Shown here: one piece after another, positions 1-64,000 of the stretch
Position numbering within the stretch: the first letter of the stretch is position 1
Layout of the letters: each line of letters begins with the position of its first letter
NCBI RefSeq assembly: GCF_964355755.1
Contig: NC_092671.1
Span: forward strand, 26,176,070-26,240,069
Reading direction: 5' to 3'
DNA length: 64,000 nt
From: Antedon mediterranea
Lineage: Eukaryota; Animalia; Echinodermata
Notes under the pieces: model-generated
Seen by the model: the letters and a program-made list of their open reading frames with translations, nothing else
Told to the model about the DNA's origin: nothing
The model's database searches: none
Translations under genes and position numbers: made by a program

Positions 1-226
1 AAATAAAATAACATCTTAATAGTACAGCAAAAAGTATTAATGTTTTAATCGGATGTACCACGAGTCCGATTATATATTAATAAATTATCCTGAACATAAA
101 TATTTATTTGTAGTATATTATAATTATTATTAAACTATCTTTGCCTTCTCGTCTAAATAAAATGTATAATCATATTGTAGCAGACTTCATTTGTATTTGG
201 AGAATCCTTGTGATACCAGGGTATTT

Positions 227-282
227 CTAATATTCGAATTCACCATCCATTTCCAGTGCCTCAAGAAGGAGCTCATCGGAGC
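227..282 (-). CDS. Terminal coding exon (GSDELLLEALEMDGEFEY*) of the microexon gene
   Basis: Acceptor TATTTTATTTAATTTAAG, phase-1 entry, TAG at 229-227; AATAAA on the minus strand at 108-103. Confidence 0.7.
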
Positions 283-3200
283 CTTAAATTAAATAAAATA
301 TCTAGTTTGTACAATAATGATAGCAACAATAATTCATTTTAAAATGACCAAAACATAAATGGAACGATGGATTGAATTTTGTTGACCAACTTCTCCGTAA
401 CATTACGGTAGTTTATAATCTTGCCATAACTATCGACCAGCAGGAAATGCCATCGGAACTCCTAAGTTTATTTCTGAGGTTAAAGAAAATTAAACTAAGC
501 TCAAAAAGAATATAAGACAGTCTATATGCTAATTCTATAAAATTAAGAAAATGTAAAATAAGATAATATTAAACATTTATTATGTGTTTAAAGTAAAAAA
601 AAAACAGAACAAAATGTCAAAGATAATGGAAAATGTTATTTTGCTAGACGAGAGGCGATATCTCCATCAATGCATACATTGAAGTAGGTCAACCAAACTT
701 AATCACTCGGCACATTAGTGATATGAAATAGTTAATTATTTAATTTTGCCTATCGAAAGCGGAGTGATATTTTCATACACTTGCTAAATTAAAAAATATG
801 TCTGATAATACCTCCTGCTGCTGCAGTGGTGCTGGCCGCTGCTGTAAAATACAAGAAATATCAGAGTCCAATTATTACAATTAACATTATATGATTTACA
901 ATTCACAACATCTTTTTATGCTTTAAATAAAATTCATTTGCTTAATTACAAATCATGTTTCATAATATAATTACCTGCTGCAGCAGTGGAGCTGCCCGCT
1001 GCTGTAAAATAAAAAAGAATCATGGTCCAATTATAACATTATTTGATATACAATTCATAGTATATTTGTTATGCTTTTGATACATTTGATTTGTTTTATT
1101 ACAAATCATGTTTCCTAATAATTATAATTACGATACCTGCTGTAACAGTGTCGCTTTCATCTTGGAAATTTACTTCTGAAATAGATAAAATATAAATTTG
1201 TAACAACAAATGATATTTTTTTTATATTATTATTTAAAAACAAAACGGGAATCTTGTATATTTTTACCAACAAATTATTGGCCTAACTAAAGGATATCTA
1301 TGTCCTTTTTTTTCTTTTTAGATAAAAATGTTCAATATAAGTATACAACTTCATTATTCATTTTAAATTGTTTTTATTTTTCAAATTTAATTGAAAATTG
1401 AACCGTGCGAATCCAATACGTAATCGTGTCGTCATTTACCTTTGCCGTCTCCTAAAATTAGAAAATAAAAATAATATTAATTTAAATATACAAGTACAGC
1501 TACATTCCCTAGATATATTCCAGACAATATTCCAGAGCGCTATGAGTTAACAAAAGTATCATGTCTTCAACATTCAATAAGTAAGTTTATAACACATTAT
1601 AAGGCCTAAAAAGACTACATATGCGTGATTACAAAATAAGTCTGAAAAATTACCTGCTGCCGCAGTGGTGCTAACCGCTGCTATAAAATACAAGAAATAT
1701 CATAGTCCAATTATTACAATTAACATTATTTGATTTACAATTCATAACATCTTTTTATGCTTTAAATAAAATTCATTTGCTTAATTACAAATCATGTTTC
1801 CATTTGCTTAATTACAAATCATGTTTCATAATAATAATTACCTGCTGCAGCAGTGGAGCTGCCCGCTGCTGTAAAATAAAAAAGAATCATGGTCCAATTA
1901 TAACATTATTTGATATACAATTCATAGCATATTTTGTATGCTTTTGATACATTTGATTTGTTTTATTACAAATCATGTTTCCTAATAATTATAATTACGA
2001 TACCTGCTGTAACAGTGTCGCTTTCACCTTGGAAATTTACTTCTGAAATAGATAAAATATAAATTTGTAACAACAAATGATAGATATTGTTTTTATATTA
2101 CAATTTTAAAAAACAAAACCGGAATCTTGTGTATTTTTACTAGAAATTCATTGGCCTTACTAAAGCATCTATGTAGTTATTTTTTTCTGTTTAGAAAAAA
2201 AAGTTTAATATAAGTAATACAAAATATACTAATACAACTTCATTATTCATTTTAAATTGGTTCTTTTTATAATTTAATTGAAAGTTAAACCGTGCGAATC
2301 CAATACGTAATCGTGTCTTCATTTACCTTTGCCGTCTCCTAAAATTAGAAAATAAAAATAATATTAATTTAAATATACAAGTACAGCTACATTCCGTACA
2401 GATATTCCAGACAATATTCCAGAGCGCTACGAGGTAACAAATATAAGATATCTTTATCATTCAATAAGTACGTTCAGTAAGTTTATAACACATTATAAGG
2501 CCTAAAAAAACTACATAGGCGTGATTACAAAATAAGTCTGAAAAATTACCTGCTGCCGCAGTGGTGCTAACCGCTGCTATAAAATACAAGAAATATCATA
2601 GTCCAATTATTACAATTAACATTATATGATTTACAATTCATAACATCTTTTTATGCTTTAAATAAAATTAATTTGCTTAATTACAAATCATGTTTCATAA
2701 TATAATTACCTGCTGCAGCAGTGGAGCTGCCCGCTGCTGTAAAATAAAAAAGAATCATGGTCCAATTATAACATTATTTGATATACAATTCATAGTATAT
2801 TTTGTATGCTTTTGATACATTTGATTTGTTTTATTACAAATCATGTTTCCTAATAATTATAATTACGATACCTGCTGTAACAGTGTCGCTTTCATCTTGG
2901 AAATTTACTTCTGAAATAGATAAAATATAAATTTGTAACAACAAATGATAGATATTGTTTTTATATTACAATTTTAAAAAACAAAACCGGAATCTTGTGT
3001 ATTTTTACTAGAAATTCATTGGCCTTACTAAAGCATCTATGTAGTTATTTTTTTCTGTTTAGAAAAAAAAGTTTAATATAAGTAATACAAAATATACTAA
3101 TACAACTTCATTATTCATTTTAAATTGGTTCTTTTTATAATTTAATTGAAAGTTAAACCGTGCGAATCCAATACGTAATCGTGTCTTCATTTACCTTTGC

Positions 3201-6200
3201 CGTCTCCTAAAATTAGAAAATAAAAATAATATTAATTTAAATATACAAGTACAGCTACATTCCGTACAGATATTCCAGACAATATTCCAGAGCGCTACGA
3301 GGTAACAAATATAAGATATCTTTATCATTCAATAAGTACGTTCAGTAAGTTTATAACACATTATAAGGCCTAAAAAAACTAGATATGCGTGATTACAAAA
3401 TAAGTCTGAAAAATTACCGGCTGCCGCAGTGCTGCTGACCGCTGCTGTAAAATACAAGAAATATCAGAGTCCAATTATTACAATAACATTATTTGATTTA
3501 CAATTCATATCATCTTTTTATGCTTTAAATAAAATTCATTTGCTTAAAGATGTATTGTCCCTTTGTCAAATTCCAAAAACAAACAAAAAAAGATTTCGAA
3601 AAAAAGTGGGTCATTTTGAAGTATCATAATAGTTATTAATTTTCACCAAAAATTAGTCGGAAAAAAATCATTTAACTGAAATACAGACGTTTTTTTGGTT
3701 CAAAAAATAACTTTGACTTCCAGTCAAAGTTTTCTATCAAAACATATCTCATAATGCAACGCGCTTATTTGGCTACTCTGTATGCATAATCATAAAACTT
3801 CTTCGCGATCTGTGTAAGAACACCTTCTCATCCGTGACGAGTTGTAAATAATCCTAATTAGCATCATGCATAATGTATACTCATGGTTTGAAATCTTTGT
3901 TTATTTTCGCTCGGGACAATTATCCAGATGAAATGTAATCAAATTAATTTAGCTGTTAATTACGTAAATTGTTGTTTTAGGCTCGAATTTACGATTTAAG
4001 ATGAATAACTTTAATATTACTTTGATATTTTATTTAAATTTAGAATATTTTGACCTTCATTTTTTTGTGTTTCAATGGACAATACATCTTTAATTACAAA
4101 TCATGTTTCATAATAATAATTACCTGCTGCAGCAGTGGAGCTGCCCGCTGCTGTAAAATAAAAAAGAATCATGGTCCAATTATAACATTATTTGATATAC
4201 AATTCATAGTATATTTTGTATGCTTTTGATACATTTGATTTGTTTTATTACAAATCATGTTTCCTAATAATTATAATTACGATACCTGCTGTAACAGTGT
4301 CGCTTTCATCTTGGAAATTTACTTCTGAAATAGATAAAATATAAATTTGTAACAACAAATGATAGATATTGTTTTTAGTCGCGTGGACGCGACTCTGTAG
4401 TTCACTATGTCGGTCGGTCGGTCTGTCGGTCTTTCTGTCGGTCCGGTATCACTATGCGTTTTATCGCTTTTCTGTACTTTTTGAACTGTTTTGATGTCAA
4501 CATGTGGGCATTTACGTGAAATTGTGCACTTCTATTGTGAATGACGTTAGAGTTGCGCAACGTGATTTACGCGCGATTTAACGATTTTCTCGTATTTAAC
4601 ATAGGTCAAAAACCAAATAACATTTTAAATTGAAACTTTGCAAAAGTTTAATTTATATCAGGCGCTAACTTTCTGTTGAAAAAAAAAAGGTGTTTTACAC
4701 AAAGTTACGCGTGCACGCGCATTTAAAATTTTAAAATTTGCAAAATTAATTTTTAATCAACTTTCTACGCGTTTCTTGTCATCTTGAGCATGTCAAAAAT
4801 TCCCATACGCGCGCAAATGTTTACGCGCGCGGTGCGCACGTAGCATTAAATACATACTTTTTTCGCGTGATTTATGTTTTTGCAGCCTTTTCTAATAATT
4901 TTACCAACTTTTAAACAATTTCGACTTAAAATTACGTCATACGAGCACGTCGAATTGGATAATTTGCGCACGTTTTCGATGAAAAAATTAAAAAATTCGT
5001 CGAAATTATGCCTTTTTAGTCGCGTGGACGAGACTCTATAGTTCACTATGTCGATCGGTCTGTCTGTCGGTCTGTCGGTCTGTCTGTAGGTCCGGTATCA
5101 TTATGCATTGTAGCACGCGACTTAATGGCTGTTGGCCTTGTTATATTACAATTTTAAAAAACAAAATCGGAATCTTGTGTTTTTTTGCCAGCAATTCATT
5201 AGCCTTACTAAGGCAACTATGTAGTTATTTTTTTGTTTAGAAAAAAAAAGTTTAATATAAGTAATACAAAATAAACTAATACAACTTCATTATTCATTTT
5301 AAATTGGGTTTTTTTTTCAAATTTAATTGAAAGAACCGTGCGAATCCAATACGTAATCGTGTCGTCATTTACCTTTGCCGTCTCCTAAAATTAGAAAATA
5401 AAAATAATATTAATTTAAATATACAAGTACAGCTACATTCCGTACAGATATTCCAGACAATATTCCAGAGCGCTACGAGGTAACAAAAGTATCATGTCTT
5501 TAGCATTCAATAAGTAAGTTTATAACACATTATAAGGCCTAAAAAAACTACATATGCGTAATTACAAAATAGGTCTGAAAAATTACCTGCTGCCGCAGTG
5601 GTGCTGACCGCTGCTGTAAAATACAAGAAATATCATAGTCCAATTATTACAATTAACATTATTTAATTTACAATTCACAACATCTTTTTATGCTTTAAAT
5701 AAAATTCATTTGCTTAATTACAAATCATGTTTCATAATAATAATTACCTGCTGCAGCAGTGGAGCTGCCCGCTGCTGTAAAATAAAAAAGAATCATGGTC
5801 CAATTATAACATTATTTGATATACAATTCATAGTATATTTGTTATGCTTTTGATACATTTGATTTGTTTTATTACAAATCATGTTTCCTAATAATTATAA
5901 TTACGATACCTTCTGTAACAGTGTCGCTTTCATCTTGGAAATTTACTTCTGAAATAGATAAAATATAAATTTGTAACAACAAATGATAGATATTGTTTTT
6001 ATATTACAATTTTAAAAAACAAAACCGTAATCTTGTGTATTTTTACTAGCAATTCATTAGCCTTACTAAAGCATCTATGTAGTTATTTTTTTTCTGTTTA
6101 GAAAAGAAAAGTTTAATATAAGTAATACAAAATATACTAATACAACTTCATTATCCATTTTAAATTGGTTTTTTTTTTCAAATTTAATTGAAAGTTGAAT

Positions 6201-9200
6201 CGTGCGAATCCAATACGTAATTGTGTCGTCATTTACCTTTGCCGTCTCCTAAAATTAGAAAATAAAAATAATATTAATTTAAATATACAAGTACAGCTAC
6301 ATTCACTAGAGATATTCCAGACAATATTCCAGAGCGCTACGAGGTAACAAAAGTATCATGGCTTTAGCATTCAATAAGTAAGTTTATAACACATTATAAG
6401 GCCTAAAAAAACTACATATGCGTAATTACAAAATAGGTCTGAAAAATTACCTGCTGCCGCAGTGGTGCTGGCCGCTGCTGTAAAATACAAGAAATATCAT
6501 AGTCCAATTATTACAATTAACATTATATGATTTACAATTCACAACATCTTTTTATGCTTTAAATAAAATTCATTTGCTTAATTACAAATCATGTTTCATA
6601 ATATAATTACCTGCTGCAGCAGTGGAGCTGCCCGCTGCTGTAAAATAAAAAAGAATCATGGTCCAATTATAACATTATTTGATATACAATTCATAGTATA
6701 TTTGTTATGCTTTTGATACATTTGATTTGTTTTATTACAAATCATGTTTCCTAATAATTATAATTACGATACCTGCTGTAACAGTGTCGCTTTCATCTTG
6801 GAAATTTACTTCTGAAATAGATAAAATATAAATTTGTAACAACAAATGATAGATATTGTTTTTAGTCGCGTGGACGCGACTCTGTAGTTCACTATGTCGG
6901 TCGGTCGGTCTGTCGGTCTGTCTGTCGGTCCGGTATCACTATGCGTTTTATCGCTTTTCTGTACTTTTTGAACTGTTTTGATGTCAACATGTGGGCATTT
7001 ACGTGAAATTGTGCACTTCTATTGTGAATGACGTTAGAGTTGCGCAACGTGATTTACGCGCGATTTAACGATTTTCTCGTATTTAACATAGGTCAAAAAC
7101 CAAATAACATTTTAAATTGAAACTTTGCAAAAGTTTAATTTATATCAGGCGCTAACTTTCTGTTGAAAAAAAAAAGGTGTTACACAAAGTTACGCGTGCA
7201 CGCGCATTTAAAATTTTAAAATTTGCAAAATTAATTTTTAATCAACTTTCTACGCGTTTCTTGTCATCTTGAGCATGTCAAAAATTCCCATACGCGCGCA
7301 AATGTTTACGCGCGCGGTGCGCACGTAGCATTAAATACATACTTTTTTCGCGTGATTTATGTTTTTGCAGCCTTTTCTAATAATTTTACCAACTTTTAAA
7401 CAATTTCGACTTAAAATTACGTCATACGAGCACGTCGAATTGGATAATTTGCGCACGTTTTCGATGAAAAAGTTAAAAAATTCGTCGAAATTATGCCTTT
7501 TTAGTCGCGTGGACGCGACTCTATAGTTCACTATGTCGGTCGGTCTGTCTGTCGGTCTGTCGGTCTGTCTGTAGGTCCGGTATCATTATGCATTGTAGCA
7601 CGCGACTTAATGGCTGTTGGCCTTGTTATATTACAATTTTAAAAAACAAAATCGGAATCTTGTGTTTTTTTGCCAGCAATTCATTAGCCTTACTAAAGCA
7701 TCTATGTAGTTATTTTTTTGTTTAGAAAAAAAAAAGTTTAATATAAGTAATACAAAATAAACTAATACAACTTCATTATTCATTTTAAATTGTTTTTTTT
7801 TCAAATTTAATTGAAAGTTGAACCGTGCGAATCCAATACGTAATCGTGTCGTCATTTACCTTTGCCGTCTCCTAAAATTAGAAAATAAAAATAATATTAA
7901 TTTAAATATACAAGTACAGCTAAATTCCCTAGATATATTCCAGACAATATTCCAGAGCGCTATGAGGTAACAAAAGTATCATGCCTTCAACATTCAATAA
8001 GTAAGTTTATAACACATTATAAGGCCTACAAAAACTAGATATGCGTAATAACAAAATAAGTTTGAAAAATTACCTGCTGCCGCAGTGGTGCTAACCGCTG
8101 CTGTAAAATACAAGAAATATCATAGTCCAATTATTACAATTAACATTATTTGATTTACAATTCACAACATCTTTTTATGCTTTAAATAAAATTCATTTGC
8201 TTAATTACAAATCATGTTTCATAATAATAATTACCTGCTGCAGCAGTGGAGCTGCCCGCTGCTGTAAAATAAAAAAGAATCATGGTCCAATTATAACATT
8301 ATTTGATATACAATTCATAGCATATTTTGTATGCTTTTGATACATATGATTTGTTTTATTACAAATCATGTTTCCTAATAATTATAATTACGATACCTGC
8401 TGTAACAGTGTCGCTTTCATCTTGGAAATTTACTTCTGAAATAGATAAAATATAAATTTGTAACAACAAATGATAGATATTGTTTTTATATTACAATTTT
8501 AAAAAACAAAACCGGAATCTTGTGTATTTTTAATAGAAATTCATTGGCCTTACTAAAGCATCTATGTAGTTATTTTTTTCTATTTAGAAAAAAAAGTTTA
8601 ATATAAGTAATACAAAATATACTAATACAACTTCATTATTCATTTTAAATTGGTTCTTTTTATAATTTAATTGAAAGTTAAACCGTGCGAATCCAATACG
8701 TAATCGTGTCTTCATTTACCTTTGCCGTCTCCTAAAATTAGAAAATAAAAATAATATTAATTTAAATATACAAGTACAGCTACATTCCGTACAGATATTC
8801 CAGACAATATTCCAGAGCGCTACGAGGTAACAAATATAAGATATCTTTATCATTCAATAAGTACGTTCAGTAAGTTTATAACACATTATAAGGCCTAAAA
8901 AACCTAGATATGCGTGATTACAAAATAAGTCTGAAAAATTACCTGCTGCCGCAGTGGTGCTGACCGCTGCTGTAAAATACAAGAAATATCAGAGTCCAAT
9001 TATTACAATAACATTATTTGATTTACAATTCATCATCTTTTTATGCTTTAAATAAAATTCATTTGCTTAAAGATGTATTGTCCCTTTGTCAAATTCCAAA
9101 AACAAACAAAAAAAGATTTCGAAAAAAAGTGGGTCATTTTGAAGTATCATAATAGTTATTAATTTTCACCAAAAATTAGTCGGAAAAAAATCATTTAACT

Positions 9201-12200
9201 GAAATACAGACGTTTTTTTTTTGTTCTAAAAATAACTTTGACTTCCAGTCAAAGTTTTCTATCAAAACATATCTCATAATGCAACGCGCTTATTTGGCTA
9301 CTCTGTATGCATAATCATAAAACTTCTTCGCGATCTGTGTAAGAACACCTTCTCATCCGTGACGAGTTGTAAATAATCCTAATTAGCATCATGCATAATG
9401 TATACTCATGGTTTGAAATCTTTGTTTACTTTCGCTCGGGACAATTATCCAGATGAAATGTAATCAAATTAATTTAGCTGTTAATTACGTAAATTGTTGT
9501 TTTAGGCTCGAATTTACGACTTAAGATGAATAACTTTAATATTACTTTGATATTTTATTTAAATTTAGAATATTTTGACCTTCATTTTTTTGTGTTTCAA
9601 TGGACAATACATCTTTAATTACAAATCATGTTTCATAATAATAATTACCTGCTGCAGCAGTGGAGCTGCCCGCTGCTGTAAAATAAAAAAGAATCATGGT
9701 CCAATTATAACATTATTTGATATACAATTCATAGTATATTTGTTATGCTTTTGATACATTTGATTTGTTTTATTACAAATCAGGTTTCCTAATAATTATA
9801 ATTACGATACCTGCTGTAACAGTGTCGCTTTCATCTTGGAAATTTACTTCTGAAATAGATAAAATATAAATTTGTAACAACAAATGATAGATATTGTTTT
9901 TATATTACAATTTTAATAGATAGATATTTATTTATATTACAATTTAACAAAAATCTCTTAATCATCGGAACTTATTTCCATTGTTCAGTTTTTATATTAC
10001 AGTTTTAAGAAACACATATGTAAAGTATCGATATTGACATAACCCCCACTTATTTAAGCGGTAAAGCAGAACGAGCATTGTGAAAACTGTGATGCAGAAC
10101 TTTTTCATAATGTTGTTCGTAAGATAGGAATGGGATAAATTTTAAACTTGGAGCTACTACTAATAAAACCTTCCTACTACATATTGCAGTCATTTTGTAT
10201 GGATGCGTTCATTAGAAAATTGTGTATGACAAACAATCTCTCTTACAATATAAATGATATAATCGTACATACCGAGTTTGTACCTTGCCTCTGTATTATA
10301 CTCAGCAGCTAAAAAATAAATGAACAACCGATTCTCAGTTCTGTGTATATATTTGTATAATTATAATATTCTCCGTCATCTTAGGCAAATTCCGTAATAC
10401 CGCATCAAATGTGTATCATATATGGTGCCCGTATTATGAAAGGTTAAATTAATTAGGTTAGGGTATATGATACATGTGTTACATATGAAACATATGTGAT
10501 CCTGTATCACGGAAGTTGCCTATACTTGTATTGATCCAATTAGTTAGTTACTGTTGCTTAGGCCTATACCAAAATAGGTGTTTATTTCTGTATTTTATAG
10601 GCATGGAATAATTTGCATATCACCTGAAATATTCTCATGTAATGAAATATTTTTCCAAAGGAAAATATTCTGAGTGAACAAACTGATTTTTTTAGGAAAT
10701 GAATTGATAGACATTATCTATTAATACATCTTCTAGTCTAGATCATACAGTATATCGATTTTCTTAAAGCAATATTCCAGAGAACAAAAACAAAAATAAT
10801 GATATTCTCAGCCCGCGATTATGTTCGTACATAAATTGGGGACTCATTGTGTGAAAGCATAGATTAATGAATAGATGGATACGTGTCAACGGTGTGTTGA
10901 ACCGTGAAATGTACAAAAAGTCACATTTGTGCAAACAACCACATTTATGCAAACATGGCACCCTAATTATGTACAAATCTGTAAAAATGTATAATCCACT
11001 AATGAGCAAACATCACGCCGTTAAATGTAAAAAACGATCAGTATTGACGTTAAATGTGCAAATGAAATTCTATAAAGGGTTTTTCAATCAAAATCGTTTA
11101 TTAACAAGGCAGTCGCGTGCTCAAGTTAGTGTTTACCGACCGACCGACCAACCGACCGACATAGTAAGCTGTAGAAAAATGATAACCTAATTCTAAACAG
11201 TCACGGGTTTTTCTAACAATGTTGTTAAGATATAGCCACTTACATATTTAATTATACCACAGGCTGAAATAATCTGTTTTGGAAAAAAAAAATACAATCA
11301 TGTTCGGGAATGCAAGACTGACACGTGATCGCTGCTTGCTGGAGATGATAATCCATACCGTTGGAATTTTTTTTTAAATCAGAATTAACATCAAAACGTA
11401 CTCAAGTAGAAATCGTATGTCTGATTGGTCTATTGACATGTTTGCGTCGAGGATTAATTAACAACAAGATATTGCTGAACAATTATTTTAAATTTCATCC
11501 AAATCGGACTACAAAAGCTCATTTTCTTACGACCGTAATTTTAAGTAGTTAAAAAATAATATGCAATTTTCATATTTGAATTATCTTATTGTTCCGAAAC
11601 CTCCGAAAATTAAATTATAGAATATTAAATCATGCATTCGATCATGAAAATGATGTTCGAAACAAATTATATTCCGGCACAGAGAATGAAATGACAAAAT
11701 GTTATTCCAAAAGACTTGAATGGTATCCCGTGAGAACAGAATAGTGTTCCGAGAGAACGAAAATCTATTCCGAAAGAATGGAATGGTATTCCGTGAGAAC
11801 AGAATAGTGTTAAGAGAGAATGGTATTCCGAAATGTTATTCTGTTAGAACAGAATCGAGTTACTAGAGAACGAACAGATAATCCGAACGAACAGAATAGT
11901 TTTCCGAGAGAACGAAGTGATATTTCGAAAGAATTGAATGGTATTCTGTGAGAACAGAAAAAATGTTACTAAAGAAAGGAGTGATATTACGAAAGAACGG
12001 AATGGAATTGGAAGTCCATGAGAACAGAATAGAGTTACGAGAGAGCAAAGTATTATTCCGAACGAACGGAAAGGTATTCCGTGAGAACTGAAATTGTTAT
12101 ATGAGAGAACGAAATGATATTCCCAGGAAAAAGAACGGAATATTATTCCTATTGCATGAGAACGAATGTGTTACGAGAGTGCGAAGTATTATTCCGAAAG

Positions 12201-13431
12201 AACGGAAAGGTATTCCGTGAGAACTGAATATTGTTATGCGAGAGAACGAAATGATATTCCCAGGGAAAAGAACGGAATATTATTCCTATTCCATGAGAAC
12301 GGATAGTGTTACGAGAGAGCAAAGTATTATTCCGAAAGAACGGAAAGGTATTCCGTGAAAACTGAATATTGTTTTACGAGAGAACGAAATGATATTCCCG
12401 AGAAAAAGAACGTTATGTTATTCCAAAAGACTGGAATGGTATTCCGTGAGAACAGAATAGTGTTAAGAGAGAACGGAATGATATTCCGAAATGTTATTCT
12501 GTTAGAACAGAATCGAGTTACTAGAGAACGAAGAGATAATCCGAACGAACAGAATAGTTTTCCGAGAGAACGAAGTGATATTTCGAAAGAATTGAATGGT
12601 ATTCTGTGAGAACAGAAACAATGTTACTAAAGAAAGGAGTGATATTACGAAAGAACGGAATGGAATTGGTAGTCCATGAGAACAGAATAGTGTTACAAGA
12701 GAGCAAAGTATTATTCCGAACGAACGGAAAGGTATTCCGTAAGAACTGAATATTGTTATACGAGAGAACGAAATGATATTTCCAAAAAAAAAAAGAATGG
12801 AATATTATTCCTATTCCATGAGAACGGATAGTGTTACGAGAGTGCGAAGTGATATTCCGAAAGAACGGAATAGTATTCCGTGAAAAATGAATATTGTTTT
12901 ACAAGAGAACGAAATGATATTCCCGAGAAAAGGAACGGAATGGTATTCCGTGAGAACAGAATAATGTTACGAGAGGACGAATTGAAATTCCAACAGAACC
13001 GAATGGCATTCGTGAGAACAGAATAGTGCACCGAGAGAACGAAAAGAAACTCCGAAAGAACGGAAGGGTTTTCTGTGAGAACAGAATAATTATTATAGTG
13101 TTCCGAGAGAACCAACCAAATTAATTCCAAAAGAACTGAATGATATTTCTAGGGAACGGAAGATATTTGGATCAATTAATATTGAAAACATAATGTTTCT
13201 ATTGACAAATACAATGATACGGAATAATGATAGATGAAATCTATATTTTAGATGAAAATGTCTTCATAGAGATATAAAAGAAACGTTTGAGCTTCAATAA
13301 AAAGATGACGTGTATTCTTAAATATAGCTTTAGCTTAAATATTGAACTTATTACTTGCCTTTCATAAACGGTTTGGCGAATACCATTGACATAAATGTCG
13401 CCGTAATCAGGATTACCTTGAAACAAATCAT
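227..13431 (-). CDS. Microexon gene encoding a predicted 331-aa secreted Ala/Ser/Thr-rich acidic tandem-repeat protein (34 coding exons)
   Basis: Exons in transcription order: 13431-13359, 10308-10273, 9849-9811, 9675-9649, 8969-8943, 8731-8720, 8435-8397, 8261-8235, 8100-8074, 7871-7860, 6811-6773, 6637-6611, 6477-6451, 6248-6237, 5948-5910, 5774-5748, 5613-5587, 5384-5373, 4324-4286, 4150-4124, 3444-3418, 3206-3195, 2910-2872, 2736-2710, 2576-2550, 2338-2327, 2042-2004, 1868-1842, 1680-1654, 1451-1440, 1175-1137, 1001-975, 841-812, 282-227. Every internal exon has a T-rich tract+AG acceptor and a G|GTA donor, a length divisible by 3, and phase 1. Total 996 nt, no internal stop: MICFKVILITATFMSMVFAKPFMK-AAEYNTEARYKL-[EVNFQDESDTVTA AAGSSTAAA AAVSTTAAA GDGK]x7 (minor variants)-EVNFQDESDTVTA AAGSSTAAA AAASTTAAAG-GSDELLLEALEMDGEFEY*. 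Confidence 0.85.
3548..4089. mobile_element. Kolobok-type MITE (542 bp), intronic
   Basis: 13-bp TIR AGATGTATTGTCC...GGACAATACATCT; TTAA duplicated on both sides; sibling units show the empty site CATTTGCTTAATTACAAATC. TTAA TSD with RR..YY termini is the Kolobok signature. Confidence 0.85.
4375..5140 (+). mobile_element. Helentron-associated non-autonomous element (HINE/DINE-1-like), long composite form, intronic
   Basis: Inserted in a T run without clear TSD; 5' AGTCGCGTGGACGCGACT hairpin, (GTCG/GTCT)n microsatellite, 3' sub-terminal inverted repeat CACGCGACT and small terminal stem GGCTGTTGGCC; empty site in sibling units. Confidence 0.8.
6862..7625 (+). mobile_element. HINE-like element, second copy at the equivalent intronic site
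   Basis: Near-identical to 4375-5140 with the same flanks. Confidence 0.8.
9071..9614. mobile_element. Kolobok-type MITE, second copy at the equivalent intronic site
   Basis: Near-identical to 3548-4089, with the same TIRs and TTAA TSD. Confidence 0.85.
10273..10308 (-). CDS. 36-nt phase-1 exon (AAEYNTEARYKL) of the microexon gene
   Basis: TTTATTTTTTAG|CTGCTG...AACTCG|GTATGT; links the signal exon in frame to the first 39-nt exon. Confidence 0.75.
11104..11178 (-). mobile_element. Degenerate short HINE-like fragment
   Basis: AGTCGCGTGC and (CCGA)n tract, reverse complement of the family seen at 18969-19076. Confidence 0.55.
11690..13160. repeat. Degenerate ~20-22-bp minisatellite (GAGAACAGAATAGTGTTCC / AAGAACGGAATGGTATTCC) with higher-order duplication, inside the GC-AG intron
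   Basis: Recurrent motif; blocks ~11780-12200 and ~12435-12860 repeat at about 658-bp offset (the paired spurious ORFs 11863 and 12521). Confidence 0.9.
13359..13431 (-). CDS. First coding exon of the microexon gene: signal peptide MICFKVILITATFMSMVFA|KPFMK
   Basis: Acceptor TTTTTTTTTTATAG (AG at 13438-13437), then AAACC ATG, a hydrophobic core and a VFA cleavage motif; ends AAAG|GCAAGT (GC donor, phase 1). Confidence 0.8.
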
Positions 13432-14032
13432 GGTTTCTATAAAAAAAAAATATATATATATATATGTAACACACCTTGGTATATTCTTGTCATTTTATTG
13501 GAGGGTTGTGGGTCATATGATATTATATAAATGCACTATTTTCCTTTTTTTAAATTTTTACTAGTTCTGTACTTTTCTGTTATTTTTTCTTTTATTTTTA
13601 TCAAACACATTTCCAACGGTATTAATTTTCTTTTATGAATATTGGACAATACAAGTTTTTGAATTTTTAATAGAGTTTATTCAATGTATTATGGTTCAAT
13701 TTAACTATTTATCTTTTTTTTTCTTAATATAAGTTAAATATAACATCTGCTTATCTTTCCTATTCAATGTTTAATTTAATTGTTGATATATAATATATGT
13801 TGGTGGACAATACATTACACTAATTGATGTTATATTTGCTTATAGAAACATTTGATTTAATACTCTTGATTTTAGATGAAAATGTGTATGTTTTTAGCTA
13901 TAATTGTACTGTATGATAAATACCATCTTTTACCGTAAGTATATCGTGAAAATGCTTACTGAAATTAGAATATGCAAAAAAAAAAAAAGAAGAAAAATTT
14001 TCAAAAAGTATAATTAAAATTAGGTTACTTAC

Positions 14033-14102
14033 CACTCTAGTAATAATTGCTAGCCGTCTACTTTGAAATCCGGTTGAGTGTGATTGAAAAACATAATTTA
14101 TA
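14033..14102 (-). promoter_or_regulatory. Candidate TATA box and short non-coding first exon of the microexon gene
   Basis: TATAAA (minus) at 14102-14097 and a strong donor GTG|GTAAGT at 14033/14032. The ATG exon has an acceptor, so an upstream exon is expected. Confidence 0.45.
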
Positions 14103-14631
14103 AAGATAAATCATCAAATCGGATCACGATCTATTGATCACAATTCTGGGACAAATTATTTTGACCTGGGGAAACAAATTTGTTTTCACTATAAAATCAC
14201 TTATTTCTCACTAGAAATATTTAATAATAGTTATACTAGGCTATATTTATAGAGAAATAATGATTATTAACATACATCAATTTTGACAAATATACATTTT
14301 TGTAAAATGTTTCAAAGTATATATAAGACATAAACCATACAGCAAAAAAATGGTATATTCGTATTGTTGATCTATCGATTATGTTAGCGTTACGTATATC
14401 AACTTATCAATATCATGGATCAAACGTGTATTTGATACTTTAAACTCGATCGATCCCTATTACGCAATTTCCTAAATATTCCATAATTAAATATTGTAAA
14501 GAAGACAATGCACCTGTCTATTTACACGCCTACAACAACGGAGAGACAAATACCGAAAGTTATAGTCAGGAGACGAGAAACTGCAGATTCAAAGAATTTA
14601 TTTTTTGTATACAACGTATCGTACGAGTATC

Positions 14632-15663
14632 GGGTGCATCAATATGCGTTAACAGTATGTCCAGGGACGGGTGCAGCAATACGCCTTAACGGTATGTCCA
14701 GGGACGGGTGCAGCAATACGCCTTAACAGTATGTCCAGGGACGGGTGCAGCAATACGCCTTAACAGTATGTCCAGGGACGGGTGTAGTATACGCTTCAAC
14801 AGAATGTCCACGGACGGATGCAGCAATACGCTTTAACATTATATCCAGGGACGGGTTCAGAAATACGCTTTAACAGTATGTCCAGCAGGGATGGGTGCAG
14901 CAATACGCTTTAACATTATGTCCAGGGACGGGTGCAGCAATACGCTTTAACAGTATGTCCAGAGACGGGTGCAGCAATACGCTTCAACAGTATGTCCAGG
15001 GGATGGGTGCAGCAATACGCCTTAACAGTATGTCCAGGGACGGGTGTAGTATACGCTTCAACAATATGTCCAGGGATGGATGCAGCAATACGCTTTAACA
15101 GTATGTCAAGGGATGGATGCAGCAATACGCTTTAACAGTATGTCCAGGGATGGGTGCAGCAACACGCTTTAACAGTATGTCCAGCAGGGACGGGTGTAGT
15201 ATACGCTTCAACAGTATTTCCAGGGATGGATGCAGCAATACGCTTTAACATTATGTCCAGGGACGGGTGCAGCAATACGCTTTAACAGTATGTCCAGCAG
15301 GGACGGATGTAGTATACGCTTCAACAATATGTCCAGGGACGGGTGCAGCAATACGCTTTAACATTATGTCCAGGGACGGGTGCAGCAATACGCTTTAACA
15401 TTATGTCCAGGGACGGGTGCAGCAATACGCTTTAACAGTATGTTTAGGGACGGGTGCAGCAATACGCTTTAACAGTATGTCCAGCAGGGACGGGTGTAGT
15501 ATACGCTTGAACGGGTGCAGCAATACGCTTCAACAGTATGTTCAGGAGGAACGGGTGCAGCAATACGTGTCAACAGTATGTCCAGCAGGGATGGGTGCAG
15601 CAATACGCTTCAACAGTATGTCCAGGGTCGGGTGCAGCCATACGCTTTAACAGTATGTCCAGG
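14632..15663. repeat. 37-bp GC-rich minisatellite (TAACAGTATGTCCAGGGACGGGTGCAGCAATACGCYT), roughly 27 copies
   Basis: Direct tandem periodicity with 36- and 40-bp variants. Confidence 0.95.
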
Positions 15664-15799
15664 AACCAATTTCCTATTACATCAAAACAATATGTATTAT
15701 AACTAGATGATAACTACTAAGTGAGATAATAAATGAATAGAAAATTGCAAAATGTAAAACAGCCAGACAAATTTGCATTTTATATGATGTTTGTGATAT

Positions 15800-16018
15800 G
15801 ATATACTGAAATTTAATTAATTAATTTGAAACGATAAAGATGAGGAAATCTGTGAGAATGAGAAAATGTCACCCCAACCGAGACTCGAACTCGGACCGCC
15901 TGCTTGATATGCAGATGTCCTAACCATTAGACCACTGGGGCTTTCATGGTATTGTTCAAACTCGATTGGATAGCGCCTCTCTAACATTCTCGGCGTGGTA
16001 CGGCGGAACATCACTAGT
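15800..16018 (-). mobile_element. Dispersed repeat with an internal tRNA-like module (tRNA-like part 15941-15870)
   Basis: Same family as 40973-41295, 42700-42960 and 56032-56310; A box TGGTCTAATGG, B box GAGTTCGAGTC. Confidence 0.75.
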
Positions 16019-16058
16019 AAAATTTAAGTTTCAATATTAATCACCATTTAAGCTGTTT

Positions 16059-16824
16059 TTAGTCGCGTGGACGCGACTCTATAGTTCACTATGTCGGTCG
16101 GTCGGTCGGTCTGTCGGTCTGTCGGTCTGTCGGTCTGTCTGTCGGTCCGGTATCACTATGCGTTTTATCGCTTTTCTGTACTTTTTGATGTCAACATGTG
16201 GGCATTTACGTGAAATTGTGCACCTCCTATTGTGAATGACGTTAGAGTTGCGCAACGTGATTTACGCGCGATTTAACGATTTTCTCGTATTTAACAAAAA
16301 CCAAATAACATTTTAAATTGAAACTTTGCAAAAGTTTAATTTATATCAGGCGCTAACTTTCTGTTGAAAAAAAAATTTGTTTTACACAAAGTTACGCGCG
16401 CACGTGCATTTAAAATTTTAAAATGCGCAAAATTAATTTTTAATCAACTTTCTACGCGTTTCTTGTCATTTTGAGCATGTCAAAACTTCCCATATGCGCG
16501 CAAATTTTTACGCGCGCGGTGCGCACGTAGCGTTAAATACATACTTTTTTCGCGTGATTTATGTTTTTGCAGCCTTTTCTAATAATTTTACTAACTTTTA
16601 AACAATTTCGACTTAAAATTACGTCATACGAGCACGTCGAATTGGATAATTGGCGCACGTTTTTGATGAAAAAGTTCAAAAATTCGTCAAAATTATGCCT
16701 TTTTATAGACTCTATAGTTCACTATGTCGGTCGGTCTGTCTGTCGGTCTGTCGGTCTGTCGGTCTGTCTGTCGGTCCGGTATCACTATGCATTGTAGCAC
16801 GCGACTTAATGGCTGTTAGCCTTG
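16059..16824 (+). mobile_element. HINE-like element, third long copy
   Basis: Homologous to 4375-5140; the internal second hairpin is deleted near 16705. Confidence 0.8.
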
Positions 16825-16984
16825 TTTATTTTCATTCTAAAATTGTTTATATCTCTACCAAGCTACCTTCTTTGTTTTCTACTCTTATTCAGTCTCCACT
16901 GAATAAGAGATATAAACAATTTTGGAATGAAAATAAAAAAACAGCTTAACTTAAATTGAAATTTTGGTAGTCAATGCAATAATT

Positions 16985-17560
16985 TTACCGATCTGGGAGT
17001 ATGTTCCTAATGTTAAGTCCAAAAGGTTTTGTGGTTTTAAGTTGTAATTCCAAGTGGTTTTCTTTGTCTTTGCGAGTTTTGTCGCTCCATTTGACATCGT
17101 GGTCTATTGCAATAACTCTGAAATTTGCAATCGAGTGACCAGCTGAATTAAAATGTTCGGCTACAGGTTGATCAAGCTTTAATGTTTTGATAGATGATCT
17201 GTGTTGTGTCATTTTCATACGGAGAGTATTTTTTTGTTTCCCCGACGTACTGTTTGCCACATATATTACAGTATATGAGATAAATGACGTTTTTGGTTAG
17301 ACAATTAATTGATTATCTTATCTGAAAAATGCGGCCAGTTTGGTTACTCTTAAATGTTTCAGTAGAATCAACCAATGAAAAGGATTTGCTGCAAAGGTGA
17401 CTACTCAAATTGTGGCTGTCATGAGAGTTAATTTCACTCTTAAGTTTGGATCTGACTAATCTATCACGAAGGTTGGGAGGTCTACGAAATCCAATATTGT
17501 GTGGTTCCGGAAAAACAGTCCTGAGACGTTCTGTGGACTGTATATATATGCACATGTTTC
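16985..17560 (-). mobile_element. Penelope-like retroelement 3' fragment (GIY-YIG endonuclease pseudogene)
   Basis: Frameshifted FRRPPNLRDRLVRSKL ... NVIYLIYCNICGKQYVG ... PVAEHFNSAGHS ... LKTTKPFGLN, typical of the PLE linker and GIY-YIG domain. Confidence 0.88.
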
Positions 17561-18077
17561 TTGCATGTGAGATTTAAAATGATAAATTTAACATGATGGA
17601 AATAAAAGTGGGATGAACCCACAACAAACAAAACAAATACACTATTGTCAATAAGCCAATAAGATGCTATAAAACATAGGCCTAAATAAACTTTCTTAAA
17701 AGATAAGCTAATTAAGATAATAATTTATGTTGGTATATAGGTATACATACTTGAAATTTGAATTGTTGACACATCACAGTAAAATAAAATATACAGACAT
17801 AAATAAGAAGAACAAATTAAGAATACAATTTTTAAAATTCAATTTGTTTTAAAAGTTAATCACTTCCATAGGAAACAAACGAAAACAAAATAGACAAAAG
17901 AAAAAGACAAAATCAACGATTTAATTTAACCAAAAACCATTAGCTAGCAGCCAATTTAAATAATGTTTTGTTATAATTTACAGTTTATAGGTAAATGTTG
18001 TTTTTTTCTCAATCTTATCCTTGGTCAAAGTGAATACCTATTACTTGACTATAAAATTGCATAATTATTCAGCAATT

Positions 18078-18152
18078 TTTATTCGCGTTCAAACGCGACT
18101 CTGTAGCTCACTATGTCGATTGGTTGGTCGGTCGGTCTATTGGTCGGTCGGT
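18078..18152 (+). mobile_element. Degenerate HINE 5' fragment
   Basis: TTTTTATTCGCGTTCAAACGCGACTCTGTAGCTCACTATGTCG followed by (GGTC)n. Confidence 0.55.
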
Positions 18153-18968
18153 AGGGGCAATAAGGTGCAGTCGATTTTCGAAATAAATGATGTATGTAAA
18201 GTGTAAATGTATAAAAGTATTGGTATCCATATTTCAAAAGCAATTGATATCCATCGCCATCTATATTATACGAAAGACTTTGTACATCTGTTTGTTAATT
18301 TTGAGATACTTTTTCAATTCCATGTAAGTGTTATATTTATTATCAACTTATGTATGTGCAGGTGAGTTTCCATAGTTTATGTAGTATAAGTGTATGTCTA
18401 TTTTATGTTACTGGATTTTAAGATACATTTGTAAATCGAGGATTAAACGCATTAGTTCCTGCCATAGGCACCTCAGCGATACGTTTTATTATTTCACATT
18501 ATATACTACTGACAGTGAGTTCTTAAGTCTTGTTCACACTGGACTTGAAAAATAGAAAACATTTTACAACCAATGTAATTTAAGCTTTGTTCGCAGTAGA
18601 TTTGAAAAATGGTAAATTCAACCACGGTAGCTTTACCCAATGTCATCATAAGAAGCTTTACCCAATGTCATCATCAGAAGCTTTGACAAAAATTTTTAAA
18701 AATATGTTATTAATCCATAGCCTACTTGTATTTATTCGCATCAGGTATACGTCATAAATAGTTTATTTGATGCGCCCTCTAGACGAAGCATTTCAGCATA
18801 CAAAAATGGTTTGAATTTTGTTTGCTACTTTCCATGTTCTATGTGGCATTCACACATTGCATAAGCTCTAGAAAACTAGACAACTTTTATGTAACATGAA
18901 TCCTCTATTCTTCTATAGCTTCTCAATTTTGAATCTGAACATTTCGGACATTTTGTATGCCTACGTTT

Positions 18969-19076
18969 TTAGTCGGGTGTAGTGCAATTCTACAGCTCAT
19001 TATGTCGGTCGGTTGGTCTGTCGGTAAACACTAACTCAAATTTTAGCACGCGACTGCAGCCATGTATATGACCTTG
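18969..19076 (+). mobile_element. Degenerate short HINE-like element
   Basis: TTTTTAGTCGGGTG...(GTCG)n...TAGCACGCGACT...CCTTG. Confidence 0.6.
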
Positions 19077-20003
19077 TTTTCAGAAATCCAGTCCAATCGG
19101 CCATTGTCTATACTAACGCAAATATATTATTTGTCGAGTTATCGTACATAATAAGTGTAGTAGGCCTATATTAATATTTTTTCATTTTTGTAATAATTAT
19201 TTCATTTTCGTTAATTATTTACTTATTAGAGGCATATGTATGTTCTATTTAATGGTTAAAATGGGACAAGCATGCTTTATTTCTAATCTTGATCCTAATA
19301 ATTGTATTTTTTTTTAAATAGTGCTTGCTTTATTCTTCTTCTTTTTTTTAAATTTTTTACTGTTATCATGTTATTATACGATATTTGTTTGATGGACTTT
19401 GACTTGATTTAACTTACCATTGGTTGTGGCAGTGAAGCCCGTAACCTTTCATTTCTCTTACCCTGTTGACTTGATCAATCAAATACCGTAACATTTATTT
19501 ACTTTATTCATTAAACTTCATTTGATATCTGTAGTAATAATAAGAATAATAATAACACTAATAATAATAACAATAATACTAACACTAATATTGATAATAA
19601 TAATAATAATGTCTAGGGTAACTTTTGTTTAGATATTTTGTACTTTTTAATCTTCACGTTGTTTTTAATGTTGTAATTTTGTATTTTGTTGTTGGATGAT
19701 TATGTTTTGCTTTGGAGACCCACTTGATAGTTTGATTTAGTTCGCTTTTGGGAATCCTGTCTCTCTCTATTGTTTGTTATTTTTTTTGTTATAACTATGC
19801 GAGACGAAATAAATGAAATGAAATGAAATACACTTTCTTACAGAACAAAACAAAGAAAGCATAAAACAACAATAGTAAACATATAATAATCCAATGATAT
19901 AATTACTTTAATAGATTGTATTGAACATTTTTTAGCTTATTATGGTTATTCCATTTCTCCGATCATTTTGTTCAACTTTCAACTTGGATTAGGAGACACT
20001 TTT

Positions 20004-20471
20004 GATAATGACAATAACAATGACAATGACAATGATTCTTTATTTCTTTAACGACCCTTTTCAGTGTATGAAAGAACATTCTTTCAATCTTGAACAGAAA
20101 CAAACTAAACACTTAGCTAAGTTTGATAGTTTTTTTTTTGATCTGGTATTAAGTAATTGGTACATTTGGGTTCTATTTGGGCGGGTGATATAACACTTTT
20201 GAATGTATATTTGGCGCATGGGAGCAAGTAAGGGGCAAATAAATAAATAGTGGTATTCGTCTCCAGTATCGTTTTGGTTACATAAAGTACATTTGGTTTC
20301 GTGTTCATTAGGCCTACTGTATCTTTTAGAGATTGAAAGTTGATGATTCCCACATCTGAACCTGCAGAGATCAATCCTTTCATTATATTTTAGTAAAATT
20401 AATGACTGTTCGAATACTAAAACATCCTTTTGATTTTGATACAGTGGCAGACATCGACATGGTGCATCCAA
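20004..20471 (-). mobile_element. 5'-truncated non-LTR retrotransposon (ORF2 C-terminus with CCHC-type motif)
   Basis: LCRFRCGNHQL...CTLCNQNDTGDEYHYLFICP; followed on the minus strand by AATAAA and a (CATTGT)n tail. Confidence 0.85.
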
Positions 20472-20584
20472 AATTACTAGAAATAAAATACAACATTATA
20501 TATTGGTTACTATTAGTTAACATTAAGTAAAATTATAATATTATATAAAACAAACAATTTAAACTTATCTTTAGTTAGTTGGTA

Positions 20585-20824
20585 TAGATAATGTTGATAC
20601 AATTTGGGATCTACAGTAGGCCTAGTTGCTTATGTTTGAGTTAATAGATAATGTTGATACAATTTGGGATCTACAGTAGGCCTAGTTGCTTATGCTTGAG
20701 TTGATAGATAATGTTGATACAATTTGGGATCTACAGTAGGCCTAGTTGCTTATGCTTGAGTTAATAGATAATGTTGATACAATTTGGGATCTACAGTAGG
20801 CCTAGTTGCTTATGCTTGAGTTAA
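20585..20824. repeat. 60-bp tandem repeat x4
   Basis: TAGATAATGTTGATACAATTTGGGATCTACAGTAGGCCTAGTTGCTTATGCTTGAGTTAA in four aligned lines. Confidence 0.97.
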
Positions 20825-23279
20825 ATATTGTTTACAACAACAAAATTAAAATGTGTCCATTACATTTGCTATGCATTTTTAGGCATTTATATATTAATTG
20901 TATTTTTTGTGTAATAATTAATATAATAAATTATGTCTATGTTGACATTGACAAAACTGTAAAGAGGGATGAGTTTCCTATACCAATTCTAAATGTATGA
21001 TTATGCTTCCAAAATATTTGATTTACATAAATATTATATTTTAGTGGCAAAATGATGTGTGTACAGTGTATTAATTACTAACTCATAGATTATAATGCAA
21101 CGTAACTATTTCACATTTTATTTTGATACCAAAGAATCATCTTCCATATGTAGGCGATGTAGGTTATTTCACCATGGGAAATTAAACAATCGATCTTTTT
21201 GGTAGTCTATGCGTAAAATCCGCTGAACAATGTTGACATAATACAGCAAAATATTCACATTGTTCAAGCGAGCGATTATCACAAGCGATTAGGTACAAAA
21301 GTGCGAATTCGCCACTTTATCTTTATCGATCGAGACGGCCTTTTATAATGGGTGTGTTTCTCCGTTTAGTTTATCTTGTTTGTCGGATTATTCTTAAGCC
21401 GGATAGAACGCCATTGTCTGATATTGATGGAATCGACTAAGCGTTGAATAGATTTATATTTTTCCGAAGGACGCCTATCAACCACAAACAAAAAAAAATA
21501 ACGTGGAAAATTATGGAGGCCATGACGTATATTGGGGTAAAAAATATGAATGATAAATATTTAAATTTCAAGACATTCTAAAAGGAAGACGACGAAGCAT
21601 TGGTTTTTCTCGAAAGATTCAGTGATATTGGAAAGTTATTTCGTACAATTTAGCAGTATTAGTAGAAACAAACTTAAGCTCCCAATGTCTATTTTCACCG
21701 TCATATGATACTTCATGATGTGATTACTTGATAATCTAGTGATTTGAAATGTTGATATGCCAGTGTTAAATTACAGGTCTGCAACATTAACATGTCTGAT
21801 ACACTATTCAATTTGTATTCATACAAATGTTAGTAATTAATTGAACCATACAAGACGTCATTAGGCAATACTTAATAATATCCGTAATATAATAATATAA
21901 AACAAACTCCGAATAAGTGAGGCAAGCCATTAGGATTCAATGTTTCAAACTTTATATGTTCAGCTTTCGAATAAAGTTCAAATATAGGCTATGGGGCATG
22001 GCCTTCTATCGTTTCATTTCGTGATCCCCTATCGGGGGGGAGAATAAAATTGCTATGACAATTATAACAAAAATATAGATAACCTTAAACTGGCCGGTCC
22101 CGCTTGTAAATTTTACGCGTCAACGAAATATGTTTGTTTTTATATGTATTTTATTGCGATATAGAAGATTTTTGTAGGTCAGTACAGGTCGCACAATTGA
22201 CCAATCAAAAAATTTGTCTTTTAACTCATGGAGCTGTGCAACAGTAACTGTCCAATCAGATTCCCTTACACAGCGGGATACGGCTACTAGACGATCGTAA
22301 ACAAACATGTGTTGTTCTTCTGGAGCGCGGAGCAGGAAGATGTCATCTTCTGATGATCAAAAACGTTGTTATTGACACAATACATCTAATTCTGGGACAA
22401 TATTAACATTCACAGAAACCAAATGGAAAACTTTTTTAATGTGTACAAAAAGTTGGTGCAATCTAAGCGGCAATCAAAAGGAGTTTTGTAGCCGCAGAGG
22501 AGCTTACCAATACTTGTTACCAATTCCTGGCGACGCTGGATGTCATAAAAAGATGCTATCAATATTTCACTGATTGTAGCAAACAAAGGCGAGCAGTAAA
22601 ATATGAAATAGAGGATGTTAATTCATCCAACAATGAAGAAGGTAAATTCTATTTGTTTTAATGATAGGTCTAGCCTAGGCTAGGCCCCTACTAAGTAGAC
22701 CTACTAGGCCTAGTAATTAGTTCATATCATACTGCCTTGCTAAAAAAAGCCTAGCTAGGTAGGTTGGCGGTGGGTAGTCTACAAAGTTTATTTTTTTAAT
22801 ATGTATTAAGCCTACGTAGAGTAGGCTAGGCCTAGTATATAATTTTTTTTAAATATCTGGGCCAACAAAAAATGAACCCATAATTACAATATGAATTAGG
22901 CCTAGCTAGGGTGGCCCCCAGTATTATTGTGTAGTGGACCTAGTTTGATGGTACCCCCATCTTGGGAAAAAACATTTGCATTTTATTATTCAATGTGGTA
23001 ATGCATGCAAACCTTGGCAAGTAGCCTCAGGCAAGGACAGAATGGACCAACCTGATACTTTGTGTTGTTATTTGAGACATATTATTTGAATTCTTGTACT
23101 GCAATATTAAATAGTGTATAGATGATACTGAACTGATTATATTATTATATTTATTACACAAACATTTAGAATCATAAATATTATTAGTATTCTTTTTTTT
23201 TACAGAAGAATTTCAAGGATTAGAGTCAACAGAAGAGTTACTAAACGAAGGAGAGTTCTGCGATCACATGTAGCAATTA

Positions 23280-24405
23280 CACAAACTGCATAAAAAATGC
23301 TGAACGAAGTCGAAGAGTAGCCATCGGCTCACAAACAATTAAAATACCAAAAGCCGAACAGCAAATTCCAGAACAGTTGAAAACATTTTTATCTGCTAAT
23401 CAAGTTCTTCTTTCAAATATGAAGCATGTGTGAAGCAGATCACCTCAAGGGAATAAATGTATTCATAACATCATCATTATTATGCCATTCTATTTCAGAA
23501 TCAAATGGAAAAGTTTTAATCAAGAAGAGGCAGACACCAGAATGTTTCTGTATGCGAAGTATGCTGCACACCATGGTGGTAAAGATATTGTTACAATCAG
23601 CCCTGACACTGATGATGTTTTTATTATTGGATTGGCATTTTGCAAAAGTCTGCATGGCTCTCACCTATATTTCAATACTGGAAAAGATGCTAATCTCCGA
23701 ACAATTCATCTGCAGGCTATTCAGGAACATATTGGAAATGATGTTTCAAATGCATTAATTAGACTACATTGCTTCACAGGATGCGATTCAGTCAAAGCTT
23801 TTTTTGGGAACGGTAAAGTGAAGGCAATGAAACTCGTAATGGAAAACTCTAATTTATGCATTCTTTTCATTGGGCAATTCTACCAGCAAACTTTCAGATG
23901 AATTACTTTGTGATCTAGAAACATTTGTGTGTAGGCTGTACAGTATTGTCACAAGAACCAATCTGTCAATGAAGTAAGGTATGCAATGTTCTCAATGAGC
24001 TGAAAATATGATGCCACCCAATAAAGATACTGTATGTAAACATATTCAGCATGCCAATTCTCAAGCTTCAATTCACAAAGCTAGTTTTATTCAACAACAA
24101 AATGCTCCATCTCCTGTTGGAAATGGGTGGAAGATGGCCGATAATAAACTCGTAATTGACTGGATGGAGAAGCAACCTGCTCTACACAGCATTCTCGAAT
24201 TGTCATCCTGGTCATGTAAAAAGTCAAAATGCAATGAAGGGGTTGCAAATGAAAAATGCTGTGTATCCTTAGGATTCTCTTGTACAGAATTATGCTCGTG
24301 CAAAAACTGTAACAATCTTCTTCATACATCAGATGTTTGAAATTGATGGAGATGATAGCGATGATGAGGAAGAGTTTGAGCAGGAAGAACTTTTTAGTGT
24401 AGTTT
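23280..24405 (+). pseudogene. Frameshifted XPG/FEN1-like nuclease domain, Cys-rich C-terminus and acidic tail of the Academ-like transposase
   Basis: EEADTRMFLY, SPDTDDVF, LHCFTGCDSV..FFGNGKVKA, PSPVGNGW, SCKKSKC...CC...SCTELCSCKNCNN; several stops and frameshifts. Confidence 0.85.
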
Positions 24406-24466
24406 AAGTGTAATTTATGGTTTACAAATGTTCATTTTACTTGGTCTACATGATTTTAATGTAATA

Positions 24467-24985
24467 GGCCTATAATATGTAAATTTATATTAAACTATTT
24501 TGTAACTTAACTATTTTGTAACGTAAAGGATGAACCATGAGAAAGTATAAATAAAGAACCCATGAGGTGATAAGCAATATTAAGACACAGGAGTATTATA
24601 AGAAACTTTCTACTTTGATGCTTACAATACATTAATATGCCTATAAAATGTAAATTTATATTAAACTATTTTGTAACTTAACTATTTTGTAACGTAACGG
24701 ATGAACCATGAGAAAGTATAAAATAAAGAACCCATGAGATGATAAGCAATATTAAGAAACAGGAGTATTATAAGAAACTTTGCTGTAATACAGTAATTTC
24801 ATTTATTTGTTACTAATTGATTATAATTCTATGTTATACATCTACAATGAAAACAATAATGCAACATTTGATTTATTACTAATTGATTATAATTCTATGT
24901 TATACATCTACAATGAAAACAATAATGCAACATTTGATTTATTACTAATTGATTATAATTCTATGTTATGCATCCAATGAAAACA
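24467..24985. repeat. Local tandem duplications (~170 bp x2 and ~67 bp x2.5) inside the Academ-like element
   Basis: Repeated GCCTATAA..TGTAAATTTATATTAAAC blocks and TACTAATTGATTATAATTCTATG blocks. Confidence 0.85.
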
Positions 24986-27824
24986 AAAAGTTGCAATTAT
25001 ATAGGAGAGATAATATTAATAAATATTTTGTGACAGCATAGTCATGAATTATAAAGATTGAAAATGCATCTTCTTTTCAGTGTGCTTAAATAAATATTAA
25101 TTAAGGTTTACTAACAGATACATTTCTTACAAGGACTACAATATTAATCTCAAAATTATGATAAAAATATTGCATGTTAAATGTGAAAGAAAGATACAGT
25201 ATAAGTTATTCCAATGGAACGATTGTATTTTATCCAGTACTAACACTAACAGAAAATATACAAAATAGAGGGCGCTATTTCTATGTATTTCTTTATGTTG
25301 AGAAATTCGATTTTTTTACACCTAAAATTACACTTATTGCGTAACTTTTGAAAGCGGGACCGGCTGAATTTGTGTTAATCTAATTATTAACTATAAACTG
25401 TGTGAATATCTTCCTCCCCCCCGTTAGGAGATCACGAAATTCGTTTTCTAGGCCTCTTTTTGGCTCATGCCCCATAGCCTAATATTGAATCGTAGGTTTT
25501 CCTCATTTTTTCGGAATTGTTTATATTGTTTTATCGTTATATATCAGGCTTATTAGTTCATTCTCTGGTATAAGATATGACCTGTCGTATTAAATGCATC
25601 CAATGAATGCGAACGCGATTTTTCGCGCACGTGCTTTATTCACGTTAATCATTCACCACAAAATTGCTCTATAATTACGTTGGAAAATCATGCTTTTCTA
25701 AAAATGCATAGAGAGGAGGGAGAGAGAGGAGTGGGGAGAGGCTTCTGTCCATATTTCGAAATCCGGAATGATCCACCGCTGAAATTCGTATAAAAGTTAA
25801 ACTTAACAAGATCAAATAAGTAACAGTATAATTTTGTTAAATATAAAAGAAGAAGAATCACATTTTATTGATTTACGTCACGATTTAGCTGTCATCTAAA
25901 TTATCTATGTTTAGTCTCTAGATTTTTACTCTAATTTGTATTCTTTCAATAAACCTCATTGTAGAAAATAAGTAATTTCACTGCAACCTTTTCTGAAAAC
26001 CAACATTGCCTTTGGTAGACCTTTTATTATAAATTCCATTCCATTACTTACAATTATTTTACAATAGTTGTTAAATTTATAAACATAATGTTAGGGCGAG
26101 AGAGTTGACCGAGAGATTAATTTGAAAGTACATTTAAACAACCGCGGCATATTAATCGTCATTTAATTTTGTGATAATAATATCAATGCATTGGAATAAT
26201 TGAATATAGTGACATATTATAGCCAATGGGTGATTAGTGGTTTAAGGTAATTTGTATTTATTATCATACAAAATGTATCGACGACACGTTAAGTTTTAAA
26301 CAACCAACCTTGCATCATTATTCGCAATGCCGGTAGAGAATGGTTGATTTTTAATTATATTTTTGCTACTCGGAGACTGCGGAAATTAACAAACTCGTAG
26401 AAAAATAAAACCCAATTCTTGATTTTCTTTTGTAGAATTAGGCATTGATATGTATGTAATCAATCTTATATCACATAATATTATATCTAAAAAAAATAAT
26501 CATACTTTACGTTTCAGAAACATAAAGCGTTAGAAGTGATCTTTTATCGAGTTGATAGATTGTCCGGTGATTTTTTAATTCAGTATGTCTTTTCTGATGA
26601 CAATAGGGCATCTTTTCATTGGAAAATTAATTTCAATTAAAATTACAATAAAATAGATACTATATGTAACATCAGGAGCGTATGGTGGAGGTAATGTCGG
26701 TGTCATGTCAGAGACAATAAACTACGTAGCGATAAAATACACAAGAAGATAGGTTGTTAGGAGAAAAAAACCTGTAGGTGCTGTATATTGTCTCTATAAG
26801 ACGGTATGGATGTTTTCGTGATGTGAAGTTTAATATGGTTTAAGAAAGTAAACTGCATAATGTTCCAAAAATGTTATCCAAATATAAAAGAAGGAGAAAG
26901 CAACCTATAGTATGTCATGGAGTAGGGTGGATTCCTTTCCTCATGATATTATAAAACATTCTTTTAAATAGGTTGTAATTGGTTCACTATGACTAATATA
27001 AACTAAAATTAATTTGAAAATGATTGAACAATACCAAATAACATTGATTTTTAACAAAATTACTTGTATCTTAGAGTTAAATACCATACTGCATTGACTG
27101 GCATATTATATATTATAGTGATGAATGGGGTTGCTTTATTATTTGTTAACAAGCAACATGTTTTCAATATTTATATTATAATTTAAATTTATTTGTGTTT
27201 GAAGGGTTATGGACAAAGCTTATATCTTACCCTGCTACCTACTGCTAATTTGCCAAATTTGAATCTATTATACAATTTTTTTCTTAATGTGGGTTGAAAT
27301 TTCATTGATGGCTTTAATTGCAAGAAAATGATAAACGTGTTAAACGATCTTTATTAATATTGAGTTAATGGGTGTCATTATTCATTATATATTAGACGTT
27401 TTAAAGCAGATAATAGTTTGCATGCGTTAAATCAAATATTTTAAATATTTTAATAGAGTAATGCAAATATTATATAAAATGCAGTGTCGATTTAAATGTC
27501 ATCAAATCGGTTTAATATACAGTCTTACAGAATTCCATTTATTTTAAATTAAGATTGTAATTGTAAATCGGAATAATTATCATTCCGTGTGAAAACGGAT
27601 TTATTACTTTATACATGTTTTGCATATAGTGTCTCAACAAATTTAGGGCCAGAATAGTACATCCAGCAATTCATAAACTTTAGAGGCAGTTCAACTGTTC
27701 CTTTTATATCTATCAGATTTAAAGCGTGGTTCCGACTAAAGACACAACGCAAGGACGTAGACGCAGAGCGCAAGCGAGTTTGACCATTCAAATAATCAAA
27801 CCATTTGAATGCAGCTAATGAATA

Positions 27825-28138
27825 TTATATAACACCTATATAAATTCCTGTCATTTGATTGGACGAATGTGGGTCACATGGCGTGCAATAGTACGCACTA
27901 TTCAACGATCGTTAAATAGTACTTTTTGAAACATTTTTGTGTACGAAAAAAAAACGTCTAGATGTTATATAAAACAAATAATGAATGTTTTGTATTCGTG
28001 TAATGGTACAAATAATGGCACTTGGTGAATGATGAAAGGTTATATCAACTCGGCTTTGCCTCGTTGATATAACCTTTCATCATTCACCTCGTGCCATTAT
28101 TTGTACCATTGCACTCATAAACATTCATTATTTGTATA
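27825..28138 (+). mobile_element. Non-autonomous element ending in a ~160-bp palindrome (27974-28135), short copy
   Basis: Arms ACAAATAATGAATGTTT...AAACATTCATTATTTGT around CTCGGCTTTGCCTCG; head TATAACACCT..AAATTCCTGTCATTTGAT shared with the other copies. Confidence 0.7.
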
Positions 28139-28419
28139 CTAGTAACAAAGAAACGCATATAGCATTCACAATCATGAAATTGATAGATTTGGTTAAACAT
28201 TAAGAAAATGTTTTGAATTTGTGTTATTAATTTAAATTTTAACTTTATTCATTTTAAAACAATCTTTGATTTTTGTCAGATTTACATTGCTCAAAAGAAC
28301 ACATATTCTTTGTACGCGCGCGTTTAATCAATGATAATAATGTTAGTTTTTGTACGCTCGTGTTCAATCACTGATAATAATTATACAGTTTGTCTACGCG
28401 CGCCTTTATTAACTAATAT

Positions 28420-29965
28420 TATATAACACCTAAATAAATTCCTGTCATTTGATGGGACGATTGTGGGTCACATGGCGTGCAATTGTACGCACTATTTTTT
28501 TCAATTCAATTCATCGACATTTTTATTCCATAATCAAAATAAAAACGTATACAAATACAATACAAATAATAAGATAATGGAATGGGATACAAAATAAGCA
28601 CAAGTGCTTTAAGCATGTAACCCTAACAAAAAGATCAAACAATTAGTACAAACAAAAAGAACAAACCAAAATAACATAATGTGATTTACTTAACTTAAAT
28701 ATTTCTATTGTTATAATATTGCTTTAATCTCTGTTTAAACAAACTTAAAGTGGGGGATTGTTTTATATAGTCTGTTAAATTGTTCCAAATATGTGTTCCT
28801 TGGTAGGAAATACATTGCTGTCCGACTTTGGTGCGTTTTAGTTGTGGACAGTAGTTTGACCTGTTTCTAGTTGAGTAATTATGGAATGAGGCAGGTGTAC
28901 TAAATAAGTTATTAAATGATTCAGGTAATAGATTATGTTTATATTGATACATAAATATAGCAGTGTGTTTTGTATAAAGGTCAAAAATATTAAACGATCG
29001 TTTAATAGTACTTTTTGAAACATTTTTCTGTACGAAAAAAAAAACGTTTCGCGGATGAAAAAAAATCTAGTACACAAATTATCCTATGATATGGCTCTGT
29101 ACTGTGAAATACAACAGCGCCACCTGTCGTCTGGCCTCTGTTTCGTTTTTCTTTTAAAAATTTGTGTACGAAAAAAAAACGTTTCGCGGATGAAAACAAA
29201 TCTAGTACACAAATTACCCTATGATATGGCTCTGCTGTACCGTGAAATACAACAGCGCCACCTGTCGTCTGGTCTCAGTTTCATTTGTAAACATCACCGC
29301 GAGATATGCAACAGCAGCAGATATTTGTGTATGATTTGGACATTATGTACTAATTTCATTCAAAAAGGCATTTAAATTAGCTTTAGATCGTTTTTAGGAT
29401 TTTGATTAATTAATGGGGACATCCCTACAAGACGTGGAATTGTTGGAAAAACCATAATTAGCTTAGATAAGTTCCAATTGTCAGTCGAAATTTTGCTTTT
29501 CAGCCAAGCTAGTACAAGGCTACTAGGTCTAGCCTAGGCCATGCTAGTATTAGGCTAGGCCTAGCCTAGGCGTTTTAGCCTTGCTAGGCCTAGGATTGTT
29601 TGGTCGTTTGTTGTCATAATTAACACAAAAGTAGGTGTGTTTACGAAATCCATATAAATATAACATTTAATATAAAATTATTAAAAACCAAATGTTACTG
29701 TTTTTAATCAATGTGAATGAAATGTAGTAGGCTTTAGCTAGGCTACCTTTTATTTTATTCAAATGACAAGAATTTATTTAGATGTTATATAAAACAAATA
29801 ATGAATGTTTTGTATTCGAGTAATGGTACAAATAATGGCACTTGGTGAATGATGAAAGGTTATATTTCAACTCGGCTCATCGCCTCGTTGAAATATAACC
29901 TTTGATCATTCACCTCGTGCCATTATTTGTACCATTACACTCATAAACATTCATTATTTGTATAC
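28420..29965 (+). mobile_element. Longer copy of the palindrome-ended element, interrupted by a LINE and carrying a ~136-bp internal duplication
   Basis: Same head; palindrome 29794-29961; duplication within 29020-29280. Confidence 0.7.
28497..28987 (-). mobile_element. 5'-truncated CR1/L2-group LINE
   Basis: HNYSTRN...ISYQGTHIWNNLTDYIKQSPTLSLFKQRLK ORF2 C-terminus, AATAAA and (TTGAA)n tail; TATT repeated at both junctions relative to the empty host site CACTATT(A/C)AACGATCG. Confidence 0.85.
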
Positions 29966-31272
29966 TATTGATACAGTTTTTGTAAACTCGCGTTCAGTAA
30001 CTGATACTAATGTTTAGCACGTGCTCGTAGGATGATAATCGTATGGTTTGTGCGTCCTCGTCAACTGTGTTATTAGACTTCGCTAAAATTATTTCATGTG
30101 ATAGAATAGTTACTAACATGGTTAATATAATAACTAACTTTATTAAATTATATAATAACTATATTTAAATAGGCGCCTGCATGTGGTTTCACATGTCACA
30201 TTGATAGAGCTGTGATAATGTAATATTTATGGTACAAAGCAATGTGCGATTTCGGCAAAACACATCAACATGAGACTGTACAGATTGCTAGTGAAACAAA
30301 CTTTTATTCAAAAAAATAAGAACAGAAACGTTGGTCATTTTATACGCTGGCAGAACATAACATTATAAATAGTGCTTTATTTAACATTAATAAATTGTTT
30401 TCAAGATATAAATATGAATATACAATTATTTCAGGTTTAAGGTGTTTATTTTTAGTTATACTTTTACAGACCATTTACCAATGAAACATCGTGGTACGTC
30501 TCTATTTAATAATTCAATAAATTTATAATAGGAGTAATAGTTGATGTTTTAAGACAATTTTATGTAAAAAATAAATAAAAAGGGTTTGGAATGTACTTAA
30601 TTCTCTCATACGAAGAATTCAACACTACAGTATCATACTGTAAACATTTTTGTTTTTGTTGAATTGTTGAATTTTTATGAATTCCCAATTCATTTTAAAA
30701 CAACTCAACTGATGTATTTAACTTTATTATTGTTTATGAAAACACATTATTACCAAATTGCTAAAATTCAGTCGATAAAAAGACTGGTCCGGCTCCTTAC
30801 AGGCACGAATATTATATTTCGGTGCAGGCTACAGAGCACTGTGTGAACGAGCTGGTCTTACTGGATATCTGTTAGTGGAAATTCGTGATTATTTTCTTAA
30901 ATACACAGCGCGGTAATTATTCATTCATTCATACCCCAAACAAAATACATGATACATTTTGACTATGAAACCAACAAACATGTACTGCACTTTATCAGGT
31001 ACTACAATAGTGCCCTCGTTCACTAATGTCATTTAAACCAAAGAAAACGACAGTTTTTGATAAAAACTATATTTAAACATTCCATTTTTATTATCAATAA
31101 TAAGCAATATTTATCATTTATTATAATTATTATGCAAATAATGTATATTATGTTGTGAAATTGATAGACAATGGTACTGGACAAGGCCTGGAATGTTATA
31201 GGAAGGAACTTCGGTTTTCTTGGGCTCAAACGGATTTTAATACTATTTTTTCTATATAAAAAAAACCGCCCT

Positions 31273-32593
31273 TCAATTCCTCCGCTGTTGTAAATCGATG
31301 ATCTGTAAAATTGCTGCGAGAAGTCCCATATTATCTTCATCTGTGGAGCAGAATATAAATACAGTTGTTAGATAGTGGTTTGGTATTCATGATTTTGCAG
31401 TTTAGTATAGCAAGTCGCATATGCTAGTAATAGTAACCCCATTTTATAGTCAGACTGTTAGTTAGGTTTGCGTTTTGTATTCTGTCAAATCAGTTGGTTG
31501 TCAGTTGGTTATGATAAGTTAGTTTAGTTGGTTGATAGTCAGATAGTAGGGCCTAAGTTAGTATTTAGTTTAGCTAACCCGGTTCGGTAGCTAAAGGTAA
31601 CGGTATTTGTCATCGTCCTGAAGCTGTAGGCCTAATAACTGGAAACTAAACCAAGCAAGCACGGACCAATGGCACACGTAACCAACGCCTACCCAGATCA
31701 GCACACCAATCCCCTACTCTTTTCGAATAATAGGGGGGTTTCGCAACCTTACGAATACGATAACGAAAACGGATACGTCACACATTTTTTAAACTTTTGA
31801 GCTGCTCCCATTTCAAATTCGTAAAGCGTATTCGTGTTGACGAATATCACCAGTCAAATTCGTAACTACAAAACGAATATAGTTTTTGATCTATTTTGCA
31901 CATTTTGCATTTGAATCAGGAATGATTCATGATTTATAATATAATTATAGATTTATTGAAAGTAATTTTCTAAAGTAATTTACTAAAATGCCAAGTCAAT
32001 TTTGATAAATAGTAGTTTTTAAAGTCCTCCCTCGCTTTGACGTTACGCTAGGCTAGGCCTGGGCAGCCAAGCAACACGTACCTGCGCTTCGTTCAACTTT
32101 ACCGCAGTCATTTTTTTGTACTACGGCGCCTCAATATTCGTTGCCATGCGAAACAGATTTTTACTGGCTTACGAAAACGATTACGTGTGTTTGTGACGAA
32201 TATGTTTAATGTTTATCGAATAACATAAGCTAGTTTATTCCCATATCATTACCATCATTTGCTGAAGGATTAAGCCAGTTTTATTAGACTGCACTATATA
32301 TGGCAACATTCTCCAAACCCAAGAAACATATAGGCCTATAGCTTATAGGCCTACAATAAATACCAAGGTAGTGTTCACATACCTTGTACTGTTTCTGTAT
32401 GTGTCCTTCTTCTACGATCAAGTCCTATACCTCTTTCAGGATTGTGACAGCGAATATGCCATACATAACAAGAGCAATCTGCAGGCGGTCGACTTTTGCA
32501 GTTTGAAGGGCAAGAACAAGCATCCACATCGGAAGAATTAATTGAAAATAAGACTACGGATAGATATAGTAGGGCTAGCCGAAAGCCTAACAT
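31273..32593 (-). CDS. 92-aa secreted cysteine-rich peptide precursor (coding exons 32593-32383 and 31340-31273)
   Basis: Acceptor TTTTTATTTCAG 2 nt before the ATG; donor CAAG|GTATGT; acceptor TTCTGCTCCACAG; phase-1 join gives MLGFRLALLYLSVVLFSINSSDVDA-CSCPSNCKSRPPADCSCYVWHIRCHNPERGIGLD-RRRR-THTETVQDEDNMGLLAAILQIIDLQQRRN*. Confidence 0.82.
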
Positions 32594-35500
32594 ATCTGAA
32601 ATAAAAACGAGACAGTACTCATTAGGCCTATAAAAGGATTGATATAGATCTATTGTTTCTGTTACTAATACGATTATGTAAAATATTACCATTAAATTCA
32701 TTCAATATACACTCGCCCCAATCCCTAACCCACCTCTCACACTTAAAACCGCATCACTACCGTATCAACAACAGAAATAAAAAAATCACTAATAAGAAAA
32801 CAATAATTTAAAACCATAAACAACATAGGATAACATATGTATAGTAACTAAATAATGACAATATTAATGGAGAAGGAGCAGCAAATTCAGGAAAGCAAAG
32901 ATATTTTGATAGTCAGTGTATCCATGACAACGTAACAATAATTAATTTTCTGGTGTAAAAGCAAAATCTTGATTTCTGCAGGTGTGTTGCAAGGCTTTTA
33001 GCTAAGCCTAATTAACTGTTTTTATGATTCATTTGATTAATTACTATTAGTACTTTAATTTACATACAAATATAATAATAACTAAAAAAATACCATTGTA
33101 TATATATTTTCGAAGAAAAAAACCATATATATTCATACCATCATAAAGAATATAAATATAACAATATACATTTTAAAAAGAAATCCATCTCGGCCAATTT
33201 AAGGATCAGCACTGCGTACAGCGCACAATTCAATTAATAGTGACATCAACTACAGTGTGGTAATAGCTGCACTTGTTGGAGCATTTTAAGTGACAGATGT
33301 ACACATTGGGTTATAACAAAACTTAAAAAGTAGAAGTTGTTATCATTAGTAGATGTGGTGAATTTGGTCAATACCTACATAGTGACAGCAGCAGACAGCA
33401 GTGACTGCAGACAGCAGTAGTAGCAGGTACATTATATAGTAGTAACCTATTTGCTACAGCGTAGCTATCATCAGTAGCTGCAGTAAGTGACTGACAATAT
33501 CAACATAGTGACAGCAGTTTCAGCAACTACATTACATGTTAGTAGAGTTTTATTTGCCACACCTTAAGTAGTTATTTAGCAGTATAGCTATATATAGTAC
33601 AGTTAGAGGAAAAATGGCAAAATCAGCACTGTGGTCATGTTACAAGTGTTGTCGAAAAATATAAATGATCTGATAATACTCTTAAAAGTATAAAGCCTTT
33701 TGCCATTTTTCCCTGACTGAGTATACAAAAGTGATAGTTAAGCAGCAGGATTAGCATCTACAATGTATAAGAGTAATTTGCCAATGTACGGATAAACAGT
33801 TATTTAGCAGTAGCTACAGTAAAGTGTCAGTATCTACATATAGAGACAGTAAAGTATTACAGCAGCATGTGCAGAATGGTGGCAGTAGGCCTGTAGTTGT
33901 AGTAGTAAAATTGGTTAGTGTGACAATGGTTCTAACAGTATCTGGAGGGATAACATAGTGTCATCATTAATCATTATAGGCCTACCTACAGTATTGTATT
34001 TTCAACAATGATACATACGTATTAGCACTAGCTTTAGTGGCAGTGAATGGCAGCCGATACCCTTGTTGTCGAAGTACTTTATGACTTAATTTGCTTTAAT
34101 TTGAATTTGTGTGTACAACAAATTATAATATAGAATGGTACAATCGTAAATATTATTAGACAAGACACATTACATATGACACAGACAGACATTTGTTCGA
34201 AACTTAATTAACTTATCGAATGCTTTTAATGAAAAACCCATCACATTATCAACACTAGATAAAGATCACATGACCATGCACGAGTGTGGACAACTTTCGC
34301 GTTGGGAAAACGTGTTAATTTTGAAATAATGAAGTAATAAATTATTCCTAAAGAAAACGCCCGCAGATATACTCATCATCAGTTTTTATTTGTTAATGCC
34401 TTATTAAAAGATTTATTGTTCATTGGCAGTTGACTTTCGTCTTAGAGTTGTGCAGCATCTGATCGTGGTAACTCTGGTAGTCCGTACAAGTGTAAACACA
34501 GGAACTTGATGACGTAATACGCCAGACGATGTTTTATATATACTTTCCGCAGATCAAATCGTGACTATCATCACGAATGATCAATATTGAATTATAAATA
34601 ATAGTGCAAATAAATTATCCCAAGTTTATTGTCATTATTTGAGGCAATTACTATAGTGACCAATTCTAATCACGCTTTCTTTATAGTTCTATTGACTCCC
34701 AAGAAATACAATTTAACGTTTTTATTCTAAATCAGACGATCAACAACCACTGTTGACTGACTTTTTGAGATTTGTCATGACCTCATAAATCAAAATACTA
34801 TTTACAGTTTTTTTTTTTCCAGCTGTATTCTTAGTAAAAGTCGTTTGTTTAAAATCGTAATTTCCCCAGGCAATCTGTCTTTAAATCAAGCTACGTAATT
34901 CAAATTTCTAGAATCTATTGTATTTCATGTTAACGTGTTTATTGATTGATGCAATTCTAAAATAAATGTCTAAAGTGTGATGTGCCCAAATTTTGTAGTG
35001 ATATGCCGAAATATGGTACTGATATGACATCATCATGCCCATGTTGGGCACACTACATTGTTTTTGTAACATAAAGTTTAGTAGTGTAGACAGAACTTGA
35101 CATTTACTTTTAGCCATTTTTCGAAACTTTCCCTGTACTAGCAAAACAAGTATACGTTAATTTTTAACATTAAATCACATAAATAAAATGTATACTATAC
35201 TCTATCTAAATGTAAATAAGTACAGTTTTTTGGCATGTCTCCCTCTATGTGTACATATACTGTAACTCACATAACAAAACAACTTTCCAAAAAGACAAAA
35301 AAGGGGGCGGTAGGACAATTGCACATTTTGTCAAATTTCAGTTGGTTTCATCAAAGGCTATAGTGGGAATAACATTTTGATAAATAACAGTTTTATTTTT
35401 TTAACAGATTCATTAGTATCTGTCTCCTTGGATTGGATTGGTTATTGGTTTGGCTATTCAACTAGTGGAACCGGGTTTTTTTAGAATTCTTTCCGCACAT

Positions 35501-37007
35501 AAATATTTCTTGAGTTAGAAACCAGTTGGTATTTTCCCTAATTAATTAGGGTTAAAAATATAATAATTTAAACAGGACACAAATAAATAACAAGCAAAGT
35601 GTATTTATTTTTATGTAATTGTAATTTCAGGGAAATTCCCGCAACTATTATAGAGTAAATAAATTTAATTAAATACATCTAATGATTACAGAAATAGTTT
35701 TTCAAAATCCATTACATGATGTTATAAAGAAGTATCCATCCAAGTGTTTTATTTGTGTTGATTTTACGATTGTGTAACCAATTAAAAATGTTATACGTAA
35801 AGTAGGGGTGGTCAGACATATAATCATATATTTGAATTATTTGTACACATATCAAACAAGTATAAATTAATGTAGTCGCTAAGTGACCGAATCATTGCTG
35901 GTCCCATTAGAGTACGCTAATTATACTTTAATTGGTACTTAATTGGACACATCAACGAAATTCACATAAAACATAATTATATTTTTCGAAGAACCATTTT
36001 AGTACGTTTTAGCATTCTAATTTTAAACTTAGAAAAGTGTCAAACAGTCAAGTACACTTAACATAACAATAAATCATAATTGAAATGTAGACAGTGAAAT
36101 TATAAACCACGAAACGGTAAAGATAAGAGAATATTTGTACCAGAGTAAAGAAGACGCACGCGCTGAGAGATTCGAATGCGAATACACCATTATTACGACG
36201 ACCAAACTATACGTCATGTTATTTCATTTTGCGCGTGCGAAGATATTGTAACGTTTGTCCACACAGGTTTGATGGTTTCTGGGTCCCAGGACAACGACCA
36301 ATATGACACATCGATTGGCCTGACCTAGGTTGATCGTTGGTACTCGCACATCGAAAGCTCTCTAATAATATCTTGATAACATTGTCTCAGAAGATGAATT
36401 GTTCATTAGCTCAATGTTACTGCATTAACACCTTTATGCAAATTAGTATAGGCGTAGCCTGTTTGTCTTTGTTTTTTCGACAAACATTTAGAATACAATG
36501 GTAATATAAGTGAAACTTAGGTGGAATTCCTCCAAATGAAATAATAATTTGATATTGTTTTCTACGTATAATTGCTTTTCAATTAGTTTTGTAAAACAAA
36601 ATAATATATAATAGTTTGCGAATCTTTAGATTGTTTGATTTTGTCAAGAAACTCATATGTGTCATGATAAATTTCCTCCATGATATTACCAAGTCACATT
36701 GGGGGTCGTCTGTTAGCGACAACCTCGTGTTTAAAATGGATCATATGCCAACATGGTGTCTACTTTATTCAGTTACTCATTGTTTACACAAAATAGTATT
36801 ACAAAAAGATACACCTAACTGTATCATAATATCTTCTCTAGGACATTCGGAATGATTTACAATGTCTCTTAAACAGCATGTTTAAAAAATAACATACTGA
36901 ATTAAACCTTATTTAAACTCTAATGCAAGAAAAGAAATAAATCACTCTGGATATGCTCGTTTCATCAATACTCTTTTTGGTTTCGTCAATTGAAAACACA
37001 ACTTTTA

Positions 37008-37116
37008 ATAATAATAATAATAATAATAATAAGATTTATATAGCGCACATATCCACAAAAATGCTCAAGGCGCTTGTGAAAAACCATGAAAAAACATATA
37101 AAAATATAAACCTTGA
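37008..37116 (-). mobile_element. L2-type LINE/SINE 3' end with (TTA)n tail
   Basis: Minus strand reads GCGCCTTGAGCA...GGATATGTGCGCTATATAAATC(TTA)n; near-identical copy at 56447-56550 in the opposite orientation. Confidence 0.7.
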
Positions 37117-38495
37117 AACATAAATACTACTGATAATTTTGACAAAAACCGAAATAAAAGAAGACCAATCGAACCCACATCACTGCTTCCGTTTACTAGC
37201 AATTTAAGGTGCATAGACCAGCCAGTACATAACTCACAGGTGTTCTCAGTGATGTGGGTATCTAGCTAAACAAATTAAATTGAAACCCAACACAAAAAGC
37301 TAGGCCAAAAACAAGGCAAAGCAACCATCACTGAGAAAGCCTAACAAAAGGCAGTGAGAAATGTAAACAAAGGACTTAAGAACAAAATATACTGAGCCTA
37401 GCACATTGATCTAAAAAGATCAAATTTTAAGGCAAAACAAAAAACAAGTGTTAAAATCAGAATGCTCGAAAAGATGTTAGATTAACAAATCCAGAAGAAG
37501 GCAATAAAAAAAAAAGTGAACAATAAAAGGAAATTAAACACTATCCAAGGCAAGCTTATTCAGCGCCAAGCATAGCCCACTTCATGGCTTTCAAGTAAAA
37601 CAACAGTATATACCCATATAAATTCTTACTACACTGATATATAAACTATCTTCATTTGAGTTTGAGGTTTAGAGGTTTGTATGTTTTTGACTGATTAACT
37701 AATTCCATAATGTCACCATACTTCTTTAAGTACAGTTTTAGAATTCATTATAATACAAATATAATTTACTTGTTTGATGCATTGTGAAAAAAAACCAATG
37801 ACGAATTATATACACAGTGCCTTGTCAAAAAACTGATCTCACTGATTGTATTGACATATTTTGAATCGATTTTCAGTAGTTTAAATCCATAAAATCAATG
37901 AATGAATTTAAAAAAAAAGTTACTCTATGGTTGCAGAAATTTATATTTTTTTCTTTTTCACTTCTTACAATTCTGTAATTACCAAAAAGGAAAACAAAAT
38001 CTCAAAAGCATTGTATAATAAGAGGTAAAGACATCTAATCTAGGAATAGTTTAAGAAGAAATATGTATTTATTGTGATTTATTATTCGTTATTACTAGGA
38101 GGATTATGGTCTGTTACCACATAGAAACTATTCTGTTTATTTTATCTTAGTTTATCTATACATATATATATATATAGGCCTAAAAAAACAAAAATCCGTA
38201 ACCGTAAAAGAAATTCACCGGAAGTGAATTCTCTCTCACACAACCGGTTTCTAGTTAAAATTAACCGCTTTTATAAGCTATATTATCAATTTTGTTGGGG
38301 TTTTTGCGGAAGTGAATACTTTTATTAAAACTACCAAAATAGTTTATTCAAAGTTTGATTTTTTTCTCTTCTATATTTTTAATCTTTTGAGGTAATAAAT
38401 TATTTTAAACAATTTCAAAGATTATCTCTAGATAGAATCATATAATTCTTGACGTATAATTATATCCGTAAACTTCTTAAATTGAATTTCTATTT

Positions 38496-38619
38496 TTAGT
38501 CGCGTTGACGCGACTCTATAGTTCACTATGTCGGTCGGTCGGTCTGTCGGTCTGTCGGTCTGTCTGTCGGTCCGGTATCACTATGCGTTTTAGCACGCGA
38601 CTTATGGCTGTTGGCCTTG
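38496..38619 (+). mobile_element. Minimal 124-bp HINE-like element
   Basis: Complete 5' hairpin, (GTCK)n tract, 3' CACGCGACT and terminal stem, between T runs. Confidence 0.8.
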
Positions 38620-39748
38620 TTTTTATCACATGTTAATACAAGATACATATACTAAAACCTCGAATTATTTTATTTATTTTATTTATTACAACCACATCCA
38701 ACAGCGAAAAATCGCCAATTATATTACAGATGCCTCTTTAGATATAAATATAGAATTAAAAGCACATTAAAATACAAAACATGAAACATACAAAATGACA
38801 AACTTAAATCGATTTAAGAACTTTAGATTTAAATTTGGACAAAGTGTAAAAAAACAATATGGATAGTCTTATCTTTAATAGAAATTGAATTGAAAAGCTT
38901 GGATAATCTTTGAATGAAACCATTTTTGACTCGACAACGGGCAAGGGAAAATAAGTCGGTGTTGCGAGAGTTTTTTGAGAGAAAAAAATTACAAAATAAT
39001 ACATTTAAAAAGGGAGTTGAAGCATTTAAAAAGAAATACCAATTCGAAAAAGCTTCTCCGAGTATGAAGCGGAGGAAGATGAATTAAAGGACCTGGTTTG
39101 TTGTGGTTAATAAAGTAAATAAATTTGGATTGGACCCGTTCGAAATATGTTACCCTTTATAAATTGATATTAACTTGTGTTTGTTTTGTTGTTTTACATT
39201 GTCAATAAAGTGAAACTCACATATAATTACATTGAGTACATTGCAAATCCTTCTACTGAAGATGTAAGTGTCATTATACTATGCTTGGTTATCTTTATGT
39301 GGGTTGATATGACGGCATATTCACCAAATTACATGAAAAGTGTAAATTAATCTTCTAGAGCATTCGGGTGGTTACAGTAGCTAGTAGGCCCATGAGATTA
39401 TCACATAATCATTTATATAGTGTTTGTTATTAGTGTGGTGTCGGATCATTTTCTTGTCAGGAATGATTGTTAAACTGAAGGTGTGCTACGGTATAGTATT
39501 TAGTTTATTGGTATTGCATTACTTTAACTAGGCAATAAAGTATGTTTAGAATCTAAATTTTGAGGGCAAACAAACTGGTGATTTTAAAAATATTCCATTG
39601 CAAAATTATGTTCATATTTATAAAATATACAAAGTAATTTATCTATTATCCGTCAATCTCTCCGAGATATCCAAAATAATATCGAAATTTTACGAATACA
39701 ATACAGAAACACTTCTTAACAACAAATTACATTACAAATTTTGAACAA

Positions 39749-40951
39749 CTAGATGGTACGCTCGTTTCGCTCGCGTACCATCTAGTTCGTGCCCACAGAT
39801 GATTCTCGAATACATAGTAATTTCAGCGTAAAAAAACTGGCGATTTCAAATGTACGTACGGCAGGACTATAAAACATTGTCGTTTACAGAAACAAATAAA
39901 TAGACACAATGATTTATGTAGTCAACCAAAATTAACACCTACAAACTTGTCACAAAATGAGTCCAAATTTGTTATTTGGACTCATTTAAACAAACCCAAT
40001 TTTGTATCTATTAGAGTTTAGGGTTTTGTATCTAAAATTAGAGTTGAGCGTTGAGGAAGAGGATAGGTACAAAGAGGAACATTTTTTTAATATATTCTTT
40101 ATTTATTCTTAGGCCTATATTAAATTATTCTTTATATTTCTTTATTAGCCACTCAGTAACGAAATATTTTTTTTATAGGCCTATAAATAATATACCACTA
40201 AATAGAGTAAAACATTTCCGATTTAATACTTTATTAAAACTGTCAATGTCTCATGGTCGATTGAAATAGTAAAGTACGTTTAAAGACCACTAATATGTTT
40301 ATATTTTTGTAATTATTAATTAATACAAACGTTGAGAAACAACTGACAGTAATAAAGTATTATATTAGTATGTGTTTATAATCTAAAAGTAGGGGCTACC
40401 CACACTCACAGTGATAAAGTTTATTAGTATATTTGTTTATATTATATCTAACAGTACCAACACTACCGATCAAAAGTGGTTAATACCTATTTGCAGTATT
40501 GTATAGCATTACAATACTATTTCTGTTTATTCTCCAAGGGTCTATAAATTTACCTACTTGTGTTAAACCATGGAGGTATATAGTTAAACGAAACAATTTG
40601 GAATGTTCCATTCATTGCAAATCAATACATTTGTATAAACGTATATTAAATCTATCAAAATAGTATTTTTTAAAGAAAATCGGCCTGTCTTCAACATTAT
40701 GATGCTGTACTCGAGCTGTTCAACCTGGTTTCAGCCATTAAAAACAGTTATCGTAGGAGGAGATAGGAACATTTGAAATCGCCAGTTTTTTTACGCTGAA
40801 ATTACTGTGTATTCGAGAACCATCTGTGGACACGACCATCTAGTATCCATACATTTACGTAAGGGAAAAATTCGGTAAATCGCGCGTTATTTCTAGAATG
40901 TTTACTTGATGGTATATAAAGTTTTTGCCCTTACGTAAATTTATATATAGA
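39749..40951 (-). mobile_element. Non-autonomous Helitron, rearranged copy
   Basis: Minus strand A|TCTATATA...hairpin...CTAG|T with no TSD; homologous to 57783-59245. Confidence 0.8.
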
Positions 40952-40972
40952 TATAATATATACTGAATTATA

Positions 40973-41295
40973 GATGAGGGCGTATCAATTTGATCTCTGG
41001 TGCGCGTGCGTACAACTGAGGACTAGTTGTGTTCCAACCGTACCACGCCGAGAATGTTAAAGGGTCGTTATCCGATCGAGTTAAAGAACAATACCATGAA
41101 AGCCCCAGAGTGGTCTAATGGTTAGGGCAACTGCATATCAAGCAGACGGTCCGAGTTCGAGTCTCGGTTGGGGCGACTTTTTCTCATTCTCCCAGATTTC
41201 CTCATCTTTATCGTTTCAAAAATTAATTAAATAATTTTCAGTGTATCACCGGGCGGTTTGGAATTTATTTCTATGCCTGTTGTATTTATAGATAT
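40973..41295 (+). mobile_element. Dispersed repeat with an internal tRNA-like module (41102-41175)
   Basis: Shares a ~130-bp leader and a ~100-bp trailer with 56032-56310. Confidence 0.75.
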
Positions 41296-42772
41296 AGATT
41301 GATATAAATTTCTCAATTAAATTAAAATATTAACATTGTTACTTTATAAAATTGTTTATTCGGGCTATTTTTTTTTTTTTTGTAACTTATACTTTCCCCA
41401 AGTCATTCAGGAGCATTTCACCAACACACAATGATTGTCATTGTCTATAGTGTATTTCGTGTCACTTATGAAATATAGAAATGCTCAGCACCCGATTCTC
41501 GGTACGGTATCTTGAATTCTCCATTGGTATTGGTTCGTGCACGTTGGTATTGGTTCGTGTAAGTTAGTATTGGTTCGTGCACTTTTGTTTAATTCGTAAA
41601 CTTTGATATTGGTTTGTAAACTTAATTATGTTAAGTAATACATTTACTCTGATTAATAATATCTAGAATTTGTTTAATTACACTAGCATGCAACATTTTT
41701 AGAAATGAACCGGCAATACTGTAAGTAATTACTTAAATAAATATATTTGTCTTATACCGTAGCCCACGAGATTTTAAAATATGAAAGACGCATTTCTAAG
41801 AACTACCAACTGAAAGTCAATAACTTCTATTAGAGCAAGAGCTTACATCAACTTTTAGTTTCATAGGTTAAATATGGACTAAAGTATTCCACGTGTAGGT
41901 CTAAATTATGGGAGCTTTTTTTCTTCTGGGCCATTCGGTCATTTTTTCATTCATATCATGAAAATATTTCACAGACAATCTTTTTTTAACTTTTATATTT
42001 TTTTTTAAATACATCTCAGTATGGTACTGAGAAAACCGTTTGTCATCAAATCAATCAGTCCAACCAATTATTGACTGAAATGATATCCTGAGATTTATCG
42101 GAGGAAACTACTGTAGTCGGTCGGTTGGCTGACTGTGGATTAAAAACAGATAAATGATTGCCATGTATTATGGAAACAACCGCTCTTTCTGTCATTGACA
42201 AATTACGCAACTTGCACGGATAACACCTTCTGACGTACTATGTTTGCTGAAATTTCACGTTTGGTTACACGGTTGAGTTAAAAATAGAATGAGATCAACC
42301 ATGTCTTCAACGCAACCAATACATAACGAATGATGAGTGAATTAAAGTAACCTCAGAAATAATTAATGAGTTATTTATATATATATATATATTCTAATAC
42401 AAATAGTGCAAACAGATATTTGTTTGCTATGTTTTCGTCCGGTATATCTGGAAAATCGGATTTAAAAATGTATTCATACTGACTGATATAAGGACATTAT
42501 TAATTAATTATTCATTTTTGTCTATACCAGACATGATGTGTTGCCTTCGTTCCACTGACATATCTGGTCCATAATTCTGCACCAAGATTTACTCTTTGAA
42601 ACTAACTTCTACTCAACCAACTTTCGATTCATTTAAAATCTATTAATTAAAAAAAACTTACCTGCACAGATAAATTCACGATAAAATGTACCTTTATATG
42701 TGCTGTTCCGCCGTACCACGCCGAGAATGTTAAAGAGTTGCTATCCAATCGAGTTCGAACAATACCATGAAA

Positions 42773-42844
42773 GCCCCAGTGGTCTAATGGTTAGGACATC
42801 TGCATATCAAGCAGGAGGTCCGAGTTCGAGTCTCGGTTGGGGCG
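42773..42844 (+). pseudogene. tRNA-like sequence (ATC anticodon, Asp-like) within the repeat copy 42700-42960
   Basis: Folds by eye into a 72-nt cloverleaf: GCCCCAG/TTGGGGC, TCTGC-ATATCAA-GCAGG, CCGAG-TTCGAGT-CTCGG; followed by TTTTT. Confidence 0.65.
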
Positions 42845-42951
42845 ACTTTTTCTCATTTTCACAGATTTCCTCATCTTTATCGTTTCAAATTAATTAATTA
42901 AATTTCAGTATATCACCGGGCGGTTTAGAATTAATGTTCTTTGTCTGATTT

Positions 42952-42993
<42 letters not shown>

Positions 42994-43161
42994 CAATGAA
43001 GTTGCGTAGCACTGTGTGTGTGTGTGTATTTACAGTATGATTTATATAATGATTTATATATAATTTACACAAACAGTGCTCATATTCGGAACATGATCTC
43101 ATAATCGCGTCGAGCATAGCTCATTGGCGAAAGTTCCGTATTTTTTAGTTGTATGAAAAAA

Positions 43162-43233
43162 TGTCTCTGGCGGGATTCGAACCTGCAACCTCTCGCTTAC
43201 AGGGCGAGTATCATACCACTAGACCACAGAGCC
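43162..43233 (-). pseudogene. tRNA-derived sequence (Pro-like body, atypical anticodon loop CCTGTAA)
   Basis: GGCTCTGTGGTCTAGTGGTATGATACTCGCCCTGTAAGCGAGAGGTTGCAGGTTCGAATCCCGCCAGAGACA followed by T6; intact A and B boxes. Confidence 0.65.
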
Positions 43234-43531
43234 ATGTATGGTATTATCACAGATTTTCACCCACCAGATACATTCTCTCATACAACAAACGCCCTCACAA
43301 TCAGTGGAGGCTTATATATATATATAAATCCAAAGGCAAATTACTGAAAAAAATGACAATGCTGTGGATCTCAATGGAGATACAAAAATAAAAAGCGAAA
43401 AGCTAAATCAAAACGATAAAGTAAACAGCCAGAAAAGTTAGCAGAGCTTTCGGGCAACACTAGCCCTTCATCAGTGCAAGTGATATATATATTTATTTTC
43501 GGAAATAAAAATAGTATTATTGTTATTAAAT

Positions 43532-43806
43532 AGTGGAGCTGTAGCTTGGTGGTCAATGTGCTTGCCTCCCAATCCCCATGTCCAGGGTCAATCCTGACCT
43601 AGTGCCAAGGTTGTATCTCATGACTCTTTCAATTCCACTCCATACTTCGTCGATGAAGTGTAAATGGGGTCTTAGTCTATAAGTAAGTCTGGACTCGCTG
43701 TCGAATGTGTATGAAATAATAATATCTGTGTTGTATGAATATAAGTAGTGTGTCGTTTTTACGGCCCGCAAGTAAGCATTGAAAATGCTTACTGGACTTA
43801 TTAAAT
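43532..43806 (+). mobile_element. Degenerate tRNA-derived SINE
   Basis: A-box-like TAGCTTGGTGG, decayed B box, GTGTAAATGGGG core motif; head region resembles 63883-63980. Confidence 0.45.
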
Positions 43807-44771
43807 CTCAACCCTAATCATTAAATGTACGTTCGGTTGTATCTTAAGATTCCAGGCTAGTGATCTGGATTGGTTCTACTTTTAAATAATGACTAACTAG
43901 CGTGGAGACTCAATTAGCGAGAGAAATATAGAATACTCATGCAATATAATGTTTAACTGAAGAAGCATCAGCCGAGATTAAAATACTTTAAATATCTAAT
44001 AGGTATAATTAACATTTGGTTATTTGATACGTACACTTCGGTTTTAAGGCAAATATTAACTGTCGACTTAAATATACAGGCTTGCCAGAGAGTGAAAAAG
44101 TCGCTCCAACGAAGACTAGTTTTGCGTACAGTGGAGTCTGGGCCAAACGCTAAGTGAATTGGAGCGGCAAACATTATAGTGCTAGCATTTTAAATGGCAT
44201 AGCTTGCCGCACCTACCATTGATTATGTGAGGATAGGATTTGGATAAAAGGTTTACAGTAAATCAATCTCATGGAAATTCAACTTATTAGTACATTTTTA
44301 TTATTACTGTATTATTGTTGTTGTGTCGTTGGTTGTGTGATTACACATAATGTTGGCAATTTTCTTTCTTTTTAACGTAGCCTATTTTTCCCCAGAATAT
44401 AGATTTGTCCTCAAAAACGTCTGTTACTGATTCATCTTAAATTACTAATCAAATATATTCTTCTTTTATTGCACTTTATAATGTCATCGACATTGTTATC
44501 TGTTGTGGATATCATATATGTTTTTTCGTACTACGAACTCAAAAGTGTGTTACTTAGGCCTACATTTGGAACGGCTCATAATAATGTGTAATGATCAATG
44601 TGAAACACGTGACCATAGATATTCACATATGAATTTGAGCTAACAATGGATAATCTAAACTATTCTAAACTAGAGGAGATTTATACAATAGAGGGCGATA
44701 TGTATAAACCTCGTGGATGAAAACTATGTTGTTATCATTGTATCTTTATATTAAACTACTATCAGAAAAAA

Positions 44772-45107
44772 ATATGTGGTGGTTTTAAAGAATCTATTAA
44801 TTCAATCTATAAAATAGTATTCCTCGATCTAAACTTAGTCAATAGTTTACTATAGGCGTTTGAGTCTGAAAGTCGTTTATAATACAGTACCTACTAATTA
44901 AACTACATATCAGTATCAATTTCCATACGTTTACAACAATTATATGTGGTGGTTTTAAAGAATCTATTAATTCAATCTATAAAAGAGCTTTCCTCGATCT
45001 AAACTTAGTCAATAGTTCACTATAGGCGTTTGAGTCTGAAAGTCGTTTATAATACAGTACCTACTAATTAAACTACATATCAGTATCAATTTCCATACGT
45101 TTACAAT
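44772..45107. repeat. 170-bp tandem duplication
   Basis: ATATGTGGTGGTTTTAAAGAATC at 44772 and 44942. Confidence 0.95.
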
Positions 45108-48100
45108 GTATTTCATTTAATGTATAATCACTTTTTAATATACTGTACTTTCGATGCTGTTTTGTCTACTTTATACAGTACCGGTATATCTATATATACA
45201 TTTTTTTCTCTCAAAAATATAATAATAAAGGCATCGTTGCTATTAATCTTAGACGATTGCCTTCATAATCGTTCAATTAAGACTAGATTACATTAAACAT
45301 AATAATTCAATGTTTACTTTTCTTGAGTTTATGTTCAGGATAAGTCATTAAGTACATCCACAAATATCAAACAAGATTAATACAAATAAAATTAACAATT
45401 ATTTTCTGTTCGTCTTTCGTGATTGTGCTAACATTCTTTTTTTCCCTTCTTGAGGTTCTTTATATTACGTACTTATTAGTATTAGAATATGGAGTAAATA
45501 AATATTGGATTGAAGTAACAAATGATATAAACTATATACAATAGTACCGAGCGTTGTTGCTTATTGTAACAAGAATAAACGCGAATATAATTATAACGAA
45601 ATTGCACTCTTGATGAATAATGACCTACTACTACCGAGGTTTGTTATTAATTATTTACTTTTCAATAATACATGTATTAATTACTACTACACTCGTTGAT
45701 ACAAAGTTTACTATGTGTGTAATTCTGAAAAGAACTGTTGTTGTTTCTCTCTCGATCATAAACTCATCATAACATAAATCATTTATCTTCCAATGAATCA
45801 CTGGTTTATTTTTAAATCTTTTTGATTGTGATTATTTTGCTATCACATTGTATTCTTAAAAAAGAGATCGTAGTAAAAAATGCATAATGGCCAACATTTT
45901 ATCTTAAGTGTGTATGTGTGTACAGGTATATATATTCAGCGAAAAATCTTAAGGCTTTTAAAGCAAACGTGCTAAATTTCCATTCGTGATATAAGAAGAA
46001 ACATCCTATGAATGAATGTATAGGCTATACTAATTAATATATTACTAATTCAGGAATATTGTTAATACTGTAAATTTACCCTACAACCTGGGATGACTGT
46101 TTACCGGACGTGGATAATTCCTTCAAAATCCTAATTATTAATTATAAAAGGAATGAAAAGAAAATCTGTATTTTGAAATAAATCCACATAATTAGTGAAT
46201 TTTCTCTTTTTTTAGTAACGTTTTTAAAAATGTTTCTCACAAAAGATACAATTCTCTTCATTTAACGATTGAATAACAATTCATATTTGTTTTATAACAC
46301 ACCTATTTTATTTAATTATACTACCTTCGTTGAATGACATTTCAAAGGCTAGGGCCTGCACTGGTGCTTGGATTTTGGCGTCGCCTAAAAATCTTAAAAT
46401 GTTTACAAAATGCTGGTCGTGCAATAGAACCATTTAATTAATCTTTACCGAGTAATAATATCATTGGATACAAAATCACTGCACAGTAAAGCCATTGAAA
46501 AAAAACATTACCATGCAATTGTATACAAATAATGAATGGTTCAAGATACGACATTCAGCATTAACACCGCTGTCTATTCATAATATTACGAACGATTCTC
46601 AATTATAAGTAAATAAAATTATGTCGTTTATGTCGATAATAAAGAAAGCTCCAGCTGATCGTCGAGGGACAAATCAATTAGTATTTCTGTATTTTACTAT
46701 CAGTACATAATCGGTGAGCGATATCGGATTAGTTATCGATATTATACATTGCAGTAGTATATAAACAACGTTACAAACAAAATAAATAAAAGAAATTAAC
46801 AAAATTAACATAATAGTGTATGGCTAATTTCAAAGCAATTAACTATTTAACTATTCTAATCTGTCTTGAGTGATAGTTTGGGGAAAATCCCATGCTGTTC
46901 CCCGGGTTCACTTCTTCATTAATAGATTAAAGACAGATAAACTCAATATACAATTACCGATGTTATAGGCCTGTGTATTTTATACTATTGTTTTTTCTAA
47001 GTGTCTGAGGTATGTTTATCTCATATCACTACGAAGAAATGACTAACTATAATCAGACTGATTTTAAATGAACTGATTTTAAAATCAGCAGTCTGGTGGA
47101 AAAAAATCATTAGAAAGTTTAGGTTAATTTTGTCTAGCCTCATAATGTAAGTCATGACTGATGGCACTGCGCTAAACCTAGAATAGTACATTCGTACAAA
47201 ATAGTTTTTAAATTAAAAGAAAAACATTTTTAAGACGTTTAAAATACACTTACCTAGGCCCTGTTTTTATGAATAGTCCTAATACGGATTTTGTTGAATA
47301 TCCGCCTAGCTTAGACACGTGTTCTCGTCTCTGTCAGGTAAGTATTACAATATCAATCAACAGTACGCTGCCCAGTATGATATGCACTACAGACACTGTT
47401 AATATTTGTTCCAACGTGCATACTCCAGAGTAATGATTAAAGCCAGCAATTCTCGCACAGCGTTTATATAATCTTGGACAAACCAAGAAGACACGGAGCA
47501 TGCGTGATTAAGTTTTTATTAAGATTAATGACGTAAACAATGTCTTATAATAACGTTGATAGATGTTGAATAATAGAACTTTAATAGATAATTATAGTTT
47601 TCTATAAGTATTATTGGTTGATTGAATATGTGATATATGACTGACTTACACATCCCTTTCTCACTCAATAAACAAAAATCCCCTCCTCCACACTATTCAG
47701 TCTCTACTCTAACACCCCCATCTCATTCTACCCCACTACATTTTTTCTACCCACAATCATCATCAATTTTTGGTTTATCTTTCTTTCTTTCATTAAGGTT
47801 TGTAAAACAAATCATGAGAAAGAAATGATCATGTACAGCAAATTAATTATTACCTTTCTTAATTTATCCATGACAACACTGAGATTAATGCTAAGTTTGA
47901 AATATTTTACTCTGAGACAAACAGGACAAAAATATATGAATAAGTGCAGTGCAATGTTATTTGCACGGCGTCGTCATTTGTTTCACTGGTGCGATTTTGT
48001 TTCACTCCAACCAATAATAATAATAATATGCCCATGGTGTCATAGAAAAAAAATCAGTCTATTTGAAACATTAATAATATTGAATTGAGATTCAGTCGGT

Positions 48101-48910
48101 ATTTAAATTAACCTCCAGGTTACTAATTAATATTAGTTTGTTTCACATCTGGGAGTAAAGAAAATGTATTTTATACTCTTTGTGGTGTTTTTGTAAAGCG
48201 GTGCTGCTTAGTGAAGAAAGATTTCTGATAACGATACATTAATTATTGCATTTATTCGTTTCATTAAGGATAATCATTCTAGTTTCTAGTAATCAGATTT
48301 CTTTCATTATAGTCTTTAAATTCAGTTTTTCTCTCTCGATACTATTGTTTGGTAATTGTCCCCGGGAATTTCATCTATGATTTTAAAGGAACTAATTGTC
48401 ATTACTAACGATTATTATATAATTGTATAATAGATTTTAAAATTCAGTGACAGATTTGGTAAAAATGTATAAGCATATATACTTTTATATTGAGTATCTA
48501 TAACATTTACGTACAAAAATAAAATCCAATTTAATGTTATCGTAACACGTTCGGAGTAGTCTATTTATTATGCTTTAATAATTGTACTATATACAGACGA
48601 TAAAGAATGAAGATAAATATTTAACTGGAAAATTATTACTTTTTTGTTGAACCAAAACAATACATACATTGGTATAAATATCTTTAGTGACGTTATACAA
48701 ATTGTGTATGTGTTTTTTTTTTACGTAGAAGTAATTATTTTCCAGCTAATTATATTCGGAACAAGATGAATTTATTTAATAGTGATAAATATTTACATTT
48801 TTCTTACAGAAAACAAATGAAATCGAAAATATGTGTTCATAGAATGATATATTAACCATTTATGCTGTCTTTGATGAACATTATTGTTTTAAACAAAATT
48901 GCTTTTACAA

Positions 48911-50402
48911 ACTAGAAAGCCACTCCGAGAGTGCATACCTCCGCCTACTGTAAAATTTTCCTACATAAGATTTCTTCGGTAAAAAATATATATATATATA
49001 TATGTATTTGTGTGTGTCTTAATACTGTTTGTGATTGAGGTTAATTTCACTACAAGCACGTGTATGTGAGTTTGGTGTAATGGTTATGTAACAAGCCTTT
49101 CAATTAACAATAGCTTCAATTGACTAACAATAGAACAGCAACGCGAAAATCAAACATGTGAATTTGAAAAGAAATAGGTTTTTATACTACTCGCATCAAA
49201 AAACGTGCACATTAAATCAAATTATGTTTTAAAATTACAAATCACAAATTATAACTCTTGCCTCTTGTACAAAAATGAAGTTTTTTGGACAAGTAGTTCT
49301 CGAGAACATTTGGGACCATGGTCCCAAATGGTCCCAACATTTAATGGAATGGTCCTTGACCACATATCTATCTGTATATTTATTTTGGTAAAGATGTTGT
49401 AATTGCTTTTTGAGTAATCCTACTAACAAACAAACAAATGAAAGCACTCAGAAACTGAGTGAAGTACTTGGCAAAAATATATCCACTGATTGGGAGCATG
49501 TTGAAAGATACATTTTTTTGCTTTATGTATTAGCTTTACATGGTTTATAATTTGGTTAAATAATTTTAATACAAACAATCCCGGCATTACAATAATGACC
49601 TTTCTGAACTAAAGATTAACCAGAATAATGGTCAAGGAGTGTCTTGAAGCTGTGCCTTAACCCATGTAGTAAGCTTGACCGCTCAGTCAGTCGACTAATA
49701 TTTTGGTCACTGTCAAAGAATATGTCCAGGTTAAAAGAATACAGAGTGTGCTATTTAATATATCGATGGAAGATAATCTTTTGTGACATGATCAATATAT
49801 CAATTTTCCTGAAATCAATAGGCATGTTCTGACAGTAAGTATATACCTATGCAGAGAATGAAATAATTATCAACTAACAATAGTCTCATTTGACTAGCAA
49901 TGGAACAGCAACGCGAAAAACAAGTGGGTGGATTTTAAAAGAAATAGGTTTTTTTAAACTACTCTTATTAAAAAGCCGGTACATTAAATTAAGTTGTGTT
50001 TTAAAATTACAAATTCAAAAATTATAACCCTTGCCTCTTGTCCAAAAATGAGTTTTTATGGAAAAGTAGTTCTCGAGAAAATGCAATTTCAGTACACTTG
50101 TCACTTCAAGACTGTTCACCGGCTTTTGAAAATTGTCTCCTATCTTTTAACACTAGGCGGTCTGAAAATAATATCATTTTTGTTATTTGTGAAGTGATTA
50201 TTAAACCAATTTACTTGATTTTCAATAGGCATGGTCTGCCTCTCTACACCCCAAAAATTCAGAACGATAACTTGAAAACTGTATAGGCGCTATCGTGCTA
50301 ACAAACAAACAAACAAACATACATACAAACAAAGTAAATACTATACTTATTTTGCCAAGTAAACAAACACACGCTACCGATTACATATACCTCCTTGGCG
50401 GA
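48911..50402 (-). mobile_element. Second-family Helentron-type non-autonomous element
   Basis: Minus-strand 5' TCCGCCAAGGAGG, (GTTT)n microsatellite near 50300, 3' GGCGGAGGTA, hairpin CACTCTCGGAGTG and CTAG before a T run; internal diverged duplication 49105-49305 / 49870-50080. Confidence 0.65.
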
Positions 50403-50714
50403 ATCTCATCTGACTGAATTCTAAAATGGGCGGACACAATTCAAAACATTTCGTAAAATAACCGTCTCGAATACCTACGGCGGCTATCTCAGATATTCTA
50501 GGAATTATTTGATAAGATCATATTTGGACGTACTTTACGGTATTTTTTTTAGCACGACAAAATTGATTGATAGCAATCATTCAAGTTCAACTAAGACAAA
50601 GACTCAAAGTCACTTCCGGATTTGCGCCCTCTTGCGATTTGCGACCTCTTGCAGCGATCCAAGTAATAAAATAGTTATTTGAAGCCTGCAAATATCAATT
50701 ACCAACATTAAATT

Positions 50715-51275
50715 ATATACAAATAATGAATATTTATGAGTTTAATGGTACAAATAATAGCATGAGGTGAATGATGAAAGGATATATAACCTTTCATCAT
50801 TCACCAAATGTCATTATTTGTACCATTACACGAATATAAAACATTCATTAGGCCTATTTATTTTATATAACATCTAGATTCCTGTCATTTGAATCAAATA
50901 AAAGGTAGGCCTAGCCTAAGGTCCATATTTGACAAATGATTCACATTGATTAAAACAGTAACATTTGGTTTTTAATAATATATTAACTATTATATTTGTA
51001 TGGATTTTATAAACACACCTACTGCAGTGTTAATTATTGTTACATCGCAAAACCAGTTATAACATTCAATTCGCGGCGAAAGTACAAATAGGTGGCGCTG
51101 TTGTATTTCAAAAGCAATAGTATAAAAAAAATATTTTCCAAACGCGAAATGTATTTTTTTTTCGTACACGAAAAAAGGTACTATTAAACGATCGTTTAAT
51201 AGTGCGTCCTATTACACGCTATGTGACCCACAATCGTCCAATAAAATGTCAGGAATTTGTTTAGGTGTTATATAA
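50715..51275 (-). mobile_element. Third copy of the palindrome-ended element (palindrome centre deleted)
   Basis: Reverse complement of the head, body and palindrome arms of 28420-29965. Confidence 0.7.
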
Positions 51276-54089
51276 TACATACACGCACATTCATTCCTCA
51301 TTAATTTTAGACTGCGGCCGTTATCGTATCGTTATAATACACACGAATGACTTTCTTAAATACACATCGCCGTTGTGTTACTGACATGTGGGACACAGGT
51401 GAGGAAATACGTGAATTGCCTGATTTCAGAATACGAACTAATTCCACGCTTTCTCAACTCGGTTACATTTTGTGGGAAATAAAAGCATGTTTGTATTTAT
51501 AAGACACATCCGCATTAGCACGCCCTGCCGCTTTCTGTACGTTCATGCATACATTAGCATGTATGTACTTTCCCATTTTGGTGGTAAAATGCTTACGGTT
51601 GAACACGTACCTTGTAATACGTTAGTCACATATTCAGATTATATGAACACCATACTCACGTTCTAACACTAAGTAAAACAGGTCACTTATACCATTGGTC
51701 ACTACAATTCGTAAATTGAATAATATAGAAAAATAATGAGGAAAACAATAATTGTTGAAAACATTGTTTACAATGCTTAATAACTTGAAGTTGACAAAAT
51801 CTATGCCATTGAATAATGAAGGCAGATGTTTGGTTGTAACATCGCGTCAAGTAGGTGGACCTTTTCACCCAAACTAGCTTGCTTGCACTAACAAACAAGA
51901 ATTTGTTGCTCAATATATTAATGTAATTACTCATTTCTTTTGTTGCAAAATGAGGAAGATTACTTGGTGTGATGGCGTATAACTTTTACCTGTTTCATTT
52001 TTAATAAGATATATATTTTATCTATTTTATTACTGTTCCGTTAACCCCAAAAATCCAATAATGAATCGTATTAGTTGTCATGTTACTTTCCACCGTATAA
52101 CATTACATTAAATTGTCACTAAAAATCCCATTCTGTTGTTCTATGCATTACATTGTGACGGAAATTGCACACCATAGAAGACAGATGGAAATGAAGAGAA
52201 AACATGATTTTGAGAAGGGACATATAACCGGAAATAAAAACATGATTATTATGTAAACTGTCGATCTAATCTAGGTCCTAGGCATTGCACAATGTCAATA
52301 GCTGTGCATAATATTATATATAATAAACTGTTACATACTGAAGTTGAATTAACAGTGGTAAAAGTTCATTTATTCACTTTCATTTATAATTCATTCATAA
52401 CATGATCTTCAAAGTTAGTTTAGGCGATAATGGTTGTTAGGACATTATTTATTATATAAGTATTTTATGTTTTGATCTAGGGGTGAATGACATTCATTAT
52501 ATTATAAAAGAATAACGTAATGCTATGTTATCTCACAAGACTCCATTTGGTTGCAAAGATTTGTGTGTGTAAAAATATTTTCAGGTCTAAGTGTACAATG
52601 TTTGATTTCAAATAGTAATAGACAACGACATGCTCATTTATTTAAAAAAAATAATTACAATATAACAGATGATTTTCTATATGAAATGACAGGATTCAAT
52701 TTTAATGAATTATGGAATAATAATATTTTCTATTAGTTGTCTTGTTTATAATATGATTCACTAAATCATTTTTCACTTGTCGCTTTACTTTGATGTTATC
52801 ATCAATAACTTTTGTATGAAGCAAAACGTAAAGGAGCAACAACTCTAGACTAATTCATCAAATTTTGCTCGAATAACCTAGAAAAGAAAGCGTAAATTCT
52901 CCTAAATTATGTTTCAAGCATGTACTATAATATTATTGTTCACACAATGTTTTAGGGTTTCGGATTTTCAGTAGACAAGTTGCGTGAACTGTCTAGTTCA
53001 ATTAACCTGCTTTTAAATAACCTTTAATAATGAAATCTCATAGTTTTAGTTTTAATCAAATTCAAGCCTTTAGATGTACAAATCAGCTTGGGAAATTTTT
53101 TGGGTACATATCTTAATAAATGGCAATATGGTAATATGAATTTGATATACTATCATAACTGAATATCTTTAAACTCTATAATAACAACATGTAGACCTAC
53201 TTGAAAAATACAACTTATAAGAACAATTGCAATTAAGATTAATATTTAAAATGAGAACATTACAATATCATAAGATTGTTTAACGGTGTAGATAGTTTGT
53301 TTTATTACCGTTTGACATTTATACTTTCTATTTCTGAATTTACGTACATTTTGCTTATTACTTTGCAGGTTTCTTTTCTTTAAATAAATAAACAAATATA
53401 ATAATAACAAAATTTGAAATGCAATGATTGTTTCAGAATTATTTTTGTTATATATTTTTGATTACAAACTTTTTCAAGTAAGCCCTTATATAATCATCAA
53501 ACAACAAAGCATAATGGAAAAGATTTGCTAATTTGTATTTTTAAAGGTGTAGAAGTGTACAAAATTAAATTGTAATTTCCCCATCTGTCTTATCATACTT
53601 TATGTGAAAAAAAAATGTGATGTGCCCATATATGGAAACGATGATGTCATATCATTCACACGTTTTGTCACATAAAATTAGATAGAGCTTAATACTAAAT
53701 TACCGAAAATTTCTTTCGTAATCGGACAGTAGTATAGTGTCTTATTTTTTCTATTCATATATTATGCGTATCGTATTACGTGATTTCAAAATGACTTCGC
53801 ATTTTAAGAGGAACATTGTAATGTTCTACACATCAGGTTTCAGCATTTTATAGATACTATCAAATAATGTTCTGAAGTGTTTACTATAGAGTTTATCAAG
53901 CTATACAACTTTCTTTTAATTGTAACTTTGATTTATAAACAATTGAGACGGTTTAAATTATACAATTAAGGTAATCTAGATTCCCGTAACCCAGGGTGTG
54001 ACCCTGACGGGAACGCTCCCATCGGATCGGGTGTGTGTATGGGGAATGAATGTTAGACTCAATAGCTGCATGGAATAAGTCTCTATTAA

Positions 54090-54249
54090 TAGGGAGCTTT
54101 CGATCTTAAACGACAACGACCAAAATACGTCATGTTGTTCATTGTGCTCTTGCTGAGATTTTGGGACGTGTTTCTTCACTCGCACATGTTTGATAGATTC
54201 CTAAATTCAGACGACCTGACCTAGGTTGGTCGTATTCGAAAGCTCCCTA
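54090..54249. mobile_element. Small MITE-like element
   Basis: Inverted termini TAGGGAGCTTTCGA...TCGAAAGCTCCCTA; related right end at ~36320-36364. Confidence 0.5.
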
Positions 54250-55565
54250 TCTATGCACGAGCTGTAATGTGTTACAATGGATTAAACTGAATGTTTCAGA
54301 AAAATTCTGCAATTTTCGTAATAATTTCGAATATCTATTTTATCAGTTTATCAGCTGGGAACGCACGCGTCAAATTATGCATGCCGTCTTATGTGACTGA
54401 CCAAAAAAGTGCATAATGATTGTCTCTATTTATCTTAGTCAATAGCTGTATGGTTCATTGAATTGAGCACTCGATTTAGTATGCTGGCATACAGTAAGGC
54501 CGTAGGAATGGAAGATGTTAACGTACTTTCTGTTTGTCTGAAAGTGTCACTTATTGAAGTGTACCGTAATAATTAATGTCAAATTATGTTATTAAATATT
54601 ATAGGCCTAAATGTATTATTTTATCAATTTTTGTATATATTTATATCGGTTTTTTTCTTGTTAAGATATATACCATAGTTCTGATTTCGGTTTGACGACT
54701 TGTTATGCAGCTGTCACTAGATAGAGTCTAACTGACTATCGCAAGTAATCTAGAAACAAGTCTGTATTAAATTTGTAATACACGGTATTTATGTGATTAG
54801 GTTCAAATAGACATATAAGGTATAACATTAATAAGATTCACAAACAATCATTTTTACAAAATTGTTAAAGTGATGTTTTTATAAAGTTGCATAAAGAAAA
54901 TGATTAGCTGGTTTCTACACTGATGTAAGTTATTAAAAAGGTGGTTACACATTTGCTTTGTATACTCTTCTTTAAAAAATAAAGTTAATAAATCATACAC
55001 AATTTGGTTTGCATATCGAATAAAACTAGTACACTAAGGTTTGCGATACGTATGTTTTCTACATTACAGAATGTAACTCGACGTTTTTGTTATAGGCTAT
55101 GTCTTCCAGAGTAACCCTTATTTTACAAGTTATAATTAATATCTTCTTTGGAAATTTTGTCACGTTTCAGTGTAATCTATAGTTGGATGATATGAGTCTA
55201 TTTGTAGATTCCTTTTCCTCGGCAATTATTTGAAGTCCATTGGGTACGTTTTTTAGTATTATTCGCGCCATTGACAATGTGACGTCATTAATTGTTGTGT
55301 TGTTTATTCACTGAATGTCAGTTTTCGTTTCGTATCAATGGACCGTAGAAACAACTCAATTAATTTATTTTACGTCATCGCTCCAATGATCGTCGTTTCC
55401 TGAAGGGTGTATTGAACATAACTGGGAGGTGTTTTATATTTTCTCTTTTCCAATTTCGTAGATCAACCCGCCCTATATCGAATGAGTTATTTATTAACGG
55501 TTCGTTGCTAATACCAAAACTACCTGTATATAAATTGCCGTACAATATTACGACTTTGACACTAC

Positions 55566-56310
55566 GGTTGGGGCGACTTTTTCTCATTCTCATACATTTC
55601 ATCATCTTTATCGTTTCAAATTAATTATTAAATTTCAGTATATCACCGGGCGGTTTAGAATTAATGTTCTACCTGTATATAAATTACAATTATTATGACT
55701 TTGACACTACCGACCAAAAAATGATGTATACAGATCTATCTTGGAATATCATTAGGTTCTCTTACTATATCTTAATATGTTTCGCATATCATAGCCTTTC
55801 TCGTTATACTAATTACTCAACATCGGTGTTACAATTATTACTAAATAATGTTAAGTTATTGACATTATAGAAATTACCATGATATGCTTTTTAAATTATT
55901 TGCTATGGATTCTATGGTTATGGATACTATTAGATATGCCAAACAAGTCTACGTTCTATGCCTGATGTATTTAAATATAGGCCAATAAAAGTATCTCTTT
56001 GGAGATCCCGCTTCGTGAATAAAATACTGAAAGATGAGGGCGTATCAATTTGATCTCTGGTGCGCGTGCGTACAATTGAGGGACTAGCGCTGTTCCGCAA
56101 TACCACGTGTTAAAGAGTCACTTTCAATCCCCAGTGGTCTAGGACACATGCATATCAAGCAGAAGGTTCCGGGTTCGAGTCTCGGTTGGGCAACTTTTTC
56201 TCATTTTCACGGATTTCCTCATCTTTATCGTTTCAAATTAATTAATTAAATTTCAGTATATCACCAGGCGGTTTAGAATTATTGTTCTATGCCAGATGTG
56301 TTTATATATA
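55566..56310 (+). mobile_element. Two decayed copies of the tRNA-containing repeat (55566-55660 fragment; 56032-56310)
   Basis: CGGTTGGGGCGACTTTTTCTCATT...CAGTATATCACCGGGCGGTTTAGAATT trailer; GATGAGGGCGTATCAATTTGATCTCTGG leader. Confidence 0.7.
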
Positions 56311-56446
56311 ATACAGAATATATATAAATAGTTCCACCCACATGTGCAGATTTCAGATTATCTGCCTTTATTCCAAACATCTATTTAATACTTTTTTAAA
56401 GAAAAAAAAACCAAATTGATTTCATTTACATTATAAACAGAAATCA

Positions 56447-56550
56447 TCAAGGTTTATATTTTTATATGTTTTTTCATGGTTTTTCACAAGCGCCTTGAGC
56501 ATTTTTGTGGATATGTGCGCTATATAAATCTTATTGTTATTATTATTATT
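56447..56550 (+). mobile_element. L2-type 3' end with (TTA)n tail
   Basis: Reverse complement of 37008-37116. Confidence 0.7.
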
Positions 56551-57782
56551 AAAGAAAAATATCACAACATAGGCCTATCATAAAATAGCATGATTGCCAG
56601 GAATACAGTAGAGAAATATGACACACACTCATTATCAGTTAATTGTTACCGATAATAGCTTGAGTGTATGTAAATATATAACTTATTAGGCTTATAAATC
56701 GTGTTCATGAATTTGAAACTTGGTACGGAACGGATTAACCATTGTACGGACCGATGAAAGGAACAGTAGTGTATATTCGGTCCTACCTGATACCCAATTC
56801 TCGGAACTGTATCTAGATTTCTCCAGTATCATAGGAAAATCTGTTTCACGTGTATCTCATAGTATCATATCCGTAACCTAACCTTACGTAATATGCACCT
56901 TGGAAATGAGATTTCTAATGACGCAAATAGGCAGATCGGCCGATACCTTGTTATGTTTAGTTACTACGGTACTATTTGGTTAAAATGTTTTGTTTTACAT
57001 GTTTACACTGTAAATTTGTACTTTAACACTAAGGTTACAGATTAAAGGAAACGTGACTGCGATGTTAAAATTATATAGGCCTAATTACATTAAGCAAAAT
57101 AGGCTTGATAATTAAGTTCTTAATTTGTTAATACTTCAATATTGAACGATGTAATTTAAGAACTTTAATTTGTTTCCTAATCGTTATTTCTGCGAAATTA
57201 TAAGTAGAATTGAATGGTAGGCGATCTGTAATTCCATCAGTTGGAATAGATCCGGTGTTTCAGTTTCCGTACGGGAGAATAGCCAAGTGTGGCAACAATG
57301 AATTTAATCATCGAAGTAATTGTCTTCGATTAACAGTTGAGTAGGTATGCTTAATTCTAAGTGGTGTAAATAAGAACGATTTACAAAATGATCACATTAA
57401 CAAGACTAGAAGATGCGTGAAAACACCTGCGATAAATTACTTATTTCTATATCATCGTCTGACTTACACATGTCAAAGGTCAGGTTCGAATATTTGTCTT
57501 TGAAATGATTTATCAATTGTGAATTTTTGGATTTGAGACAGCGATTAGACTTAATTATGCATGTGAATAACGAGGTTGTGACATACCGATTGCAAGTTGT
57601 TTGGCTGCCGTTCTCGAGCAATAAATTATATGAAAATTTCCAATCGGTGCATAGTATAGATACAATTTATTAAGTCAAATTATTATTTATTTATGTTGGA
57701 CCGTCCCAATTATAATCACCAGCACACATAAGTCATCACATATTGTAAAATATCACTTAACTTAAAAGTAAATTGTTCTAAA

Positions 57783-59245
57783 CTAGATGGTACGCTCGCT
57801 TCGCTCGCGTACCATCTAGGTCGTGCCCACAGATGGTTCTCGAATACATAATAATTTCAGCGTTAAAGAACTGGCGATTTCAAATGTACGTACCGCAGGA
57901 CAATAATACATGTCGTTTACAGGAACGAATAAATAGACACTTTGATTTATGTACTCAACTAAAATTAGCACCCTGGGAATATACATCCGAAAGAGAAACT
58001 TGTCACAAAATGAGACACATTGTTTAAGTAAAATTTAAACAAACTTAATTTGTGTTTTGTATGTAACATTAGGGTTGAGGGATGGGGAAGAGGATTGGTG
58101 CAAAGAAGAACAATTTTTAAATATATTCTTTATCCATTTAGTAACGAAATATTAATTGTTTTCATGTTTTACAAATAATATACCACTATACACAGTAAAA
58201 CATTGCGATTTAATACTTGTTGAAACTATCACCGTCGATTGAAATAGTATAGTACATATAACGATACATCACTACGACGTGTATATGTTTATATAATTTA
58301 AAACAATTTGTGAAAACCACCTCTATTCGGGGCAAAATCATAAATTTGATTTAATGGTCAATAAATATTAAATTATCTAACTCAACTTAATTAGTAGGCA
58401 TAATGGTTTTCAATTGTTTCTTATAGCCAATTCATACTTAAGTTGGTTCCTACCCTACCCTCCAAAGTTGTTCTGCGTTTAGTTAGGGCATGTGATGTAC
58501 CGTAAAGGCCCATCCTCTACTGGTTTTACAACGCTACTCATGCCAGTGAGGGAAGGGTGGTGATGTGGGTGGTTTAACTGCAATAATAAAGATGTGTACA
58601 TAATATACGGCGAGTGAAAGCGCTAGCTCATTATCTGTTTAAAAAATGTATATCCAACCTCTGCAACACAGATTGAAATGGTTGGGTTGGTTGAAAAAAA
58701 AATGGATCGAATTTCTGTTATGAGTATACAGTACTTGCCTTTACGACGCCTGAGGGAATAGACACTTGTGGAACAGAGATTGGAATGTTCCATTCATCGC
58801 AAATCAATACATTTGTATAAACGTATATTAAATCTATCAAATTAGTATTTTTTTTAAAAAAATCGGCCTGTCTTCAACATTATGATGCTGTACTCGAGCT
58901 GTTCAACCGGTTTTCAGCCATTAAAAACAATTATCGTAGGAGGAGATAGGAAAATGCGAAGCATCCTCGTATTATCGTCTGCGGGTATTTTTCAAGATGG
59001 ACATCCATTAGACAGTGTATCCCGCGATCGAAAAACACCCCTATTTGGGGCAAATCGTTGAACCTAAATTCGTTTTAATCGTCAATAACTAATTATCGAA
59101 CTCAATTTAATTAGTAAACAGGGTTACATCTGGCGGTTAAAATCAGTACCGAAAGTACGAATCAACTTTATATACCATCGAGTAAACATTCTAGAAATAA
59201 CGCGCGATTTACCGAATTTTGCCCTTACGTAAATTTATATATAGA
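57783..59245 (-). mobile_element. Non-autonomous Helitron (1463 bp)
   Basis: 5' TC, 3' CTAG preceded by the hairpin CTAGATGGTACGCGAGCGAAGCGAGCGTACCATCTAG, inserted in an AT dinucleotide without TSD. Confidence 0.85.
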
Positions 59246-60511
59246 TGTTCATTTTAAAACTATAGTTTGAGTTAGGCAGCGATAACAATCATGCATTAAT
59301 TATATATTTGAATTTAAATATTTATATTAACACAATAGTGTAATGATTACAGTAATACAATATTATTAATAAAATGAGTTATTATTAGAAAAAAAAGTAA
59401 TTACTATATGAAATTTAACTATAACAGAACTGAAAGTTATCGCCAGCCTAAAATGTTATAAGGAATTACTCAAATTCTTGAGGGTAAAATTGTATATTAT
59501 GCAGTGTGTTGATGAAATGGAGAAAGTTATATGTGGAGGTATGTCATGTGATGTGAAGACATCTGGAAAGCGTTTTGAAAAGTTGACAATTTATATTTAT
59601 TCCTGTTTTTGTTATGTGCTGTGATACCTGATCACATGGTTGTTAAAATATATGAATATATATATAACACTGGAAAAATGTCTACAATACGAAACTTCTT
59701 TATTGAACTTTAAACTTTGTGATCAACATTGTGTCGGCAGTTTCCAACAAAACAGCAATAATCCATCAATAGCAACGATAAAGAACATGTAGGCCTACAT
59801 TTAATACAAACCCTACATCGGTAGAACCTTGTAATCTAAATGAAACCATGATCAGATACGTTTAATAGTGCAATTTTTTGTCGTAACCTGGGTCGTACAC
59901 GTTTGAAGTTTTGTAATAGTTATAAACATGATCATGCATAGTAATATGAACGTTAAATATACTTGATTTCAATTCGAGAGAAATTAATTAAAAAAAATAA
60001 TATTGGAATGACAGAACTTGAAGAGCAACTAAGATTAAAATGGGAATAATTAGTAACAGAAAAACGTTAGCGATATTCGCTACATTTCGCTAACATTTCT
60101 TGGTATTTTTAATTTGTAATTGTAATTTTTCTTATATATATATTTCTCTTAATTGTATGCAACATTTCTTTTTGGAGAGCCTCTCGACTGTTATTTTTGT
60201 TATTTTTGAGGTAATCATACCTTACTTTGTTCTTTTTTATGCTATACAGTACATTATGTAAATTAGCGAAATAAGCAATAAACTAAAGAAGCCAACCTGA
60301 GTTTAAAGCAATCTATTGAAAACTAAAAATTAAATAATTTAAGCTATCGATACTATTGGTGATAATCGAACTGTATGAGGGTTTTGGATGTCCAGATAGA
60401 TCGAGGAGAAATAGATTGGTAAGAAAATGATTGCTGTTTCAAATTAAATTACTGTATTCGAACCTCTTATTTTCTTACATAATTGGTAAAGTACATAACT
60501 ATTTGTCTACA

Positions 60512-60710
60512 TAACCGTTTAACCTCCGTAAGCGACCACTCTCCTTAACGGCCGCACTTTCAAAAGGCCGTTTGTTCTTCCTATATAATTATTGCATTTC
60601 CTACCTCCCGTAAGCGGCCACCTCCCCTAGGCGGCCGGGGCCACCTTCTTTTTACGAAACATTAGATGTATGTTGTATGGTAAAGTACCTCCCTTAAGAG
60701 GCCACCCGAA
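60512..60710. mobile_element. Possible DNA-transposon terminal fragment with GC-rich subrepeats
   Basis: Repeated CCTCC(C)..AAG(C/A)GGCCAC motifs; no matching opposite end seen. Confidence 0.35.
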
Positions 60711-62177
60711 AATTTTGTTTGACTTTTGACAACAAAAATAAAACCTGCTGGTATTTTTTCCTAAATTATTTCAGATATTTTAGAATTACTTGCAATTCAT
60801 CAATGCATAGAAAAATTATCATTATAGTGTTTCCAGAATAAATTTACATTTCACAATTAACACTGACATTTAAAATCCCCTATTTTTTTTTTTTTTCCTA
60901 AGTATTATTAGGCCTACAATCTAAAGATAGATGCTCAACTTTTTATTCCTAGTATTCAGTGAAATTGAAATTCTATTTTCACTCTGGCTTCGCATTTTGA
61001 AAATAGAATTCCACCTTTCACTTTATTTTCACAAACATTCATTATTTGCATAATATTCATCGAAGTTCATTAGTGAGTTGGAAAATGTAAACATCAGATC
61101 TTATTTAAATCGAAATATTTCAAAGGTTTTCATTGAAAACATAATTAAATTAAAGATTATCTTGAAACATTTTCAATCATAAACTTTACATTTAAATTTA
61201 ACTTCAAATCTTAAGATTATTAATCATAAAAATGCTAATCAAAAATAATAAATACATTATTATGTATATAGTCTATACACTTGTGTGTCTTTTTGAATGG
61301 ATTGCAGGAAAATAGAAATACGCAAACATTCCATAATACGAAACAAATGTTTGCTTTGTTTCCAAAAAGATGAAAAATGAATGTTAATAAATTCATACAT
61401 TTAGTAATCCAAATTACAGATTTAATGAAGTTCTGCGTTGCCATAGAAACGAACAAAAATAATGATTTCATTTATTATGAAAAGACTAAAATAAAGGTTA
61501 AATTTAACCAAAAGCCCTGGCAGAATATGTAACCAGTGTTTACTTTAAATTACAGTTGTTATTAAGTAAACACTTTTTTAAATCCTATTTTTGGTAGTAA
61601 ATAACGACATTATTACAGTTTTTGCTGTTGTTAAGTGAAGTTGTTTCTCCTTCCTTGAGGAATATTTTCTATAAGAAACAGAACTTCACGGATGCTGAAG
61701 ATAAATAAACTGAATTAACTAATAATATTATGGAAATAATACTAATGGCACTGTGAAGACAGATTGTTGCATCATTTACGTCTACGCATAATATCCCAAG
61801 ACGATCGCGTCATCTACCCGTCCCTTGAGAGTTCGAAAGAGTTTTGACGCAATTACTGGTAGTATGAACGTATTTTAAGCTGATTAATTAGTTAATTAAT
61901 TGAGATTCATCGTTTTAATCCGGTAAATGTTCTAATAAGCACACAATTATCATTTTTTGTATCCTGAAAATCAATTAATGTATGATTGAATTATCACGAT
62001 CGTTAGATTAAAGCCTCTCATTTTAAATCAAACCTCTTATCTGTACTCAGCGTTTTATTTATGTACAGACATGTATTATACATACAGTACATCGGTCATC
62101 AATATTACAATACATGCATTTCTCTGATGGAAATCCCCATGAATGAATGTAAACATTTTGTATTAAAAAACGTTTTA

Positions 62178-62463
62178 CTCGGTTCTTTTTACAGGGACTA
62201 GCATACAGCAATTGGATCACCAATCACCATGTTTAATCGGTTCTTTTTACAGGGACTAGAATACAGCAATTGGATCACCAATCACCATGTTTAATCGGTT
62301 CTTTTTACAGGTACTAGCATACAGCCATTGGATCACCAATCACCATGTTTAATCGGTTCTTTTTACAGGGACTAGAATACAGCCATTGGATCACCAATCA
62401 CCATGTTTAATCGGTTCTTTTTACAGGTACTAGCATACAGCCATTGGATCACCAATAACCATG
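62178..62463. repeat. 58-59-bp tandem repeat, about 5 copies
   Basis: TCGGTTCTTTTTACAGG(G)ACTAGCATACAGCMATTGGATCACCAATCACCATGTTTAA. Confidence 0.95.
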
Positions 62464-63882
62464 TATACAAACATAATATACAGTTACGAGTAAATAATAA
62501 CAATCTAAAAAATATATATATTAACAAAAACATGGACGCTTTTATAGTAATATATTTTTTATTCTTATGCGGTATTGACAGATTGTATGATTTTCTACAC
62601 AATTTCCTACAAAACACTTTCATTTGGAAATAAGCTCATTCCAGTTTTCTTTAGCAAGCATTTTAAATTTACCTTACATAAACCTATGGGCATTCTGAAA
62701 TGGATATGTTAAGTAGGCTTTTCTCATTTTTTAAATTAGTAGTAATTTGATTCTTGTTTTGTTTTTTCCGTCAACTTTTTTTTAAATTGTTTTCTTTTTG
62801 GAAGCACACATTTTTTATGTTTACTGTTATCTTTTACATAACGAATATAAATAAAGTTTTAATTGAATATGCTGTTCGTAAGCTCTGTCTACACTGTCCA
62901 TATATGGGCACATTACATAAAGTTTGATAGTACAGTAGAAGAGCGTTTGGCCTCGCAAAAATGTAAAAACAAGCACTGTATCACATCACTGCAATCTCAG
63001 TGTGCTATGGTACAGTGGAAAAGTTCCTCATTTATACGCATGCGCAGTTGATATTTTTTTAAACGCCACTCATTTGGCACAAATCTACCACTCTGGATCT
63101 CCTTTAAGATACTCATAACGTACTATTTATGTATTTCTGTTATTATGAACATTTGTGTGAACTACTGTTTATCTTTTATGAGGTTTGACTGACTGGTTTA
63201 CTAAAATACAAGCTTTATGTTGATATAAAGTCTGCGTTACTGTATGATATTAAGATTATAATTGTAATTTACAATAAGAGTCGTTTTCTTTTTCTGAAAA
63301 ATTGTTGTTATTATCTTTTTCTTTGGGGTCTTGCGTTTCGCAAAGAAATTCTGTTCCTTATAATACAAGATACCCAGTAATTGTATTTGTTTCAATCATA
63401 ATTGTATACTTATTGTCATTAAAACAAATTTTTTTTCTAATAAAAAAATATAAATAAGATGAACTAATTGACAGCATACGTGATTTATAACTTTCATAAG
63501 CCATGTGTCTTTCATCTGAAAACATATATCCAATGTAATCAAGAAGTATCGAACTACAATCTAAATAGAAATTGATAAAAATGGTTGATATATATACAAT
63601 GTATACTGCAGCCTGTCATTACTTTTACCTCGAAAACAACGAATAGACGTTTCTAAGTGACATCACGCTCATAAATGAGTCTCAAATTTCTTGTTCAAAA
63701 ATCAAATTCAATTATCTGTCAAAATCATGTGTGTACTTCTGCGAAATTAATATCTCTTTAAGATATATTTGAATGCAATAAGATCAGTCAAATGCAATGG
63801 CACTTTATACAGACACACGCTATTCTGGACAATTACCGTGATTGAATAATCGAATAGAGTTTGTAATACATGATGATGATTT

Positions 63883-63980
63883 GTAGTTTAGGTACTCGGC
63901 TACTAATTCCAAGGTCCTGGGTTCAAATCCTTTCAGATGCTAAGATTTGTTCTCATGACATCAGAACAACTCAACACCTA
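63883..63980 (+). mobile_element. Degenerate tRNA-derived SINE head
   Basis: B box GGTTCAAATCC followed by CTAAGATTTGTTCTCATGAC, similar to 43606-43625. Confidence 0.4.
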
Positions 63981-64000
63981 AAGACTACAATTAATAAGAC

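Follow-up and report, generated by a model that had tools for sequence, protein, structure and literature searches.

The window analysed here, a 64,000-nucleotide stretch of Antedon mediterranea contig NC_092671.1, carries on its minus strand, at 812-9849, 31 microexons (eight of 39 nt, fifteen of 27 nt, one of 30 nt and seven of 12 nt), all bounded by AG and GT and all in phase 1. Unit 1 of the array (8720-9849) holds exons 9849-9811 (39 nt), 9675-9649 (27 nt), 8969-8943 (27 nt) and 8731-8720 (12 nt), and the same order recurs in unit 2 (7860-8435; exons 8435-8397, 8261-8235, 8100-8074, 7871-7860), unit 3 (6237-6811; 6811-6773, 6637-6611, 6477-6451, 6248-6237), unit 4 (5373-5948; 5948-5910, 5774-5748, 5613-5587, 5384-5373), unit 5 (3195-4324; 4324-4286, 4150-4124, 3444-3418, 3206-3195), unit 6 (2327-2910; 2910-2872, 2736-2710, 2576-2550, 2338-2327) and unit 7 (1440-2042; 2042-2004, 1868-1842, 1680-1654, 1451-1440). 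Unit 8 (812-1175) is partial, with exons 1175-1137 (39 nt), 1001-975 (27 nt) and 841-812 (30 nt). A preliminary description of this DNA had proposed four island types per unit with canonical splice sites, and scanning for its boundary patterns recovered 30 islands (8 × 39, 15 × 27 and 7 × 12 nt); the 31st microexon, that of 30 nt, has the donor GTATTA instead of GTAATT. As had also been proposed, every microexon length is divisible by three and every intron is in phase 1. The exons have a GC content of 55% versus 28% in the introns, which mostly measure 130-290 nt and make up about 88% of the repeat unit. A generic exon scan, which did not pick up the 39-nt class, found four islands in the final 900 nt of the array versus 0.026 per shuffle, with more than one island in 0 of 1000 shuffles; outside the gene the same scan found four islands in 101 kb of strand.

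Three further coding exons on the minus strand complete the gene model. The predicted signal-peptide exon (13359-13436) has an acceptor 5 nt before its ATG (13431), 73 coding nucleotides and a GC donor, in phase 1. It is followed by a single-copy 36-nt exon, also in phase 1, at 10273-10308, the sole island in a 3.5-kb gap. The coding part of the terminal exon (227-282, 56 nt) encodes an acidic-hydrophobic tail and ends in TAG, and the 3′ UTR (103-226) contains a candidate AATAAA at 108-103. Joining 13431-13359, 10308-10273, the 31 microexons and 282-227 rebuilt the 996-nt coding sequence, which translates into 331 amino acids with no internal stop, in keeping with the stop-free join described earlier; both other frames contain stops. 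Two elements are additions to that description, namely the 36-nt exon, which raises the internal microexon count to 32, and the GC donor, which the signal exon requires. Because the last base of each exon is G, no pairwise join among the 34 exons creates a stop, and every subset of exons indeed stays in frame. The N-terminus is hydrophobic with a cleavage-like site, consistent with the signal peptide that had been claimed; its link to the repeat through two 5′ joints is predicted from the sequence. The signal exon is one of two matches in the window to a filter of acceptor, ATG, hydrophobic stretch and donor (one match in 10 shuffles), into which the GC donor was entered only after it had been noticed at this exon. 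A symmetric open island such as the 36-nt exon appeared in 36 of 1000 shuffles. A non-coding exon upstream of 13436 is implied.

Four public sequencing runs (X1-X4) were examined as contigs, which lose rare forms, and junctions were compared over window positions 1-1500 of a gene of ~13,400 bases, where the skip of an entire unit gives no new junction. The record of run X1 does not label it as RNA; its GT-AG joints led us to treat it as such. Each of the four joints within a unit is present in it, as is the one leading to the terminal exon, all GT-AG, giving support to five of the seven junction types. The joints 281/811, 841/975 and 1001/1137 read CT..AC on the plus strand, which is GT-AG on the minus strand. 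The terminal exon is reached by the first of these and by a contig over 120-284, and X1 coverage extends down to 120 in the 3′ UTR, the end of the RNA not being visible in contigs. The loose end at 1177 reads a 12-nt exon and then a 27-nt exon, as in the 27|12|39 junction type of unit 7, and includes the very junction that the preliminary description had named as the test of the model. Contigs of X2-X4 contained the introns and none of the X1 joints. Depth at the X1 joints was 744-2626 versus 72 for the last intron. The repeated junctions in X1 had about 2-2.3 times the depth of the unique end, against the 5-6 times expected from the assembly. This shortfall could come from 3′ bias, from a shorter allele or from the skipping of whole units, contig depth being blind to which, and X1 depth was rejected as a unit count, for which contig depth is unsuited. 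In X2-X4, three runs of one sample, the repeat-to-unique depth ratio, a rough measure, was 6.6, 7.7 and 11.5. These values are compatible with eight units and make an assembly artefact an unlikely origin of the array; as one sample already scatters this widely, depth ratios were rejected as evidence for copy-number polymorphism.

The units differ from one another by 0.9-6.6%, and three duplication layers are readable in the locus. Two blocks of ~1.85 kb were recopied (98.5-99.0% alike): 8063-9902 has its second copy at 2539-4377 (1819 of 1837 positions alike), and 6578-8437 at 4090-5950 (1828 of 1856). In unit 1, the intron separating the 27-nt exons contains an inverted-repeat element of 548 nt inserted at TTAA (9071-9618), and a 546-nt copy of it (3548-4093, 99.3% alike) sits at the matching intron position of unit 5. 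Similarly, the intron that follows the 12-nt exon of unit 2 holds a 764-nt element carrying GTCG repeats (6865-7628); a 766-nt copy of this element (4378-5143, 99.5% alike) lies at the matching position of unit 4, and a third copy at 16060-16824 (89.7%). The four transposons pointed out earlier are thus all intronic, but they represent only two insertions, each copied once, and are hence silent on selection; with two events and a repeat unit consisting mostly of intron, we rejected their placement as a selection signal. The suggestion that block number varies at the DNA level holds for the growth of the array, evident in the recopied blocks, whereas polymorphism between individuals found no support in the depths of the single sample. 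Constraint on the exons was not significant, either in variable columns between units (7 of 105 in exons versus 79 of 723 in introns, P=0.23) or in indel runs (0 versus 14, P about 0.15), and the substitutions fall at four replacement and three silent sites. The history suggested by these layers would begin with the duplication of a ~160-bp exon-plus-intron piece (75-79% alike today), continue with the expansion of a ~870-bp four-exon block to eight, and end with the recopying of the ~1.85-kb blocks plus their transposons, probably via unequal crossing-over. Given phase-1 symmetry, the reading frame would have survived every duplication step, so skipping is not required to explain the symmetry; and since the 31 exons descend from three or four ancestors, their symmetry counts as a few events rather than 31.

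The predicted protein (~30 kDa) has an acidic, Ala/Thr/Ser-rich repeat of 35 residues, with 24% Ser+Thr, 15% Asp+Glu and a net charge of about -37; the mature chain has no Cys and one Pro, and the C-terminal tail of 18 residues is unique. Its charge-hydropathy value (0.489 versus a boundary of 0.456) falls on the folded side, which would allow Ala-rich helices. Protein searches with the signal-exon frame and the 39-nt-exon frame, weak queries that are both part intron, returned no homologues, MEG families included; 28 open frames taken from the window gave no Pfam match at a curated cut-off and no marker gene that would place the host, and Rfam gave four tRNA-like matches, none within the gene. 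Fish antifreeze proteins have Ala-Ala-Thr triplets or Thr at intervals of 11 residues. This resemblance was rejected, as the chain has no Ala-Ala-Thr and Thr spacings of 1, 2, 7, 8 and 9 only.

The best reading of the locus is a gene for an orphan secreted repeat protein, grown by unequal crossing-over. Taking the observed exon boundaries, open frame, junctions and nested duplications together with the proposed history and function, we consider it probable that this is an animal gene spliced in order, whose predicted secreted product is likely an O-glycosylated mucus or extracellular matrix protein with a length likely set by the number of four-exon blocks in the allele. The polyanionic chain would be extended and bind water and cations, and the short tail may serve sorting or assembly. 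The GT-AG joints between neighbouring exons in X1, the GC-rich exons, the hydrophobic N-terminus, the composition and charge, the three duplication layers, the eight-unit-like depth in X2-X4 and the precedent of schistosome SmPoMuc count for this explanation. The single Pro, unlike PTS mucins, the charge-hydropathy value on the folded side, the non-significant exon constraint and the shallow repeated junctions of X1 count against it. The Asp and Glu content and nine Ser-Asp pairs would also suit a mineral-matrix protein, an acidic chain binding calcium and shaping skeleton or shell, and the published account of SCPP genes likewise describes a signal exon plus symmetric exons expanded by internal duplication (PMC3632108); the phase 0 of the SCPP modules described there, a single S-x-E/D site and the predominance of Ala make this improbable. 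Gly-Lys, encoded by the separate 12-nt exon, ends each of seven blocks, and cleavage there would free seven near-identical amidated peptides from a polyprotein precursor, yet the mature chain is without any dibasic site and the peptides would be ~33 low-complexity residues, so that such processing appears very unlikely. As for the 5′ end, the full 78-nt signal exon (13436-13359) is itself symmetric, open and in phase 1, so an upstream coding exon is possible; the hydrophobic exon might then be an internal membrane anchor, or belong elsewhere, with the RNA starting farther upstream, for example at a signal exon at 32593. That exon (32593-32383) is on the same strand and also ends in phase 1, but it has a plausible last exon of its own at 31340, and a typical signal sequence follows the ATG at 13431, which leaves an alternative start extremely improbable.

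The locus had also been likened to the flatworm micro-exon genes (MEGs), which according to the rule in the cited source have at least seven exons, at least half of them <70 nt and divisible by 3, in runs of at least four (PMC7653826). Here this structure covers 32 of 34 coding exons and 87% of the coding sequence, and the sequence fits the MEG trait of a longer 5′ exon encoding a signal peptide. The likeness therefore stands for the layout, but no skipping joint is among those listed, and the 31 exons yield just nine distinct peptides, four of which account for 26 exons, so skipping would alter length more than sequence. The claimed variation through exon skipping found no support: in contigs over 1-1500, a weak test, every listed X1 joint links neighbouring exons, with no skip in the three joints and five loose ends listed, although contigs retained variants at about 1% of main depth. 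TGC ahead of an exon is an enhancer of neural microexons, and it occurs in none of the 25-nt stretches before the 30 exons listed; a neural-microexon reading was accordingly rejected. It is on these counts doubtful that the transcripts of one allele skip exons or blocks, or trans-splice, into a ladder of secreted isoforms, even though all exon subsets are in frame, the layout agrees with the MEG rule, symmetry holds for each of the 39-, 36- and 12-nt exons without block duplication demanding it (an estimated ~1 in 9 by chance) and the depth of the repeated junctions in X1 falls short of that predicted for eight units. We likewise hold improbable an independent two-level variation outside flatworms, in which alleles would differ in block number and block-skipping or trans-splicing unseen by short reads would add individual glycoprotein ladders; if true, masked satellites would harbour a hidden class of such genes.

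For the preferred reading of a secreted repeat protein, the closest precedent is by analogy SmPoMuc of Schistosoma mansoni, which the preliminary description had not named and in which a signal peptide and tiny exons had previously been described together with a genomic repeat (PMC2576457). In the sections cited, its 27-bp exon together with the introns makes up a repeat of ~1 kb in the genome; the copies are >93% alike, number up to 20 per gene and change in number by unequal crossing-over; the family is multigene and hard to assemble, its polymorphic secreted mucins are acidic and predicted to be O-glycosylated, some transcripts have more repeats than the DNA, and trans-splicing was proposed (PMC2576457). 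Here, too, repeat exons and introns form a near-identical tandem array. Likened by description, the loci differ in that the repeat has four exons (39/27/27/12) here versus one there, the tail has 18 residues versus a C-terminal region of 234, the polypurine spacers of SmPoMuc were not seen and, with one Pro, the chain is no S/T/P repeat. Flatworm MEGs, as far as the cited accounts go, have a 5′ signal-peptide exon, mostly symmetric microexons and longer flanking exons, and their fast-evolving products are often Thr/Ser-rich and O-glycosylated, have an average size of ~10 kDa and differ through exon skipping (PMC4350168, PMC4671649, PMC7653826, bioRxiv 10.1101/2023.06.21.545858). The gene described here shares the predicted signal peptide in the 5′ exon and a coding region of mostly symmetric microexons, and is unlike MEGs in its larger product (~30 kDa), in tandem copies that are nearly identical, in introns that mostly span 130-290 nt and in the lack of skipping among the joints listed. 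The Xenopus integumentary mucins FIM-B.1 and FIM-C.1 have an exon-per-repeat layout. They are reported, in the part of the source cited, as secreted and polymorphic by alternative splicing and allele (PMC7177656). Cys-rich modules flank their repeats, unlike in this protein. Tropoelastin is another low-complexity extracellular protein with small symmetric exons from internal duplication, and we know of no SCPP/SIBLING introns that are recent near-identical copies. The SCPP/SIBLING genes resemble ours in encoding such proteins from small symmetric exons through internal duplication, and differ, as described, in their S-x-E sites and module phase (PMC3632108). Aphid bicycle and megacycle genes encode secreted orphan proteins with many small same-phase exons that similarity search misses; megacycle genes also grew by repeating multi-exon units, whereas the bicycle genes of the cited account are in phase 2, with CYC motifs and in a large divergent family, unlike the Cys-free, phase-1 gene here (PMC9168663).

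An RNA-backed protein-coding gene can thus read as satellite without a long open reading frame, and similar genes may therefore be missing from annotations. Duplications of three ages in one locus suggest how repeated copying, with no selection for skipping, can by itself produce a microexon gene in which all exons are symmetric. MEG-like layouts could arise along this route, which can be tested. We found no polymorphic mucins of this lineage described in the open-licence literature; should alleles or splice forms differ in block number, the locus would be a compact model of them. The sequence composition of the window may resemble that of echinoderm-type DNA, with a CpG observed/expected ratio of 1.04 and AGGCCT occurring 42 times versus 4.6 expected.

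The microexon array, which occupies 9849 to 812 on the minus strand, is a real gene. A pattern search recovered 30 islands with the splice-site flanks noted in the preliminary description (eight 39-nt, fifteen 27-nt and seven 12-nt islands), and a 30-nt exon at 841-812 completes the 31 microexons it had counted. When the array was joined in silico to a signal-peptide exon (13431-13359, 73 nt coding, GC donor), a single 36-nt exon (10308-10273) and the coding part of a terminal exon (282-227, 56 nt), all on the minus strand, the spliced model was 996 nt long and read through without an internal stop to give 331 residues, the same figures as proposed before. GC content is 55% in exons versus 28% in introns. 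A generic acceptor-island-donor scan, blind to the 39-nt class, found four islands in the final 900 nt of the array, where 1000 shuffles gave 0.026 on average, and another four across the 101 kb of strand lying beyond the gene.

The modelled 5′ end is a prediction from sequence. The combination of acceptor, ATG, hydrophobic run and donor matched twice on both strands of the whole window, at 13431 and 32593, and once in 10 shuffles; the GC donor entered this filter only after its sighting at 13431. The full 78-nt signal exon is open along its entire length, and its acceptor lies 5 nt ahead of the ATG, so a further upstream exon is expected. The 36-nt exon is the sole island in a 3.5-kb gap, where a symmetric open island arose by chance in 36 of 1000 shuffles. 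A 21/133-bp GA-rich satellite (11718-13090) makes up much of the first coding intron, and a 37-bp minisatellite of about 28 copies (14631-15664) precedes the signal exon by 1.2 kb.

Five public runs from two studies, with RNA status recorded for none, contain parts of the window, and four of them (X1-X4) were examined over positions 1-1500, i.e., 1500 of the gene's about 13,400 bases. X1, separate in both sample and study from X2-X5, shows four differences from the window within the unique 3′ part. Minus-strand GT-AG introns are removed at three X1 joints, 281/811 (depth 744), 841/975 (depth 822) and 1001/1137 (depth 2626), while the last intron has a contig depth of 72. Three X1 contigs have a loose end at 1177 in which the 12-nt exon is followed by the 27-nt exon, the very junction that had been put forward as the test of the gene. 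Altogether five of seven junction types were seen in X1, the repeated ones not being assignable to particular units among the eight. In X2, X3 and X4 the introns are covered and none of X1's joints occurs within 1-1500. One X1 contig (255-840) spans the entire last intron with about 6% of the depth seen over the terminal exon, representing either a retained last intron or unspliced RNA; retention would terminate translation seven codons inside the intron. Coverage of the repeated introns is patchy.

The preliminary description had envisaged a system like the schistosome micro-exon genes (MEGs), diversified by exon skipping. Its structural part holds, as the gene is built as a micro-exon gene under the rule in PMC7653826, but no skip occurs among the X1 joints listed. 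The three joints and the one exon-derived loose end connect neighbouring exons every time among the matches listed, and the X1 assembly kept variant contigs down to about 1% of main depth. Frequent skipping of single exons in the X1 sample is thereby disfavoured, although weakly, since contigs lose rare forms, 84 pieces and 3 loose ends fall beyond the matches listed, and whole-unit loss creates no new junction. Depth points the opposite way: the 60-nt junction (five occurrences in the model, depth 2140) and the 39|27 junction (six occurrences) reach just about 2-2.3 times the depth of the unique end (1119). This shortfall could reflect 3′ bias, a shorter allele or unit skipping, which contig depth does not tell apart. 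We consider an independent diversifier based on skipping improbable.

MEGs are described as yielding variant pools through splicing, apparently flatworm-only and fast-evolving (PMC4350168), with small products that are in many cases O-glycosylated (PMC4671649); since splice variants are their defining behaviour and the X1 joints listed all link neighbouring exons, the gene is MEG-built but is not classed as a MEG. The polymorphic mucins of Schistosoma mansoni are a closer likeness, having a ~1-kb repeat that holds a 27-bp exon, >93% alike, in up to 20 copies (PMC2576457); aphid bicycle genes are secreted many-microexon genes of non-flatworm origin (PMC9168663), and internal duplication together with symmetric exons offers a general path to low-complexity proteins (PMC3632108). 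The open-licence literature, which leaves out most subscription papers, yielded no account of this gene or of any repeated block made of four microexons. The gene is a known kind in a new form: it is predicted to encode an orphan secreted repeat protein and grew by copying a four-microexon block.

Its history is layered. The introns that follow the 39-nt exon and the first 27-nt exon are ancient copies of one another (75-79%), as are the two 27-nt exons of a unit (75-79%). The seven complete units diverge by 0.9-6.6%, with 1, 5 and 6 grouping together and 2 with 4. Blocks of about 1.85 kb at 8063-9902 and 6578-8437 were recopied at 2539-4377 (99.0%) and 4090-5950 (98.5%), respectively, and as these are non-adjacent, the array probably grew by unequal crossing-over. 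The four transposon copies are all intronic, as had been remarked, but they represent two insertions, each duplicated along (99.3% and 99.5% alike), a chance-level outcome given that the unit is 88% intron. Exons are less variable than introns, but neither variable columns (exons 7/105, introns 79/723, P=0.23) nor indel runs (0 versus 14, P about 0.15) differ significantly. Repeat depth ratios of 6.6, 7.7 and 11.5 all come from one sample and hence do not measure present-day polymorphism. A unit 7 intron carries a 27-bp exact tandem duplication (1774-1827), and further copies or pieces of the array's GTCG-repeat element lie at 16060-16824, 38493-38619 and 18093-18153.

The predicted mature chain has 312 residues, about 29.5 kDa and a net charge of about -37, with 30% Ala, 24% Ser+Thr, 15% Asp+Glu, one Pro and no Cys; a scan of it found no N-glycan or dibasic sites. 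The 31 exons encode nine distinct peptides, four of which cover 26 exons. This composition suggests a mucus or matrix protein that is secreted and O-glycosylated. The charge-hydropathy point falls on the folded side, and disorder is therefore not supported. An antifreeze pattern was rejected, both AAT and a Thr spacing of 11 residues being absent. Single-exon frame queries (signal-exon and 39-nt-exon frames, both part intron) found no relatives.

The match at 32593 likely belongs to a second small secreted gene on the minus strand (32593-32383 and 31340-31274), predicted to encode 92 residues with a signal peptide, a six-Cys peptide, four Arg, a phase-1 intron and a short acidic-hydrophobic last exon. 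Word search found no relative, representatives gave one weak match (E 8.9e-4), and Atlas leads went to LRRNT clusters, all under 0.9. Open frames at 16988-17296, 20064-20495, 23434-24337 and 28698-29066 resemble decayed transposon genes, and Pfam gave no match to them at cut-off; we take them to be GIY-YIG-like, non-LTR tails and a Cys-rich DNA-transposon remnant. Among tRNA-like matches at 15870-15941, 41103-41175, 42773-42844 and 43161-43234, one is tRNA-Thr-like and three are tRNA-Asp(ATC)-like heads with flanks in common, likely a tRNA-derived SINE. An additional decayed copy lies near 56120-56290.

Follow-up and report, generated by a model that had tools for sequence, protein, structure and literature searches.

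Can a tandem series of exons, some only 12 nt long, form a working gene, and if so what would its protein do? The question is raised by positions 812-9849 of the window, the 64-kb stretch of DNA analysed here, where an earlier note had described a 35-residue repeat encoded one module per exon. The repeat is real, as exons, splice sites, one open frame and the joints in run X1 agree on it. On the minus strand we observed 31 micro-exons in the order ABCD seven times and then ABC, making up eight units of ~0.86 kb genomic length:

8720-9849, minus strand: unit 1, with A 9811-9849, B 9649-9675, C 8943-8969, D 8720-8731
7860-8435, minus strand: unit 2, with A 8397-8435, B 8235-8261, C 8074-8100, D 7860-7871
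6237-6811, minus strand: unit 3, with A 6773-6811, B 6611-6637, C 6451-6477 (Val>Ala), D 6237-6248
5373-5948, minus strand: unit 4, with A 5910-5948 (Ala>Glu), B 5748-5774, C 5587-5613, D 5373-5384
3195-4324, minus strand: unit 5, with A 4286-4324, B 4124-4150, C 3418-3444 (Thr>Ser), D 3195-3206
2327-2910, minus strand: unit 6, with A 2872-2910, B 2710-2736, C 2550-2576, D 2327-2338
1440-2042, minus strand: unit 7, with A 2004-2042 (Asp>Gly), B 1842-1868, C 1654-1680, D 1440-1451
812-1175, minus strand: unit 8, no D, with A 1137-1175, B 975-1001, C 812-841 (30 nt); joints 1001/1137 and 841/975 in run X1

Exon A is 39 nt long (n = 8), B 27 nt (n = 8) and D 12 nt (n = 7), while exon C has 27 nt in seven copies and 30 nt in the last. 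An AG acceptor and a GT donor flank 31/31 exons, and every one has a length divisible by three, phase 1 at both ends and no indel or stop. The uninterrupted coding sequence per exon amounts to just 4-13 residues, and once spliced together one frame contains no stop, compared with 8 and 11 in the other two. The GC content is 0.57 in the exons versus 0.26 in the introns. The interval is a spliced animal gene: eight tandem cassettes that together hold 31 symmetric micro-exons. The repeat described earlier therefore stands as eight units, but these are not all identical and the last one (unit 8) lacks the hinge exon D. A blastn-short search found no paralogous cassette outside the array in the window.

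Run X1 was taken as RNA, a status deduced from its joints; at 32383-32597 it covers exon sequence only and so behaves as RNA. Runs X2-X4 are DNA. The X1 contigs contain CT..AC joints at 281/811, 841/975 and 1001/1137, and at a loose end at 1177 three contigs (agreement 1) read exon D and then exon C. The splice order given by this one RNA run is A-B, B-C, C-D-A, and from the last C to the terminal exon. None of the array joints seen in X1 is present in X2-X4. Within X1 the depth of the A-B joint is 3.5 times that of the last joint. In the DNA runs the contig depth at the unit 8 A-B segment is 6.6-7.7 times that of unique flank, a ratio in line with eight units, with the proviso that depth is not copy number and that the three runs represent one sample. 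Skipping of the 12-nt exon D, which had been envisaged earlier, did not appear in the X1 contigs on 1-1640, where rare skipping could escape, as this is a single run and contigs drop rare variants.

At its 3′ end the array is spliced to an exon encoding an acidic 18-residue tail with a Leu-rich patch:

120-282, minus strand: terminal exon, stop at 227-229, 3′ UTR to at least 120; joint 281/811 and a 165-nt X1 contig on 120-284
103-108, minus strand: candidate polyadenylation signal AATAAA, a sequence motif lying beyond the X1 contigs

Two further candidate exons, at ~440-480 and 690-770, were rejected, both being inside the 283-811 intron seen in X1. For the 5′ end we identified the following:

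13359-13436, minus strand: candidate first coding exon, with acceptor, 5 nt of UTR, ATG at 13431 and 24 codons
10273-10308, minus strand: possible extra exon of 36 nt, phase 1-1, between the signal exon and unit 1, from a splice-site scan with hand-set weights

The candidate first exon encodes a signal peptide, predicted at 19 residues, and then five more residues, the last of which is Lys; it ends in a phase-1 GC donor (AAG/gcaagt). No other ATG exon in 9850-31250 looks like a signal exon on the minus strand. A strict signal-exon rule, set after this candidate had already been seen, gave 0 matches in 83 kb of real control sequence and a match in 2/40 shuffles. Read in another frame, 13337-13417 had no Pfam match. 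We infer that exon 13359-13436 belongs to the array gene. Simulation placed a direct signal-to-A join at the loose end at 1177, where the X1 row shows D-C letters only; a contig with this join would align by only 28 letters, making the row weak counter-evidence. Inclusion of the putative 36-nt exon keeps the frame open, and its GC content is 0.44 versus 0.31 in the flank.

The six-cysteine, orexin-like precursor encoded at 31.3-47.3 kb belongs to a different gene. A link between the array and its signal-peptide/six-cysteine exon at 32383-32595 was rejected, because in an X1 contig that exon is joined on one side to 31340, with a stop ~22 codons further on, and on the other side to a 5′ exon at ~47256.

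The locus also retains its own duplication history. Mean intron distances between units are 1.5-7.8%, and a two-unit block of 2.5 kb has 96.7% identity to the neighbouring block. The array has reached its present size through recent duplications of blocks of one and two units. The B-C intron of unit 1 carries an insertion of ~540 nt (about 9070-9612) that is found again in the B-C intron of unit 5 (3548-4080, 98.9% identical by blastn). A second kind of insertion sits in two of the D-A introns:

6863-7629, unstranded: 767-nt interspersed element bearing GTCG-type repeats at each of its ends; lies in the D-A intron that separates units 2 and 3
4376-5142, unstranded: the 767-nt element again, here in the D-A intron that separates units 4 and 5, 99.2% identical to 6863-7629

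A free copy of this element at 16060-16826 is 89.6% identical. Compared with 300 shuffles, the cassettes resemble one another strongly (A/B z 13, B/C z 15), and 15 of the last 19 nt of exon A match B, so that its 3′ part is the B/C module over again, for the third time in the unit. A, B and C are exons of common descent, and the unit thus comprises three Ser-x-Thr modules nine residues apart and a Lys hinge. The earlier note had counted two Ala-Ser/Thr modules and let exon boundaries coincide with modules; B and C are such modules and the boundaries agree roughly, but the third copy lies within exon A. Exon B arose in a duplication that combined pieces of the A cassette with pieces of the C cassette, and the shared insertions mark the block duplications that came later.

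The model protein has 319 residues, or 331 with the optional exon 10273-10308, both including the candidate signal exon, and 831 of its 960 coding nt (87%) are array micro-exons. The mature model has a pI of 4.05 and contains 30% Ala, 13% Thr, 11% Ser (Ser+Thr 24%) and 15% Asp+Glu; the model has no Cys, no N-glycan sites and no Ser-Gly sites. Our recount of the canonical 35-residue unit (11 Ala, 5 Thr and 4 Ser, 3 Asp and 2 Glu, 1 Lys, no Cys or Pro) gave the composition reported before. Ser-x-Thr occurs three times per unit at a spacing of nine residues in 8/8 units, and one Gln and one Lys per unit are invariant across all copies. By charge-hydropathy the repeats fall just on the folded side (H 0.497 versus a boundary of 0.455), which leaves disorder of the repeats without support.

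We hypothesise that the array mRNA encodes a likely secreted, acidic, Ala/Ser/Thr-rich protein of ~320 residues that is likely O-glycosylated and contributes, in the manner of a mucin, to mucus, jelly, an adhesive or the extracellular matrix, and give this a probability of about one half. In such a protein the signal exon 13359-13436 would direct the repeats to secretion, the 24 Ser-x-Thr modules would carry O-linked sugars, and the acidic heads and tail would bind Ca2+ or cationic partners. As all array exons are phase 1 and multiples of three, unequal crossing-over, and possibly exon skipping, would vary the length of the protein and keep the frame. Among the functions proposed earlier, a glycosylated mucus, adhesive or matrix protein is the best fit, given the candidate signal exon, the acidity, the 24% Ser+Thr and a gene design like that of the schistosome mucin SmPoMuc. 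As to the phosphorylated variant of that proposal, the repeats contain no kinase consensus and the single S-x-E sits in the tail. Typical mucins contain Pro, and its lack in the repeats is a point against a mucin-like protein. The AFGPs described in PMC11687183 illustrate that O-glycosylation of Thr among Ala residues does not require Pro.

Alternatively, the product could belong to the matrix of a mineralised skeleton as a secreted acidic protein, a tentative reading that we consider unlikely, in which Asp/Glu clusters in the heads and tail would bind Ca2+ and direct the growth of CaCO3, the Ala/Thr modules serving to space them. The pI of 4.05, the 15% Asp+Glu and the acidic C-terminal tail with its single S-x-E would suit this role, and the repeat protein resembles mineral matrix proteins as they are characterised in PMC4336488, namely as secreted, repetitive and of low complexity; the neighbouring gene, moreover, is a hint that the DNA comes from an echinoderm. 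However, just 5/35 residues are acidic, there is no poly-Asp, the canonical repeat contains no Fam20C or CK2 sites, the model has no lectin domain, and four motifs had no match in 4 text files from the supplement of a genome/proteome paper on an echinoderm (PMC7351957).

It is rather improbable that the protein is a polyprotein cut after each lone Lys into seven acidic peptides of 33-34 residues, possibly amidated from the terminal Gly, with the 12-nt exon as a site switch. G-K occurs seven times, once per full unit, and a direct join of the signal exon to A would put a Lys ahead of the first head too, in which case 8/8 heads would follow one. The sea-urchin speract precursor is reportedly processed at single Lys, and by the usual monobasic rule a lone basic residue needs an upstream basic helper. 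The echinoderm precursors of amidated peptides covered in PMC6586643 accept monobasic sites, and the array shares with them a candidate signal peptide, tandem copies and a Gly before the basic residue in 7/8 units; it differs in that each copy is split over four exons, the lone Lys precedes Glu, dibasic or Arg sites are absent and Asp stands at the would-be amidated end. Every Lys lacks a basic residue in the eight positions before it (7/7), the model has 0 dibasic, 0 furin and 0 G-R sites, the product would end in Asp-amide and lack a hydrophobic motif at its C terminus, Lys is missing from the last unit, and X1 gave no sign of D-skipping. Cleavage at G-K, as once suggested, is therefore possible but weak.

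A cross-linked structural polymer, comparable to elastin-like or cement proteins, is more doubtful still; here transglutaminase would join the Gln and Lys of each unit, or lysyl oxidase would act on the Lys, and the Ala runs would be cohesive. It would account for the single invariant Gln and Lys of each unit, yet in so young an array the invariance is expected anyway. The Lys directly follows an Ala run, but the longest such runs are 5-6 residues and there are no Pro/Gly elastic segments. The phase-1 module exons recall tropoelastin, which has phase-1 exons of one module each. Small symmetric exons with one compositional module each encode several secreted low-complexity proteins, among them tropoelastin, caseins/SCPP and Xenopus integumentary mucin FIM-B.1, although SCPP introns are phase 0 and those of the array phase 1. 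We know of no sequence likeness between the array and any of these.

That the transcript yields no functional protein, the array being a by-product of tandem duplication, is very unlikely. The start codon is not tied to the array, and variable sites (7/105 in exons versus 95/723 in introns, p 0.079) reveal no significant excess of exon conservation, with 4/7 of the exon changes altering the residue. Against this, 31/31 exons are intact, GC content is 0.57 versus 0.26, a single open frame runs into a terminal exon with a stop, and even the 12-nt exon is spliced accurately. Least probable of all is the ice-binding protein once proposed, which would form either helices as in fish type I AFP or a beta-solenoid carrying a ladder of Thr: no residues are commoner than Ala and Thr in this repetitive protein, Thr recurs at lags 9 (0.41) and 18 (0.36) and each unit has one T-x-T, yet compared with the type I AFPs (Ala >50%, Thr every 11 residues, absent in snailfish forms) and AFGPs (4-50 tandem Ala-Ala-Thr tripeptides) of PMC11687183, Ala reaches only 11/35 per unit and 30% of the mature model, Thr-Thr recurrence is 0.00 at lag 11 with 0 matches to T-x10-T-x10-T, two tandem Ala-Ala-Thr occur at 0 places, the period is 9/35 rather than 11 or 3, the heads are acidic, and three Gly per unit would break a helix.

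The mucin-like protein that we favour would be one of many lineage-specific secreted repeat proteins, and its function is probably unremarkable among them. A clean spliced micro-exon gene in a marine invertebrate that is probably free-living would show that this design arose independently of flatworm parasites. Gene finders that miss 12-39-nt exons would overlook such genes, and mucus, adhesive and skeletal proteomes may consequently lack them. The four motifs had no match in a full-text literature search, in 7 supplementary files of PMC9793003 or in the 4 files of PMC7351957, and the exact 30-nt exon A pattern had 0 matches in metagenome contigs; in both cases relatives may still exist.

The closest comparison is with the SmPoMuc genes of Schistosoma mansoni, which, according to PMC2576457, form a multigene family encoding glycosylated proteins with a signal peptide, repeats containing Ser, Thr and Pro whose number varies among individuals, and a 234-aa C-terminal domain. 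There a 27-bp exon encodes each 9-residue repeat, the units are ~1 kb long, the introns are >93% identical, and one intron feature is a hammerhead ribozyme. The array likewise has a candidate signal peptide followed by tandem repeats, 27-nt exons B and C for 9-residue Ser/Thr modules, an acidic pI and ~0.86-kb exon and intron units with introns differing by 1.5-7.8%. It differs in having four micro-exon types per unit instead of one, no Pro in its repeats and an 18-residue tail in one exon rather than a 234-residue domain; in 1-16000 we found no hammerhead ribozyme, the sole match being tRNA-like. The micro-exon genes (MEGs) are also similar, being composed mostly of symmetric micro-exons and presented, in PMC4350168 and bioRxiv 10.1101/2023.06.21.545858, as a platyhelminth-restricted device of flatworm parasites for varying secreted proteins, with 10-20 distinct micro-exons and variants made by exon skipping. 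In the array 87% of the model coding region lies in 12-39-nt symmetric exons and secretion is predicted from the candidate signal exon, but its 31 exons are copies of four types, no skipping was seen (X1 contigs, 1-1640) and the host, judged by the neighbouring gene, is probably no platyhelminth. It is conceivable, though unlikely, that the array is a diversifying gene of this style outside flatworms, the host probably being an echinoderm, in which crossing-over and exon choice among four-micro-exon cassettes would set the number of glycan modules and the 12-nt exon would toggle a Lys cleavage or cross-link site, yielding individual-specific secreted glycoproteins or peptides. Taken together, the array gene appears to be built like the SmPoMuc and MEG genes, a likeness of design.

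Pattern scans placed 31 exons on the minus strand, running from 9849 to 812 as seven ABCD units and a final ABC, in AT-rich animal DNA with a GC content of 0.26-0.44 per kb.

Exon A, minus strand: 39 nt
Exon B, minus strand: 27 nt
Exon C, minus strand: 27 nt, 30 nt in the last unit
Exon D, minus strand: 12 nt

All 31 exons are bounded by an AG acceptor and a GT donor, and phase 1-1 is kept throughout. The introns measure 133-288 nt, except for four that carry insertions (two of 679 nt and two of 1048 nt). Spliced by these coordinates the array has one frame free of stops, compared with 8 and 11 in the others, and the GC content of its exons is 0.57 against 0.26 in the introns. The residue composition given for the 35-residue repeat in the earlier note proved correct on recount, and the repeat itself was confirmed and then extended by the splicing evidence.

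To follow splicing, contigs of four of the five runs from one organism that contain 1-850, one RNA-like (X1) and three of DNA (X2-X4), were aligned to 1-1640. X1 contigs break at 1001/1137 (A-B), 841/975 (B-C) and 281/811 (last C to the terminal exon), all three reading CT..AC, which is GT-AG on the minus strand; none of these joints occurs in the X2-X4 contigs on 1-1640. At 1177 a loose end in three X1 contigs gives the letters of exon D and then exon C, closing the cycle C-D-A with the 12-nt exon included. The array is spliced A-B-C-D-A and into the terminal exon.

282 to at least 120, minus strand: terminal exon, defined by joint 281/811; codes for an acidic tail of 18 residues that includes a Leu patch; stop at 227-229

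No exon-skipping joint is found among the joints listed for X1 contigs on 1-1640, from which rare forms would drop out. An unspliced X1 contig that spans the last intron (255-840) has a depth of 72, where the terminal exon reaches 1119, and is pre-mRNA or intron retention. Elsewhere, around 32383-32595, X1 covers the exon and not its flanking introns, and our guess is that X1 is an RNA run. Contigs of X2 and X3 contain joints that jump back about 825 nt, as a tandem array predicts, so it is no assembly artefact; X2-X4 are one sample, possibly the source of the window itself.

A signal-peptide exon at 32383-32595 was rejected as the first exon of the array, as its X1 contig runs into other exons instead, downstream to one at 31340, with a stop after about 22 codons, and upstream to one at about 47256. 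This leaves 9850-31250 as the stretch in which the repeat gene must begin, and a single ATG exon there passes a simple signal-peptide rule.

13359-13436, minus strand: candidate signal exon
10273-10308, minus strand: possible extra exon of 36 nt, an in-frame link from signal exon to array

The rule was drawn up after the candidate had been seen; its loose form gave 2 matches in 83 kb of real control DNA and a match in 4 of 40 shuffles, its strict form 0 and 2 of 40. The candidate has a T-rich acceptor 5 nt ahead of the ATG, and the predicted peptide has an n-region Lys and a hydrophobic core and would be cleaved after residue 19, at a Val-x-Ala site. Its donor is GC, in phase 1 with full consensus, predicting a GC-AG intron. 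The join to the array is in frame both directly (319 aa) and via 10273-10308 (331 aa). A simulated contig of the direct join falls in the loose-end row at 1177, where the rows listed hold D-C letters only; this speaks weakly against a direct join, as such a contig would align by just 28 letters. We infer that 13359-13436 is the first coding exon of the repeat gene. Two tandem repeats lie upstream of unit 1. One, at 11718-13090 and within the predicted first intron, is a degenerate 21/133-nt array whose purine skew is strong; the other, at 14631-15663, is a satellite with 28 copies of a 37-nt unit.

The mature model comprises 300 aa (28 kDa, pI 4.05), with 30% Ala, 13% Thr, 11% Ser and no Cys, and a scan for N-glycosylation, Ser-Gly, dibasic and furin motifs found none. 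Each unit has three Ser-x-Thr, nine residues apart, which makes 24 in all, and residue identity recurs at 0.33 for lag 9 and 0.96 for lag 35. By charge-hydropathy the repeat is not classed as disordered, and it may have a regular fold. We favour, with a probability of about 0.5, an O-glycan scaffold that would be a hydrated component of mucus, jelly, adhesive or matrix. In such a secreted, acidic, Cys-free chain the regular Ser/Thr clusters between Ala runs would hold O-glycans, the acidic heads that start each unit and the tail could bind Ca2+, and the symmetric phase-1 exons would permit length changes without a frameshift. Of the readings proposed earlier, the glycosylated mucus, adhesive or matrix protein is the preferred one. 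The same anatomy, with emphasis shifted to the acidic clusters, would suit a skeletal matrix protein, which we consider unlikely. Somewhat less probable again is a polyprotein cut at Gly-Lys, another earlier suggestion, which we rate as weak: the pair is present in 7/8 units, and a Lys would precede the first head too under direct signal-to-A splicing, but cleavage at a lone basic residue usually needs a basic helper and every site here is a lone Lys before Glu with none, and the product would end in Asp-amide. A cross-linked structural protein could make use of the single Gln and single Lys in each unit, though we think this improbable. Ice binding, also raised earlier, is very improbable, with 30% Ala against more than 50% in the fish criterion, no Thr recurrence at lag 11 and no tandem Ala-Ala-Thr (criteria from the available part of PMC11687183).

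Against 300 shuffles, the cassettes A/B (z 13.3) and B/C (z 15.5) are alike far above chance, A/C only weakly (z 3.0, under the best shuffle), and D is unrelated. Given also the 84% identity between A-B and B-C introns, exon B likely arose when a stretch reaching from the end of A across the intron into C was duplicated; the Ser-x-Thr periodicity of the protein follows from the likeness of these cassettes in DNA. The four-exon unit multiplied recently, after exon B arose, since introns diverge by 1.5-7.8% between units, 4090-6581 and 6578-9070 are 96.7% identical, and two insertions were copied along with their units (99.2% and 98.9% identity). Variable sites number 7/105 in exons and 95/723 in introns (p 0.079), and 4/7 exon changes are non-synonymous. 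What suggests selection on the protein is that its frames and splice sites are intact; the substitution counts do not suggest it. Interspersed elements are also present.

4376-5142, 6863-7629, 16060-16826: full copies of an element that has a GTCG-type microsatellite at either end
38493-38621, 18076-18155: fragments of the same element

We take this element to be reminiscent of helitron-associated MITEs. A tRNA-like Rfam match at 15870-15941 (minus) is apparently the leading part of a repeated SINE; by eye, similar stretches lie near 41100, 42770 and 56130. At 22320-24340 (plus), two broken ORFs (155 and 113 aa) have the look of a DNA-transposon gene in decay, Cys-rich at one end; a Pfam search gave no match. 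Fragments at 16985-17573, 20061-20495 and 28695-29066 (all minus) resemble, by eye, non-LTR retroelement 3′ ends, GIY-YIG-like and RT-tail-like.

A separate gene was recovered from the X1 contig.

47256-(about 47420), 32383-32595, 31340-(about 31272), minus strand: six-cysteine precursor gene

Its predicted product is a secreted precursor of about 93 residues, with a signal peptide, a six-cysteine peptide spaced C-1-C-3-C-7-C-1-C-6-C, four Arg and a short tail. Six cysteines are described as an ambulacrarian feature of orexin-type peptides. For the crinoid peptide, one residue between the first two Cys is reported (C-1-C-7-C-5-C-1-C-6-C; PMC9793003). These likenesses make an echinoderm host, perhaps a crinoid, a fair guess. 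The cysteine count and C-x-C start are shared, whereas a Gly before the basic site is absent. Database searches with the precursor gave no orexin match, and Atlas returned weak LRRNT leads (0.79-0.88), making an LRRNT-like cap an alternative lead. Should the host be a crinoid, for which one orexin-like gene is reported, this might be a second.

Secreted proteins with one module per exon are known in vertebrates, so the design of the repeat gene is not categorically new. The repeat motifs had no match in the searched text of papers, in supplements (PMC9793003, PMC7351957) or in metagenome contigs; figures or further supplements may still carry the sequence. Like MEGs, the gene has most of its coding model (87%) in small symmetric exons, which is their structural definition in the text available; no exon skipping is seen among the joints listed for X1 contigs on 1-1640. 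MEGs are described as platyhelminth-restricted in the available parts of PMC4350168 and bioRxiv 10.1101/2023.06.21.545858, and full-text literature searches listed no genes of this design outside flatworms. SmPoMuc genes, in the available part of PMC2576457, combine a signal peptide, a 27-bp exon encoding a 9-residue repeat in units of about 1 kb, introns more than 93% identical, and a glycosylated product of pI 4.3-5. Compared with that account our gene has no Pro in its repeats, an 18-residue tail and no hammerhead ribozyme (Rfam scan of 1-16000), and is not a member. By layout, SmPoMuc as described there is the nearest design to the repeat gene.
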